This document shows positions 1 through 64,000 of a DNA stretch of 64,000 nt, piece after piece (the first letter of the stretch is position 1; every line of letters begins with the position of its first letter). A program made the position numbers and the translations under genes. The notes beneath the pieces were generated by a model. That model was not told where the DNA came from, did not search any database, and was given only the letters and a program-made list of their open reading frames with translations. The stretch is from Macrostomum lignano (lineage: Eukaryota): the NCBI GenBank assembly GCA_002269645.1, contig NIVC01002272.1, positions 1-64,000 on the forward strand, in the 5' to 3' direction.

Positions 1-3000
1 TACCGGCAGTTCGTCACCCTGGTGGACGGCGTGGTTGGTTCGCTCGCCCTGCTGCAGGCCGACATGGACAATGTGAGCCACGAACTCCTCCCTGTTCAGA
101 GCATTCGTGCCCTCTTCCAAAGCCGCGCTGGACCACTTGGCTACGGCCTCCTGTGCAGCCATGCCCTCATGTACTTTTAACTCTACTTCAAGTAGAAGCA
201 TGGGAAAGTTTGTTTCTTTGAAAGTTTTTTGAAGGCCTATTTTGCGCGAAAATTTACGCCGCTGAGTTCAGGAAAGCAAGAACTATCACCTTTTTTTATC
301 ATCAATCCTTATGTAATCGATCTTGTTGACGCATTTCAGTTTTTGTACTTTAAAGACGAGCTGATGCAGCAGCTGCTGCCACCGAACCTGCTGCTGCAGC
401 TGTCGCTCATTTCCGGGAAACTGTTTCGAAGGTGAGTGAGAGTTTTATCCACCACCTGTTTTCCCTGAAGACAATCTGCTTTTCTACCTTTTTATCTACC
501 ATATTAACTACCTATCTAACAAGATAACTTCTTACCTAACGGGGGGTCTAGCATGACTCTCTGATGTGCCAGCGTCCCAGGCTCGATTCCAAGTGCAGTC
601 ACATTAATTTGAGGCTAAATTGCAATCTCGGCTTGGCTCTGCTCACGCAATTAACGCCCAGCTTGAGGGCCAACCCTCCAAGGCACAGTGAAGTGTACAT
701 GCCTAACTATAAATAAAATCAGGACTATGACTGTACACTCCTGTGTGAGTGTGTGCCTGTGCGTATGACTGCGTACGTATCCGCGCGCTTGTGTGCCTGT
801 TCAGGGGAGTCGGCAGTAATGCCTCTCGCCGGTTGTGTGACAATGTCGCTTAAAGTTCGAAAGCGAAACATCCTGTTAGAGACTTTTGACAGTATCCGGG
901 ACGATTTGCGTCGAGGCGAGCATCAATTTGCTGTTCCAGAGTGCACTCAACCCCCTAAAAGTAACTTCTTACCTACTAATCAACCTACCCACCGCCCACC
1001 GCTCCGCCAGCTACTCGGACCTGCAGTTCCCCCTGTGGGAGCTGCTCCGCCTGGTCCGGGTGTACTCCTCGCCCTGGGAGGAGAAGAAGGCCGCCCTGCA
1101 GAAGATGCACGAGGACTACGCGCGCAAGAAAAGCCAGCTGGAGATCGCGCTTCGACGTCTGACTACGCAGGACGCGGAGGTGAAGCGCGCAGGCCGGGAG
1201 CGGCGCATCATGAACTGGGAGAAGCTGTTCGCCCGGTGCAGATGGCCCGCGGCCACGGCCGGCGCTGGAAGTTCCGGATGCACGATTTCAAAAAACGCGC
1301 CGCAATGGGCGTCGAACATCTGGGAAAATATTTTGCCGAAGATCAGAGCGACCTGGAGTCGGATGTCGAACCGTCAGAGGCTGGCGAGGACGCCGAGGTC
1401 GAGGTTGATGAAGCCGACAGGGAGGCTGGGGAGGCGGACGAATCCCCTGCTGATGAGGCGGCACAGCGGGAAAACGCCGAGGAGAAAACCACGGCCGCTG
1501 TGGAGCAGGTGGCGGAGGAATTTCCTGAGATTGAGCTCGAGTCTATGAGCGAGATCAACGCGGAGGAGCCCGAAGAGCCGGTTAGTTGCTATGGGGTTGC
1601 TATGGTGTTGCTATGGGGTTGCTATGGTGTTGCTATGGTGTTGCTGTGTGGTGTTGCTACGATGTTATGGCGTTGCTACGCCGTTACTAAGCCGTTGCTA
1701 AAATGTTGCTACGCCGTTACTAAGCCGTTGCTAGAGTGTTGCTACGGCCTTGCTGCGACAATGCTTCTTTGGCGTTGCTTTGGTCTGGCTTAAGTGTTGT
1801 TAGGACGCTTTTTAAATTTCTTACTCGGTTTTGCTTTCGTTTTTCTGCTATTCTTAATAATCAATATTCCTCAATAGAAAAACACTTAAAAAAACCCATT
1901 TTCAGCTGTACCAAGAAGCAACAGACGTGAAAAGTGTTTCCGTAAGTACTACTTACACTATCATTGGCAGCAATGCGGTTGTTCGAACTATAATTATTCT
2001 GTCCAACTCGCAGATGCCAGCCGAGATCGCTCTGCCAGTTGAGACGGCCGATGCCGAGGTGTGGACTCACGAGCCGGAGTTTGGCAGGCGCCTGCACGTG
2101 CGGGTTTACCCAGCCAAGCAGGTCAAGGCCAAGCAGGTGTCTGTTGAGGTCGAGTTTGATGACGGAGGTGACGAAGAACCCGCCTGCCACCAGCTGGAGG
2201 TGCAGGACGTCCTGGTGCCCGCCGCAGATGAGAAGCGTCGGATGCCGCGTAGGCGTCAGGTGCGCGCATAAAATTGACCTTGTTGCTATGGCGTTGCTGT
2301 GGTTTTGCTAAGTTGCTATGGAGTTGTTTATGACGTTGCTATGGAGTTGTTTATGACGTTGCTATGGAGTTGTTTATGACGTTGATATGGAGTTGTTTAT
2401 GTCGTTGCTACGGAGTTGTTTATGTCGTTGCTATGGAGTTGTTTATGTCGTTGCTATGGTTTTTTATCTTACTATAGCTGTTATTATGTTTTTAGAGTCG
2501 TTTTTTATTTCTCTGACAGGGCGCAGCGGCTGACGAAAACGGTTCAGGCGCCGGCGGAGCGGCGGCGGCGGCGGCCGCTTTCCAGGAGGTGAGCTTCTTG
2601 GTGCCCGACGGTGTGGCACCGGAGCACGGCGGTCCGCAGCTGCGCATCAACGTGCAGAACGAGCGGATGGACCGGGTTGGCTCGGTAGTCCTCAGCCTCC
2701 GACAGCTGGTCGACGCCGACCTGCTCACTCTGGACGTCGGCGCCGACGACAGCGCTGCTGGCAACGAGGACGAGTTGGAACGGCGTCGACGGACGCTGGA
2801 GGAGCTCGGGCCGATCGAGTACCCGATGCTGCTCAACGACATCGAGGCTGGACAGCTGCCCATGCTGGTCTACTGGACTCGATGGCCTGTGCCGCGAGTT
2901 GCCGAAAGGGACAATAGTGAGTTGCTATGGATTTGTTTATGGCGTTGCTATGGACTTGCTGTCAGAAAATTATGGTTATACTGTTGATATGGCGTTGCTA

Positions 3001-5730
3001 TGGATAAGCTTTTTGTGTACGTTACCACAACGTTGCTATGGCGTTTTAAAATTTCAGGTGTTTACTTAATGAAAGTTTTTAAGTTCAATATTTTCGTTAA
3101 AGAAAATAGTTAGGTCAAAATGCGTGCATCGGTATGCTCCAAAGTTTCTATACAACTTAGTTATAATGATAGAGCTAGTTTTGTAATCATTCTCATATTT
3201 GCTGTTGACTTATTCAGTTTGTGAGGTGACATTGGGACTGATTTATTGCATGAACTGCCTGCCCGATTTAATTTCAGCTCCATTTAGACAGGCACTGGCA
3301 CCGTCTATGGTAATTTCCTATGATTTCATCCAGTTTTGAGCACAACGCAACCCCTTCACCGCGTTCCGTCACTTCACTCTAAGTTGATTAAAAGAAAAAG
3401 TCAACTGTAGAGAAGTGGAAGTCACACCCCATTGTTACTCTGTGTTATTCATTGTCACCAGCCTGTCGATTTGAATTTTTGATACTTAACCATTTACCAA
3501 TGCAAGATTCCCGTTTGTTTTTGCTACTTGCCCAGCCATCGGAGCTTTTGTGCACTTTGGGTGCCTGCTTGACGCCCGTTTGACCAAATTTAATTTCCAT
3601 TGTTCAAGTACGAGCAAGTACATTGAAGTACATCATGTCTTGCTCAAGGACACAAATTGTTCCGAGTGGGTCAAGAATCGAACCCCCGACCTTTCAGTCG
3701 GTGAGTCCGACGCTCTGAACCACTAGGCTGCAACCCCCCATTAAGCTACAATTCCCCTCTGAAGTACATGACGTCCTTTTAATAGCGAGGTACTTGGAAC
3801 TACTAACTAGAAATGCATAATGTTTACTCTGCTGCATTATAAATATAATTTTACTAATCTGTACTAATCAGGTGTAAGTTTATGCAGAGCAAATAAATTG
3901 GGAATAGACACGTTAGTGCTGTACATCAACACCGCCACCCACCATCATCGTCATCTGCGCGTCACCTGCAGACACCGCCTCGGTGTTCGAGCTGGTCGAG
4001 GAGCTGACTGGCATCGACCTGACGAAGGTCACCAAGGAGGAGCTGACCAGGGAGAAGATCGACGCGTGCATGTCGCCGAGGCCGATGACGCCGCAGCCTG
4101 TGAGACGGTTTTCATAAGAGGGAATCGCAGTATAGGCTAGACTTACTAACACTACTCATACTTGACTAATTATCCTACTTATCAGTAGTGAGCAGTGAAA
4201 ACTGCAACCATTTTAGCTGCATTTAGAGCTAGAATTGTTGGTTAATTCTAAAAATCAGTGCACGCGAGTTTAAACAAATTCATTAAATTTTTAAATTATT
4301 TGCTATTTCCAGGAAAACGTTCCGAGAGAGGAATTCGACAAGTTGAACGAGGAATTTTCTGAGAAGTTCGCTCAACTTGAGAGAGATTACGTGTAAGATT
4401 AAGCGGCTATTTTGTTTGTCAGACTACCTGGATTGAGTGGTTGGGATTTTACGGCTCCTAGTGTAGGGGGTAAAACCAAACCACGCTCTAAAGGTTGTGG
4501 GTTCGAATCCCCGGCACGGCCTCGTTAATTTGAGATTCTGAAAGTCCCCAAGTGAAAGAGCCACCAAGTGACGAGAAATCAAACCCTTGTCACTTAATCT
4601 TAGTTCCAGAGTCAGGTGATCTCGCATTTTTGCAGGGAAAAGCTGAAAGCGCTCGAGGCTCAGCTGAGCAGCAGCGAGGCGCCGGCGACAGCGACGCAAC
4701 AGCAGGCCGCCGCCGCGGACACGCAGGAGCGAGCGACCAGCGCCCAGCGCTCCCTGCCGGGTTCGCGGCGGTCGTCTGGGAGGAGAGCGACGCCGCAGCT
4801 GGCGCAGCAGCAGCAGGCGGCTGAAGAGACTGCGGTGAGCTTGAAGATTAAAAAATTTCTATATTATTCTAGAAGTGCATGTACATGTAATGAAAACAAG
4901 GCACAGAGAGTGGACATGCCTGACGACATGCCTGACGACATGCCTGATGACATGCCTGACGACATGCCTGACGACATGCCTGACGACAAGCCTGACGACA
5001 TGCCTGACGACATGCCTGACGACATGCCTGACGACATGCCTGACGACATGCCTAACGAGATGCCTGACGACATGCCTAACGACATGCCTGACGACATGCC
5101 TGACGTTTGTGTGTGCTCAGGGGTTACTATTATTATTGTTGATTTTCACTAACTCGATATTTGCACTTGCAGCAACAGCAGCAGCAGCCGCCAAAGAAGC
5201 CGGGCATCCGCGTGCCTCCCCGACCGCAGCGCCCAAAGAAGAACTTCATGGTGGGCCGGCCGCTGCCAGCCTGGGGCGAGGACCTGCCAGAAGATTTCTT
5301 CGAGCGCATGGAGCTGCTCAACCACCTGACTCGCGAGCACAAGGCCCGCCTCGTTGCTCAGATTCGAGCCGAGATTGCTCGAGAAGTTGAGGCTCAGCTG
5401 ATGGAGCTGTCGCGACTGGCCGCTGGCTACGATGATGATGAAGATGAGCAGGGAGAGGTCGGGGAGGCTGGAGAGGACAGGCGGCAGCTGAGCTCAGCTG
5501 ACGAGGTCACCATTCCTGCGCTGTTCATGCCGCAGCGGGGCGAGCGCAAGGTGTACAACCCCAGGGCGCACCTGTACTTCCAGCCGCACGGCATCAAAGG
5601 TGCTCGGCTCACTCAGCCGCCCTCTATGCTGAGCCTGCCGCCGCTGCCTGCTGTGAGTCTGATGGAGGATGGGGCCGCGGCACTGCCGAGGTTTCTCACT
5701 GGAAATAAAGGGCTTCCAATCCTGCCATAA
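1..5730 (+). CDS. Multi-exon uncharacterised protein, 5' end outside window; coiled-coil, acidic and low-complexity segments; one apparent frameshift near 1235
   Basis: Phase-consistent GT-AG exons at about 1-72, 340-431, 1011-1580, 2014-2259, 2520-2916, 3972-4099, 4313-4392, 4636-4834 and 5173-5730 (TAA). GC-rich codon pattern. Reads ...WELLRLVRVYSSPWEEKK...NWEKLFAR/VQMARGHGRRWKFR...ALFMPQRGERKVYNPRAHLYFQPHG. Family not recognised with confidence. Confidence 0.75.
541..780 (+). mobile_element. SINE-like family B
   Basis: CCCAGGCTCGATTCCAAGTGCAGT...GTGAAGTGTACATGCCTAAC...CTGTACACTCCTGTGT is shared with the reverse complement of about 47655-47865; B-box-like GGCTCGATTCC. Confidence 0.6.
1586..1800 (+). 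repeat. Degenerate GTTGCTATGG decamer array (also at 2281-2460 as a 23-bp unit and at 2921-3050)
   Basis: Direct reading; lies at the 5' end of introns. Confidence 0.85.
3636..3738 (-). mobile_element. SINE family A, partial copy
   Basis: Reverse complement closely matches 11589-11690. Confidence 0.7.
4914..5104 (+). repeat. 12-bp intronic minisatellite ATGCCTGACGAC
   Basis: About 16 copies. Confidence 0.95.
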
Positions 5731-5752
5731 GCCTTCCGAATCTTATCCCAAA

Positions 5753-6830
5753 CAATCTGATCCCAAATCGACAATCTGATCCCAGATCGACAATCTGATC
5801 CAAATCGACAATCTGATCCCAAATCGACAATCTGATCCCAAATCGACAATCTGATCCCAAATCGACAATCTGATCCCAAATCGACAATCTGATCCCAGAT
5901 CGACAATCTGATCCCAGATCGACAATCTGATCCCAGATCGACAATCTGATCCCAGATCGACAATCTGATCCCAAATCGAAAATCTGATCCCAGATCGACA
6001 ATCTGATCCCAAATCGAAAATCTGATCCCAGATCGACAATCTGATCCCAAATCGACAATCTGATCCCAAATCGACAATCTGATCCCAAATCGACAATCTG
6101 ATCCCAAATCGACAATCTGATCCCAAATCGACAATCTGATCCCAGATCGACAATCTGATCCCAAATCGAAAATCTGATCCCAGATCGACAATCTGATCCC
6201 AAATCGACAATCTGATCCCAGATCGACTATCTGATCCCAAATCGACAATCTGATCCCAAATCGAAAATCTGATCCCAGATCGACAATCTGATCCCAGATC
6301 GACAATCTGATCCCAAATCGACAATCTGATCCCAAATCGACAATCTGATCCCAGATCGACAATCTGATCCCAAATCGATATCTGATCCCAAATCGACAAT
6401 CTGATCCCAAATCGACAATCTGATCCCAAATTGACAATCTGATCCCAAATCGACAATCTGATCCTAAATCGACAATCTGATCCCAAATCGACAATCTGAT
6501 CCCAAATTGACAATCTGATCCCAGATCGACAATCTGATCCCAAATCGACAATCTGATCCCAGATCGACTATCTGATCCCAAATCGACAATCTGATCCCAA
6601 ATCGAAAATCTGATCCCAGATCGACAATCTGATCCCAGATCGACAATCTGATCCCAGATCGACAATCTGATCCCAAATCGAAAATCTGATCCCAGATCGA
6701 CAATCTGATCCTAGATCGACAATCTGATCCCAGATCGACTATCTGATCCCAAATCGACAATCTGATCCCAAATCGACAATCTGATCCCAAATCGACAATC
6801 TGATCCCAAATCGACTATCTGATCGCAAAG
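5753..6830 (+). repeat. 19-bp minisatellite GACAATCTGATCCCAAATC just downstream of a stop codon
   Basis: About 55 copies, starting about 20 nt after TAA 5730. Confidence 0.95.
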
Positions 6831-8080
6831 CGAGAATCTCATCTAAAGAATACTATTTAAAGTCAAATATGAACTACAAGTAGATGGGAATATTTGTTAT
6901 TGCACTGTACATGTGAATGTTTGCAGCAGCCCCCTTACACTTCCGCTTGCAATTTCTCATACAATTTTCCAGCGAACTTCAGTCCTGAATTTGTTCGATG
7001 TGAGCAGTCGACCAGCAGCTCAGAGCGTCACCGCCCCGCCTCCCAACGTCAGCATTCAGACTCAGCTGAGCATGCTCAAGAAAACTGTCAATTAAATGCA
7101 GAGAGAAATCATTCTGTACTATTAATAAAAATAATTGACCACCCGAACCAATTTTCTGTATTTTGGCCCCTCTGTATGAATGAATTTAACTTAAAATTGC
7201 CTCAGATGATTTACATGTACAATCGAATTAACAAATTTGTTAATTTAGATTTTGATTTTCAACAGTGCATCATAATGTACTTTATATAAGCACAAATTGT
7301 TGTTGTGCCTTAAAATAAAAAAAAACACGTCGAAAAGCTTTCCTTTTACTTTAAACATGTGTCTAACTTCACGTGTTTTAAATTATTTATTTTATCGTGA
7401 TATTTTCAGACGATATTTTTCCACATGCTTTGCTTGCTTTTGTATTTTTTACAGATTTTCAAATCAGTGGATATTTCATTCATTCCGGCCTTAGCTTTGA
7501 ACTTCTGCCATTCTTGTAGCAAACTATTTGTTAATTCTTTGAAAAATCTGTTTCTTAGAAGCGTTTGCCGTTTAGCTTGTAGATTAACAAATCAGGATTA
7601 GATAAGCAATCGATCAAGGCTTAATGAACAAGTCCGAATTGGATCGATAAAGCAGAGTTAAATAAGAATAATATCAATTGTCAAACGAATACACATGAAT
7701 TCAAAAAACTAATAAATATTTGAATTTAGACAACCAAAATACGAACCACTACGAAACAAATTAAATCAACCAGTTATGAAAGAAGAAATGTTGAAAAAAA
7801 TAAGCTAAACATAAATAAAAACGAACAAATGTCTAATTCAAATAAACTAAAATCAAAGTTACAGAAGCAATTCAAAACATTAAAATAAAATCTGGATTAT
7901 AGAAAATCACATAAAAGTTTGATTATCAAATCAAAAGCCAAGATTAAGTAAAAATTACTATTAGATAAACAAACCAGATCAGAATAACGTAAATATGTAA
8001 ATTACAATAAAATATAAGAATAAATTAGTAATTAAATTTCATTGCAATTTTTTCAGCTCTGGGTCGCAATTATCGGGCGC

Positions 8081-9220
8081 ATGGAATCCGAAATTGCAGA
8101 CCTACAAAACCCGGAAGTGCCGCAGTGCCTCTACTGGTCAGCCGAGCAGGTGGCGGACTGGGTGTCCAGCCTCGGACTCGGCCAGTACCGGGACTGCTTC
8201 CTCACCAACGGCATCAACGGGCGCCGTCTGGTTCTGGTTGACGCGTCAAATTTGCCTAAAATCGGGGTGCACGAGTTTCAGCACGTGCAGGCGTTGAGCG
8301 GAGCTGTGCGCGACCTGCTGAAGATCGAGAGCCCTAGATGGGATCGGTGGGTCACGGCTCTGCTCTTTTGCCTTCGAATTTGTACTTTTGGCACAAAAAT
8401 GTTTTACTTTTAATAATAACTGTCGCGTCAAAATACATTGAAGCATCTGGATTTGCGCCAATTCAAATGTCAAGAATTGGCGCCAAATTGAGTGTCCTAG
8501 GATTTGCGCCAAATTAGGAGTCAGAGCGTTGGCGCCAGATTTAGTCTCTCAGCGTTGGCGCTAAATTTAGTGTCAGGATTGGCGCCAAATTTAGTGTCAG
8601 GATTGGCGCCAAATTTAGTGTCAGGATTGGCGTCAAATTTAGTGTCAGGATTGGCGCCAAATTTAGTGTCAGGATTGGCGCCAAATTTAGTGTCAGGATT
8701 GGCGTCAAATTTAGTGTCAGGATTGGCGCCAAATTTAGTGTCAGAATTAGCGCCAAATTTAGTGTCAGGATTGGCGCCAAATTTAGTGTCAGGGCGCCAA
8801 ATTTAGTGTCAGGATTGGCGTCAAATTTAGTGTCAGGATTGGCGCCAAATTTAGTGTCAGGATTGGCGCCAAATTTAGTGTCAGGATTAGAGAAAGTAAT
8901 TGTCAGGATTGGCGCTAAATTAAATGTCATGATTGGCGCCCACTTCAGTGTCAGTATCGACGCCAAATTCCGTGTCAGGGTATCAGGTAAAGCGTCAGTT
9001 GCAGCCATTGATAAGACTATATTCTAAACCCATTTCCAGCCGCATCTACCTGCCGCCCCGCGACAACCTCGGCATGTACCTGGAGATGAAAAGCAAAACC
9101 GGGAAGTCTCTAGACGAGCTGACCTACGATAAATTCAATGCGAAATTCTCCGACGCGAAGTGGAGACCCCCGTGGCGAACATGTGCCTCCTGCTGCCGCC
9201 CAGCTCTGACGAGTGACTGA
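8081..9220 (+). CDS. SAMD15: SAM-domain protein, SAMD15-like, 2 coding exons
   Basis: Exons 8081-8346 (ATG; donor GTGGGT) and 9040-9220 (acceptor TTTCCAG). WSAEQVADWVSSLGLGQYRDCFLTNGINGRRL...SNLPKIGVHEFQH is a SAM fold. The continuation RIYLPPRDNLGMYLEMKSKTGKSLDELT matches the recalled SAMD15 C-terminal signature (ISLPxRDxxGLYLExKxxTGxxSDxLT). Confidence 0.8.
8475..8900 (+). repeat. 24-bp intronic minisatellite AATTTAGTGTCAGGATTGGCGCCA
   Basis: Within the SAMD15 intron. Confidence 0.95.
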
Positions 9221-9846
9221 AAATTTAACTGAAAAATTTAGGCTTTTGTTATATTTTTTAGTTTGTTTAATTTTGATAGACGGAAGTTTGAATTCGCGCC
9301 GGAAAGCGTTTGACGATTGTTAAACTCTAATCTGAATAATTAAACAACAAAGATATCTGCTAAACCTATCTTCTGAATTATGTTTCCGTCCAGTGTTTAT
9401 CTGTTTTTATGTTTTACTGGCCTGCTATTTTTGCAAGAAGATAAAATTCTCGCGCACAATTTCTCTGCTGCATGAATTTCGTGTAAGATATCGATTATTT
9501 TCTGATCTTTTAAAATTCTTATTATACACTTTCTATTATGCTCTTAAAATAAAACCTTGCTGCTTCACAGATTCTCCGTTTTTCGTATGAATTTTCGTTT
9601 GATTTTATACATAACTTCAATAATTTTGGTAGTAAGTGATTGTAGGAATCTAGGAGATAATTATATAGGTTTTCAATAATTTTATAAAGCGTAGATGTAT
9701 TATCAGTGGGTAATTACTATTTTGTTTAAACCGACAAACACATCAGTGTTTAAAGATGGTTTAAAATGCGTTAAAATAAGTTTCTAAGAAACCGGTCCAC
9801 TTTAACATCAGTTTTAGCTTTTCCGGTGTTGCACTTGCGAAACGTC

Positions 9847-12800
9847 ATGCTGTCTGTCTCGCAGGATTTCCAGAAGCCGCCGCCGCCTCCGTCCCGGACT
9901 TTGCTGTCGTCGCAGGAGGACCAGCGGGCCGGTGGTGACTCCCCGAACTCCTCCCTGACACCGTCATCGTCCTCGAGCTCGCTGTCATCGGACAGCGGCA
10001 GCAGCAGCGTGGTGTCCTCAAACTCCCCGATTGTCGGGAACCAGGCATCCGTCAATGTCGAAAACGATGCCAGCAGCGGTAGCAGCAGCGACGTAGACGA
10101 CGATGTTGACGGCGCCGCGGGAGCGTCGACAACGGCCACCACGATGATCGACCCGTCTGCCGACTCCGTCGGGATCTCCCCGGGCACCGACGATTCGGCG
10201 ATTCTCTCCGACGAAGGCGACACCGGACTGGACGCGGATCTCGACGTCGACTTCTTCGGCCTCGGCGATGACGTCACCGCCTGTCTCAGCCTGCTGACGT
10301 CGACAGCCGAAGTGCCCGAAGCGGAGGCCGGCTTCCTGGCCGACTTCCTCACCCGGCCGCCGCTGCCGACCATCTGCGGCCTCGGCGCCGTCATTCAGCG
10401 GCTGCGGCGGCACGGACCGCCGGCCAGTCCATTCCAGGAGATTCCGGGCGCCGCTGAAGACCTTCAAGACCCGATGCCACCGGTAATTGAAGACGTTTGT
10501 CGCATCGGCTCTCCGGACTCCGAGGCTCTGCTCCAACTGCTGCTCAGCCCTCACCTGGCGGCGCTCTGGGACTGCCTGCTGCGCGTCGCTCACCCGCCCG
10601 CTGACGAAACTTCGATCGACCTCGACGATTTTCTGGAAATCGACATCTCGACGGCCGTCGGCGACGCGCCGGACGCCGCCAACGACCCTGCCACCGTTCC
10701 GCTGCGCAGGCCGCAGCCGCCGCCTCAGAGGCCGCCGCCGCCTGCCGCTTTTCGGCGGAGCGTCATCGGCGGGGCGGCGGAGCGCACGCGGCATCGGCGG
10801 CGGAGCGCACCGCGCCGGAGCTTTTTTCCCGCGACGTCACCCTGCTGAAGGCGGCTGACCAGCCACTCGGCTTCACCGCTGTCCGCTGCATCTGCCCGAC
10901 GTCCCCAAAGCCTGCCGTGGCGGTGGCGGCGGCATCGGGGGACGACGGCACGGCGTCCTCATCTTCGCTGTCCGCCTCGCCGCGACAGGCGATCGCCGTC
11001 GCCCGCGTGCTGGCCGGCAGTCAGGCCGACGTCGCCGGAGGTCTCCACGTCGGCGACATCATTCGCGAGGCTAACGGCCAGCCAATGGAGACGCCCGAGG
11101 CGCTGCAGCGGCTGCTCAGGCAGACTGTCGGCCGGATCACCCTGCGCATCGAGTCGGAGACGCCGCCGGAGTCGCCGCTGTCGCCTCCGCCGCCGCCGAT
11201 GCCGGAGCCGCGGCTGCTGCGCGCCTGCTTCGACTACCAGCCTGAGCGGGACCCCCTGCTGCCCAGCCCCGAGCTGGGCCTGCGCTTCCGGCATGGCGAC
11301 GTCCTGGAGGTTGTCGACCAGAGCGACGAGGCCTTCTGGCAGGCCCGTCCGGCTGGTCGTCCGCGAGAACCGGCGCGCCTCATACCGTCGCAGACGCTCG
11401 AGGAGCGAAGGAAGGCGTTTTTCCCGGCGAGCAGGATCGTGCCCGGGCCCGCCGACAGGCGTGAGTGCAGGATGGGGTGGCTGATGGGGGATGTCGGGAT
11501 CCTTGGATGCACTGCGATTTATGGAGAATGAGGGATCTATCTAATGAGAATCTATGGGGAGTTTATGGAATGTGTTAAAGAGTGCAAAGGGGTTGCAGTC
11601 TAGTGGTTAGAGCGTAGGACTCACCGACTGAAAGGTCGGGGGTTCGATTCTCGACCCACTCGAAAAAATTTGTGACCTTGAGCAAGACACACTTAACTCT
11701 GCATTGCTTCAGTTCACCCAGCTGTAAAATGGGTGCCAGCATTAGCTGGGGTAATTGAGGGTGTGTGGGTTTATTCAATTATTTAAATATAAGAGTTTAT
11801 TGACTCTAAGGAGGGGTTTATTGAATATGGAAGGGGTTTATTGAATATTGACGGGGTTTATTGAATATGGAAGGGGTTTATTGAATATAGAAGGAGTTTA
11901 TTGAATATGGAAGGAGTTTATTGAATCTAAGAAAGAGTTTATTGAATTTAAGAGGGAGTTTATTGAATCTAAGAAGGAGTTTGTTGAATCTAAGATGGAG
12001 TTTGTTGAATCTAAGAAGGAGTTTGTTGAATCTAAGATGGAGTTTGTTGAATCTAAGATGGAGTTTATTGTATCTAAGAAGGAGTTTGTTGAATCTAAGA
12101 TGGAGTTTGTTGAATCTAAGATGGAGTTTATTGTATCTAAGAAGGAGTTTGTTGAATCTAAGAGGGAGTTCATTGAATCTAAGAAGGAGTTTATTGAATC
12201 TAAGAGGGAGTTTATTGAATCTAAGAGGGAGTTTATTAAATCTAAGAAGGAGTTTATTGTATCTAAGAAGGAGTTTATTGAATCTAAGAAGGAGTTTATT
12301 GAATCTAAGAGGGAGTTTATTAAATCTAAGAGGGAGTTTATTAAATCTAAGAGGGAGTTTATTGTATCTAAGAAGGAGTTTATTAAATCTAAGAAGGAGT
12401 TTATTGAATCTTAGAAGGAGTTTATTGTATCTAAGAAGGAGTTTATTAAATCTAAGAAGGAGTTCATTGAATCTTAGAAGGAGTTTATTGAATCTAAGAG
12501 GGAGTTTATGGCTCTCCATCTCCGTCTCTGTCGCCCCGCAGTGAAGCAGCTGTACACCAAGCTGCACCATCAGAAGCCGGTGATGTACAGAGCCCAATCA
12601 GCTGCCGATTTTGATCGCGCCGAGCTGGCGCTCTACGAGGACGTCGCCAGGCTGGCAGCGAGTCCCGTCTCCCTGCTGGTGCTCACTGGGCCCGGCTGCG
12701 CGGTGGGCAGAGACCTGCTGCGCAGGTGGCTCTGCAGGCAGTATCCTTTGAAGTTTGCCGCCCCAAGGCTCATATCCAGCGATCCGGAGCGATGCGGAGA

Positions 12801-13624
12801 CGCCGGCGGCGACCTCGAGTTCATGCCGAGGCAGGAGATGCTGGCAGCCATTGCCGCTGGAGACTTTGTGGAGTTCCGGAGACTGGGCAACGATGTTGCT
12901 GGCGACGGGTGAGCAGGGACTCAAATCTCAGTGTCTTGGGTCTAACACCGGTGATTCTGAGGTGTCTAACACCGGTGATTCTGTGGTGTGGAGCTACAAT
13001 CGGTGATTCTGAGGTGTCTAACACCGGTAAATCTGTGGTGTCTAACACCTGTGATTCTGTGTGATGCCTAACTCAGGTGCTGTCTAACACAGGTGCTGTC
13101 TAACACAGGTGCTGTCTAACACAGGTGCTATCTAACACCGGTGCTGTCCAACACAGGGGAACTGTTAGATATACATAAACTCATCTTTCACCTTCCCGAG
13201 CAGCGGAGACCTGATCGGCCTCAGCCTGGAGTCGGTCCGCGGCTCAGTCTCCACTGGCGCCTCATCCGGCCTCACCGTTGTCCTCGACTGCCACCCGTCG
13301 GCCGTGCGCCGCCTCCGCCTGGCGGAGTTGCGTCCGCTTGTGCTGTTCCTGGCCACCCCGGACGTGGCTGCCCAGCGCGAGCTGTTGGCCGAGGCGCAGT
13401 CCCTGGGCCTGGTGCCGGAGTCTGAGGAGCCCGGCTCCGAGCAGCAGCTGCAGGATGCTGTCAGACAGAGCGTCAAACTGGAGAAGCTGTACAGGCCGCT
13501 GTTCGATTCAGCAATCCTGTGCGACGGTTTGAGCAGCACTCAGACCGAGGTGCTCAACGCTGTTGCCACGGCCGAAGCGGAGGGCCGATGGGTGCCCGCG
13601 GGCTGGGTGGAACCCGAGATGTGA
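9847..13624 (+). CDS. MAGUK of the MPP/p55-Stardust subfamily (L27-PDZ-SH3-GuK), divergent; apparent frameshift at about 10700-10815
   Basis: Exons at about 9847-11461, 12542-12908 and 13204-13624 with matching phases. L27-like LLQLLLSPHLAALWDCLLRVA; PDZ DVTLLKAADQPLGFT...ARVLAGSQADVAGGLHVGDIIREANG; SH3 RACFDYQPERDPLLPSPELGLRFRHGDVLEVVDQSDEAFWQA...LIPSQTLEERRKAF; GuK LVLTGP...VLDCHPSAVRRLR...C-terminal WVPAGW. Start codon uncertain. Confidence 0.85.
11589..11770 (+). mobile_element. tRNA-derived SINE family A with CORE-like domain
   Basis: A-box TAGTGGTTAGAG and B-box GGTTCGATTC, followed by GTGACCTTGAGCAAGACACTTAAC...CTGTAAAATGGGT (MIR/CORE-like). Further copies on the minus strand are listed separately. 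Confidence 0.75.
11800..12510 (+). repeat. 21-bp intronic minisatellite GAGTTTATTGAATCTAAGAAG
   Basis: MAGUK intron; ends about 30 nt before the acceptor. Confidence 0.95.
12945..13160 (+). repeat. Degenerate TGTCTAACAC-containing intronic repeat
   Basis: MAGUK last intron. Confidence 0.85.
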
Positions 13625-13750
13625 TCTGGCAGCAGGTTTTGCTAACCTGGCTGTTTTTAGCGACAGCTTTAATTTTGCACCTGCATGTGCAACAAACTGG
13701 TCTAATTACTGCCATCTTCCACCTGCAAGTCGCATTAAATTTAGCAGTGG

Positions 13751-14520
13751 ATGCTCCCATTGCGGCGCCCCTTTGATGCTCCATTGCGGCGCCCCTTTGA
13801 TGCTCCCATTGCAGCGCCCCTTTGATGCTCCCATTGCGGCGCCCCTTTGATGCTCCCATTGCGGTGCCCCTTTGATGCTCCCATTGCGGCGCCCCTTTGA
13901 TGCTCCATTGCGGCGCCCCTTTGATGCTCCCATTGCAGCGCCCCTTTGATGCTCCCATTGCGGCGCCCCTTTGATGCTCCCATTGCGGTGCCCCTTTGAT
14001 GCTCCCATTGCGGCGCCCCTTTGATGCTCCATTGCGGCGCCCCTTTGATGCTCCCATTGTGGCGCCCTTTGATGCTCCCATTTTGGCGCCCCTTTGATGC
14101 TCCCATTGTGGCGCCCTTTGATGCTCCCATTTTGGCGCCCCTTTGATGCTCCCATTGTGGCGCCCTTTGATGCTCCTATTGTGGCGCCCTTTGATGCTCC
14201 CATTGTGGCGCCCCTTTGATGCTCCCATTGTGGCGCCCCTTTGATGCTCCCATTGCGGTGCCCCTTTGATGCTCCCATTGCGGCGCCCCTTTGATGCTCC
14301 ATTGCGGCGCCCCTTTGATGCTCCCATTGCGGCGCCCCTTTGATGCTCCCATTGTGGCGCCCTTTGATGCTCCCATTTTGGCGCCCCTTTGATGCTCCCA
14401 TTGTGGCGCCCTTTGATGCTCCCATTTTGGCGCCCCTTTGATGCTCCCATTGTGGCGCCCTTTGATGCTCCTATTGTGGCGCCCTTTGATGCTCCCATTG
14501 TGGTGCCCTTTGATGCTCCG
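13751..14520 (+). repeat. About 25-bp minisatellite GATGCTCCCATTGCGGCGCCCCTTT
   Basis: About 30 copies downstream of the MAGUK stop. Confidence 0.95.
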
Positions 14521-15699
14521 TTCCTGTGCGCTTCATCAGTTAAATATCCGGCTGTATTAACTGTGAATATAATTGATTTTGGTTATTGATTTACCTGAAA
14601 TCTTTTTTTCGGCGAAATTTATTAGCTAAACAACTTATTTTTTGGTCATCATTGTTTTTATCACTATATATTGGCACGTTTTGTGCTCGTACACTTAATG
14701 ACGTTCATTGATTATTTTGGTAACCTTTGCAGCTTATAATTTATCCATTTCCTTTGGTTGGTGGCCTCATTTCAGTGCGAAATTAAAATTTCATTATCAT
14801 TTCATTACATACACATATCAAAATCGCTCCAATTTTTTTCTGGGGTTCAAAATCACGACCATTCATTTAAATTCAAATTGGTGCCAATTTAATTCTGAAA
14901 AAAAAAATCACGAAAATTTCATTCGAAAATTTAAATTGGCGCAAATTTTGCTCCGGGAATTAAAATTAGGACTTTTCATGTCGTTTTAAGTCAAAACGGT
15001 GCCAATTATATTTCAAAACTCTAAAAAGCATATTTTTCATTCCAGATTCTAAAATTTCGGCTATCGTGACAATCCCAACTTTGGTTGAAAAGTTGATAAA
15101 ATTTAAAAAAAATTCCTCTAAATACTCGTAGCTTTTAAGCAACTGTACTAATAATTAGTACTGACGACATAAAATTTCATATTTCAAAGCAATCAACACT
15201 GTTGTTAGGAACCGTTTATCACGTGTAAAAATTTTATTTCAATATCATTTGTTTATGCAATAATTTGTTAAAGCCTTTTTTAAATGCGCACTTTTGTTTT
15301 GCATCAGTACAAGTTTGTACTTAATTATTTACTAATTGATTCAACCTCATTAGACCCTCCAGACGGAATATTAAATATTTAGTGTTTACCTCGTAAAACT
15401 CTCGTTTATCATGACTACATTATAAAATAAACACTTTGCAGGCAAACACATTCCGTATGATATGTTGTGCTGCATTATTGCCGTTTTAAATGACTAAAGA
15501 AACAGAAACAGTTAATTAACTTCTTCAATATGCTGAATTTTCTGTCTATGCGAGGACGACTTTAGTAGACAATCTCGTTTCGTTAAAAACAATTTAAGAG
15601 CTGTTTTTTGTAAAGCTTTATTTGTACCAATTAGAGATTTATAAAACTTGTATATATTTTCATGCATCTGTCAAAAGTCGCAAAATCTGCTAGCTGTCT

Positions 15700-16110
15700 A
15701 TGGGCCAAGCCCTCAGCACAGCTGCTCAATGAGCTTTGCAAACTGTCTATGGGCCAAGCCCCCCTCCCTAATTTCGCTCATTGAGCTTTGCAAACTGTCT
15801 ATGGGCCAAAGCCCCCCTCCCTAATTTCGCTCAATGAGCTTTGCAAACTGTCTATGGGCCAAGCCCCCTCTCCCTAATTTCGCTCAATGAGCTTTGCAAA
15901 CTGTCTATGGGCCAAAGCCCCCTCCCTAACTTCGCTCAATGAGCTTTGCAAACTGTCTATGGGCCAAAGCCCCCTCCCTAACTTCGCTCAATGGGCTTTG
16001 CAAACTGTCTATTGGGCCAAGCCCCCTCCCTAATTCCGCTCAATGGGCTTTGCAAACTGTCTATGGGCCAAGCCTTCCTCTCTAATTTCGCTCAATGAGC
16101 TTTGCAAACT
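15700..16110 (+). repeat. About 52-54-bp tandem repeat CTCAATGAGCTTTGCAAACTGTCTATGGGCCAA...
   Basis: About 7 copies, intergenic between convergent genes. Confidence 0.9.
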
Positions 16111-17031
16111 GAGCTTTGCCCTGAGCACAGCTGCTCAATAAGACACCCTCCGGTACCCAAGTGCAAATGAATGAAAAAATTTTTCGAATTAATCGCAACA
16201 ATGCTTTGATTATTCTGCTGCTACAAATCCAACAAAACAAGAATTGAAAGCAGATAAGAATGTTTTTTCAAGTGTAATTTATTAACAAACTAATTTAGGA
16301 ATGGAAATAAAATGGAGATGGAACGCATTTCTTTGCAATTGTTTTATTAAGAAAGCCAAGTCCAAACAATTATTTAAGTAACAAAAATGTTAATGTTACT
16401 ACTGACAAAGGCGCAAGTCAGTAGTGCAGCAAGTATATGGCAAAGCGTTATTTTTAAACTACTATATATAACTGAATGTTTGCATGGACAATTGAAGACA
16501 GCAGATCACGGAGATTCTGCTTAGAACTTGAAACAAAGACCTAAGCTAACTGAGGCTCGCTTACTCATAATTCAGCAACTCTGCAAAAAGCTGATTAAAA
16601 ACACAAATGAAAACGCAAACAAGTGAATTAAAAAAGATACTTCACACCATTCTATCTGTATCCTAGCAATATGTGACATACTCTGCAGTATTGTTTAAGA
16701 ATATGATTTTTAATGGTCTCTATGAAATAATAACACTACAGCAAGGCTTGATTAGCAACGCCCTTAGCAACGGCCAAAGGCCATCCCTTAATCTCTTCTC
16801 CTGCATCTCCACAGTCTCCCCAATCTCTCTCCCTTCATCTAACCTATCTCTCTCCTTTCATTTCCCCAATTTCACTCCCTTAATCTCCCTCAATCTCTCT
16901 TCCTTCATCTAACCTATCTCTCCCTTCATCTCCCCTATCTCTTTCCCTACATTTCATTGCTAATCAAAGACTAATTTCAATCTTCACCACAGTTCATATT
17001 AATAAGCTGAACTTCTACAGCAGAGGAGCCA

Positions 17032-20000
17032 CTATTTCAGGTACAGCAGGAAATGCTCCGGCTGTTCCAGCATCTGCTTCCACCGGTTGCTGAACCTGGC
17101 CACTGTGGCGCCGTCGATGACGCGGTGATCGGCTGACCAGGACACGCACATTATCTGGGCGGCGGTGACCGAGCCGTTGGAATCGAAGCGAGGCAACGGG
17201 CGGGCTCGGCCTACGGCGCCAATGCACACCTGGGCGAGAGTAGATGAGCGTTTGCGAGATTCTGTGAGTTTATCAATAGTTATTGTAATTGAGTACAACG
17301 GGTAAAGCCTATTTTAGACACTTTGTAAAGTATCTTTTCGATACATATCGGATATTTCAGGTAAAGACTATTTTAGACTCACTGTAAAAGTATCCTTTCG
17401 ATACATATCGGGTAAAGAATTATTTATTTACGAATCAGGCGGTTAGAGTAACGTATACTACATATCGGATAAATTATTGTGCTAACACATTGAAAGTGTT
17501 TTTCCGATACATATCGGATAAAAGATTTTGGTTATGCTTCTCAGTGAAACTGTATACCAATCTTAGTACAGATACTTAGAGAAAAAGCGACATATTGTTG
17601 CATCCGATATGTATCGAAAAGACACTTGAATCGGCATGAAATTTTAAATTACAATCTTGGCTTACCTGCGGCGGTTGAATCACGGGCTTAGTGTAGGTGC
17701 CGCCGATGTTGCCAATGTTTGACAGCGCGATGGTGCCGCCAGTGAGCTGGGCGGGCGTCAGCTTGCCGGACCGGCCGGCGTCTACGAGGCCGCGAAGGAC
17801 GTCAGAAATTTCCAGCACGCTGAGCTGGTCAACGGAGTGCACGCAGGGCACCAGGAGGCCTGACGGAGAGTCCACAGCCACCCCGATGTTGTGGCTCGCC
17901 TAGCAATTGATGGAGATTTGGGAGATGCGAATGGAGATGCCAGCTTCCCTGTGATTAGAAATGGGTAATCAGCGAGTTTTTGTGATCTAGGGACCGATTT
18001 ATGTGATCTAGGGACCGATTTATGTGATCTAGGGACCGATTTATGTGATCTAGGGACCGATTTATGTGATCTAGGGACCGATTTATGTGATCTAGAGGCC
18101 GATTTATGTGATCTAGAGGCCGATTTATGTGATCTAGAGGCCGACTTCTGTGATCTAGAGACAATTGATTTCTGTGATCTAGAGACCGATTTCTTTGATC
18201 TAGAGATGATCGATTTCTTTGATCTAGAGGCCGACTTCTGTGATCTAGAGGCCGACTTCTGTGATCTAGAGACAATTGATTTCTGTGATCTAAAAGACTG
18301 ATTTCTGTGATCTAGAGACCGATTTATGTGATCTAGAGGCCGACTTCTGTGATCTAGAGACTTACTTTAATCTCATTGGCAATCCTCTCACCTTAATAAG
18401 CAGATGATCCTCTTCAATCAGGTGAGCATTGAGCACCGGCTGCTCTCTAAGAGCCAGCGACATCGCCTTTAAAAAGAACGGCATAAACGTCAGGCCGCCG
18501 CCTCCGGCCACTTCCAACGACTGGTTCAGCCGCTTGCGCCACTGGAACAGCCGGGTGAGGTCAACTTCATCGCTATAAGTGAAGTGGGGAATCTGTGCCG
18601 CCTGGGTCATGCTCTGGAACATGGCCCGTTGCACTCCCCGGATTGGCGCCTTGCGGTCCTCCGCAGCAACCGCCGGGATGGCGGCGGCGGCGGCGGCGGC
18701 GGCTGCTGCGGGTGTGGATGTGGCCGCCGCGGGCGAGGCTGGTGCAGACACTGGCGCGCGAGGCAGAGTCGCTGGCGCCGCTGTCGAAGCCGACGCCGAA
18801 GCTGCGGTGGGCTGGCCCGCAATGTAGGCCAGAATGTCCTCTTTGAGCACGCGACCGTCCCGCCCGGTGCCTGCAACGCTGCTCAGGTCGATCCGGTGCT
18901 CGGCGGCCAGACGGCGAACGGCCGGGGTGGCCAGGGCGCGGCCGCTGCCACCGCCGACTCTTCCGCCGGAAGCGGCAGTCGCCGCAGGCCTGGCAGTGGA
19001 GCTGGAAGCTCGGGCCTCTTCAGCATCTTCAGAGCCGTCTTCGCTGTCGCTGTTCTCGGATTCGGCCTCTTCAACTTCGATGTCTACCAGAGGCTGGCCG
19101 ACGTGCCCAGTGTCGTCCACGTCGTAGTACAGCTTCTTGATGATGCCGTCGTACCTGAGGGTGTTTGGGTTTTGGAATAAAGAGTAAGGACGATGAGGGC
19201 CGCGGCCCAGCAACTGAGGATCTGGGAAGCTGGGCCAGCAACTGAGGATCTGAGAGGGTGTTGGACCAGCAACTGAGAATCTGGGAGGCTGTTGGACCAG
19301 CAACTGAGGATCTGGGAGGCTGTTGGCCCAGCAACTCAGGATTTAGGAGGCTGTTGGCCCAGCAACTGAGGATCTAGGAGGCTGTTGGACCAGCAACTGA
19401 GGATCTAGGAGGCTGTTGGACCAGCAACTGAGGATCTAGGAGGCTTTTGGCCCAGCAACTGAGGATCTGGGAGGGTGTTGGACCAGCAACTGAGGATCTG
19501 GGAGGCTGTTGGCCCAGCAACTGAGGATCTAGGAGGCTGTTGGCCCAGCAACTGAGGATCTGGGAGGCTGTTGGACCAGCAACTGAGGATCTGGGAGGCT
19601 GTTGGCCCAGCAACTGAGGAGGGTGGTAACTCATCGTCAGGGATCACAGCAGCAGTCTGGGCACACAGACCTGGAAGTGATGGTGACGGCAGCTTTGTCG
19701 CTCTGCACCTCGCAGATGCTGTCAAACTGGGCCACCTGATCCCCAGGCTTCACAAACCACTCCTTGATGGTGACCTGGCGAATACCTTCGCCAATGTCTG
19801 ATAGGCGGAACTGGACCAGCTGCTTCCACAGGGCTGAGGAGGTGTGCAGCTGACTGGCACAAACCAAAGGCTGTTAAAGGGTTTTTTTTAAATATAATTT
19901 TCGATAAGAGCAAAAAGTTAAATGAATGTTTTCACTTTCAATGCAATGTCAGCTTTTAATTCCTTGGGATTTGAGACTTAACCAATAAAGGTTTAATTTC

Positions 20001-21322
20001 ATGAGTACATTCTGTTGTTAGGGTAGTGGGGGCTTCAGTTAAGAATCAATGACTTTTTTCACCTTAGTGCAAAGGTCCTAGGGAAGCTCTTAAGTGCCTG
20101 GGGTCAAGGACTCTTAAGAAATGTATTTTCCATGCTATATGCATATTAAGGTAAGATATAATGGGGGCTAAAGTTAAGGTAAATGCAATACTAGCCATTC
20201 TTGTATGATATAAGAATTTTCTTCTAATAATTGATATCTCAAAATCTATTTTATGTTTCTCAATATTTAGGTAGTTTAGTTGAGTCAAATAATTAATATT
20301 AATAAGATTAAGTAGGCATAGCTTTTTGATAATGAATTGTATATAAATATCTTTCCAAAGCCTAGCTGTATGCAATAAAGTTTGCTTTAAAGGTAGGCCT
20401 ACTTTGATATAAAATTTAGCCTAAATACAAGGGGTGTTCCAGAACTTCAGAAGTAGTGTCACTTGCTTGCTTCTATAAGCATTAATGTGTGTTAAAAAAT
20501 CATATGCCTTAAAAGTTAGTGGCTTATTTTAGCTTTCATGCCACAAAAGTCTGATTTTTATAAGGGCTTCCTGCTATAAGCAGCATGCATTTGTTCATAT
20601 ACCCTTAGCTATAGAAATATACACTGCTTCTATGTATTTTTGGACAGGTTCTACTGAATAGCCTGCTGCTCAACTTGAAAATACGGGCAGTTTTATTTGC
20701 ATACATTAGTTTTGATATTCGTCATCTCTCTACTGTTTATTATATATTAGTCTCAGTAGTAGTCATGCAGCAATCAGCATTAATTGACACAGTTAATATA
20801 AACTTATGGGTGCATGCAATGCAAGGGATTTTTGCTTGAAATTAGGAAAATCCTAAATTAATACACCTTTGCCTTTGGTAAAATCGCTATATTTAAACAT
20901 TTAAGTCTTCCAGATTTGTTCAAGTCGTCATCATCATATGAAGATTTTGAATATGACAATTTTGGCTGCACCCGCCTAGCCTAGACCTACTTGAGCTCAA
21001 ATTAGCTACTTAAATTTGTTTGATGTTGACTTGCTACTGTCAACTCACAAAATCTAGGCTCATTAGGACTCTAGAGTAGTAGGCCTAGGCATCAATGTTT
21101 ATGCAGTTGCCAACTTCTTGTTCCATTCCATAGCTATAGTCATAGGCCTATGCTAGGCCCCTATTTCTGATTATGGCAGAACACTTTAAAAGACTAATAT
21201 TTTTAAGGAAAATTTCGATTTCAAACGTAAAAAAGTTATCTACTCACCTTAAGCTTGCAAAAAGATCTTTTAAACCATGCTAAATGGATTGATTTTAGAC
21301 CTAGAACTTGGCGATTTAACAT
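17032..21322 (-). CDS. DBT: Dihydrolipoamide branched-chain transacylase E2 (mitochondrial BCKDH complex)
   Basis: Minus-strand exons 21322-21248 (MLNRQVLG... presequence-like), 19849-19671, 19154-18392, 17899-17666 and 17229-17032, all phase-consistent. Lipoyl domain [26 protein letters not shown]...[17 protein letters not shown]; E3-binding [11 protein letters not shown]...[13 protein letters not shown]; catalytic [16 protein letters not shown]. Confidence 0.95.
17985..18360 (+). repeat. 21-bp intronic minisatellite GATTTATGTGATCTAGGGACC
   Basis: DBT intron. Confidence 0.95.
19200..19620 (+). repeat. 31-bp intronic minisatellite GGCCCAGCAACTGAGGATCTGGGAGGCTGTT
   Basis: DBT intron. Confidence 0.95.
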
Positions 21323-21817
21323 GCATAACATTGTGATTGTTCTTGTTAACACAATTAAAACACCCGAGCGCCAGCACAGTATGAATAATTGAACGAGTCA
21401 AAAAAATTATAAATTTTTAAGGGATTCACTGATGCAGTACTGAAGAGCGCATTAAACAATGCTGAAAATATCAAAAAGTTGAAGTTTCGCTACGATTATA
21501 GTTCGATATAAGCGCAAATAAAATTTACAATTTTTGTTGCCTGCCTAGCCACTTTAAAAATACGCGCTCATTTAGCTTCTTAGAAATTACCAGTTAAAAA
21601 AATTAGAAACGCATCCTTTTCACGATAAAAAACAAGTAGTAGTACTAATACGTTTGGCTCATGCAAAAAGCTTGTTTAGTCAATATGACTCAGTGTATTT
21701 TATAACTATTAGAAAATGTAGGGTACTTTTAAATAATGAATACTTAGAGTTGTAAAAATATGACATTTGAAAGCGCGCTTGGATTTTTAAAACGGTATTA
21801 TCGAATCGAACGAGCAC

Positions 21818-24800
21818 TTACTTGACTTAGCTGCAGGGGGCTCCATGCGTCCGGAGACAGCGAGGAGGCGTTGCCGCCCATTTCGCTAGCCCCTGGCGAC
21901 CACGGGCAGCTATAGTGCTGCGGTGTCGCGCAGGGAGTTCCGGTGGCGCCGGCGTCCGCAGCGCGATCCCCCTCCGGAGAGTCCAGGAGGTGGATTGTCG
22001 CTCGCCCGGTAGCCCTTAGGTAACGGACGAGCTGGCAGAGATTCTCGGGCCTGAAAACGTCGGAGAGGTCCGGGTTTGGGCCGAGGTAGGTGAGCCTGTC
22101 CTGAGTAAAGGCGGGGCATTCACAGATGAAGTGCTCCGCATTCTCGACACCGGAGAGGCAGAAAGGGAATTCCTCACTGCGGATTTTCCCCTGGAGGTGA
22201 CGATGCCTGGCAAAGCAACCATGACCCGAGAGGGCCATGTTCACCGTCCTGATGTCCCTGCGGTTGAGTCCAAGCAGGGCCCTGCGCGGGGCGGAGGAAG
22301 GACAGGGGACAACCACGCGGGATTGCCGGCAGTCGGAGGCGTTAGCCGACCTCTCCCTGTGCTTAGAAGCCACCCACTGGTTGATCCCGAGTGGTGACAA
22401 CGGCGATGGGGGTGGGGGCCACGGGCAGGGGACCAGAAAGAACCGGTCGAGCCAGCCTTGGCTAGGCGATCGGCCAGCTCGTTGCCGGGGTGGCCCGAAT
22501 GCCCGGGGATCCACCTTAGGGACACCTTGTTAGAGGCGCCTAAGCGGTTGAGCTGCCCGATACAGTCGAGGACTGCAGCTGTACGCGAGCAGGTGGTGGT
22601 GCGCTCAAGGGCGTGGATTATAGCCGCTTGACTGTCCGAGTGGAGGGTTATTTCCTTCCCCCAGACGCGCTGATTGTACAGCTCCATGGCGCAGGAGCTG
22701 ATGGCGAGAACTTCGTTCTGGAAGACGGTGGAGCAGGTGCCGGTGTGTTGGGAGAAGGTCGCCAAAGTTCTCCCTCCAGACACGATGCAGTAGCCGTAGC
22801 CAGAGGCGGAGTTGATTTGGGACCCGTCAGTGAAGCAGTGGATTTCATGGGGTTTCCAGTTGTCTCTTGCTTCATGACTTGGTGGAATGCTAGTTTTGAA
22901 TTTGAGCGGAGAGCAGAGCGTGGACGGGATTCCGTCCGAGAGGGTCAGCAGGCCTCTCGCTGCTTCCAGGTCTCGCAGGCTGAGGTCACCATGCGGCCGC
23001 CGGAGGTTCCGCTTTCTGAAGGCGAACTGCTTCTGGATTTGGACACCCGCGTCAAGCAGACGGCGGGTGGTTTTCATTGCCTCCCCTCTAACAAAGAGGT
23101 CGAGGGGGGGAATGTCCAAGAAGGAGTTCATGCCGGTGAAGGGCGTAGAGGGAGCCGCGCTCATGATAGCTCGACAAGCGCGGCCTTGCACCCTATTTAG
23201 AACCTCAAGAACCCCTTTCACCTCTAGGGCACTATTCCAAATGAAGCCGGCGAAGGAGATGGCCGGTCTAACAATGGCAGTGTAAATCCACCAGAGGCGG
23301 CGGGGGTGAGGCCCCAGGTAGCACCGAAAGCTCTGCGGATCTGCGCGAGAGTCGCGAGAGCTTTGCGGGCTTTGGTTTGGACTGCGGGGTCCAGCTCAGC
23401 CTGTGGTCGAGGGTGACGCCCAGATATCTGGTTTGTTTTCCATGGCAACAGGTTTGCCATAGAGGGAGAGCGGTTCGATCCTCCAGTTTCGGCGGCTGGT
23501 GAACATGATAGCCACGGTTTTAGACTCAGAGAACCTGAGACCGCAGCTTTGTGCCCAGCACTCGGCACGGTGGATGAAGGCTTGAAGGAGGTCCCTGAGG
23601 ACCGCGGGTGATGGTCCAGCCACAGTGGCGGTAACATCGTCTACATAGCCGACCTTCTGAACTGGGTCCGGATGCGGGCTGCAAAGCAGCTCGTCCATGA
23701 CTAAACTACAGAGGATCGGGCTGAGGACTCCACCTTGCGGTCCGCCTTTCTGGACTTCCACGGAGCGTGAGTGTCCCAGGAGGTGCGATCGAGTTGGCAG
23801 TACGATGGGAGTCCATGTACATGATCCAGCGAGCGAGGTGCTCGTGCGTGCCCGGGATTCCAGGGCCGCTTAAAGGCTTCAAAGAGCACATTATTGAAAG
23901 CACCATCAATGTCGAGAAAAGCGACAGCGCGTATCCACTGCCAAGCACGGCGCGCTCCAGCTTGTCGACAATGGCGTGAGGCGCACTTTCGATGGAGCGT
24001 CCAGGACGAAAGGCGTGCTGATTAGGGGAGAGCGGGGAGTTCCTCAGCTCTACGAGGAGAAGGCGCCAGAGCACCAGCCGTTCCATCAGTTTGAGGAAGA
24101 AAGACGTCAGACTGATGGGGCGGTAAGCTTTGGCAGAGTGATAGTCTCCCTTCCCTGGCTTGGGTACGAAAACTACCGTAGCCTCTTGCCAGGCTTTTGG
24201 CACGTACCCGAGGGTAATGCTGGCCTTGAAGAGGTTGCAGAGGAGGCCGAGAAACCTGTCATTTTTAACTGCCTCATGGAGGAAGGCAGGATAAATGTTG
24301 TCAGGTCCCGGTGACTTGAAAGGAGAGAAAGATTTTGCGGCGCGAGCCGTCCTCTCTCTAGTAATGATGGTCGAAGCCAGGATCTGTCCGCCCGGAGAGT
24401 GGTCCGGTGGGCCTAGCTGCTGCGCGCACGTGGGAAAGAGCTGGTGAGCATGATGTCCAGCGATTCCCCAGGGTTCTCAGAGAGCCGGCCGTCCGGTCTT
24501 TTAATGACTGAGAGCTTTGAATTTTGTCGAGGGTGAGAGCCTTAACCACGCGTGAAGTAGGGCGGGTGCCTTCTAACTCCGCGCAGTATTGGCGCCATTT
24601 GTCGGACTTGGCTTTCCTGGTTTCACGCTTAAAGTCGCGGATCGCTTCTTGGTAGGCGGCCAGGTCAGCTGGGTCCTTGCTCTTGCGAGCTTTCCGTTGG
24701 AGGCACTTTGCCTTGCGCCGGAGGGATCCAAGCGCCGGGTGCCACCAGGGGGCGGATTTTTTGCCTTTGTAGGCTTTAAGAGGACTGAGCTGGAAGCCTC

Positions 24801-27698
24801 ATGGGCTGTCAGGACGGTCTTGCTGAGCAAGTCTGCAAGGTCATCCACTTCCTGACAGGCGGTTGGAGCGGCGGTAGACAGCTGATCTGCCTGGCATTTC
24901 AGGGTTTCCGTGAAAGCCGTCCAATCAGTGTTCCGGATGTTCCTTTTCCACAGGAAGTGATGCTTGGGGCAAGAGAATTGCAATCGAAAACGAACGAAGC
25001 GATGGTCAGACAGAGATTCCTCTTCGTCCCAAACCTCCCAGTCCTTGACTAAAGGAGCAAGCCATGGGAGACGAGGGTAACGTCGAGGGCCTCCGTCCAT
25101 CGCCCGTTGTCAAAGGTGGGGGTTCCACCAATGTTGCAAAACTCAGTATTGGTGGTGCAGATGTAAGCAAGGAGTTCCTCGCCTCTGCTGTTGGAAGCAT
25201 TACTGCCCCAGTGGGTGTGGTGAGCGTTGACGTCGCCCGCCACCAGCAGCTCGAACCTACGGTTAGAGCAGTAGTCCACGAGGGAGATAAGATTGGGTGG
25301 AGCCGCGGGGCCATCGCCAGGGATATAGATAGAGGCGATGATGACCGTGCGGTTGGTGATAATGTGGTTGGACTGAATGACACAGAGGTCTCTGTCAGAG
25401 AGGTCCGGTCTGTGCCAAGCGTTGAGATGGGTAGACACGAACGAACATGGCTGCTCTGGGGTTTTTGGGGTCCTGAAAACAGTCAAGACCAGCAGGAATA
25501 TTCAGAATCTTAACTTTCTTTGTCCAGGGCTCCTAGGGTAGGATAATGCCCGGTTTCACAAAGTTTGCCACCCGCATCAGGTTGGTCGAGGCCGCGATGC
25601 AGTGGTGTAGGTTTAGCTGCAGGATGTCCACTCCGGGGAATCCACGAGTGGTCCGCGCAGCTTCCTGCCGGCTCAAGGCGAGTTGTGCAGGAGAGCCGCC
25701 TCTTCTGCCTCGCCGATGGCTCCAGGCTCCAGTTCCATGGGCTCCTCCCGGATGGTCTCCATGGTCGAGGGCGATGCCTCCACCTGGGCGGCATTCTTGC
25801 TCTCGGCCCGGTTTTCCGGGGGGGCCGCAGTGGTGCACTGGGATGGGGGTTGCTGCGGTTGTGGGCCTTGGCGGTGTCTAGCAGCTGCTTCGCGCGCTGA
25901 GTCAGACCAGAGCGGATAGTGTTCCGGGCGGGTTTCCGGCCCTTTCCACGTCCGCCTGTTGCTGCAGCTTTCGCGGCTTTCCGTCTGACGGGTCCACGTC
26001 CTCGGAAGGGTCGTGACGAACGGGAGCTTCTTTTCCTGGGCGTTTCCGCCTGGCAGAGCCCCCGCTCGCCCGCTTACGCTTCTCCGGGGGCGGTGGACGG
26101 GTGGCGTCAGACTCAAAGCTAAAGAGCTGAATCTGCAACAGCCCGACAGAGATGAGGGACATGTCCGGATAGCGGAGCATCCAGCTCCGATCCAAGAATG
26201 GCCGTGAAACCGTCTCCGCCCGGCTTGGAGATGGTCTCGTGAACTGCGACACCGTTTGTCGGTAGCTCCGGGTTGGTAGCCACTAGCAGGTGATGCAGCT
26301 CGTCGGCCTTGGTGATGCAGCTGCGAGCCGGAATCCAGGCACGGTGCCGGTGTGTCCGGGGTCGCTCGTCCTCCCTGTAGATAAACAGGTTTTCCAGCTC
26401 CGTACCCCAGTCGAAGGCTTTCAGCATCTCGAGGAGCTGCTGTCCTGACTGGCTGTCGGCGGGCTGGATATGGAGGGCTTGGTCCTCGACTTTCGTCTTT
26501 TGGACTGGAATAGCGGTACCGCTCAAGGCCATCTTGACCAGGTGGGAGTCCAACCTGCGCCAGATAATGTCGAGCTGTTCGGCCGTAAGAGGCGTCTCCT
26601 GGCCTTGGATAACCAGGGCCGGCTGCCTCTTGGCCATAGCCGCATAGGTGTGCTTCGGCTTGGTGGTTTGGCCAGCCCCCACGCTTTGGATCCCTCCGCG
26701 GCCGTGGGAGCTTCCACACGGGCAGAGGTCCCGCCACGGGAGGGGCCAGCCGCACCAGGAGCTTAGGCGGCACCTGATGCATCTGACCGGCTATCTGCGG
26801 GGTTCGCAGAGTTAGCGGCATCCTCCTCGGAGGTGGCCGGAGGGGCGGCTTTCGCATTCCTCCGTTTATCCGCTTTGCGCTGGAAAAAGGCCTTGTAGCG
26901 AGCAATGCTACGGGCCTTCTTTTTAGAAATCTGAGGTCCGCTGTCCTGTTGTCCAGCCACTCCGGTGTTGTCCTGAGCGTCCGGCAGACTGAGAGGCACC
27001 GGAGGTTCCGGTGTTGCGAATGTCCGGCTGGGCCGCGGTACCAACCTCGGTTGGTGCTCCAGCAGCCTCGGGCGTTGGATGTAAATGAATATTCCATGAG
27101 TCGCTGAAAGGCGAATGGGGACTAGAGGTGAGAAGCTGCTGGGCCGTAACCCCAGACCCACCAGCCAGGCCAAGAGGTAGCGACCGGGGGTGGCTTAAGC
27201 CCTTACCGGCCCGACCGCTAGCAACCGAGAAACTCCCCGGCTAAGAGCCCGGCTTGGAAAAACCAGAGGCCGAACCAAAGGACCATCAGCACGGTACTAC
27301 ACTGGGCCCTTGAGGGAAGCAGGAGGACTGCCTACGGAGCCTGCGGACTGGCCGCATACCCTGTTAAGGTCAGAGGGTGATACCTGTTCCTCAGAGCCGT
27401 GGCCAGAGGTACCTGATACGCACAGGTTCACTTCCGGGCGGAGCCCGTACCCAACTTGGCCAACAGGCCACGGATGGGTTGCCGCCGCCGGAGCCCAGTC
27501 AGTCCAGCAGCCCTGGAGCTGCCTTGAACACATGCGGGGCGTGAACCCCTGGGTCGGCTTGCGAGTCAGCTTGGAGAGAGTTCTCCTGCCATTCCTGCAC
27601 CAGAATAGAGGGGGTGCAGGTGTGTAGGATCGCAGACCTTAGCTCGTAGGCCTGATCTATCTCATGCTACACAGGCGTGCTGAACCCACCTTGCACGC
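21818..27698 (-). mobile_element. Full-length non-LTR retrotransposon with ORF1 and APE-RT-RNase H ORF2 (LOA/R1-like), frameshifted
   Basis: 13-bp direct repeat ATCGAACGAGCAC at 21805-21817 and 27699-27711 (TSD). APE motifs ILQLNLHH, AGDVNAHH, SDH; RT motifs SPGPD, YRPISLTS, PQGGVLSP, GYVDD; RNase H FTDGS...SDSQAA...[19 protein letters not shown]; C-terminal Cys/His cluster [15 protein letters not shown]; short (AAGT)n-like 3' tail. ORF1 at about 27150-25673 overlaps the ORF2 start. Confidence 0.9.
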
Positions 27699-28029
27699 AT
27701 CGAACGAGCACGTTATACCGACCAAAAAAGGACAAGATATTAAGTAGAGAATTAATTAGTGTAGCTGGTAAAACCCGCAAATTTTGAACCCGCTAGTTCC
27801 AATCCCCGGACTGCAATTATTTTTTGCAAAAATTCCTAAATTTGAAGTCAAAACTCAAGTATGTTAATTGTTATTAGTTACAGTGGGAGGATACTCGTAC
27901 GTTTGAAAATTGAATAAATTCGTGTTAAATTAAGATTTGAGGCAAGCATTGATCTCGTCGGCAGGGGTGCCGCAGAATGAGTCAGTCTAATAAGCATCTG
28001 TCTACAGCGTGTTGGCTTTACCTCTGCCT

Positions 28030-28740
28030 CTATCCGTTCTTCGAGTTCTTTAGAACTTCACTCCTCTCCTCTCCTCTCCTCTCCTCTCTCCATTTGCTCT
28101 CTTATCTTTCCTCTCCTCTCTACTCTCTACTCTCTCTTCTCTCGTCTCTTCTCTCTCCCTCTATCTTTTTCTATTCCTCTCTCCTTTCTACTCTCTCCTC
28201 TCTCGTCCCTTCTCTCTCGAATATTCTCCCTCCTCTCTTCTCTCACACGTTTTTCTTCTCTCTCTTCTCGTCTCTGTAATCTCTTCTCTCTTCTCTCCTC
28301 TCTCTCCTCTGTTCTCGACTCTCCTATCTCTCGTCTGTTCACTCTTGTCTCTGCGCTCTACTCTCCTCTCTATTCTTTCATCTTTACTCTCTTGTCTTCC
28401 TGATTTGTACTTTTTTCTTTCCCTCTTTTTGACTCCTCTACTCTTCCTTTCTTATCTATTTTCTTCCTTCCTCTCTTCCCTCTTTTATACTCTGTTTTCA
28501 TTCTCATCTTTCCCACCTTCTCTCTCCTCTCTCTCCTCTCTTCTCTCTATTGTCGACTCCCTCATCTCTACCCTCTCATCTTTATCTCTACTCTCTTCTT
28601 TCTCCTCATCTTTAATCTATAATGTCTTATCTATCATGTCTCCTCTCCTCCATTCTCTTTTTCTTTACTCTCGCCCTTAAACTCTCTATTATGCTCTTTC
28701 GTGTCATGTTTCATCAACTTTTCCATCTATCTCCTTTAAT
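28030..28740 (+). repeat. CT-rich low-complexity tract
   Basis: About 700 bp of polypyrimidine-rich sequence. Confidence 0.9.
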
Positions 28741-29294
28741 ACGCTCGTAATTTTCTCTCATTTGGCCCGCAGCCATGAGCTGGATTCTCTGGGCCCTCGC
28801 GGTAAAAAATGTAAGTCTCAAGTCTCCACAAGAGTTCACTGCAGCACAAGAGTTGCAAGCAACCAAGTGCAACAATCCCTATTTAAGCTACACGTACTGA
28901 AGACAGGGGCCAGATAAAAAGTACCCCAGGCTACAGTTAACATGTACATGTATATGTAAAGCAGCATACGCGTTCAAGCAACCTCTCAAAAACTGCCCGT
29001 GGCCAAGGTATTCTGAGACCCTCACGAAAAAACTCGTTGAACAGCCGACTCAAAATTATGCATGATGTCTTCTTGATGTCGTAAGTAGCTTGTCGTAAGT
29101 AGCTTGTAAGTAGCTTGATGTCGCTGAGCAAAGGAGGAAGTTGAGATGTCCCATGTGCATGAATCAAGTTGAAGGAACAGGAGAGGGGAGAACTAAGAGT
29201 CTCTAGGCCAAGCTTCATGCAGTATTAATAGCTTGTCTTCCTAGCAGGAAAATACATGTAGCTGCGCCTATACGCGGTTAAGTAGGAATCCGGC

Positions 29295-31061
29295 TTGGCG
29301 ATGACCACAGTGCTCCCCCAAGGTGCGGTGGGCTCCCCGGTCCTCTTCCTTCTGTATGTGAACGACTGGGCCGACAGGGAGGTGGAAGGAGTCCACTATG
29401 GCGGGTTCGCCGATGACCTGGCCATTTGGACCAGCGGCGACTCGCTAGAGGAAGTCACTGACCGCCTCCAACGCGCCCTCGACAAGATCAGCGATTGGGC
29501 GAGCGACCTCAAAATCGAACTCAACCCGAACAAATGCGAGTCCTGCGTCTACAGCCGCTCCCCCCGTGACGGGACGGCCAAACCGCACCTCAGCATCAAC
29601 GGTAAAAACATCGAGTGCAAAGACTCTCTGAAGTACCTTGGAGTTCACATCGATCGAGGGCTCACCTTCGCTGTGCACACTGAAAACGTCGTCCTCAAAA
29701 TGAAAAAAGAAGCAGGATCATCCGGGCGGTGGCCAACACGGACTGGGGCTGGCACCAGGAGGACCTCAAGAAAATCCATACTGCCATCGTCGAGAGCTGC
29801 GTCTGGCACGCTGCGGCTGCCTGGATCCCCTGGGTCTCCAGAAGCAACATCGACAAAATCGAGCGCGCCCAACGTGAAAGCCTCAGACTGGTAGCCGGTC
29901 TCGTTAAGTCGACCCCTTCTGAAGCTGTCTACCTCGAGACCGGCGTCGCCCCCATCTCAGAGATAGCGATCTCCAAGTGTGTCCGGGATTGGGAAAAAGC
30001 TATACGTGAACCCAGACCGAGCCCAAAAAGAGACCTATGCGACATGTCGATCACCAGGAGACTCAAATGGAGGTAACAAGCCAGAATCGGAAGCCAGCAT
30101 ATCAGCAGGGCGCCGCGAGAGGAATTCGTTAGCAGAAGACACCCGCCATGGAGACGAGACGCCTCAAGCACGACGGCGTCTTCTGCTGCCCAGGCCTCCT
30201 AAGGGTGACCCCCTCATCAAAGAAGAGGCCGTTGAACATCCGCAGCATCGGATCAGTGGACCTTACTATCTACTCGGACGGCTCGGTGGACGGACTTGGA
30301 AAGAATGGAGGCGCGGCCTGTGTGGCCTGGATCAACGGTGCGGAGAAGCCAAAGATTGCAGCTGCGGGCGAATATAGTAGCTCCTTGGCAGCAGAGAGAA
30401 GAGCCCTCCATCTAGCCCTTGACCTGATCGAGGAGGAATCTCCGGAAAGCGCCCTCATCCTGACCGACAGCAAATCCGCCGTCCTGGCCGTCGCCAAGGA
30501 GAAGCTCTCCAGGAATCGATCCCATTTCCTCCTGATCGAGAGACTGAGGAGACTTAGTTCCCAATGCAAGATCCACCTCCAATGGATTCCAGGCCACGTC
30601 GACATCGCGGGAAATGAGCGCGCCGACGCCCTGGCCCAGCAGGGGACTCTTCTGGATCAGAGCACGATCCCGATCGAATTTGATGTGCTCGATAGACAAG
30701 TCAGAAACCGTTGGAAGCCGGTCACGAAAGACCATCGTCTGACGGAGATCTACGGCACCACCCGAGACCCCGGCAACTTCGGCAGGAAGAACTCAGTGTT
30801 GCTCGCCCAGCTTCGATCCGGACACTGTAAATGGACACCCTACTGGCGCCAGAAGATTGGGCTAGAGGAGCCTCAACCATGCCCAGACTGCGGTGAAAAT
30901 CCCGACAAGGACCACTGGTTCCTCTGCCCCAGATGGGACTGCCTACGGCTAGAGCTCGGACTCACTGGAAGGAAAGACTACGGAAGGGAAATGATGATGT
31001 TTGAGTTCCTGAGGAAGACCCACCCGGAATGGCTGGCCTGATCTCGGAGACTCGTTCCGAT

Positions 31062-31094
<33 letters not shown>

Positions 31095-31118
31095 CAACAA
31101 CAACAACAACAACAACAA
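29295..31118 (+). mobile_element. 5'-truncated non-LTR retrotransposon with RNase H (I/Nimb/Ingi-like)
   Basis: Starts inside RT (LPQGAVGSPVLFLLYVND...FADDLAIW). RNase H IYSDGSV...AERRA...LTDSKS...WIPGHVDIAGNERADALA; Zn-knuckle CPDCGENPDKDHWFLC; stop at 31041; then (CA)n(CAA)n tail at 31063-31118. Frameshifts present; no TSD found. Confidence 0.85.
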
Positions 31119-31199
31119 AATACACCTCTCGCCGGCCACGAGTGTCAGAACGCACGCCTTTGGGCCGCACTTCTCAAAAAGTCGGCTCCCCCAGTCAGA

Positions 31200-31700
31200 T
31201 TCAGAACGGAGGCGCTCTCGCATCCCTCAGAAGCAGCTCGTCAAACGCCCTTGGCCTCGTCTCCGCGGACCCTGCGCTGTCCTCAACAGCAGGTCCTATA
31301 AACGACTCGCGGCACCGACTTTCCAACCGGATGACGTGGCCAGCCAGCCTGAGTCGCCTCTCGCACAGCAAGTCAAAAGGCCGCGTTAAGCGGGCCCTAG
31401 TGTAGAGCATGACGTTGGGCTCCGAGACGAGGGGCCACAGCGCACGCCCAATGCAGAGCGCAGCATCGCAGAGTGCGCGGCGTCCAGTTGCTTCTCCCGG
31501 GCATCCGTCAGGGTCCAGGTCTCAGGGTTGTAGAGCAGCACAGTTAATCCAGAGCCTCAGATCGCAGCACCTAGTGCACCGAGCATAAGGCGACTCAGGT
31601 CAGCCCGCATCTCCTTCTCATGTCGCTGGCGATGTCCCGCTCGAGTTCTCATACGGGTCTCATTCCTGCCGTCGCATCGGTGCTCAAAGTCCGTCGTTCT
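31200..31700 (-). mobile_element. Remnant of an RTE-type LINE (RT C-terminal region)
   Basis: Minus strand gives VLLYNPETWTLT (31541-31507) and RRLRLAGHVIR, motifs typical of RTE-clade ORF C-termini; broken frames. Confidence 0.65.
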
Positions 31701-33002
31701 CGTCAATTTGAGATGTGTCAATCAATCATGCTGTCAACTCAGTGCGTGTGTGTAGTCTTAATTTTGTCTCAGTAATAGTGCGACCCTCATTGTCACATTC
31801 AATAGCATCTCATGTCCAACACTCGGCGCAATAAATTGAAGTTATCAATAACATTATTTCAAGTGAGCCAATTGGATTGTCAGCAATTATGTGCGGAAGA
31901 AGTAGTAAGCTATCTCGTCAATTATTGGCGAAGAGGTCTTCCCTCACCTCTGTGTCCAGCACCAAATTACCGCTTTATTCAGGATTTTATTCATAATTTA
32001 CAATCGTTTTAGGGGTCCCATCGCGACTGTGCACAGATGCGAGTACAAGAGTACATTGCCTGGGACAGACTCTTGCTCACGCCTCTCCCTCCGGGCATAA
32101 AGCATTTAGTTCCCGCTATGCGGGGCAAATGGAATGTGGTGCAGACTAGAAACGGGAAAGCAAGACGAAGGGAATGAGAGAGAGCTTGGGGAAGAGTGGA
32201 TTGAGCACTTTGCTGGGCGGGGGGAGTTGGGCTGCTTGGGAGGTCGTTCATCTGACTAAAGCGCACTTGCAGGGGGGTATAAAGCTCCTAAATGCAGCTA
32301 GAGAGCCTCTTCTCCCTGACCCCAGCCTCGCAGTGATAAAGTAGCTACGCTGCCTATCCAACCCTTAATGCAGTCGCTCAATCAACCTGGCTCACTTCCG
32401 ACTCGCAAGGGCTAGCATATTGTGAAAGCGTCGGACCGGCCGCTTCGAATATTTCGTCCAGTTTGTCAGCAAAGCAACCGAGTTCGGTCTTCACATCTTT
32501 CGAATTAATTTGATTTCGTCGGATATCGCATTCAGTTCAGTGCTTGGCAAGCCTGATCTGACTCTTCCATTTACCCTTTCTGGCCCAGCCAGTAGGGACG
32601 ACAGTCCATTTTCCAAAAGTTCTCGATCAAGTAACAGATAGGATACACCAGGACGAGCCGAAGACCACTTTGTTAAATTTCTTAAGCAGTTCTTGAGACG
32701 AGTCCACGGCAAGTGCTCCACAGGCTGCACTCCCTGATCGACTAGGGGAGAGAGCATCAACAGTTGATTGCCAAGAGCACTATACATTTCACTCAACTTA
32801 AGTGAGCGTTGACAGCTCGAAGATTTACCAACAATTCCCTTCTAATCCAGTGCAACAGTGCAGCGCTGCAAAGTAAAGGCATTAAAAGTATTGGCATCTG
32901 CCCACAGAAAATCCTGCCTCGATAAAGCAATCAGTTTTAACTAGCTTTACTGCCCGAGTAGGTTTTTAAGAAACCAGTTGAAATAGTTTCCTGAGCGCTC
33001 GT

Positions 33003-34816
33003 ATGGGCCAGAAAGAATTGCCAAAAATGGACAGTCAACTCACCGCGGCAGCACCTGCCCAGAGACAAGCAGGCGAGCAGATGCGATTAACAGACCTGCC
33101 AGTCAGCATCTCAGAAGAGCTGCACCGGTTTTCCATGCTTTCGTCGATTCGTGGCCTGTCCCGAATTTTAAAAAGTCGATCTCTGGCCTGGAAAATCTTC
33201 TGGTTCGTTTTCATTGTTGCCAGCCTGATGATTGCGATACTGCTATCGGCGAACGTTGTTCAAAGCTACATTAGTTACGACACTATTCAGGAGCTGAGGG
33301 AGCATCTGAACTACCATTTGCCGTTTCCTTCAGTCACCATCTGCAATTCCCAGGCAGTCGACAAGGATCGCTACGAAAGCCTCAATGCCAGTTTAGTGAC
33401 AAAACTCTTCGGCTATTTGGCAAACCTGCGGAAGCACTATGGCTCAAGCGAGAGTCTGCTAGAGGATCGGTACTTCCTGTTCGAGAACATGGGACGCAGT
33501 CACGCCTACAGGCTGGGCTTTGCTCTCGACACCCTAATTCTGCCCAACTCGTGCATATTCACATTCTTGAACACCAGCACCAGTAAGGACTCTTCCGGTC
33601 ATGCAGAAGCAACGATATACGCCTGATTCAAACGCCAAGGTACTTCAACTGCTACAATGTGACACCAGGGCCAGACATCATCAACCACACCACCGATCTA
33701 AAAATGGATATTTACTTGAACGTCCCGGGCCTATTTGACAATTACAATATCAGCCACCTACCCTACAACGAGGACGACACCACGGGTGCAAGAGTCTGCG
33801 TGCACACCCCACTCTCCTGGCCCTACACGGAAGAGATCGGCATCGATATTGAGCCAGGCACAAAGACAATGATTGATGTTTCGCCAACAAAGCTGAAACT
33901 CCTTCCCAACTATGGCGGACAGGTGTGCACAGAGCACAACCTTCTTGAGGAGGTGATGGAGGCTTACACTGACATGGGCAGTACAAAATTTGCTTACACA
34001 AGCAAGTTTTGTAAGGATCTTCACCTACAGAATCTGACTGTTGATAGGTGCAACTGCATCGACCCCCGAAAACCGTATCCGCCCAGCTTGCATAAATACC
34101 AATTCTGCGGCAAGATGAACGGCAGCGATGATAAATCGTTGAATGAAACTCTGCATCAGTTGCGCTGCGCTGACAATATTGAGCTCGACAACAGCTACTC
34201 AGCCAGTCAGCACGACTGCGCATTGAGCTGCGAAACGTGCCAGTACCTCTACCAGACATCCCAGTCACTGTGGCCAACAAAAAACAAGGAGGTAGAGTAC
34301 TACCAACAGATGCTGAAGCCCTTGCCAAAGCTCAGAGAGAAGTACAAGGCGTACGATCACATTCAGAACTTGTCCCGCGTGAACGCCATCAAGAGCCGCA
34401 AGCTGCTGATGAAGGAGGACGATATTCGAAATAATTTTGTTCGGCTGCATATTTTCCGCAGCGACTTCTCGGCTAGCGAGAAGAGCATGGCTCTGAAGAC
34501 CACTAAGGAGAGCATGGTTTCTCAGGTTGGGGGAATTTTCCACTTGCTCACCGGCATCACATTTGCCTGCGTTGTTGAGGTGCTCGAGTGTCTGTACTAT
34601 CTACTCAAGAAGACTCTGCTGCCTCGGTCCAACGGTCCGAACCACGGAGTGCTGCTGCAACGGCTTCGACGCCGTCCACACCGGAATGATTCAGCGAACA
34701 ACTGTCAAGGTGTCGATGGTTCCGCCTATGAAATGCAAAAGTTGCAAACTCCGGAGCCAAAAGCTGAGGAGTTCAACCACCATGCGATCGCGGAAGACGG
34801 AGCAGCAAGCGCGTAA
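33003..34816 (+). CDS. Intronless DEG/ENaC (ASIC-like) channel subunit; apparent frameshift near 33590
   Basis: TM1 region WKIFWFVFIVASL, then LPFPSVTICN; FNCYN; GARVCVH; Cys-rich thumb (CKDLHLQNLTVDRCNC...CALSCETC); NFVRLHIF; TM2 SQVGGIFHLLTGITFACVVEVLE. ORFs 33003-33626 and 33659-34816 join if one base is added near 33590. Confidence 0.9.
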
Positions 34817-37800
34817 GCCTCTCTATGCAAATCCCTAACTGGAAATTTATTTATAAAGCGGGACTGGTGCTCGAAATTTGCCTTGAGCCTGAACTACAAA
34901 AAGCCCTTTGGCGGAATTTTGGCCTAAACTGCTCCTCAAGTTCTAGTGCAGACACGCAGTACAGTTGCTTGTATTTGCTATAGATGTAAGCCTGTTCCAT
35001 CATCTTCTCCACAAAGTACAGTAGTTCGCAGATTAGAATGCATAATTATTACTGCATGACGGAGTATTTTTGATGTTTGACATTAGCAACAGACAGACTG
35101 TGCGAGTATTACGATCGATCAGTACTTTTCCTCTTGGATTTTTTTTGCTCAGTTTATTCCTGCACTGCACATTAGAGGCATCAATGCAGACTATGTTCTA
35201 GACATTAGCAGAGAGTTAGCTTGCTTATAACTGTGCGACTGCACTGATGATGCCACTGTAGAAGCAGTCTCTCTCACTCGTTTTTACATTGGTACACCCG
35301 TTTAATACGAGCGTACGAGTCGTATAGTAGGTTTGTACGTTCCATATTTGCACTGGCACGAATTCCTTCTAAAACTCATTCATTAGATACAAAAGATATT
35401 TCTAGCTTTTTGTTATATTTGTAATCTGAACTTTGCTGCAAAACAGTTAATTGTACATAACAGCTGCATTTTGTCTGTCAGGTTTTATTACAATATTATT
35501 ATTTGACTACTGCATCCACGTTTCCATGCACATGATTTTTTAGCAAAGTTGTGGTTGTGCTAATATATTTTCCTCAGATTACATTCGATTGAAAGAGTTC
35601 GTTTCGAACTAGTGAAGGTAAATTTCTCTCCCAGTTACATGTAGCTCGTAAGACCAGAGCAGAATCACCCCCAGAGCTGCAATTCGTCAAAGTCAGGATA
35701 CTGTAAGTCGCGTGCACTCTTTTTACAGCAATTGTTTTTTAACTTTGCGAGATCGCGTTGTTGTCTCAGTTATTTGAGCACATTCAATAAGTATGAAAAC
35801 CGTTCCTTCTGCGCTGTGTTCGTCATTAATGCCCACATGCCACAGATGTCGGAACCAGGAGAATATAGCCCACACACAAGACGCCCCTTTTGTCTCTCAG
35901 AAAAGCTCAACTCTACTGAGGACCCATGCACCGACATCAAGTCGAAGTCGTCAAAGACCTCCGTGAAATTTAATAACCCTATAATTACGAAACCAAAAGT
36001 AGAACAAAAATCTTGGCGCTAAAATCTTGCGGTCAGTGATTGGGATTTGGGACTCTTGCCCACCCACATTAGCAGGACTTCAGTCTGCTGATTCAGTTGA
36101 GCGTCCCCACTTCAAAATCCTTCCGACACAGCTCCGCCACATCCGGAGGGTAGGGTAGGGTAGGGTAGAGTAAGGTACCAGTAGCTCATGATTCGCGTCT
36201 ATATCCATCGCAAAGCACACTAGCGCACCAATACAATAGCAAAATAATATAATTATCATCAAATTGCATGGTATTTGTTAATATACGAGCGTATTTATGT
36301 TTTGAAATTGCACACGCCCATTCTACAATGACATGCTTGCGTACACAGCAGCTAGTAAAATAAACACGCTCATGCTTAATTAACCTCGCGGGCACCAACT
36401 GGTATATTCCAATCAATTATTAATCAGCGCCATTATTCATCCTGCCTGAAAGAGCGGCAATAATGCATTTAGGGTCGATGCACGCGGATAAATTAGCTGG
36501 GTGCAGAGACTTATAGGATAGCTACGGTGTAGTTAACTGTATATTGCTGAGTCATCGCCATTTGTACCTGTAGCTATACACAAGCCTATACATGTAGGTG
36601 CTGATCTAGCAGTCCAAAAAGGTATAGAATACATAATGTATAACTATGACAGTATAAGTTAAGGACCACTATAGAAATACACGTATGTTACGAGCGTAGT
36701 TATAATGACTCGTAATTAAACGTAATTAAATGGCATTTAGTAGCAATCATTCGTTGCATTAAACAGAGTTGAAACGCCGTTCTGCCAAATACATGTATAA
36801 AGTGAATCAACAATACATGGATATGTACATGTGCATGCGTCACAATTGCAGAATTCAGAAGGTCGTACTAATTATGACAATTGGACGTTACGCTTTGCCT
36901 GATGGGCAGATATGCAACCGACAGCTCAGCTGCAGCTACAATAGAATTAATTTCATAAACCCAAAATTTTATGAACCCGTTCAATATTTTACAAATGTGC
37001 ATAATTTGTGAAAGTATAAGTTTCGAAGATGTACTTCTAATGGATCTCTTGTTAAAATAGGCTCAGCGTAAGTTTGAAATTATACGTACTGCAATGTTTT
37101 ATTTTGACTCCAGAAAAGTAATCTACGGACTATTTTAAGTACAATAGTACCATGACCTTGTGCCCGCTGGGCACTTATTCTTGTCTTTTAATGCCATAGA
37201 CTACATTTAAGCCCGCTTGCAGGAAAGAAATATCGAAATTAGCGGGCAGTTAATGTATCTGACACCGAAAAGCTGCAATAGTCTGACCAAAACTAAAACG
37301 TTAACAAGTGAACGAGCCTTAACGTACAGAAACAAATAAAAAGTATTATTGTCCATGGTCAAACTGCCAACAAACAGCAAAAGCTTTACATCTACACGCT
37401 ATAGTAGTGGGAAATCCATAATAGGATATTCCCAAATGGCTTCACTGGGTTCAGTTGACGCGACAATTCCTCTAAGTAGGTTTCAAATAGGGCTTGTGAA
37501 GTCCCATTCATGGCGCGCAGCATAGCCTTGCTAAATTGTGTCTAGATTTCGCAGGCCACATCGCGGGCCGAAATGAAGATACTCGTATGTGAGGCTAGTC
37601 TATATGGCCAAACTTTTGCCAGAACGATTGAGCTCAAGTATAACATATGTACTCGTAATTAACGTATACTTAAAAGTTGTAACAAATAACCATTAAATGT
37701 AATTGTCACATACATTGCTAGCAAAATTCATTGTCCGTTACAGGTTCACATCTTGCTTCCATTCACCGCTTGCCTCTTTTACAAGAAGAAGCTAATTTTA

Positions 37801-40800
37801 GCTCCATCAATCTCCAGAATAGCTATTGGGTTGCGCGACGGGCCAGGCTCATTGTACTCCGTCTGGCGGTGCTCCATTTGAAACCATGCACCTTCGAAAT
37901 CTTCGACTCTGAGTGCAATGCTTCCGTGGGACTGCGAGAAACCTGGATCTTTCTCTTCTCAGAGATGCGCTTGGTGTATCGATTGACGGATTCATCGCGG
38001 CGATGACCTACAAAAAATCGGTCTCTTAGAGTGATGCTATAATCTATAACTTAGCACACTTCAAAAACAACTGAACACTGACCTGTTACAGCCTTGATTT
38101 CATCCATAGAGTGTCAAATCCGGAGTCTAGATATCTCCAGTCGCAATTCTTGAAAAATTGATCATTTTTCTCTAGCTCAGCAGGTTGAAAAAACGAATTC
38201 AAATTCAGAATGAAAAGAATTCTGATATCCACTATATCATATATCCACTATATCCACAATAACCACTATATCACTTAACAGTCAGACTCTGGTTGATTTT
38301 ATCTATGGTTAAAATGTGGGGGCGAAGTCCCCACCCCAGTTTTTGCACTCAGCCACGCTGCGGGCAGAAACAACGGCTGCGGGCAGAAACAACGATTCGG
38401 CCCGGGATTATAGTCTATGATAAAGATGGTATATCGAAAAACTGCATATACTTTGCTTAGCCCTGCATCTAGGAGCGGGCCGAAATGAAGTGATGCGGCC
38501 CGCGAAGTATATGATACAATAGAAATATGCAGCCCTCGTATTTGTGCCGTTTCGGCCCTAGGAAGCATAGACATATCTATATATTTAGAAATTTACTTTT
38601 AGTTATTTGTTATTTGTCAACTTTTTAAATATCATTGATGTTTAGACTAGACCATAGACCTTTTTTCAAGTCGAAAAATGTTCAAACGTTCTGGCCATAG
38701 ACTATTGCAGCTTTCCGGTGTCAGATGCATTATAACACGTTTTGAAGCATAGAATAAGTGTTTAATTAGGCTTAAGTCTCTTAAAAGTATTTAATTGTAC
38801 TTGAAAGTTTGTAGAAAACTTTTCTGGAGTTGAAATAATTTAACAAACGAAACTTGACAATTGCCCAATGTTCAAGTTGCAATTTCCAAGTCAAGTCAAG
38901 TCGATACAATAATGCAATCACATCAAATCAATACATACCATTCTGAGAAATCAAGTATGCTTGCTTAAAATAAAATTGAATGATTCGTGTAATACGGTGT
39001 TACTGTAAAATGTCCACAATTTCGGAAACAGCTGGTCATTGAAATTGCAATTTATATGCACCTAGCATTTTCTTAGGCTTTTTTTACTTGGAACAAAATT
39101 TTGAACATAAGAGCGGACTGACTACTGTGTTAAGAAAGTACAACAAAAGGCGATAAAAAATTTACAATTTTAGTACTAAATTTTTAGTTGTAGTAATTAA
39201 GTACTATTATAATTAAAATATTTAAAGTTAAATATATTATATTACATCGTTCGCCGAAGTGGATTATCCGAAATGGTCTTTCGCCGAAGTGGCCTTCGCC
39301 GAAGTGGGCTTTCGCCGAAATGGACTGAAACTAAATTTAGACTAAGACACTAAATTTAGAGATTTTTTCACTTGTCGTCTTGTGGGTAGCAGGACAGTTC
39401 GGTAACAGACAATTCGGTAACAGACGATTCGGTAACATTATGGACAATTCAGTAACAAAGCATCGACTAAACTAGGGCCCTAAAGTTTAAGTTATAGCTA
39501 TTATACTATTCATTAGACATAGAGCCTAGGCGTAGATCCTAGGCCTATCGATATTTCTTTAGTAAAAAGGTAGGTTTTTGTTATTCAGTAAAGCCAGAAA
39601 AGCCAGAGTAGGTAATTATTATAACTACAATGAAGAATCATTGCATAGGCCTGATGATAACAAAGAGGGGTTAATCCTTTTATTTTTAATTTGCAATGTA
39701 GTATTGTAACCAAATGCTTATCATGGTTTTGTTATTTGGTCAATACAATAGTTTTGCTATTCTAAATTTTAGTTCCTAGTTATAGTAGGCCTAGTATAGT
39801 AGGCCTTATAATGATCTAATTTATATTAGGGCCTATTATGGGGTCTACTAAGAATTTTTTTAAATCTCAAGTTTTGATAATATCACTTTATAAATGATAT
39901 AGGGGTCTTCCTCTGTCTTTAATTAAATCTCACAAAATGCCACCAAAGTTGTAATAGGGCTTTACTTCTCTCTACTCTATTAATTTCCTAATGCTAGTAG
40001 CTGCCACCAAGACTAGGCCTTATTTTATTAAGGTGGGGACGAAGAAATGAAAATAAGAATTTTAACTTGGCTTGATGTTAACTGACACCAAATGTGGGGC
40101 AGTGTAATTTTGAATTGCCACTGATGTTGAGTTTGCATAAATTAAATCTAAATAATTGCACTGATAAATCTCATTCTCAATAAAATTTCTCTTGATATTC
40201 TGGCTGCTAGGGTCTTTTTCAATTCCAGGGAGAGGGTAGTTTTGGTCGTAGATAAGCAGTCTTTGTTAGACGCGAGCATTCAGAGTAGGTCCTTAGACCA
40301 AAATTAATGTACCTTAAATGCTTGACTGATTACTTTCAGTAGAGTAGCATTGCCACCACCATAATTTACATATTTATGGAACGTTAAAAGTCTCAGAGCT
40401 TTCTTCAAGTTAAGACTACGTTATTTTACGCTCTATTGGCAAATGACTTAAGATAAACTATGGCTCCTAATCTAGTAAAACACTAAGAAACAACTTAACA
40501 CTTGTTTATTATCAACAAAATTATTATACACAAGAGAATCAACTTAACAAATGAATGATTTGGGGGTGCCACAGTGCAGGGCTCTTAAACTAAATTAATG
40601 TTCAGTTAGCAAGAATTAATAAGAATTAAGTTGATTTTGAGTAGAGGTCAGTTGGGAAGAAAAGGAAATAGGGAAAGGGTTTAAGGGGGGGATAGGCACA
40701 AGGAAGGTGGGGTTAAATACCTGAAACACAGAGCAAAAGGTGGTCAAAGAAGACCAGGAATGGGATAGGGCAAGGACACCAAGGTCCAGAACATGGTGAG

Positions 40801-40920
40801 AGAAAAATTCTGCAGAAAAGCACAGGAAAAACAAAAATAACCAGAAAAAAGCATACAAAAACTAGAAAAAGGGGCTAAAATATATCATTGCTTGTGCCAG
40901 GGGGTGGATAGGTAGGACCA

Positions 40921-41091
40921 CAAACATGCGCAACCTTGGGATTCACCCGGCCGTTTCTATTGGCAACACATACATGTAAGTTGCTATTGGCTAAGAGCAG
41001 TCACGTGACTACTATTCTGTCCAATAGCGATTTACATGTGTGTGTTGCCAATAGAGATGGCTGGGTGAATCCCAAGGTTGCACCCAAGCAT
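40921..41091. other. Fold-back element / long hairpin
   Basis: Arms 40930-40990 and 41021-41081 pair over 61 bp; central palindrome AGTCACGTGACT; flanking direct repeat GTAGGACCA at 40912-40920 and 41092-41100. Confidence 0.8.
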
Positions 41092-41568
41092 GTAGGACCA
41101 TATATTGGAGCACAGTAAATTAGAATGTCCATAGAATGTTATTGAAAAAAGATTCAAATTAACCAATCAAAGTGGTAGTGTCAACTACCACACTATTATA
41201 AATTTATTATCCTAGAACAAGTCTAAGAAAATTTCTTAGAATCAGTCTGTGTATATATCTAACTATTTGTCTGAGAATTTTATCTAAGCATAGGTCTAAG
41301 TTATTTGTATAATAATTATTCTTAGTATAGATCTAAGTATTAATTAAACTCTCATAGGTAATGTTCTGCTGTTATTTTGGTAGCCTTCTTAACTTCTTCT
41401 GTTATCCTGGCCTGAGCAGTATATGGATTATGGTCTACTAGTATATGTACTGCATATATGTTCTTTCCAGTCCTGAGTGTTACCATGATTAGTGGGTCAC
41501 GCCGTCATGGCCCTTATATGTTCTAAGATCTACTTTGTATTTCTTTTCCTTCTATTGTTCTACTTCTC

Positions 41569-41863
41569 CAGTGGCAGTTTAGGGGGGGGGAGGGCAGCTG
41601 CCCTTGGGTGACAACAGGTCATTATCTCAAGGGGAGGGTAACTACCCCACTATCCCCATAGCCCTTAAAGAGACCCTAGGAAAAAAGCAGATGGTCACCC
41701 CTGGCATTTTTATAAAAAATTTAGTGTTGTACATTCATTTTGTAAGAAGTGTGTCATAATTTATTTTTAATTTTTACTTTCTTAGAAGGGGGTGCCCATC
41801 TAAAGAAGGGGTGACCACCTAACTACTGCCCCCCCCCCAACCAGAGATACTGTGCTGCCACTG
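41569..41863. mobile_element. hAT-like MITE (295 bp)
   Basis: TIR CAGTGGCAG...CTGCCACTG flanked by 8-bp TSD TACTTCTC (41561-41568 and 41864-41871). Confidence 0.75.
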
Positions 41864-43790
41864 TACTTCTCAGTAGTATATACTGTATGCACTTCCTTCT
41901 ACTTCACTTCACTTAGAAAATGAATCAACATGGAAAAACACTTCTTAAAATATTTCATCAGAACTCTCAAGAGATTTCTCAACTAACCATTAAGGTTGAA
42001 GGCTGATTCGAAGCTTGAATAAGAAAGCATGCTTCTTCTTACCACAAATTCGTGTCTATTTATACTACAATTTCAGTTCATTTAAAACAAAAAATAAATT
42101 GCAAAAATTTATTTTGAGAAATACAATTATTAAAACAAAATATTTTTTAGAAACATACAGATTTTAAAATGGCAAAGAAAGTTTGTTTTTTGCATACAAG
42201 TAAAGAATAAAACTACCTTCCATATATGCCTTTAGGCTTTATGGCTGGGCCTATGTTTTTTAAGTGCAACAATACTAAACTTTTGGACATCTTAAACTTT
42301 AGGTAGCTAAAATAGTTGCAGTTTTGACAAGATCATAATTTTGTCTCTATAGGGGTTTTTGGCGGTGCTAGCCTAATTTCAAATTTGAGCTTCATGAATC
42401 ATTTTTTGTAGCCTAAAGCCAACTATCAGGGCATGGGGAATAGGGGGTTTTAGGATGGGAAAAATTTTCATGGGGAATAATTTTATATACCTAAACTTCA
42501 ATAGAGGCATTAAGGTCTATTGATAGGTAGATAAATTTGGAGACTGAGAGAAAGAGGCAACTCTTAGGGGATAGGGGGGTGTTAACAACCATAAACAAAA
42601 ATGACAAATTGCTCAACATTTGTTAGAACTTAACCCTTTCATATATGCGCAACCCCCTGATTTACACTAGGCCTCCCCTAGCCATGCAAGTTACTTTTTA
42701 ACCAAAAATGCAACTTACCTGTGAAAGAAACCTTAAAGCAAAAATAATGCAATCTTGGGTAAATGGCAAGAGTAATGACTAACTATCTTATAAAGGCTAA
42801 AGGCCTTATTATCTAATTAAGACATACTATGTCCATATTCTTTAAGGTGGGCATTTTTGTGACTTACCCCTAGTCTATTACAATTAATAATGGCCAAATT
42901 GGCTAGGTTGGCCAGCAGTTGCATATTTATGCTTTCATAATTACCTTACTGAGCATAACAAAATCATTTAGAAAATTTAAATTAACCTATATTTTTATTT
43001 TTTGTCCCCCTATTTTTTTAATAAAAGTATAAAAAATTATCTAATCTTGTTTCAATTTTTAAAAAGAAATTTTGGATTTCTTGGTAAAAAATATGAAGAT
43101 CTTATCTCAAATTTTTCTTGTCAAGATCTTGTGATTTATGAAATCTATGCAAATTAGAATAATTAAACTGAATTTAATCAATTTAAAGTTTTTTTCAATA
43201 AAAAAATATAGAAAACATTTGACATTTTAGGACTTACTATAAGTCCAGGGTATTTTCTAATGAACATATCAATTGATTGTTTATTAGCATCTAGTAAATC
43301 TTATAGAATATAAAGTTTTTTTAAATAAATAGATCAATAGATGCTTCTACCTGGGAGAAGTTAATTGAAATAAGGAATTACCAGTGGCAAAGGCAAAAGT
43401 GGGGCATTTGGCTATAATTGGTTGGTAGGATGGCAGGTTAGGGTAGGTTAGCCTTTATAAACGGGCTATTAGCCTATGCCTGAGAGTATTGAACTGATGG
43501 CACCCTAAAGTATATTATGTCTTAAGAGAGATGATATATTTACTCTTTAGAATGACAATAAATATACATCTTTTTAAATATATTATTAATTAAGAATTAA
43601 AACTTTATGTAGTATATATTTTGCTTTGTTTTGAAAATATACCTCTCACATACCTCTTGCACATATTAGGCTTTCATTTATATACCAAAGATATCTGAGG
43701 TTTATCATAGTCAATTTAATGACTTATGCCCAAATTTATATTATGTATGTCTGCTTTTTGAATGATTTTTTTTCAGCCACTGTGAAGAGC

Positions 43791-44648
43791 ATGTATGGTC
43801 AGGGCCATTCAAATTATCCACATTCATATGGTATGCCAAGCCAAGCACCTAGCTACCCTATGGCTCATCCATCTCAGTCTCAACAGCCACCACCATATGG
43901 CTTATATGCACCGCCTTTGCCAAGTTTTGCTGCTGGCAATATGCCTGACCAGATGCCAATGCCTTTGTGTCAGCCAGGACAGCCACCTTACCAGCCAGGC
44001 CAGCCACCTTACCAGCCAGGCCAGGCACCCTACCAGCCAGGCCAGCCACCTTACCAGCCAGGCCAGCCACCTTACCAGCCAGGCCAGCCACCTTACCAGC
44101 CAGGCCAGCCACCCTACCAGCCAGGCCAACCACCTTACCAGCCAGGCCAGCCACCCTACCAGCCAGGCCAGCCACCTTACCAGCCAGGACAGCCACCTCA
44201 CCAGCCACCCTACCAGCCAGGACAGCCACCTCACCAGTCAGGCCAGCCACCTTACCAGTCGGGCCAACCACCTCACCAGCCAGGCCAACCGCCTTGTCAG
44301 TCAGTGTCACAGCCCTACCAGCCAGGACTGCAATCTTATTCACCGGGTTCCCAGCCTTACCAGCCAGCATCCCAGCCATACCAGCCGGGACAATCGTCGC
44401 AGTCACCATATCAACAAAGCCAGTTCTCAGCCAGTAGTCACGATAAAAGGCTCGCGGATCATGCACAGCCAGCGGCATCGAAAGCCTCGTCTGTTGAACC
44501 TTCCGCGCCGCCGCCGCCTCCTTCGCCGCCGCTGCCAACGCCGCAGTCTGCCGCCCAGCCAGCTTCTACAGGCTCGGGCAACAATACAGGCAAAGAGGCC
44601 GCTTTAGACGCCTTGGCCCAGATGATGCAAGGCGATGTCAATCTTTGA
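43791..44648 (+). CDS. Gln/Pro/Tyr/Gly-rich low-complexity protein with (QPPYQPG)n
   Basis: Acceptor TTTTTTCAG at 43776 and ATG at 43791; GC-rich island in AT-rich DNA; in-frame 21-bp repeat at about 43981-44290; non-repetitive flanks also open (MYGQGHSNYPHSYGM..., ...AALDALAQMMQGDVNL*). May be incomplete. Confidence 0.55.
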   Translation: MYGQGHSNYPHSYGMPSQAPSYPMAHPSQSQQPPPYGLYAPPLPSFAAGNMPDQMPMPLCQPGQPPYQPGQPPYQPGQAPYQPGQPPYQPGQPPYQPGQPPYQPGQPPYQPGQPPYQPGQPPYQPGQPPYQPGQPPHQPPYQPGQPPHQSGQPPYQSGQPPHQPGQPPCQSVSQPYQPGLQSYSPGSQPYQPASQPYQPGQSSQSPYQQSQFSASSHDKRLADHAQPAASKASSVEPSAPPPPPSPPLPTPQSAAQPASTGSGNNTGKEAALDALAQMMQGDVNL

Positions 44649-44689
44649 CAGAAATGGGAAGAGACAGCTCTTCCTGTCAAGAGACACCT

Positions 44690-45420
44690 TGATTTGTAGC
44701 TTAGATCAGCCTACAATTGACCTTGATTTGTAGCTTAGATCATCCTACAGTTGACCTTGATTTTTAGCTTAGATCAGCTTACAGTTGACCTTGATTTGTA
44801 GCTTATATCAACCTACAGTTGACCTTGATTTGTAGCTTAGATCAGCCTACAATTGACCTTGAATTGTAGCTTAGATCAGCCTACAATCAACCTTAATTTG
44901 TAGCTTGGATCAACCTACAGTTGACCTTGATTTGTAGCTTAGATCAGCCTACAATTGACCTTGATTTGTAGCTTAGATAACCCTACAGTTGACCTTGATT
45001 TGTAGCTTAGATCAGCCTACATAATGACCTTGACCTTGATCAAATGACCTTGATTTGTAGCTTAGATCAGCTTACAGTTGACCTTGATTTGTAGCTTATA
45101 TCAACCTACAGTTGACCTTGATTTGTAGCTTATATCAACCTACAGTTGACTTTGATTTGTAGCTTATATCAGCCTACAGTTGACCTTGATTTGTAGCTTA
45201 TATCAACCTACAGTTGACCTTGATTTGTAGCTTAGATCAGCCTACAATTGACCTTGAATTGTAGCTTAGATCAACCTACAATTGACCTTGATTTGTAGCT
45301 TAGATCAACCTACAATTGACCTTGATTTGTAGCTTAGATCAGCCTACAATTGACCTTGAATTGTAGCTTAGATCAGCCTACAATCAACCTTAATTTGTAG
45401 CTGAGATCAGCCCACGATTG
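44690..45420 (+). repeat. 34-bp minisatellite TTGACCTTGATTTGTAGCTTAGATCAGCCTACAG
   Basis: Begins about 40 nt after the stop at 44648. Confidence 0.95.
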
Positions 45421-45944
45421 GCCTTCATAGTTTGCTGATCGCTTTGTTTCTGGAATTTTCTAATTCATCCATATTGATTTCTAATCCATGTTTATTTTTG
45501 CATTCCGTCTTGGCTAACCATTCTAACTGTTTTTTTGAATGAAGCAGAAATCAGAATCCAAAGATAGTTAACTAGCCCACTACTACGATCGTAGATGTGA
45601 AGTAGATATTTAAAAATGTGTGCTCGTAAGATAGTGTATATCTGATGAAGTTAAAGTAAAATAACAAAGTCCATCAGCTTCCCGATTAATAACTTATTAC
45701 AAGAATATTTAATGAAAGTACGAGTCTCGTATATTCTAGATTCTTGCACCAACCAAACTCTGCCGTTAACCTTAAAGTTTTTAACAAAATGTATTTTTAT
45801 TTTCAATATAATTAATGACAGTGGTGCCTTATTGTTTATTTAGAAGATACATTTTGTCTGGCTTATTTTTAATGCATATCAAATCATACTATAACGTAAT
45901 AATTTAGCTACTTAGTGAATAGAGTGAAGTGTGAAAAATTTAAG

Positions 45945-46815
45945 CACCAGAGGTTTTCAGAGATTTAAGCGCCGCAGATGTCAGAGATTTAAGCGCTACA
46001 GGTATCAGAGATTTAAGCGCCGCAGATGTCAGAGATTTAAGCGCTACAGGTATCAGAGATTTAAGCGCCACAGGTGTCAGAGATTTAAGCGCTACAGGTA
46101 TCAGAGATTTAAGCGCCGCAGATGTCAGAGATTTAAGCGCTACAGGTATCAGAGATTTAAGCGCCGCAGATGTCAGATTTAAGCGCTACAGGTATTAGAT
46201 ATTTAAGCGCCACAGGTATCAGAGATTTAAGCGCTACAGGTATTAAATATTTAAGCGCCACAGGTATTAGAGATTTAAGCGCCACAGGTATCAGAGATTT
46301 AAGCGCCGCAGATATCAGATTTAAGCGCTACAGGTATCAGAGATTTAAGCGCCGCAGATGTCAGATTTAAGCGCCACAGGTATCAGAGATTTAAGCGCTA
46401 CAGGTATCAGATTTAAGCGCTACAGGTATTAGATATTTAAGCGCCACAGGTATCAGAGATTTAAGCGCTATACAGGTATCAGATTTAAGCGCCACAGGTA
46501 TCAGAGATTTAAGCGACGCAGATGTCAGATTTAAGCGCTACAGGTATCAGAGATTTAAGCGCTACAGGTATCAGATTTAAGCGCTACAGGTATTAGATAT
46601 TTAAGCGCCACAGGTATCAGAGATTTTAAGCGCTACAGGTATCAGATTTAAGCGCTACAGGTATTAGATATTTAAGCGCCACAGGTATCAGAGATTTAAG
46701 CGCTATACAGGTATCAGAGATTTAAGCGCCACAGGTATCAGAGATTTAAGCGACGCAGATGTCAGATTTAAGCGCTACAGGTATCAGAGATTTAAGCGCC
46801 GCAGGTATCAGAGTG
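45945..46815 (+). repeat. 22/24-bp minisatellite AGAGATTTAAGCGCTACAGGTATC
   Basis: Upstream of the first visible TTC5 exon. Confidence 0.95.
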
Positions 46816-46883
46816 CCACGAAAAAAGTGATAATGGTCGGTGAAATTTGAATAATTATTCATTATACTTGTGACGCATTTCAG

Positions 46884-49800
46884 GCCGAATCGAGCTCCGA
46901 TCGTTTGGCCGCCTTCCAACAGGAAGTGGAGGCTCTGGTGCGATTCAAAGACGAATACTTTGCCCAGCAACAGGAGCAGCAGCAACGGGGCGGTCGTTCA
47001 GCGGCAGTTGAGGCTCGGGTTGAGCAGATCGCCTCCCGATACGCCGATGTCGGCGCCTCAATCAGCGGCCCGGACAGTCGCTGCGCCCACGCCCTGTCTA
47101 TGGGCAAACTCTACCACTGCTTGGAGGAATTCGACCAGCGAGCCTTGGACAATTTGACTACGGCCGCGAAACTGAAGCCGGACCAGCCGGAGGCCTGGCG
47201 CTTGCTCGGCGAAACCTACTGGAAACGGCGGGACTATCAGTCCGCTTATAACTGCTTCAACAGCGCATTGCAGCACGGCAGGGATAGCGCTGTGCTGCGC
47301 AATCTGTCCATGGTGCTGCGAGCTCTGCCGTTTGCCAGTGCGGCAGATCGGCTGGCTAAGGTTGAGGAGAGTCTGGCCAAGGCTAAGGAGGCCCTGCAGA
47401 TGGATATTAAGGTGAGGCGCGAGATTCTGTAACTCCTGTCTGGGCTGTGTGCACCCTGTCACATTGTCACCACAACCGGCGAGAGGCACACATAGCGTGG
47501 GGATCAAGGACTACTTAGGACGGGAAAATACGTTTCTCGGAAAACTTTAAGAGGCAGGCTTTTCAGAAAGGCAAGACATCGAAAGATGAACTCTGGGTCT
47601 GCCACCTTTAAAAAGCAATAACCATTTTTTGTGCTGAAAATGAAAGCCTTCTATCTTCGTTATCCTTGGCAGTCGTACGCACAGGCTCACATTTACACAG
47701 GAGTGTACAGGGGCCCTGACTTTATTTATCGTTAGGCATGTACACTTCACTTGTGCTTTGGGGGTTGGACCTCGAGGGCGCTAATTATTTAGCCCCAAAT
47801 GAATGCCACTGCACTTGGAATCGAGCCTGGGCCGCTGGCTCATCATTGGCTATACGGCTCCCCTTGTAGGTAAAAAAAGGTAAATCTGTAGGTTGGTAAG
47901 AATAAGAACCGGATAACAGGTGAATTATATAACAGCCCTCTGTCTCACTCACTCGAAACAATTTCCCTGAAATGAGTTACCTCTGAAACAGCAAGGGGTT
48001 TGTCTACGTATCGTGCCTTTGATAGTAGTATATTCTGCATCTATAGATTTGATTAAATTCTCATTTAATAAATCTACTTGCAATGCCGCAGGACGGGCGC
48101 AGCTGGGCGGTGCTTGGCAACGCCTACCTGAGCTGCTACTTCACCAAGGACCAGTCCAGCACCTCCATGCGCTTGGCCATGTCCGCCTACAGCAACGCTA
48201 TGAAGGACCCGGTGGCCAGCAGCGACCCGGATCTGCACTACAACTCTGCCATGGCGCACGTCTACCTGGATCAGTACGAGCAGGCGCTCAGCGGATTTCG
48301 GATGGCCCACAGGCTTGACCCTAGTTGGCCGCAGGCTCAGGTAATCTCGGATGCGGCAGTGTTGAGATGCTGGGAATAAAAAACATTTCGGAAATAATTG
48401 GAAGTGGAAGTAATTGATTGCACCTGCCCTACTCGGCCAGATGTGCAACCGGCAGCTCAGCCGCAGCTATTGCGCGGCGCATCCAAGGACGGGGGGGGTC
48501 GTCACACACACCCTCAATTACCCGGCACAGCTAATGCTGGCACCCATTTTACAACTGGGTGAACTGAAGCAATGCCGTGTTTAAGTGTCGGCAGTGGGTC
48601 GGGATTCGAACCCCTGACCTTTCAGTCTTAATTCGGCACTGTAACCACAAGGCTACACCCCTAATTAATTAGTCTTTAATTCAAAGATTATGGAATAAGA
48701 AAAGAATGCCTTTGATGAGGCTATAGGATTCTGAAGATCTCAGAAGATCTGTAAGTCGGTATGATGCTGTGTAGTGATGAGGCTGGTGCTATTTGATAAA
48801 AACTGGCTCTTATCCTGCAGGAGAAAGTCACCCAGCTGCCTCGCATGCTGAGTAGCATCCAGGACATCATCGACAGTCGCGGCCGTTTGAAGCCTCGCGT
48901 CTATAAATCCATGATGGAAGGCTTCGCCCAGCGCCGGGTCAAGGATCTCGGCCCCTACGCTGGTGGCGGCTACTCTGACAGCCGAGGCGAGAGCGTCGCC
49001 CTCGCCGAGGTTCGTCTGAGCCAGCTAAAAGTGGGAGCCAACCCTGAGACTGTGCTGCTGCTGCGAGTGATCGGGCTGCCCCGAGCTGATGACCAGGTAG
49101 GTACTTCCGGCGGCTGCTTTTACTCGGTTTCTTTCGCACTTCCGGTTTTTACTTTAAGTAGCAAATTTATAATTTAGGTTGGTGTTAGAAGTAACAATGT
49201 TACACTTCCGGGTTGTATATTTCAGTAGCTAATTGATACTTCCGGGTTGTATATTTCAGTAGCTAATTGATACTTCCGGGTTGTATATTTCAGTAGCTAA
49301 TTGATACTTCCGGGTTGTATATTTAAGTAGTTATTTAATACTTCCGGTTGGTATATTTTAGTAGTTAATTAATACTTCCGGTTGGTATATTTCAGTAGTT
49401 AATTAATACTTCCGGTTGGTATATTTCAGTAGTTAATTAATACTTCCGGTTGGTATATTTTAGTAGTTAATTAATACTTCCGGTTGGTATATTTCAGTAG
49501 CTAATTAATACTTCCGGTTGGTATATTTAAGTAGTTAATTAATACTTCCGGTTGGTATATTTTAGTAGTTAATTAATACTTCCGGTTGGTATATTTCAGT
49601 AGTTAATTAATACTTCCGGTTGGTATATTTTAGTAGTTAATTAATACTTCCGGTTGGTATATTTTAGTAGTTAATTAATACTTCCGGGTTGTATATTTAA
49701 GTAGTTATTTAATACTTCCGGTTGGTATATTTCAGTAGTTAATTAATACTTCCGGTTGGTATATTTTAGTAGTTAATTAATACTTCCGGTTGGTATATTT

Positions 49801-51060
49801 TAGTAGTTAATTAATACTTCCGGTTGGTATATTTCAGTAGCTAATTAATACTTCCGGTTGGTATATTTTAGTAGTTAATTAATACTTCCGGTTGGTATAT
49901 TTCAGTAGCTAATTAATACTTCCGGTTGGTATATTTAAGTAGTTAATTAATACTTCCGGTTGGTATATTTTAGTAGTTAATTAATTACTTCCGGTTGGTA
50001 TATTTCAGTAGTTAATTAATACTTCCGGTTGGTATATTTTAGTAGTTAATTAATACTTCCGGTTGGTATATTTTAGTAGTTAATTAATACTTCCGGTTGT
50101 ATATTTAGTAGTTATTAATACTTCCGGTTGGTATATTTTAGTAGTTAATTAATACTTCCGGTTGGTATATTTCAGTAGTTAATTAATACTTCCGGTTGGT
50201 ATATTTCAGTAGTTAATTAATACTTCCGGTTGGTATATTTTAGTAGTTAATTAATACTTCCGGTTGGTATATTTTAGTAGTTAATTAATACTTCCGGTTG
50301 GTATATTTCAGTAGTAATTAATACTTCCGGTTGGTATATTTCAGTAGTTAATTAATACTTCCGGTTGGTATATTTCAGTAGTTAATTAATACTTCCGGTT
50401 GGTATATTTTAGTAGCTAATTAATACTTCCGGTTGGTATATTTCAGTAGCTAATTAATACTTCCGGTTGGTATATTTCAGTAGTTAATTAATACTTCCGG
50501 TTGGTATATTTCAGTAGTTAATTAATACTTCCGGTTGGTATATTTTAGTAGTTAATTAATACTTCCGGTTGGTATATTTCAGTAGTTAATTAATACTTCC
50601 GGTTGGTATATTTCAGTAGTTAATTAATACTTCCGGTTGGTATATTTCAGTAGTTAATTAATACTTTAGGTCGGTATATTCAACTAGTTAGTTGATAATT
50701 CGATAGCAGAAAACGTTTACAAAATTTTCGACCGTGTTTTGTTAAAATTTAAACTTTCAACCGCTCCATTAGGTTTGCCTCTCGGTATGCGCAATGGACT
50801 CAGACGAAGCCTGCTCACTCGTCAACATATTCAATATCTCGGCGGACCGAGGCCTCACAGTCGACGACGCCATGGCGATCCCGGAGCCCACGCTAAGCAG
50901 GTTGGATTTCGCTGACAGCGAGACGGGCCGGAAGTTCCAGTTCCCAATAGTGCGGGTGCCCTCGCCAGACTGCCTGGTGGTGAATGGCAAGAAGGCCAAG
51001 GCCAGTGCATGGCGCAGCGCCACCGTGTTCTCATCCCAGGTGTCCAGCTCGTCCACCTGA
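46884..51060 (+). CDS. TTC5: Tetratricopeptide repeat protein 5 (TTC5/STRAP)
   Basis: Phase-0 exons 46884-47411, 48092-48340, 48821-49096 and 50773-51060. EAWRLLGETYWK, LRNLSMVLR, DGRSWAVLGNAYLS, DPDLHYN, LDPSWP, AIPEP and RVPSPDCLVVNGK all match TTC5. The ATG is upstream; a candidate micro-exon is ATGAAA/gtacga at 45712-45717 (unverified). Confidence 0.93.
47655..47865 (-). mobile_element. SINE-like family B copy in TTC5 intron
   Basis: Reverse-complement match to 541-780. Confidence 0.6.
48490..48661 (-). mobile_element. SINE family A copy in TTC5 intron
   Basis: CACACCCTCAATTACC...GCTAATGCTGGCACCCATTTTACA...GATTCGAACCCC is the reverse complement of the 11589 copy. Confidence 0.7.
49205..50670 (+). 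repeat. 34-bp intronic minisatellite TACTTCCGGTTGGTATATTTTAGTAGTTAATTAA
   Basis: About 43 copies in the last TTC5 intron. Confidence 0.95.
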
Positions 51061-51194
51061 GCTCGGCTTGGACTGTCCGCAGGCGGGGAAGTTCTTGCCA
51101 ATTGGCTGCAAGAATGAATCGATTGATTGTCCTGTGAATTCTAAATCCCAATGTCCTCAGATTTCCGGCCTTCTCCCAGTTCCACAACACTTAA

Positions 51195-51430
51195 AGCCTC
51201 ATCATCACTCCTAGCCTCATCACTCCAGCCTCATCATTCCCAGACTCCCAGTCTCATCACTCCCAGAAATCCAGCCTCATCACTGCCAGGCCTCCAGCCT
51301 CATCAACCCTGACTCATTATTTCCAGCCTCATCAATCCCAGACTCATCCTCCCAACCGCAACTCCCAGCCTCATCACTCCCAGCTTTATCAACCCAGCCT
51401 CATCACTCCCAGCCTTATCACTGCCAGCAC
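51195..51430 (+). repeat. Degenerate CCCAGCCTCATCACT repeat
   Basis: Downstream of the TTC5 stop. Confidence 0.8.
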
Positions 51431-52105
51431 AATCGCTTTATTCGATTGATAGTAAATTCCAGAAAACCAGTTTTTAATACTTGTCACCGCCCTATAAAAT
51501 CTCTCGATAATTCCCAGTTAGCATGCTATTGCTGCATGCAAGCACTTGAGCCACTGGAATTTTTATTCCTTTTGCAGAAACTTGCAGAAATCTCAACTTT
51601 CCATTGTGTATTGCCTGATTAACTTTACTACGAGCTAGAACTTCGTCACCCACTTACTCTGCACTTTGTTGCTTATGCTTATCTTGTATCGTATTTTCTC
51701 GTTTTGCTTTTGCTCTAAGCTGAGCTTATACAATACATGCCTTGTGGCAGTCATGCTTTTTTGCTTTTCCATTTTCATATTTTTACCGTCCAGTTGTACG
51801 CACAGCGTGAATATTTATCTTTGTTATTTGCCCTGTTTGCTGTCTTGTTTAATTTTGTTACTATAACAGAAACGTTATCACTTGCCCTGTGTGATGATTT
51901 GCAACTCGCTTGACTTTCTAGTTTTTTCATGTGCGTCATCAAAAATTTGCTGTTCCTGAAAGCCAACATTGCATGCTGGGCATAGATGTTTAGCCTTATT
52001 CATTACCTTTTGCTTGTATTTATTTAGGTAGTAAATAAAAGAGTTTGTTTCGATTTCTATTTGATGTGAATGCATTAGACTAGCGCACAAGTATTTTTTT
52101 CATTT

Positions 52106-52201
52106 GGATCCTTTAGTAACCAGATTAGCTAGTTGAAGCTAGAAGTTCAGTTAGGATCCTTTAGTAACCAGATTAGCTAGTTGAAGCTAGAAGTTCAGTT
52201 A
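52106..52201 (+). repeat. Perfect 48-bp tandem duplication
   Basis: GGATCCTTTAGTAACC...GAAGTTCAGTTA occurs twice. Confidence 0.9.
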
Positions 52202-52908
52202 GTTTAGAAATCTACGAAGAAGTTAAACTAAGACATAATTTATAGCTACCTACCATTTGAAGCAGCCGTCAAATTGACTCTTCTCTTCTACTCGTCCATG
52301 TTGACAACCCGTTATTGTAGCCAAATATACCCGGTAGATAATAAATAAAAACCATCTGGAAGCTTTCAGATCCTCAAAATACTCTCTGAGTATTATTTTA
52401 GGTATTACTCCTATTAGTATGTCTTTCATTAGGTAAAATTTATTTGTGTCCTACTAATTTTTAAATCAAGGACCACTAGAAGTACATCAATCAGGACGCT
52501 GCAGTCAAAGATGGTATAATTTTTGGAGGCTGATTTCCGTAAAAAAATGCACTGCGGAGATTAGAAAAAATCAACTCTATTTTATATAGTTGTGCAGTGA
52601 AAGTTTTGTTTTTACATTTTTTATAAGCCCGAAGTTGTTAATACTCACAAGTTGAATTACGAGCGTAGTTACATAAAATACACCAGAGCAACATGCTGTT
52701 CATGCTAAATTAAAAGAATGCTAATCTTCACTAATCCAGATCAAATGCAATCATTGATTTTGTAATGAGCCTTCAAAAGAATTACACGATCTTTGACTGT
52801 AGCGTCCTGATTTACTGCTAGTGGTCCTTGATTCAAATCAGAACTTTACCGAAAGCGAACCCATCCAACCTGCTCTCTTTACAGAAGACTTGCATTTTTT
52901 TGAGAAAC

Positions 52909-54177
52909 ATGGACGGTCAAAGCAGCAATGCGACTTCCGCCGGTACAGGACAACTCGAAGCGGCGTCAACTTTGAGTGAACGTCAGCGAGACCAGATCCA
53001 GCATATTAGTCGGTATAGAGATGTGCTTCTTCTAAGACTTGAATCCATGCAGATAAACCAGGCTGGCCAGCCGCTCAGTCTTCGGCATTTAAGCAACGTA
53101 GTTGACTGGCCAGAGTATTACGTTCGAGTCCAGACTGGCTCTAGTAAAGTAGACGAGTTGATTGCAGATTTAGATACGTTTTTCGGCGCCAGTCTGGCTC
53201 AGCTGAATCAGGTGCGCGATGAGGCCAGACAGAAGCTGGCAAGATTTTTTCCGAGCTCAGTGGAAGCGGAGCAGCTTGAGTTGCGCATGTTCCAGCGTCT
53301 AAGATCTTGTCAGGAGGCCAACGAGTCGAATTTCGAAGAAATCTATCAATTTGCAATGGTCGCTCTGTGCTCATTTCTGCACTGGCTGCAGCCGTCGCCT
53401 TGGGAGCGTCGGCAGCAACTTAGCAAACGAATGCACTGGCTTCACGAGCAGTACCAGGACACCATCAAGCAGCGCATTGACGCAGAGTATCGAAGTAATC
53501 CTTTCTACGCTCAGACGCTTCAGAGGTTGTGCCTTGTGTTGAAAGCGCCGGATTCTTTCTTGGAGAAGCGCTCATACTCCGAGGGCATTGTCGGACCGGT
53601 TGATCGTCTGGAAGCGTTTCTGCAAAACTTCTCCAATCAGACGGCTGAGCAGCGCCTTAAAGACCAGCTGATCTGTCGGATGCGGATTTTCCATCGGCAG
53701 CACGGAGATTACATCAGAAAGCGCATGGAAACTAGCAGTATTAGCCCGGTCGTCTTGGACAAGCTTCGTAAAATGCTCGCCGACTTTGAATCACCCGAGT
53801 CATTTTTCCTGCATTATAAAGACGATTTGGAAGCCATGCAAAAATTGCTGGATCGATCCGAGTCCACTCTTGAAGCCGTATTGCCGGACAAATTGCATCC
53901 GAGCTTGCGCAAAGTCCGCACAGAGGCTCGCGCGAAATTGGCGCAATTGTATCGGAGTCCCGCACTTGGTGACTACTATGTAGACCTGCTGCTGAAGCTG
54001 TACCCGAAACCAGAGAAGCTGGAGACTCACCTGTACAACCGGTGTCGAAGGGTTACATCGGACAGTGCCGAGCTGGTTTTATACGAGCGATACATAAAGA
54101 ATCTGCTGATTGTGCTCAACGGTCGCTGGCATGAGAGCCTGTTAAGACCGTTTCTAATCGAAGAACGCGAGCTTTAG
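52909..54177 (+). CDS. Intronless MED15-derived mosaic protein (two KIX-like and about three middle-domain-like modules)
   Basis: ATG 52909 in a 449-codon ORF. VRDEARQKLA and VRTEARAKLAQLYRSPALG...PEKLETHLYNRC resemble the KIX of the 62440 gene. LSERQRDQIQH, RMHWLHEQYQDTIKQRI...LQRLCLVLKAPDSF and RMRIFHRQHGDYIRKRME...LDKLRKMLADFESPESF resemble its middle module. Ends FLIEEREL*. Confidence 0.7.
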   Translation: MDGQSSNATSAGTGQLEAASTLSERQRDQIQHISRYRDVLLLRLESMQINQAGQPLSLRHLSNVVDWPEYYVRVQTGSSKVDELIADLDTFFGASLAQLNQVRDEARQKLARFFPSSVEAEQLELRMFQRLRSCQEANESNFEEIYQFAMVALCSFLHWLQPSPWERRQQLSKRMHWLHEQYQDTIKQRIDAEYRSNPFYAQTLQRLCLVLKAPDSFLEKRSYSEGIVGPVDRLEAFLQNFSNQTAEQRLKDQLICRMRIFHRQHGDYIRKRMETSSISPVVLDKLRKMLADFESPESFFLHYKDDLEAMQKLLDRSESTLEAVLPDKLHPSLRKVRTEARAKLAQLYRSPALGDYYVDLLLKLYPKPEKLETHLYNRCRRVTSDSAELVLYERYIKNLLIVLNGRWHESLLRPFLIEEREL

Positions 54178-54321
54178 TATCGTAGCTACGCTCGTAGTTT
54201 GCGCGACTTTTTGGTGATTGGGTTTCTTAGGCCTAATGGAGAGATGTGCAACAGCTCAGGCGTAGGTTTAGTGCGACGCATCTGAAGGCTGTTTACGGCT
54301 GTTCAGTCAAAGGACCGGGAT

Positions 54322-54494
54322 AGGGGGTCGCCGCACACACCCTCAATTACCTCAGCTAATGCTGCTGGCACCCATTTTACAGCTGGTTGAACAATGCAGA
54401 GTTAAGTGTCATGCTTGTTTCAAGTCGGTCAAGAATCGAACCCCCGACTTTTTAGTCGTGAGTCCGACGTTCTAACCACTAGGCTACAACCCCC
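54322..54494 (-). mobile_element. SINE family A copy
   Basis: Same reverse-complement motifs; a degenerate paralogous copy lies at about 60660-60760. Confidence 0.7.
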
Positions 54495-55230
54495 AATTGA
54501 TAATATATATATAATACCTGAACACTATTCGAATACATGTATATTGAAATCTACTGATCTTGTAGGTCATTGTTATAAAATAAGATTTTATCTTGATTCT
54601 GGGATTTTGATCGTTTTGCACGCCGATAGCTGAACACGTCTGCGAAGTGTTATTTGTGCTCACCACAAAACGTACTCGTTGTCGAAGTCTGCTAAAACTG
54701 GCAATTGAAGTTACGCAAAGAACCCAGCTTCTAATCTGCGGGGTCTATCAGTGTGCATTTCTACTGTAGGTGTAAAACTCTGTTGCCTTTGATTGCTTTT
54801 ATTGCATTCATTTATCTCCTTTATTCGAAACTAAGTACGAAATTTTGACTGGCGCTCAGACTTTATTAATCAGTAAAGCAAAGTTTTTTCAGTTTCCGCA
54901 TTTCAACACTGCCGCTCAAGTTTAACGCTTGTATGCAATTTTGTAGTTTTCAGAAAATACAAAAATGACTAAACTTGTTTGCTCTTATCTTTGATAATTT
55001 TTCTTGTTTTTCTTTAAATTGATTTCAAACCAACATACTAGGATAGAAAAATGGAAGTGCTAGACTGCTCTACATTTCTTAAATAGAAAGATACAGTCAG
55101 TTGATAAAATTATTATTTTAAAACTTCGGAAGCGAACTATACTAACGACGTTTTTAGCTATATGAAAAGACTAAAAAATTGTCATGTAATCCTGGGTCCA
55201 AACCTAGGAATATATAGATCGTATATTCAC

Positions 55231-56171
55231 TACATGGGCCACTATATTTACTACTTGGGCGCGTCAATAGAGTCCTAGGGGTGTTTGGGGTTAGGTCGGG
55301 GTTCGGGGTCCCGATGAATGTTCAGGATGGGGTTCGGGGTTCCCGATAAATGTTCGGGATCGGGGTTCGGGACGGGATTTTGGACCGGGATTTCGGGGTT
55401 TTCGGGGTTCGCAAATTTTCTGAATTCCCATAGAACTACGAAAAAATCCTTATGAATTAGCTTTTTTCGTTTTTAACGTGATCGCTTAAGGCTTATGACG
55501 CTTAAATCCAAAGCTTTATTTAATGCTTTTCTGTGGTCGTAAGTTTCGTTAATAACATTTATAAATACGCGCTCTTTCAAATACTATATTGCAAAACTCG
55601 TACGATCGTACTTAAATAACTTTTGCATAAATATTGCCTTCTACACTGAAATATATTGGCCAAACAGGCTTCTTGCCTGAGCCAAACTTACTACTACTAC
55701 TGTGCACGTGCATATTCTAATACATACTTTACATGACGGACTTAGCTTTTGACACGTGCCGTGCCGTCCATAAACTGCGATGATTATCAAGTCAAAAATA
55801 TTTTTTAAACTTATGGTATAGGATTAGTACTATTACTACTATTATTTTTCTATAATTAAGTTTATATGTTTTTAAGGTATTGTTTCTTAGAAAAAGATTT
55901 AGAATCTTAAGAATTTTAAGAATCATAGAAATGTTTAAATTTATAGACCTATTCTTCAATAGAGAGTCATATCTCTATTAAAAAACAGGTTTATAAAATA
56001 AAATCCCCCAATAATGTCCCCAGGTCCTAGATAGATGATCCGATGAGGTTATCGGGGTCGGGATTAGGGTTCAGGACGGGGTTCGGATTCCCAAAAGATG
56101 TTCGGGATCGGGGTTAACCTGGAACCCCGAAAAAAACGCCGTCCCGAAGACCCGTACAATAGACCCATGTA
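55231..56171. mobile_element. Possible non-autonomous DNA element with GGGGTTCGGG subterminal arrays
   Basis: Ends TACATGGG...CCCATGTA; two G-rich arrays of (GGGGTTCGGG)-like units near both ends. The TIR is very short. Confidence 0.35.
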
Positions 56172-56744
56172 TTTCTTGAAAATTTTAGCGACCACCGTCT
56201 ACTTAGATATAGTTTAAGTTCAGTAGTTTGAGCGATAAGTGCGTACATTATTGTGCTATAATTTTCCGATCCACATGTACTCAGCAACATTGAAAATTCG
56301 CCACTCTATGCAACACCAGTGAGCAATTTCTCTTGGACTGTTGTGAAATAAAAGATACGAGAAAACTAATCGGGGTAGCTTTAATCCGTCCGACAAGTTG
56401 CGTCACTAGCAAAGAATTGAGAGACTTTACCTGCACTCTCAAAAGTTTTCGATTTTTCGTTATTCTTTTACGCCTAAAAACCATTAAAATGGCACGACTC
56501 AGCTCATTGGTTTTATGATTATATTTTATCATATTAGCTGACTGTGTAACAGAGATGATAAAATAGATTCAAAAAACCAAAGGTTCAAGCTGTGCCATGC
56601 ATTTTTAATGACTTTTAGATACAGGAAATGCACGTAAAATCGAAAAACTATTTAGAATCCTAATTTTCTGAGAGAAAGCTTTATAAATATCAATAGAGCT
56701 ATAACAAAGGCACAACATATCAAAATATAAACATTGGGTCTGCC

Positions 56745-58783
56745 CACAGATACTATAAACACTAGATAGGCCACTCCAGCTAATTTTCACAACACGACAG
56801 TTTACTCTACTTTCTGCTTAGTAGTAGTAAAAACATTTTAGCGTTATTTATATTTTTTTAAAATAAAAAAAACAGATGAATGCAATGCAGCAATTGTATT
56901 GATTTTTTGCAAAAAGAAACTTATAATTATACTTTCCACAATTCAAAGCAACATTGTGAATGCTTTAGATTGCATAGAAGGCTATATTATTGCAGTCTAC
57001 TATTGTATATTTAGCAAATACGAGCTATATCATATACTCCATAATCCATATTCGTGTAGCAAAATAGAAAGATTTCTCATCTTAATCAGCTCATCTGTTT
57101 GTGAAACTCGCAGCGTGCTGTCGAAGAACAGGGTCGCCAGTCGCCCTTGTTCAGAGGCAGCATTCAGAACGGCCCAACAGATGAAAAAAACTGGCGAATG
57201 CGCCACTTCAAGGTCCAGGGATGTATCCGATGGAGAGCCAATCCTCAGTGGTTTCGTAACAGGCAGCCGATAAGCAGCAGGACCTTTGTGGTGCAGCTGC
57301 AATGAGCTGCTGATGAGATGACATCCTTTGACCAGAGCACCCCTGACTGCGAGCGCCCTGCCGCCCAGTCGACCGCTGGAAGCTGCGCTAGCCACGCCTC
57401 CACAGTCCATGGATGCACGACTGCGCTGCACTTGCCTTGACCATCGAGAGTGGCCGCTGCAGCCGCTTGATTTGCCTGTCGCTTTCGGGATTGCCGCTGC
57501 AGCCGCTTGATTTGCCTGTCGCTTTCGGGATTGCCGCTGCAGCCGCTTGATTCGCCTGTCGCTTTCGGGATTGCCGCTGCAGCCGCTTGATTCGCCTGTC
57601 ACTTTCGGGATTGCCGCTGCAGCCGCTTGATTCGCCTGTCACTTTCGGGATTGCCGCTTGATTCGCCTGTCACTTTCGGGATCGTTGCTGCAGCCGCTTG
57701 ATCTTTGCCTCTAGCGCTTGGAACCCGCGAATCGGCTGCAGAGGTGAGAGCTTTCAGCCGCAACAGCTGTTCTCGGCGCAGAATCTGGTAGCCGAAGGTT
57801 GCTCTGCCACAGCACTGGCAGCAGGCAAGTCGCAGGCTCGGCTGCAGATAGATTGCTAATTGGCCCCAGCACTGGAGGGTACATGTCGTCTGCCTCTTCA
57901 TCGTTTATCAGTCCTTTGCACAGAGGGTAGCTGGTCTATTTGAACGAGCCGAGGCAGCATCAACTCTTGGTGTGGGATTGCGTCCCAGCGAAAACAGATG
58001 TCTTGCACATCCGTGGCACTTTGTAAGGCAGCAGTAGGCCTCGTCCATAAAGTGCAAGCTGAACACACGGAGGCCCCGTGATTTAATTGTTTATAAAGAT
58101 CAATATCCACGCTCCTGCAGTAGCTGCTGCCAGCGCTTCGCCAGTGTCATCTTTTGGTAATTTATGCATTCGCAACGGATTTTTCTTTCTCGGATGTTAA
58201 TAGCACTAGTACAAAGCTCGTGCAAGTGGGAGCACAGCAGTGGTTCGAATCAAAACATTTCTCGAGTACAAGATTAGATAGAAAAGCTAGTATGCACTCG
58301 AACTTTCTTTAACTCTGACTCTTGTCCTGTTCATCTATATAAGCTTGTATTTAAGCACGATTCGCCACCCCCAAATTTTCTAACCCACAACCTCTCAACC
58401 CCCACCCCACCCCTAACCCAGGCTAGCTATGTGCAGTCCTTTATTTTCTATCCCACCACCAGTAGGCCTAAATTATCGATCCACTCACCCTGCCTTATAC
58501 GAAACTGATATTAACCCTATTCCAGACTACCCCCCTTCCTTCACTTTGAAAGATAGCGGCATTGCACACTGTCTGTCGCGTCTTAATGTACACCAGTACT
58601 GCACAAAACAAGTTAGTTGTTTATGGCGTTAGCAAAACGATGTCTTAAAAACAGTCACTCGATTTGTCTAATTTAGCAAATAATACTGTTGCTTCCTTTC
58701 ATTGCTACTAAGCAGAAAGTAGAATAAAAAACTTGCCCAGAAAATTAGCCTGAGTGGCCTATCTAGTGTTTATAGTATCTGTG
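56745..58783 (-). mobile_element. P-superfamily-like non-autonomous DNA transposon with decayed THAP domain
   Basis: 32-bp perfect TIR CACAGATACTATAAACACTAGATAGGCCACTC with CA...TG termini. 8-bp TSD GGTCTGCC at 56737-56744 and 58784-58791. Minus strand 58245-58049 yields HCCAPTC, HKLPKD, KRWQQ and RVFSLHF across broken frames. Confidence 0.8.
57455..57705 (+). repeat. 40-bp tandem repeat inside the P-like element
   Basis: GCCGCTGCAGCCGCTTGATTTGCCTGTCGCTTTCGGGATT, about 6 copies. Confidence 0.9.
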
Positions 58784-59425
58784 GGTCTGCCTCCTATCGA
58801 AAGCAAAAAAAAATTTGTGTTCAAAAATAAAGACTTCCTTTTTTCGTAGGGTATTTTTCGGTGAACAGTGGCCTTCAAAACGTTTTTAATAGATTTCGAG
58901 TGTTGCGTCCTTCTACTTTAGTATGGTCTACTTAACATGGTTGTTGCAGTCTCACGCAGAAACTGCGCGAGTTCAAACCCAATTGCGTCATTCCAAAGAA
59001 GCCTCTATGTTCCTTTCGCTCCTCGACACTCAAAATATAGATTTTTTGGACTAAACTTGTACACACGAAGCCTTGAATGCCCTAGATATGTGCAAGTTTA
59101 GTCTATAAAAATCTATGAGAATTATTTTGAGTTTCGCTTCCTGATGAGCTAAAGGCTTCCTTAGCTTGCTTTTCAAGTTTTCGTTAATATAAGTCCAATT
59201 TTCGTAACTTTTTTGTCAAACCCTGCTTGCTAGTGTCATTGTGAGCAGAATGACACATCATTTGTGTACATAGGTTACTCGGGCTCCACTTTATGAGCTC
59301 AAGTTGACAGGCCCTTTGGTTAAAGTAGTTCAGAAGCTGGATCCATTTATGCTAATTCATATCGAAAGTTATCAAATTAAGTTTAAAAACCATCTTTCAG
59401 CGCTACCGCGGCTTCAGAGAGTAAA

Positions 59426-60505
59426 ATGGATAACCAAAACCGTGCCCTACGATACGTCATTGTGCCGCCACCGCAGCAGCTGCGTGCTGAGACTCGATGC
59501 AAGCTGGCTAATCTGTACCGCAGCCCTGCACCTGGAAACCAGGTAGCTCAGCTGCTGGACCGCTATCCCACCGCTGAACAACTTGAAGATTCCATTTTCA
59601 GGCATTGTCAGGCTCAGCAGCGGAGTGGTGGCGTCAGCTTTGATCAGCACCAGTACCTGAGCCTTGTGTCCAAGGTGGAAGACGCGCTGACGGGTCGCCT
59701 GTCGCATCAGCGACAGCAGCTGCGTGCTGAGACACGACGCAAATTGGCTAATCTGTACCGCAGCCCCGCACAGGGACACCATGTAACCGAGCTGCTGAAC
59801 CGCTGTCCCACCGCTGAACAGCTAGAAGATTGCCTTTTCAGGTATTGTCATTCTCGCCAACAAAATGGTGGTGTCAGCTTTGATAAGCAGAAGTACCTGC
59901 ACGCTGTGTCCACTATGGAAGGCGTACTGACCGGTCGCCTGCCGCTTAAGCCACAACAGCTGCAGCAGATGCGTGTTGAGACTCGGCGCAAATTTGCTAA
60001 TCTGTACCGCAGCCCTGCACCTGGAAATCTGGTAGCCGATCTGCTGAGACAATATCCTACTGTTGAGCAGCTGGAGGATTTGGCTTTCAGGCGTAGTCAG
60101 GTGCAACAGCAGAGAAGTCGCGCCAGCTTTGATCAGCAGTACCTGAGCATTGTGTCCAAGCTGGAAGACTTACTGACAGGTCGCCTGCCGCCGGCGCAAG
60201 AGCAAAAGCTGGAGCAGATGCTGCAGCAACAGCAGCAGCGGGAGCAGCAGCTGCGTGTTGAGACTCGACGCAAGCTGGCTAATCTGTACCGCAGCCCTAC
60301 ACCTGGAAACCTGGTAGCCCAGCTGCTGAGCCGCTATCCCACCGCTGAACAACTTGAAGATTTCGTTTTCAGGCGTAGTCAGGCGCACCAGCGGAGTGGT
60401 GGCGCCAGCTTTGACCAGCAGTACCTGAGCCTTGTGTCCAACCTGGAAGGCATACTGACGGGTCGCATGCTAAGCCTGCTTCCATTCGATGAACGCGAGA
60501 TTTAA
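59426..60505 (+). CDS. Intronless protein of four tandem MED15-type KIX domains
   Basis: Uninterrupted 359-aa ORF with four roughly 80-aa copies of LRxETRRKLANLYRSPAPG...PTAEQLEDxxFRxxQ...FDQQYLSxVSKxEDxLTGRL; ends LLPFDEREI*. Confidence 0.8.
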   Translation: MDNQNRALRYVIVPPPQQLRAETRCKLANLYRSPAPGNQVAQLLDRYPTAEQLEDSIFRHCQAQQRSGGVSFDQHQYLSLVSKVEDALTGRLSHQRQQLRAETRRKLANLYRSPAQGHHVTELLNRCPTAEQLEDCLFRYCHSRQQNGGVSFDKQKYLHAVSTMEGVLTGRLPLKPQQLQQMRVETRRKFANLYRSPAPGNLVADLLRQYPTVEQLEDLAFRRSQVQQQRSRASFDQQYLSIVSKLEDLLTGRLPPAQEQKLEQMLQQQQQREQQLRVETRRKLANLYRSPTPGNLVAQLLSRYPTAEQLEDFVFRRSQAHQRSGGASFDQQYLSLVSNLEGILTGRMLSLLPFDEREI

Positions 60506-62439
60506 TATCGCATCTAGTTCGTGCCACATGTAACTAATTGTTTGTCCGATATATAAGCATTATTTAGTGTAATAATAAGTAATAATTTACTACAACTGGC
60601 CTAATAGGAAAACCCACTATGGCGTATCGGAAAGCTGCGTACGGCTGTTCGGTCAAAAGACTGGAGTTGCCACACGTTCCAAGTAGGTCGAGAAACGAAC
60701 CCCCCCCCCTTTTAGTCGTGCTCCGATGCTCTAACCACTGGTTTTAATAGAACCCCCAATTTGTTATATATGAAGGACCTGAATATTATTCGAATGCATA
60801 TTTGAATCTAGTGATCTCGTAGGTCATTGTTTTAAAATATGATTTTAGTCGTATTGCACGCTAGTTGCTAAACGCGTCTGCCCAAAGTGTTATGTATGCT
60901 GACCAAAAAATGTACTCGTTGCCGTATTTATCCCTGCCTGCCGAAGCCTGCTGAAACAGGCAATTGAAATTGCGCAAAGAACCCAAAGTAGCTACTATCT
61001 AAAACAGTAGCAACTTGCGCCCATATGCGGTCTATCAATGTGCATTTTTACTAATGGTGTAAAACCCGTTAAGAACGTTACCATGGCAAGAATCGCTAAA
61101 GAGTCATTGTAAACAACTCTCTAGTGAGTCTAGCGACTCTGGTGCAACTATTATGACTTTTTAACGACTCATGCGACGGAGAGGCGACTGTTGCGTCACA
61201 AGCGCGTCACGTGAGTTGCAGAATCGTGAAACAGTCGTTCTATTGTATTCATTTATCTGCTTTTATTAAGTACGAAACTGGCTGGCGCTCCGAATTTTTA
61301 AATCAGTGACGCAAAACTGTCGCAGTCGGTAGTTTTTTTCAGTTTGCGCATTTCAACAATTAACTACTGCTCAAGTTTAACAACTTTTGTATGCAATTTT
61401 GCCGTTTTATCCAGAAAGTAGATACGAAAAGGACTGAATTTGTTTGTTCCATCTTTGGTAATTTTATTGGTCTTTTCTTAATTTATTTCAAACCAACAGG
61501 AAAACACTACGAGACTGACTTGAAGCCAAAAGCTACGTTATAATTCTCGACTCTTATTTTCGTTACCTCTTATACTTTTACGTTGACCATACACAATATT
61601 TCTATGGCTAACTGTGCCAGAATCATTTGAAGCGTGCATTCTTCACTTTGGTTGGTAAAGTTGACTTTTAGCGACACAAATGGACACCTAATGCCAAACG
61701 AGCGTAAATCAAGAACAGCTGGCAACAGACCTCGGCAATCACACTAAGAGAGCCAACCAGCTAGGGTTCCTCACTGCCGCAAAATCTATAGGCAGTAGCA
61801 CAAACACGTGCTGGACTATTGACACCCCTGTACTGACTCACTGGGGCGGAGCGGGGGTAGTGTGGAAAGGCGCGGTTGGAGGATTTCAGCTGCGGGGTAA
61901 GAGCCAACAAATGAGCCTTGGTTTTAAAAATGCAATAAAATGCTTCTGTTTAACTTACTACTGAACTGAAAGTAGCTTACACGCAAATGTGCTGAGTGGC
62001 TCATCTAGTTATTCTAGTATCTGGGTTTTTTGTCAGTTGAATGCACGCTTTATTTGATTCTGGCACAATTATTGCCGGATGGTTAATGTTTTGTCTATGG
62101 GCTTGCCAATGTCCAACAAGCATCATAGCTGAGACGCTGACATTCCAGCGTTACTCCACAGCCCACAGATGGTTGCGAGTAGGCAAGAGCTGTCAGCCTT
62201 GCTACATTAAGCAAACGTATCTCGGATTAAATTCAAGGCGCTTAAGCACAAATAGGCTGCAAAAAGCTATATTAAATACTTAATTATTTATAGGGTATAA
62301 AATACTTTTGTAAACCTAATTTGTAGTGTTCCGTAAACTCAATCTCATTTCATATAAATTCATACCGTAAGCTGTAAAATAAAGTTTTGAAAAATGAAAT
62401 CACCATCGTTATCTTTCAGAGCTACCGGCTTCAGAAAAA

Positions 62440-63666
62440 ATGGAGCCGAACCAAAACTATGGCCAACGATACCCCATCATGCAGCAACAACAGCTGCAGC
62501 AGCTGCGTGTTGAGACTCGACGCAAGCTGGCTAATCTGTACCGCAGCCCTGCACCTGGAAACCAGGTAGCCCAGCTGCTAAACCGTTATCCCACCGCTGA
62601 TCAACTGGAGGATCACGTTTTCAGGCGTTGTCAGGCTCACCAGCAAGGTGGTGGCGTCAGCTTTGACCAGCAGTACCTGAGCATTGTGTCCAAGCTGGAG
62701 GACGCACTGACAGGTCGCCTGCCGCAGCCGCAACAGCCGCAGCAGATGATGCAGCAGCAGCAGCCGCCGCCTACTCAAGTGATGCAACAGCAATTGCAGC
62801 AGCAGCAGCAGCAGATGATGCAACAGCAGCCTCCGCCGCAACCTCAGCCTCAGGTGATTCGGCCTCAAATGCCGACAGATCCGCTGGTGTCGCTTTCAAA
62901 CATGGTCGGCGGCGGCCCGGTTGGCGTCAGCAACATCGTTGTCGGTGGTGCCCGGATGGGGCAGCAGAGTGTGCCGTTGCAGCCTCGCATGGGGACCAGG
63001 CCTGTTCCGCAGCAGCAGCAGCAGCCGCCTCCCAACCAGCTTCCACCATTGAATGAGCGTCAGCAGGTTCAAGTGCAGCGCATGCGGCAGCTCCACCAGC
63101 AGCACAGCGAGACGGTCAGAGCCCGGATGGAAAATTCGCACGGCAATGCGGCCAATTTTGAGAAGCTGCGCCAGATTTGCAACATTCTCGAGACGCCAGA
63201 AAATTTTGTACGCAACCAGCGGGATCCGGATAAAATTGACAACACAATCAGGCAGTTGGAGAGCATTCTGCGGCCCAATGCGCCTCACGCTCAGGCACTG
63301 CAGCAGCAGCAGCAGCAGCAGCACATGCTACAACAACAGAGACTTCAGCAGCAGCAGCAGCAGCAAATGCAACAGCAGCAACTGCAGCACCAGCAGCTAC
63401 AGCAGCAGCAACAACTCCAGCAACAGCAGCAGCAGCAACTGCAACAACAGCAATTGCAGCAGCAGCAATTGCAACAACTGCAGCAGCAACAGCAATTTCA
63501 GCAGCAGAAATTGCAACAGCAGCAGATGATGTCGCAGATGCAGCAACAACAACAGCAGCAGCAGCAATCGCCAATGCCCATGTCCAGTGCAGCTCCTGAC
63601 AGCGTCGCTGCTTCGTCGCATGACATTCCTCCGGCGCCTCGTCGACTTGGTGAAACACTTCTTAAA
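62440..63666 (+). CDS. MED15: Mediator subunit 15-like (KIX, polyQ, middle helical domain, polyQ); probably continues beyond the window
   Basis: TRRKLA...ADQLEDHVFRR...QQYLSIVSKL aligns by eye with the recalled MED15 KIX (FRQKLV...SKDMESHVFLK...DEYLSLVARL). TDPLVSLSNMVGG resembles SDPMNALQSLTGG. FEKLRQICNILETP resembles LSKMKSLLDILTDP. Long polyQ tracts; plausible donor AAA/GTACGT at 63667. Confidence 0.72.
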
Positions 63667-64000
63667 GTACGTTAAAGTACGCCAACCAATCACCTCTTAG
63701 TTGACTCTATAAATTCGCTGTCAAGGTTCACCTTTAATACAAAAGAGTTCGGCCTCCAATACCTTTTTTTAGAGCAAAACATCATCAACTTGGTGTTTTT
63801 AAAGCCGTTCCCTATCTGTCCGTTGCCCAACGATTCAAAATCACTAACAAGTTTTCTCCAGCCAACGATTGAAAGAAGCAACCAGAATCCATGGAACATT
63901 CTGTCACGATAGATTGCATCCGCCGTCAGTTGCGTCCCCACCGGAGTGGAGAGGGGGGCATGTCCCCCGGCCCCAGTAAAAGCTGTGGGGGGGGGGACAT

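Follow-up and report, generated by a model that had tools for sequence, protein, structure and literature searches.

A 64,000-nt window of the Macrostomum lignano genome, the window being the whole stretch of DNA analysed, contains three open reading frames (ORF1 to ORF3) that share one strand and together span 11 kb, and the question is whether they are a MED15 gene with shortened relatives. Inspection of the open frames and alignment showed that they have two helical modules in common (Table 1). The N module, of ~80 aa, is present in all three with a similarity far above chance, and the M module (RMRxxHxQH...KLR...ILETPENF) occurs once in ORF3 and three times in ORF1. Alignments and shuffle tests thus bore out both modules of the preliminary description, with more copies in ORF1 than it had given. 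Hydrophobic-core positions are kept in all seven N modules, and the AlphaFold model of the N domain was confident (pLDDT 87.5), with four helices and a predicted SPAPG break and extra short helix. A search of the 764 Mb genome confined the family to this locus and to contigs C1542 and C1545, each of which carries a near-identical copy of it; a module HMM run against 1.84 billion proteins retrieved the locus's own products only, with no homologue outside the M. lignano genome.

Table 1. Features of the locus, in window coordinates. Scores and p values of the ORF1 modules are for alignment with the corresponding ORF3 module.
Feature	Position	Strand	Remarks
ORF1 SL-acceptor motif TTACAG	52879..52884	+	24 nt 5' of ATG
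ORF1	52909-54177	+	422 aa
ORF1 M module 1	52972..53178	+	aa 22-90; score 86, 0/1000 shuffles, p = 7e-9
ORF1 N module 1	53200..53400	+	aa 98-164; without short second helix; score 67, p = 6e-7
ORF1 M module 2	53404..53625	+	aa 166-239; score 100, p = 4e-10
ORF1 M module 3	53677..53898	+	aa 257-330; score 97, p = 1.5e-10
ORF1 N module 2	53905..54138	+	aa 333-410; score 113, p = 1e-12; followed by tail ESLLRPFLIEEREL and stop
Young high-copy mobile element	56745..58781	.	2,037 bp; ORF1-ORF2 spacer; outside the gene family
ORF2 SL-acceptor motif TTTCAG	59395..59400	+	25 nt 5' of ATG; leader homologous to that of ORF3
ORF2	59426-60505	+	359 aa
ORF2 N module 1	59474-59704	+	
ORF2 N module 2	59708-59947	+	
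ORF2 N module 3	59954-60196	+	
ORF2 short Q-rich linker	60200-60250	+	
ORF2 N module 4	60236-60469	+	
ORF3 SL-acceptor motif TTTCAG	62414..62419	+	20 nt 5' of ATG
ORF3 open frame	62440-63675	+	411 aa
Exon 1	62440..63666	+	409 codons
Exon 1 N module	62488-62733	+	
Exon 1 polyQ/P	62725-62856	+	
Exon 1 M module	63043-63297	+	
Exon 1 second polyQ	63298-63570	+	
First part of 'LL..SPV..F' anchor helices	63640-63666	+	
Intron start	63667..64000	+	GTACGT donor; 834 nt, ends beyond the window at contig 64500

The preliminary description had taken all three ORFs to be intronless. Their existence stood, but ORF3 is neither intronless nor complete, since 63666 is a phase-0 splice donor (AAA/GTACGT at 63666/63667), and it is exon 1 of a two-exon gene. 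The intron carries a tandem array (25-bp x 9.7), and exon 2 (contig 64501-65274, outside the window) encodes 257 aa with the C-terminal domain. The splice sites are kept in 3/3 genomic copies, with intron lengths of 834, 710 and 857 nt. The spliced two-exon model found no match in the protein collection. In comparison with the C1545 copy, exon 1 showed a dN/dS of 0.07 and exon 2 carried 6 synonymous and 0 non-synonymous differences; the whole gene, with 17 synonymous versus 3 non-synonymous differences (p = 7e-9), bears the signature of strong purifying selection.

MED15 is extremely divergent among lineages (PMC2475620), and the similarity of the ORF3 gene to it is restricted to short motifs in the correct order. 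The preliminary description had assigned the N module to the MED15 KIX domain and had named a lack of profile matches as an outcome against its reading. Profile searches did not recover this match: Pfam Med15_N/M/C, KIX and KIX_2 did not match the locus products, PDB sequence and profile searches, among them one with the module HMM, returned no MED15 or KIX chain, and hhalign of the module against the mammalian MED15 KIX gave a probability of only 0.7%. Nor did the predicted structure support a KIX fold, as the AlphaFold model of the N domain had no KIX neighbour in Foldseek/PDB (best E 0.68, an unrelated helical bundle); the module also showed no similarity to the CBP KIX. The C-terminal domain alone was not significant against mammalian or worm MED15, and a genome-wide query with human MED15 M+C did not retrieve the locus. 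Against mammalian MED15 (P0108), the N module aligned at KIX alpha2-alpha3 (3/2000 shuffles) and the M module at the 'K.K..L.IL..P' motif (p about 0.04). A chained N+M+C alignment placed the motifs in canonical order with z 3.8-5.3 and p about 0.7-4e-3, a value to be read for a hypothesis picked after inspection of the sequence; it topped 1000/1000 shuffles in three gap regimes, and the count was 8/1000 under the standard -11/-1 penalties. Worm MDT-15 gave p = 0.007 for N and p = 0.007 for M, a lead only, the reference sequence being provisional. No other MED15 candidate was found in the 764 Mb genome. The co-linear motifs, the N-polyQ-M-polyQ-C architecture and this lack of another candidate keep the MED15 reading alive, and the MED15/KIX label of the ORF3 gene is weakly supported.

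Compared with metazoan MED15 (ARC105 / MDT-15), the ORF3 gene has the same order of an N helical domain, a long polyQ, a helical middle and a second Q-rich region, bears the K.(K/R)..(L/I).(D/N)IL..P motif in its middle region, the 'LL...SPV...F' helices and the C-domain motifs 'P.L.(L/I)..(P/A)..YP' and 'S(V/L)T..L(N/D)', and is a single locus under strong purifying selection. It differs in staying under every Pfam, PDB, hhalign and Foldseek threshold, in an N domain of four predicted helices with the SPAPG break, and in two acidic/serine-rich insertions in its C domain.

ORF2 consists of a MED15-like start, four tandem N modules, one short Q-rich linker and the tail MLSLLPFDEREI before its stop. 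Its N copies are 66-78% identical to the ORF3 N copy, and the 5' leader and first codons are common to both, which supports ORF2 as a paralog of the ORF3 gene's N-terminal half. ORF1 is almost entirely made of modules (M-N-M-M-N and a tail), without polyQ and without an anchor region. It has diverged by ~65% from the N module, and the alignments support its placement as an old paralog of the same half. The ORF1 and ORF2 tails are alike, though by itself the resemblance falls short of significance (p about 0.07). The ORF1 frame is unbroken in 3/3 genomic copies, and a 422-codon open frame arose in 0/20000 composition-matched shuffled sequences. Its dN/dS against C1545 was 0.32 (8 synonymous, 9 non-synonymous; binomial p = 0.02), pointing to purifying selection that is more weakly shown than for the MED15 candidate gene.

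The species' SL trans-splice acceptor motif is [T/C]TNCAG (PMC8629364), and such a motif precedes each ORF, at a chance background of about 0.11 within 40 nt. Gene model P0123 starts on the first base past the ORF1 acceptor AG and P0126 on the first in-frame codon past the ORF2 acceptor AG, so both begin at acceptors and neither at a start codon nor at an upstream stop. ORF1 and ORF2 each terminate in their own stop codon, and the spacers measure 5.2 kb (ORF1-ORF2) and 1.9 kb (ORF2-ORF3). The mobile element in the former is missing at the same position in C1542 and C1545, being an insertion in the window's copy only, and has at least 25 full-length genomic copies elsewhere at 96-99% identity. 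The three products probably derive from separate trans-spliced mRNAs.

The preliminary description had held that its reading would fall if the ORFs were exons of one long MED15 transcript, which they are not obviously. An arrangement in which ORF1 and ORF2 serve as alternative 5' exons or upstream cistrons, yielding MED15 isoforms with extra N/M modules, would fit the shared strand, the 11-kb span, the frame that is open 5' of the ORF3 ATG through the acceptor, and the finding that about 7% of the species' assembled transcripts are multi-gene precursors (PMC5730564). We consider it very improbable: the ORF1 and ORF2 stop codons follow directly after the similar C-terminal tail, the separate gene models begin at acceptors, and the spacers are long, one with a mobile element. 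A polycistronic precursor resolved by SL trans-splicing would still give separate proteins, in keeping with the favoured reading of MED15-derived paralogs. It is also improbable, though less so, that the locus is not MED15 but a lineage-specific Q-rich helical family with a chance motif match, the true MED15 being unassembled or too divergent. The negative profile, profile-profile and structure searches speak for this, as do the C domain that is not significant by itself and a chain-test p of only about 1e-3 for a hypothesis chosen post hoc. Against it stand the N, M, MED27/29-helix and three C-domain motifs in canonical order, polyQ where MED15 has it, weak N and M signals that agree between two distant MED15 references (the worm one provisional), the lack of an alternative MED15 locus in 764 Mb, the notorious divergence of MED15 (PMC2475620), and strong purifying selection, as expected of an essential single-copy gene.

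A further alternative is that ORF2, and possibly ORF1, are decaying, non-functional partial duplicates of the neighbouring gene that a neopolyploid genome rich in repeats has tolerated, with noise-level transcription at most, and that are becoming pseudogenes, which we regard as rather unlikely. ORF2 is unbroken only in the window's copy and frameshifted in 2/3 genomic copies. The C1542 lesion is a 1-bp deletion within a CCC run and may be an error, since the run is a homopolymer and the assembly is PacBio-based (PMC5730564); the C1545 lesion is a 22-bp deletion with GTGC microhomology, for which an assembly error is an improbable cause. The evolution of ORF2 is relaxed, with copy-specific frameshifts, and the gene may be drifting to loss in redundant copies of this polyploid genome. 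In addition, the C1542 copy has a mutation in the acceptor motif, no homologues exist among 1.84 billion representative proteins, and a young mobile element lies between ORF1 and ORF2. In pairwise comparisons of the MED15 N module and the N modules repeated in ORF2, dS was 0.07-0.39; omega lay at 0.4-0.8 except in one pair, which reached 1.7. A dN/dS near 1, which the preliminary description had named, together with a lack of expression, as an outcome against functional paralogs, was not seen for ORF1, while the ORF2 values appear compatible with near-neutral evolution on its branch. Decay is opposed by ORF1, diverged yet open in every copy at an omega of 0.32, by the conserved N-module core positions and confident fold, and by the stop-free state of ORF2 over dS about 0.2-0.4, for which neutral drift has a probability of 0.015-0.11, indels not counted. 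For the C1545 copy of ORF2, nr/UniRef holds a deposited protein (P0125). Of the two, ORF1 would be the stronger candidate for a function that is maintained, and the frameshifts in 2/3 copies weaken the sponge or decoy case for ORF2.

In mouse MED15, residues 620-652 form helices with MED27/29, 654-674 a loop on MED14, and 678-787 a fold between MED23 and MED24 (PMC7921410). These anchor segments probably correspond to the 'LL..SPV..F' stretch at the exon junction and to exon 2 of the ORF3 gene. ORF1 and ORF2 have neither the stretch nor a counterpart of exon 2, and this mapping (PMC7921410) upheld the earlier claim that the upstream paralogs are without long polyQ linkers and a C-terminal anchor. 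We lean towards a single, very divergent MED15 gene with two lineage-specific, truncated and module-amplified paralogs expressed from separate mRNAs, in a competitor, buffer or adaptor role. The MED15 gene would run from an N-terminal four-helix domain through polyQ, the helical M domain and polyQ to MED27/29-binding helices and a C-terminal fold. ORF2 (leader, start and 4xN) and the ORF1 form would have arisen through partial copying of the 5' half of this gene, after which modules multiplied internally. Because they carry several N/M copies and no tail anchor, the paralog proteins may bind the partners of MED15's N-terminal half but could not deliver them to Mediator, and might work as dominant-negative-like competitors or buffers, or as multivalent adaptors. 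We infer that a decoy or sponge function is plausible, and we rate the locus as a lineage-specific Mediator-tail paralog expansion.

Plant KIX8/KIX9 carry a KIX domain that can be recognised as such, and they recruit TOPLESS through an EAR motif. Like them, the flatworm paralogs are predicted to be small, essentially a coactivator-type activator-binding domain away from the coactivator itself; they differ in that the KIX identity of the N module was not demonstrable and that a repression motif was not found. Tlo proteins retain the Med2 domain that puts them into Mediator. The TLO (Med2) family of Candida albicans is likewise a lineage-specific amplification of an activator-facing Mediator tail subunit, and the parallel is conceptual, in that extra copies could change activator-Mediator coupling. 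The flatworm paralogs, in contrast, are without the anchoring part, are internal-repeat proteins rather than full-length copies, and are only two, in tandem and adjoining the parent gene; Bourbon (2008) predicted 14 Med2 paralogs in C. albicans (PMC2475620). The same survey reports three to five MED15 paralogs in plants and oomycetes and names none for animals (PMC2475620). These paralogs and Gal11A/B of Candida glabrata also arose by MED15 gene duplication, but are full-length and thought to make alternative tail triads, whereas the flatworm duplicates comprise N/M modules only, and these truncated MED15 duplicates would occur in an animal.

All three same-strand reading frames of the preliminary description were recovered in the window by an ORF scan. 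They are built from two helical units, an N module of about 80 aa (QLEDxxF...QYLSxVSKL) and an M module (RMRxxHxQH...KLR...ILETPENF). ORF2 carries four tandem N modules, 66-78% identical to the single N-terminal copy of ORF3, and ORF1 is nearly all modules, arranged as M(22-90)-N(98-164)-M(166-239)-M(257-330)-N(333-410), each of which was significant against shuffles (p 6e-7 to 1e-12). The N modules of ORF1 are 32-36% identical to that of ORF3, and ORF1 is old. The proposal that ORF1 and ORF2 derive from the N and M modules of the neighbouring gene is borne out by the module alignments and by the homologous leaders of ORF2 and ORF3. A genome-wide search of the assembly (764,410,778 bp, 5,269 contigs) found the module family only at this locus on contig C2272 and at two near-identical copies, on contigs C1542 (~99-100% identical to C2272) and C1545 (~96-98%), and nowhere else in the genome. 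The three copies are consistent with neopolyploidy, which has been described for M. lignano (PMC10733133). The anatomy of the locus is clear and unusual.

Features of the module locus in the window
Feature	Position	Strand	Length	Remark
ORF1	52909-54177	+	422 aa	
~165-nt homologous segment, first copy	about 54416-54577		~165 nt	3′ of the ORF1 stop
Mobile element	56745-58781		2,037 bp	between ORF1 and ORF2, only in the C2272 copy
ORF2	59426-60505	+	359 aa	
~165-nt homologous segment, second copy	about 60675-60834		~165 nt	3′ of the ORF2 stop
ORF3	62440-63675	+	411 aa as open frame	

ORF3 had been described as intronless. We found that its described end, 63666, is a phase-0 donor (AAA/GTACGT), and that ORF3 forms the first exon of a longer gene. 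An acceptor (ctcctccag/GAAATC) 834 nt past the donor leads into a 257-codon exon whose end, contig position 65274, lies beyond the window, and both donor and acceptor are kept in all three locus copies. The intron measures 834, 710 or 857 nt depending on the copy, because it holds a 25-bp tandem array (CTGCGGCGCCAAAATGAGTGCCTGT, 9.7 units, 93% matches, C2272:64105-64344, just past the window), which is adjoined by a 21-bp array. The spliced product of 666 aa comprises the N module, a polyQ/P stretch, the M module, a long polyQ and a non-repetitive C-terminal region, with the polyQ tracts occupying 62725-62856 and 63298-63570. Purifying selection on this gene is strong (17 synonymous and 3 non-synonymous differences, p = 7e-9). 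Downstream of the window we noted two minus-strand open frames, one of 381 aa (C2272:67575-68720) that looks ankyrin-repeat-like by eye and one of 550 aa (C2272:70115-71767). As both neighbours run opposite to the three ORFs, the probable MED15 gene is the last member of the same-strand cluster.

Aligned with mammalian MED15 (P0108), the N module fell on the KIX α2-α3 stretch (LEDHVFRRCQ...QQYLSIVSKL vs MESHVFLKAK..DEYLSLVARL), a result equalled by 3 of 2000 shuffles, and the M module fell on the KMKSLLDILTDP / KLRQICNILETP motif (p about 0.04). A co-linear, gap-tolerant alignment of the N, M and C parts topped 1000 of 1000 shuffles in three gap regimes, while under standard -11/-1 penalties 8 of 1000 shuffles reached the chain; across four gap regimes, z was 3.8-5.3 and the Gumbel p about 0.7-4e-3. 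The C domain was suggestive within the gap-tolerant chain (7-11 of 1000 shuffles) and not significant in pairwise alignment with mammalian MED15 or with worm MDT-15. For worm MDT-15, used as a lead only, both N and M gave p = 0.007. The chain alignment places 'LL..SPV..F', 'L..E.A.L.P', 'P.L....YP' and 'S.T..L' in canonical order, and the ORF3 gene follows the canonical succession N - polyQ - M - (Q-rich) - MED27/29 helices - C domain. These alignments suggest that the ORF3 gene is quite probably a divergent MED15 orthologue, which is its most likely identity. This reading is bolstered by the known divergence of MED15, which is marked even inside one subphylum (PMC2475620), by the lack of a rival candidate in the genome and by the strong purifying selection.

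At the level of sequence families, MED15 membership is demonstrated by no test. With a cut-off as loose as E <= 10, Med15_N (PF09606) still gave no hmmscan match in the ORFs, the isolated modules or the spliced product, and a whole-genome search with PF09606 did not match the locus; Med15_M (PF21538) had no match there either, and exon 2 was matched neither by Med15_C (PF21539) or anything else in Pfam nor in the PDB. Pfam as a whole returned nothing relevant at E <= 10 for all ORFs, the spliced product and the isolated modules. When Med15_N, Med15_M, Med15_C and the M and C parts of human MED15 were run genome-wide, no real match appeared anywhere in the assembly, and sub-threshold matches on C195, C4721 and C283, considered as a second MED15, were rejected because their frames are short, contain stops or are of low complexity. 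Neither phmmer nor the module HMM gave a match among PDB sequences, and word-indexed homologue searches with the C-terminal region and ORF2 found only a same-genome copy. A homologue query with human MED15 returned mammals only and therefore yielded no diverse profile. An HMM built from the seven N modules and run against 1.84 billion representative proteins recovered the products of the locus itself and one spurious hit, a TLDc-repeat protein that we rejected as a homologue since it matches 'LYRS..G..LL' alone; neither this search nor the word-indexed ones found an orthologue outside the M. lignano genome. Exact look-ups of the spliced MED15 models and ORF variants among protein records found none on record. 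P0002, the protein of the C1542 copy of ORF2, carries the precomputed Pfam accession PF26249.1. Given that the presumed M. lignano MED15 is missed by Pfam and by structure search, automated annotation will miss MED15 here.

The expectation that the modules would match the MED15 KIX domain by profile search was not confirmed, as Pfam, the module HMM against the PDB and hhalign were all negative. No KIX chain was found among PDB sequences with the N-module HMM, hhalign of the N module with mammalian MED15 KIX gave a probability of 0.7%, and CBP KIX aligned with all seven N modules no better than with shuffles. AlphaFold returned a confident four-helix model of the N module (pLDDT 87.5, pTM 0.72; helices 2-19, 25-33, 37-53 and 59-75). 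A Foldseek search of this model against the PDB gave no KIX structure, the top match being an Rx coiled-coil domain at E 0.68; since Foldseek handles small helical bundles poorly, we read this as negative, not decisive. An AlphaFold model of the whole of ORF2, made without an alignment, was poor (pTM 0.30), which made a Foldseek search with it meaningless.

In mouse Mediator, MED15 residues 620-652 form two helices that interdigitate with MED27/MED29, residues 654-674 form a loop along MED14, and residues 678-787 form a fold between MED23 and MED24; these segments of 620-787 are the resolved, anchoring part (PMC7921410). In our alignment their counterparts are exon 2 of the ORF3 gene and the stretch across its boundary with exon 1. 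Apart from a tail of 12-14 aa, ORF1 and ORF2 are made up entirely of N and M modules, and no segment of either aligns with the junction helices or exon 2. The long polyQ is absent from both, and ORF2 has one 17-aa Q-rich linker. That the paralogs lack linker and anchor, as previously noted, is correct on condition that the MED15 mapping holds. The similarity between the two C-terminal tails is not significant alone (p about 0.07).

ORF1 is open in all three locus copies, with a between-copy dN/dS (ω) of 0.32 (p = 0.02), and ORF2 is frameshifted in two of the three (C1542, C1545). In the C1542 copy the lesion is the loss of 1 bp from a CCC run, which may be an assembly error, and the acceptor of this copy is mutated as well; the 22-bp deletion in the C1545 copy, with flanking GTGC microhomology, is probably real. 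The ORF2 modules have diverged to a dS of 0.07-0.39 yet contain no stops, which has a probability of 0.015-0.11 under simulated drift, ignoring indels. Between N modules (the ORF2 repeats and that of the ORF3 gene), ω ranges from 0.4 to 0.8, apart from one pair that reaches 1.7. Of the two paralogs, ORF1 has the stronger claim to being maintained, and ORF2 may be decaying in redundant copies.

The trans-splice acceptor motif for the M. lignano spliced leader (SL) is [T/C]TNCAG (PMC8629364), and a match lies 20-25 nt upstream of each of the three ATGs. The gene models P0123 (ORF1) and P0126 (ORF2) start right after the acceptor AGs, neither at the start codon nor at the upstream stop, and look like transcript-based 5′-partial CDSs. 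A deposited nr/UniRef protein of 196 aa (P0125) spans modules 3-4 of the C1545 copy of ORF2. The spliced leader ends in ...TTGCATG (PMC8629364). As read from the sequence, an SL joined at TTACAG/ (window 52885) would place its ATG in frame with ORF1 (M-KTCIFLRN-MDGQ...), before ORF2 the SL ATG would start a uORF of 8 codons that terminates just ahead of the ORF2 ATG, and before ORF3 it would open an overlapping, out-of-frame ORF of ~60 codons. The 3′ flank that ORF1 and ORF2 have in common was considered as a shared UTR and rejected as a tRNA-derived repeat fragment. It holds a reverse-complemented tRNA-like T-arm (GGTTCGATTC), and ARAGORN found no tRNA gene, so the flank is probably a tRNA-derived SINE fragment, not a shared 3′ UTR. 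ER retention through the ...EREL and ...EREI ends was also rejected: they do not fit the pattern [KRHQSA]-[DENQ]-E-L, and no N-terminal signal-peptide-like hydrophobic stretch was noticed on inspection.

We show that the 5′ part of the parent gene was duplicated, its modules were amplified internally and the anchor was lost. The products of ORF1 and ORF2 would be free proteins displaying several parental N-terminal modules. MED15 is the tail subunit by which many activators reach Mediator. If the N and M modules form the activator-binding surface, as in the MED15 of other animals, the free proteins and Mediator-bound MED15 would be competitors for activators; alternatively, the free proteins would bridge several activators. 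Free, multivalent, anchorless MED15 proteins, as tandem arrays of the activator-facing modules, would titrate or scaffold the activation domains of transcription factors, tuning Mediator recruitment in this way, a proposal that we think unlikely.

ORF1 and ORF2 might instead be decaying duplicates, which we judge rather unlikely: the ORF2 frameshifts and the single module pair above ω 1 speak for decay, and the ORF1 frame, intact and constrained between copies, speaks against it. That the ORF3 gene and its paralogs form a lineage-specific family other than MED15 fits the uniformly negative profile and KIX searches and is at odds with the co-linear chain and the canonical order, and we think it unlikely. 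It is very improbable that ORF1 and ORF2 share exons with MED15; they lie on the same strand, and each has its own putative SL acceptor.

Stand-alone KIX adaptors of plants are one near concept for such proteins. Others are the Med2/TLO expansion of Candida albicans and the full-length MED15 genes that plants and oomycetes have in several copies (both PMC2475620). Unlike these systems, the flatworm duplicates are truncated to N-terminal modules, the modules are internally amplified, and the host is an animal. A Mediator survey lists animal paralogs for Med1, Med12, Med13, Cdk8 and Med30, and none for MED15 (PMC2475620). If the decoy proposal is true, the anchorless MED15 arrays would represent the first known family of natural coactivator decoys that derives from a Mediator subunit in an animal. 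If the paralogs are expressed, activator-facing domains without an anchor would amount to a natural separation-of-function experiment and offer a tractable handle on the effects of coactivator dosage and competition on transcription in a transgenic, RNAi-amenable flatworm. If ORF2 is decaying and the MED15 label is wrong, the locus would be a plain lineage-specific tandem helical-repeat family, ordinary in a repeat-rich polyploid genome.

C1542 and C2272 differ at 0-2 positions over ORF1, ORF2 and exon 1, at 9 positions in exon 2 (C1542:28143-28916), and by ~5% just downstream. This mosaic suggests gene conversion or recombination between the locus copies. Since the mobile element is present in C2272 alone, C2272 and C1542 are distinct copies and not an assembly duplicate. 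The element has at least 25 full-length genome copies at 96-99% identity and many partial ones (positions 1-966, 709-2037); it is young and recently active, and probably non-autonomous. The minus-strand ORFs at 57030-57638 and 57599-57901 fall within it.

What the first reader, a model, noticed from the sequence alone, without database searches (positions are those of the whole stretch)
59426..60505. A protein made only of four tandem KIX domains, nearly identical at DNA level to the MED15 KIX
Seen: the 359-aa ORF is four KIX-like repeats joined by short Q-rich linkers. Repeat 4 (from about 60245) shares 54 consecutive identical nucleotides with the MED15 KIX (from about 62496), implying recent duplication or gene conversion. 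The frame is intact through all four copies, whereas several other host genes here carry frameshifts. Inference: a multivalent KIX array would bind activation domains with high avidity and could act as a dominant-negative titrator or a multi-activator scaffold.
Basis: partly seen in the sequence, partly recalled or inferred. Interest (0 to 1): 0.75.

Follow-up and report, generated by a model that had tools for sequence, protein, structure and literature searches.

The report
Four-copy MED15-derived domain gene in flatworm

Summary
ORF 59426-60505 (359 aa) consists of four ~80-aa units. They are 73-89% identical in DNA to each other and to the N-terminal domain of the downstream gene, and a 55-nt identical run exists (60244 vs 62496).

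The window is Macrostomum lignano contig NIVC01002272.1. Two sister contigs of this neopolyploid also carry four units, so the copy number is not a one-contig artefact. Both sister copies have frame-breaking indels: 1 nt in one, 22 nt in the other.

"Nearly identical" is overstated, and a conversion-tract test is not significant.

KIX/MED15 identity is only weakly supported. There is no Pfam, PDB-sequence or Foldseek match. A profile of 17 canonical MED15 KIX domains does match the neighbour's unit in a directed test (E=7.8e-5 at Z=1; 0 of 1000 shuffles; hhalign P=0.002). The neighbour is colinear with Med15_M and Med15_C at weak significance.

The gene is chimeric. Its 5' end resembles MED15-like, and its tail plus 1 kb of 3' flank resemble a third paralogue, ORF449.

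Selection kept the frame (P=0.013) and the hydrophobic core (P=2e-4).

Most likely it is a lineage-specific MED15-derived, Mediator-uncoupled domain array, possibly a decoy for activation domains. Expression and binding are untested. Interest is moderate to low.

The parts
59426..60505 (+). ORF359: a 359-aa single-exon ORF made of four KIX-like units plus a short tail, ending in TAA.
   Evidence: The same array is on sister contigs L001 and L002. A transcript-based GenBank/nr protein, P0004 (196 aa, units 3-4), is annotated on L002.
59350..59425 (+). 5' leader shared with the MED15-like gene. It contains acceptor-like TTTCAG (59395-59400) and CTTCAG (59412-59417). A role as cis- or SL trans-splice acceptor is inferred only.
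   Evidence: Alignment with 62345-62440; blastn.
59474..59713 (+). Unit R1 (80 aa).
   Evidence: It is 88.6% nt identical to M. Against the canonical KIX HMM, 4 of 1000 shuffles reach its score.
59714..59953 (+). Unit R2 (80 aa), the most diverged unit.
   Evidence: 79.3% nt identical to M. The KIX HMM score is not significant.
59963..60199 (+). Unit R3 (79 aa).
   Evidence: 1 of 1000 shuffles reach its score.
60200..60244 (+). Q-rich 15-aa linker, EQKLEQMLQQQQQRE.
60245..60481 (+). Unit R4 (79 aa). Its first 54 nt, plus the preceding base, are identical to 62496-62550.
   Evidence: 2 of 1000 shuffles reach its score.
60482..60505 (+). C-terminal tail PFDEREI plus the stop codon, homologous to the tail of ORF449 (RPFLIEEREL plus stop).
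60506..61498 (+). 3' flank, 70-72% identical to the 3' flank of ORF449 (54178-55035). This marks ORF359 as chimeric.
62440..63666 (+). Exon 1 of the MED15-like gene. It holds unit M (62497-62733), polyQ tracts and a Med15_M-like segment (63052-63279). The probable donor is AAA|GTACGT at 63666/63667. The gene continues beyond the window; gene models on the three contigs are 668-672 aa.
   Evidence: Against L002 it has 11 synonymous and 3 nonsynonymous differences.
52909..54177 (+). ORF449 (P0002), the third and older paralogue. It has a KIX-like unit without the inserted helix (53203-53403), two Med15_M-like segments (53404-53631 and 53644-53889), a second KIX-like unit (53905-54144) and the shared tail.

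Best explanation
ORF359 is a real, young, lineage-specific gene of Macrostomum lignano. It sits in a head-to-tail cluster of three related genes: ORF449, ORF359 and MED15-like.

Shown:
- The repeat unit is the N-terminal helical domain of the downstream Q-rich gene.
- The gene is chimeric. About 75-90 nt of 5' leader, the start codon and the unit resemble the MED15-like 5' end. The last codons and about 1 kb of 3' flank resemble ORF449.
- The unit was amplified to four copies with a 240-nt period.
- The protein lacks every other part of the parent gene.
- Since the amplification, the reading frame and the hydrophobic core have been preserved while surface positions diversified.

Probable, but weakly shown: the parent is the MED15 orthologue, and the unit is a diverged MED15-type KIX domain with an extra helix in the alpha1-alpha2 loop and a 9-residue insertion in the alpha2-alpha3 loop.

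Inferred:
- The amplification arose by unequal crossing-over.
- The protein cannot enter Mediator, because it has no central or C-terminal anchoring domain.
- If it is made, it would bind the activation domains that the MED15 domain recognises and hold them away from Mediator.
- It would therefore act as a multivalent competitor or buffer, in the manner of a microProtein, possibly with a different specificity in each unit.
For: Organism and reality of the array:
- The window is 100% identical to NIVC01002272.1 of M. lignano assembly Mlig_3_7.
- Three contigs all carry four units.
- The species is a recent hidden tetraploid and the assembly is known to be redundant (PMC5704211 and PMC10733133).

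Unit relations.

Chimeric structure.

KIX and MED15 evidence:
- Canonical KIX HMM against unit M: 8.8 bits, E=7.8e-5 at Z=1, 0 of 1000 shuffles.
- hhalign P=0.0019, aligning LEDHVF...QQYLSIVSKL with MENHVF...EEYLSLVARL.
- Med15_M-like segment: P=0.012 at equivalent positions.
- Colinear 232-column alignment through Med15_M and Med15_C motifs: P=0.069.
- ORF449's middle segment matches the MED15-like middle region in tblastn at E=3e-6.
- MED15-like exon 1 is strongly constrained: 11 synonymous and 3 nonsynonymous differences between homeologous contigs.

Fold: the AlphaFold model of the unit has pLDDT 78. Helices lie where KIX alpha1, alpha2 and alpha3 would align, with one extra helix between alpha1 and alpha2.

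Selection on ORF359:
- P(no stop codon in four units under neutral substitution) = 0.013.
- Inter-unit indels are 3, 9 and 45 nt.
- Only 1 non-hydrophobic residue occurs at 23 core positions x 4 units, against 9.45 expected (P=2e-4).
- Against contig L002 there are 0 nonsynonymous and 2 synonymous differences (0.19%), while non-coding DNA across the aligned 52-64 kb region differs by 2.1%.
Against: - No curated family model recognises the unit or the neighbour.
- There is no PDB sequence hit.
- Foldseek against PDB gives no KIX; the best E is 1.8.
- The positive tests are directed single-hypothesis tests of low bit score.
- Pairwise dN/dS between units is high, 0.52-1.12.
- Two of three assembled copies have a broken frame.
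- The 359-aa protein itself is not in the 15-billion-protein collection. The only nr entry is the 196-aa product of the broken copy.
- No relative outside this locus turned up among 1.84 billion representatives. That search also missed the MED15-like protein itself, which scores E=4e-37 locally, so absence is weak evidence.
- No expression, localisation or binding data were available.
Confidence: 0.5

Rival explanations
1. It is a decaying or never-functional duplicate. ORF359 is a by-product of local segmental duplication and unequal crossing-over in a neopolyploid genome, is still open in one copy only because it is young, and has no role.
For: - Frame-breaking 22-nt deletion with GTGC microhomology in contig L002, and a 1-nt deletion in L001.
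- Inter-unit dN/dS of 0.52-1.12.
- The paralogue ORF449 is relaxed: 7 synonymous and 9 nonsynonymous differences.
- No relatives elsewhere.
- The full 359-aa protein is absent from nr.
Against: - The absence of stop codons after about 110 substitutions is unlikely under neutrality (P=0.013).
- The hydrophobic pattern is retained (P=2e-4).
- All inter-unit indels are in frame.
- There are 0 nonsynonymous differences among the three contigs, although flanks differ by 1-2%.
- The L001 deletion lies in a CCC run on a contig that differs from the window by 4 gaps and 1 mismatch over 3.5 kb. This is typical of residual long-read error.
- Redundancy after genome duplication allows the loss of one homeolog without loss of function.
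Confidence: 0.25
2. It is not KIX and the neighbour is not MED15. The unit is a Macrostomum-specific four-helix domain of a Q-rich protein family, and the resemblance to MED15 is convergent or due to chance.
For: - No Pfam hits.
- No Foldseek KIX hit. The model has four helices and its top matches are four-helix coiled-coil domains with TM 0.42-0.47.
- The collection records only a faint precomputed hit to a four-helix-bundle family, PF26249.
- The C-terminal similarity alone is not significant (P 0.07-0.12).
Against: - Three independent segments match the three MED15 domains in the right order.
- The strongest match is at the KIX alpha2-alpha3 motif (E=7.8e-5 at Z=1).
- The architecture is that of MED15: N-terminal helical domain, polyQ, middle segment, polyQ, C-terminal domain.
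- Foldseek is insensitive for small all-helical domains (general knowledge).
Confidence: 0.2
3. It is a positive scaffold rather than a decoy. The four domains bind several activators or activation domains at once and promote cooperative assembly or condensates at enhancers, or they chaperone activators.
For: - The array is multivalent.
- Surface positions differ between units. The position of the canonical His in ENHVF is H, S, C, L or F in the five units. This would allow different partners per unit.
Against: The protein has no domain that would connect it to Mediator, chromatin or DNA. There are no data either way.
Confidence: 0.1
4. It is an assembly artefact. The four-copy array would be a mis-assembly of long reads across a shorter repeat.
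For: The assembly is long-read based and is known to be redundant and difficult.
Against: Three separately assembled contigs show the same four units with the same unit-specific substitutions. The units differ by 11-27% in DNA, which is far above read-collapse ambiguity.
Confidence: 0.02

Closest known systems
MED15 / ARC105 / Gal11 N-terminal KIX domain (Pfam PF09606 Med15_N)
   Same: - The unit sits at the N-terminus of a Q-rich protein whose later segments are colinear with Med15_M and Med15_C.
- It shares the alpha2-alpha3 motif: LEDHVF...YLSIVSKL against MENHVF...YLSLVARL.
- Helices are predicted where alpha1, alpha2 and alpha3 align.
   Different: - The unit is below every curated threshold.
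- It has an extra helix of about 9 residues in the alpha1-alpha2 loop and a 9-residue Q/G-rich insertion between alpha2 and alpha3.
- It lacks the conserved Trp before alpha1.
- In ORF359 the domain is present four times and nothing else of MED15 is present.
- The canonical His of ENHVF is replaced in all four units.
Plant standalone-KIX and tandem-KIX proteins catalogued in KIXBASE and by Thakur et al. (PMC5668377, PMC3936767)
   Same: These are proteins predicted to consist of KIX domains only, or of several tandem KIX domains. Up to six are reported in a Brassica oleracea protein.
   Different: They are plant proteins found by HMM screening with recognisable KIX sequences. No animal case and no MED15-adjacent, recently amplified array is described in those papers. 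Function is unknown there too.
MicroProteins and dominant-negative truncated paralogues, such as Id proteins and LITTLE ZIPPER (named from general knowledge)
   Same: In concept they match: a duplicate that keeps only the protein-interaction domain of a larger regulator can titrate that regulator's partners.
   Different: This is an analogy of mechanism only, with no sequence relation. Classical microProteins are single-domain, whereas here the domain is fourfold.
ORF449 (P0002) in the same window
   Same: It belongs to the same gene family. It has two KIX-like units, the same C-terminal tail and the same 3' flank.
   Different: It is older and more diverged (27-36% aa identity to the units). 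It keeps two Med15_M-like segments. Its first unit lacks the inserted helix.

Membership tests
KIX domain, MED15 type (Pfam PF09606 Med15_N; also PF02172 KIX and PF16987 KIX_2) | A match to the curated family model at or near its gathering score. | tested here: not met
   hmmscan at E<=1 or E<=10 returns no KIX or Med15 family for ORF359, single units, the MED15-like N-terminus or ORF449. Canonical MED15 proteins score 84-106 bits on PF09606 in the same tool.
KIX domain, MED15 type | Sequence similarity to canonical MED15 KIX domains beyond chance in a directed comparison. | tested here: met
   An HMM of 17 metazoan MED15 KIX domains scores unit M at 8.8 bits, E=7.8e-5 (Z=1), with 0 of 1000 shuffles reaching it. 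For R1, R3 and R4, 4, 1 and 2 of 1000 shuffles reach the score. R2 and both ORF449 units are not significant. hhalign gives P=0.0019 but a probability of only 14%. The signal is weak and confined to alpha2-alpha3.
KIX domain, MED15 type | A three-helix bundle (alpha1-alpha2-alpha3 with short 3-10 helices) and a conserved hydrophobic core. | tested here: inconclusive
   The AlphaFold2 model of the MED15-like N-terminus has pLDDT 78 and pTM 0.61, with helices at residues 13-35, 41-49, 53-68 and 75-90. That is the three expected helices plus one extra. Foldseek against PDB finds no KIX; the best E is 1.8. Hydrophobic positions are conserved in all units.
KIX domain, MED15 type | Binds transcriptional activation domains. 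| not testable with these tools
   No binding data are available. This needs pull-down or NMR titration.
MED15 (Mediator subunit 15): the neighbouring gene | Med15_M (PF21538) and Med15_C (PF21539) domains detectable by the curated models. | tested here: not met
   No family appears at E<=10 for exon 1, the C-terminal ORF or the joined polyQ-free sequence. A PDB sequence search gives no MED15 chain.
MED15 (Mediator subunit 15): the neighbouring gene | Colinear architecture of KIX, Q-rich region, central domain and C-terminal domain, with similarity to canonical MED15 in each. | tested here: inconclusive
   - Central segment: hhalign P=0.012 at equivalent positions.
- Global colinear alignment: 232 columns, P=0.069, covering the motifs LSKMKxLLDIL, ICQPLLDA, VLQGEIARL, LICKLDDKxLPxVPP...YP and SxTxLLDTW.
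- HMM shuffle tests: p of 0.04-0.08.
- The gene is under strong purifying selection: 11 synonymous and 3 nonsynonymous differences.
This is suggestive, not conclusive.
MED15 (Mediator subunit 15): ORF359 itself | Possession of the Mediator-association (central and C-terminal) parts. | tested here: not met
   ORF359 is units, linkers and a 12-aa tail only. It is therefore not a MED15, only derived from one.
Tandem-KIX or KIX-only proteins (as catalogued in plants) | A protein composed solely of two or more KIX domains. | tested here: inconclusive
   The architecture is met, with four units and nothing else. It depends on the KIX assignment above. The precedent is cited.

The most novel reading that the evidence does not exclude
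ORF359 would be a natural, expressed, multivalent KIX decoy. It would tune Mediator-dependent transcription in a flatworm by sequestering activation domains away from MED15, each of its four diversified units having its own partner preference. That would make it an animal example of a coactivator-derived 'poly-microProtein', born by duplication next to its parent gene.
Probability: 0.15. Interest if true: 0.6.

Novelty: new variant of a known kind. Interest (0 to 1): 0.35.

Why it matters
If the array is expressed and binds activation domains, it would be a naturally evolved squelcher. It would show how duplication of only the docking domain of a coactivator can create a regulator of that coactivator.

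M. lignano has RNAi, in situ hybridisation and transgenesis, so the idea can be tested directly. It would also extend KIX-only and tandem-KIX architectures, so far catalogued in plants, to animals.

If it is not expressed, it is an ordinary by-product of segmental duplication in a neopolyploid genome.

Either way, the locus shows that the MED15 N-terminal domain of this flatworm is too diverged for current family models.

Tried and rejected
- **Pfam scans** of ORF359, single units, the MED15-like N-terminus, exon 1, the C-terminal ORF, a polyQ-free joined sequence and ORF449 gave only sub-threshold noise.
- **PDB sequence searches** with ORF359, the unit profile and the polyQ-free MED15-like sequence gave nothing relevant. 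The ETV6 'YRSP..G..LL' matches are chance.
- **Foldseek against PDB** with the unit model found no KIX.
- **Word-indexed protein search with ORF359** returned only its own product.
- **The same search with the unit alignment** returned nothing, not even the self hit, so it is uninformative.
- **The exhaustive profile search of 1.84 billion representatives** found only ORF359, ORF449 and one chance TLDc-like protein. It also missed the MED15-like protein, which scores E=4e-37 locally. This is probably a clustering effect of polyQ, so 'no relatives' is weak evidence.
- **Gene conversion as the cause of the 55-nt run** was rejected. Permutation of variable sites gives p=0.32 for R4-M, and 0.05 or higher for all pairs.
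- **A transposon as the cause of the shared 3' flank** was rejected. The flank matches only ORF449's flank, apart from one element of about 60 nt.
- **tRNA and Rfam scans** of 52-64 kb were empty.
- **A shuffle test with hhalign** timed out. It was replaced by hmmsearch with shuffles.
- **Literature searches** found no paper on Macrostomum MED15.

Full report
**What the sequence is**

[quoted passage not shown] Positions 52000-64000 are 100% identical to contig NIVC01002272.1 of assembly GCA_002269645.1, known as Mlig_3_7. The accession series NIVC is the M. lignano genome.

The surroundings are ordinary animal genes and repeats. They include PDZ-SH3 and 2-oxoacid dehydrogenase exons, an ASC/ENaC channel, TTC5, reverse-transcriptase and RNase H remnants, and many minisatellites.

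**Check of the observation**

The ORF at 59426-60505 (+) is open for 359 codons. Tandem Repeats Finder reports a 240-nt period. Protein-guided codon alignment gives four units:
- R1 59474-59713
- R2 59714-59953
- R3 59963-60199
- R4 60245-60481

A fifth copy, M (62497-62733), lies at the start of the downstream ORF 62440-63675.

The longest identical run is 55 nt, 60244 against 62496. Overall identity is lower than the finding's title suggests: 79-89% between the units and M, and 73-87% among the units. Pairwise dS is 0.13-0.39 and dN/dS is 0.52-1.12.

A permutation test on variable sites gives no significant conversion tract (R4-M p=0.32). The run falls in the 5' part of the unit, which is conserved in all copies. 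It therefore shows recent common origin, not specifically gene conversion.

**Copy number and intactness**

The same assembly holds two more contigs with this locus, NIVC01001542.1 (L001) and NIVC01001545.1 (L002). All three carry the same four units with the same unit-specific differences. The array is therefore not a mis-assembly of one contig.

M. lignano is a recent hidden tetraploid, and the assembly is known to be redundant (abstracts).

- L001 differs from the window by 1 mismatch and 4 gaps over 3.5 kb. One of the gaps is a single C missing from a CCC run in unit 1. This may be residual long-read error.
- L002 is about 2% diverged. It has a 22-nt deletion flanked by GTGC microhomology right after codon 12. 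Only an internal Met then remains in frame.
- The 196-aa protein P0004 (units 3-4) that sits in NCBI nr comes from this L002 copy. The published annotation of this assembly is transcript-based, so that entry is indirect evidence of transcription.

**A three-gene cluster and a chimeric gene**

ORF449 (52909-54177; P0002) is a third relative. It has a KIX-like unit without the inserted segment, two copies of a middle segment, a second unit, and a tail (...LLRPFLIEEREL) like the tail of ORF359 (...LLPFDEREI). In tblastn, ORF449 matches the MED15-like unit at E=3e-8 and its middle region at E=3e-6.

ORF359 shares about 75-90 nt of leader, the start codon and the N-terminal peptide with the MED15-like gene. 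It shares its last codons and about 1 kb of 3' flank, at 70-72% identity, with ORF449. That flank is not a dispersed repeat.

ORF359 is therefore a chimera of the MED15-like 5' end and an ORF449-type 3' end, with the unit amplified fourfold. All three genes lie on the + strand.

**Is it KIX, and is the neighbour MED15?**

Curated models and database-scale searches say no:
- Pfam gives no KIX or Med15 family.
- PDB sequence searches give none.
- An AlphaFold2 model of the MED15-like N-terminus (7-sequence alignment, pLDDT 78) shows four helices.
- Foldseek against PDB returns only insignificant four-helix matches.

Directed tests say probably yes. I retrieved canonical MED15 proteins with a human MED15 query. 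The hits carry source names and Pfam Med15_N, Med15_M and Med15_C. From 17 of them I built profiles.

- The KIX profile scores unit M at 8.8 bits, E=7.8e-5 for a single comparison. None of 1000 shuffles reaches this score.
- R1, R3 and R4 give p of 0.001-0.004. R2 and the ORF449 units are not significant.
- hhalign gives P=0.0019.
- The aligned part is helix alpha2 to alpha3: LEDHVFRRCQAH-[9 aa]-QQYLSIVSKL against MENHVFQKAKT-KEEYLSLVARL.
- The middle segment matches Med15_M at the equivalent position (P=0.012).
- A colinear 232-column alignment runs through the known Med15_M and Med15_C motifs (P=0.069).
- The C-terminal part alone is not significant.

My own Fisher combination of the three domain P values (7.8e-5, 0.012, 0.12) gives roughly 2e-5. 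The tests were chosen after inspection, so this figure is generous.

The neighbour is under strong purifying selection, with 11 synonymous and 3 nonsynonymous differences between contigs.

My reading is as follows. The neighbour is probably the MED15 orthologue (about 0.8). The unit is probably a diverged MED15-type KIX with an added helix in the alpha1-alpha2 loop (about 0.7). Membership by the usual criteria is not met.

**Is ORF359 maintained by selection?**

For maintenance:
- About 110 substitutions separate the four units from their consensus. Placing that many substitutions at random leaves all four units free of stop codons in only 1.3% of trials.
- The indels between units are 3, 9 and 45 nt.
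- At the 23 consensus hydrophobic positions, only one non-hydrophobic residue occurs across the four units, against 9.45 expected (P=2e-4).
- Helix alpha1 is the most conserved part. Change is concentrated on polar positions of alpha2, alpha3 and the loops. The position of the canonical His of ENHVF is H, S, C, L or F in the five copies.
- Between the window and L002, ORF359 has 2 synonymous and 0 nonsynonymous differences (0.19%). Non-coding DNA differs by 2.1%, and the two neighbouring genes by 1.2%.

Against maintenance:
- Inter-unit dN/dS is high.
- Two of three copies have a broken frame.
- The very low divergence, including at silent sites, could also reflect recent homogenisation between homeologs.

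**Mechanism**

Shown: the protein, if made, is four copies of the parent's N-terminal docking-type domain and nothing else.

Inferred from established knowledge of MED15 (abstracts): the KIX domain binds activation domains, and the C-terminal part anchors the subunit in the Mediator tail. Without that anchor ORF359 cannot deliver bound activators to Mediator. The most likely activity is therefore competitive sequestration, made stronger by multivalency and perhaps broadened by unit diversification. A positive scaffold role is possible but has no support. A quarter of my belief stays with 'no function'.

**Comparison and novelty**

Standalone and tandem KIX proteins, with up to six domains, have been catalogued computationally in plants. 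The architecture as such is therefore not new. I found no report for animals or for Macrostomum.

This is a new variant of a known kind: a lineage-specific, MED15-adjacent, recently amplified array. Interest is moderate to low for three reasons: the KIX assignment is weak, expression is unproven, and gene-fragment duplication is common in this neopolyploid genome.

Noticed in passing
window 52909-54177 (+): ORF449 (P0002) is a third MED15-derived paralogue, with two KIX-like units and two Med15_M-like segments. It is evolving in a relaxed way between homeologous contigs (7 synonymous, 9 nonsynonymous differences).
   Followed up: partly
L002 9484-10646 (window about 59462-59483): A 22-nt deletion with GTGC microhomology breaks the ORF359 frame in contig NIVC01001545.1. 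The nr protein P0004 (196 aa) is the internal-Met remnant of this copy.
   Followed up: yes
L001 about 12650-15650 (between window 62297 and 62291): Contig NIVC01001542.1 carries about 3 kb of CT-rich simple repeat between ORF359 and the MED15-like gene. Its translation is rich in Ser and Leu. The repeat is absent from the window contig, so it is an insertion/expansion polymorphism or an assembly difference.
   Followed up: partly
window 57453-57702: A 40-bp minisatellite of about 5-6 copies at 98% identity lies upstream of ORF359. Other large minisatellites lie at 5613-6665, 11878-12597 and 13554-14498.
   Followed up: no
window 21800-27100 (-) and 29295-31041 (+): Two non-LTR retroelement remnants with reverse-transcriptase and RNase H domains, whose frames are interrupted.
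   Followed up: partly
window 33003-34816 (+): Two exons of an amiloride-sensitive sodium channel (ASC/ENaC) gene.
   Followed up: partly
window 43719-44648 (+): A 309-aa ORF made largely of PGQPPYQ heptad-like repeats. It has no Pfam family.
   Followed up: no
window 60676-60740; also 3659-3724 and 11602-11660: A short element of about 60 nt, repeated three times in the window. One copy lies in the 3' flank of ORF359.
   Followed up: no
database behaviour: The MED15-like protein is missing from the 1.84-billion-representative search although it scores E=4e-37 locally. The alignment-based word search missed even the self hit. Q-rich proteins seem to be lost by clustering or filters, so negative results for this family are unreliable.
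   Followed up: partly
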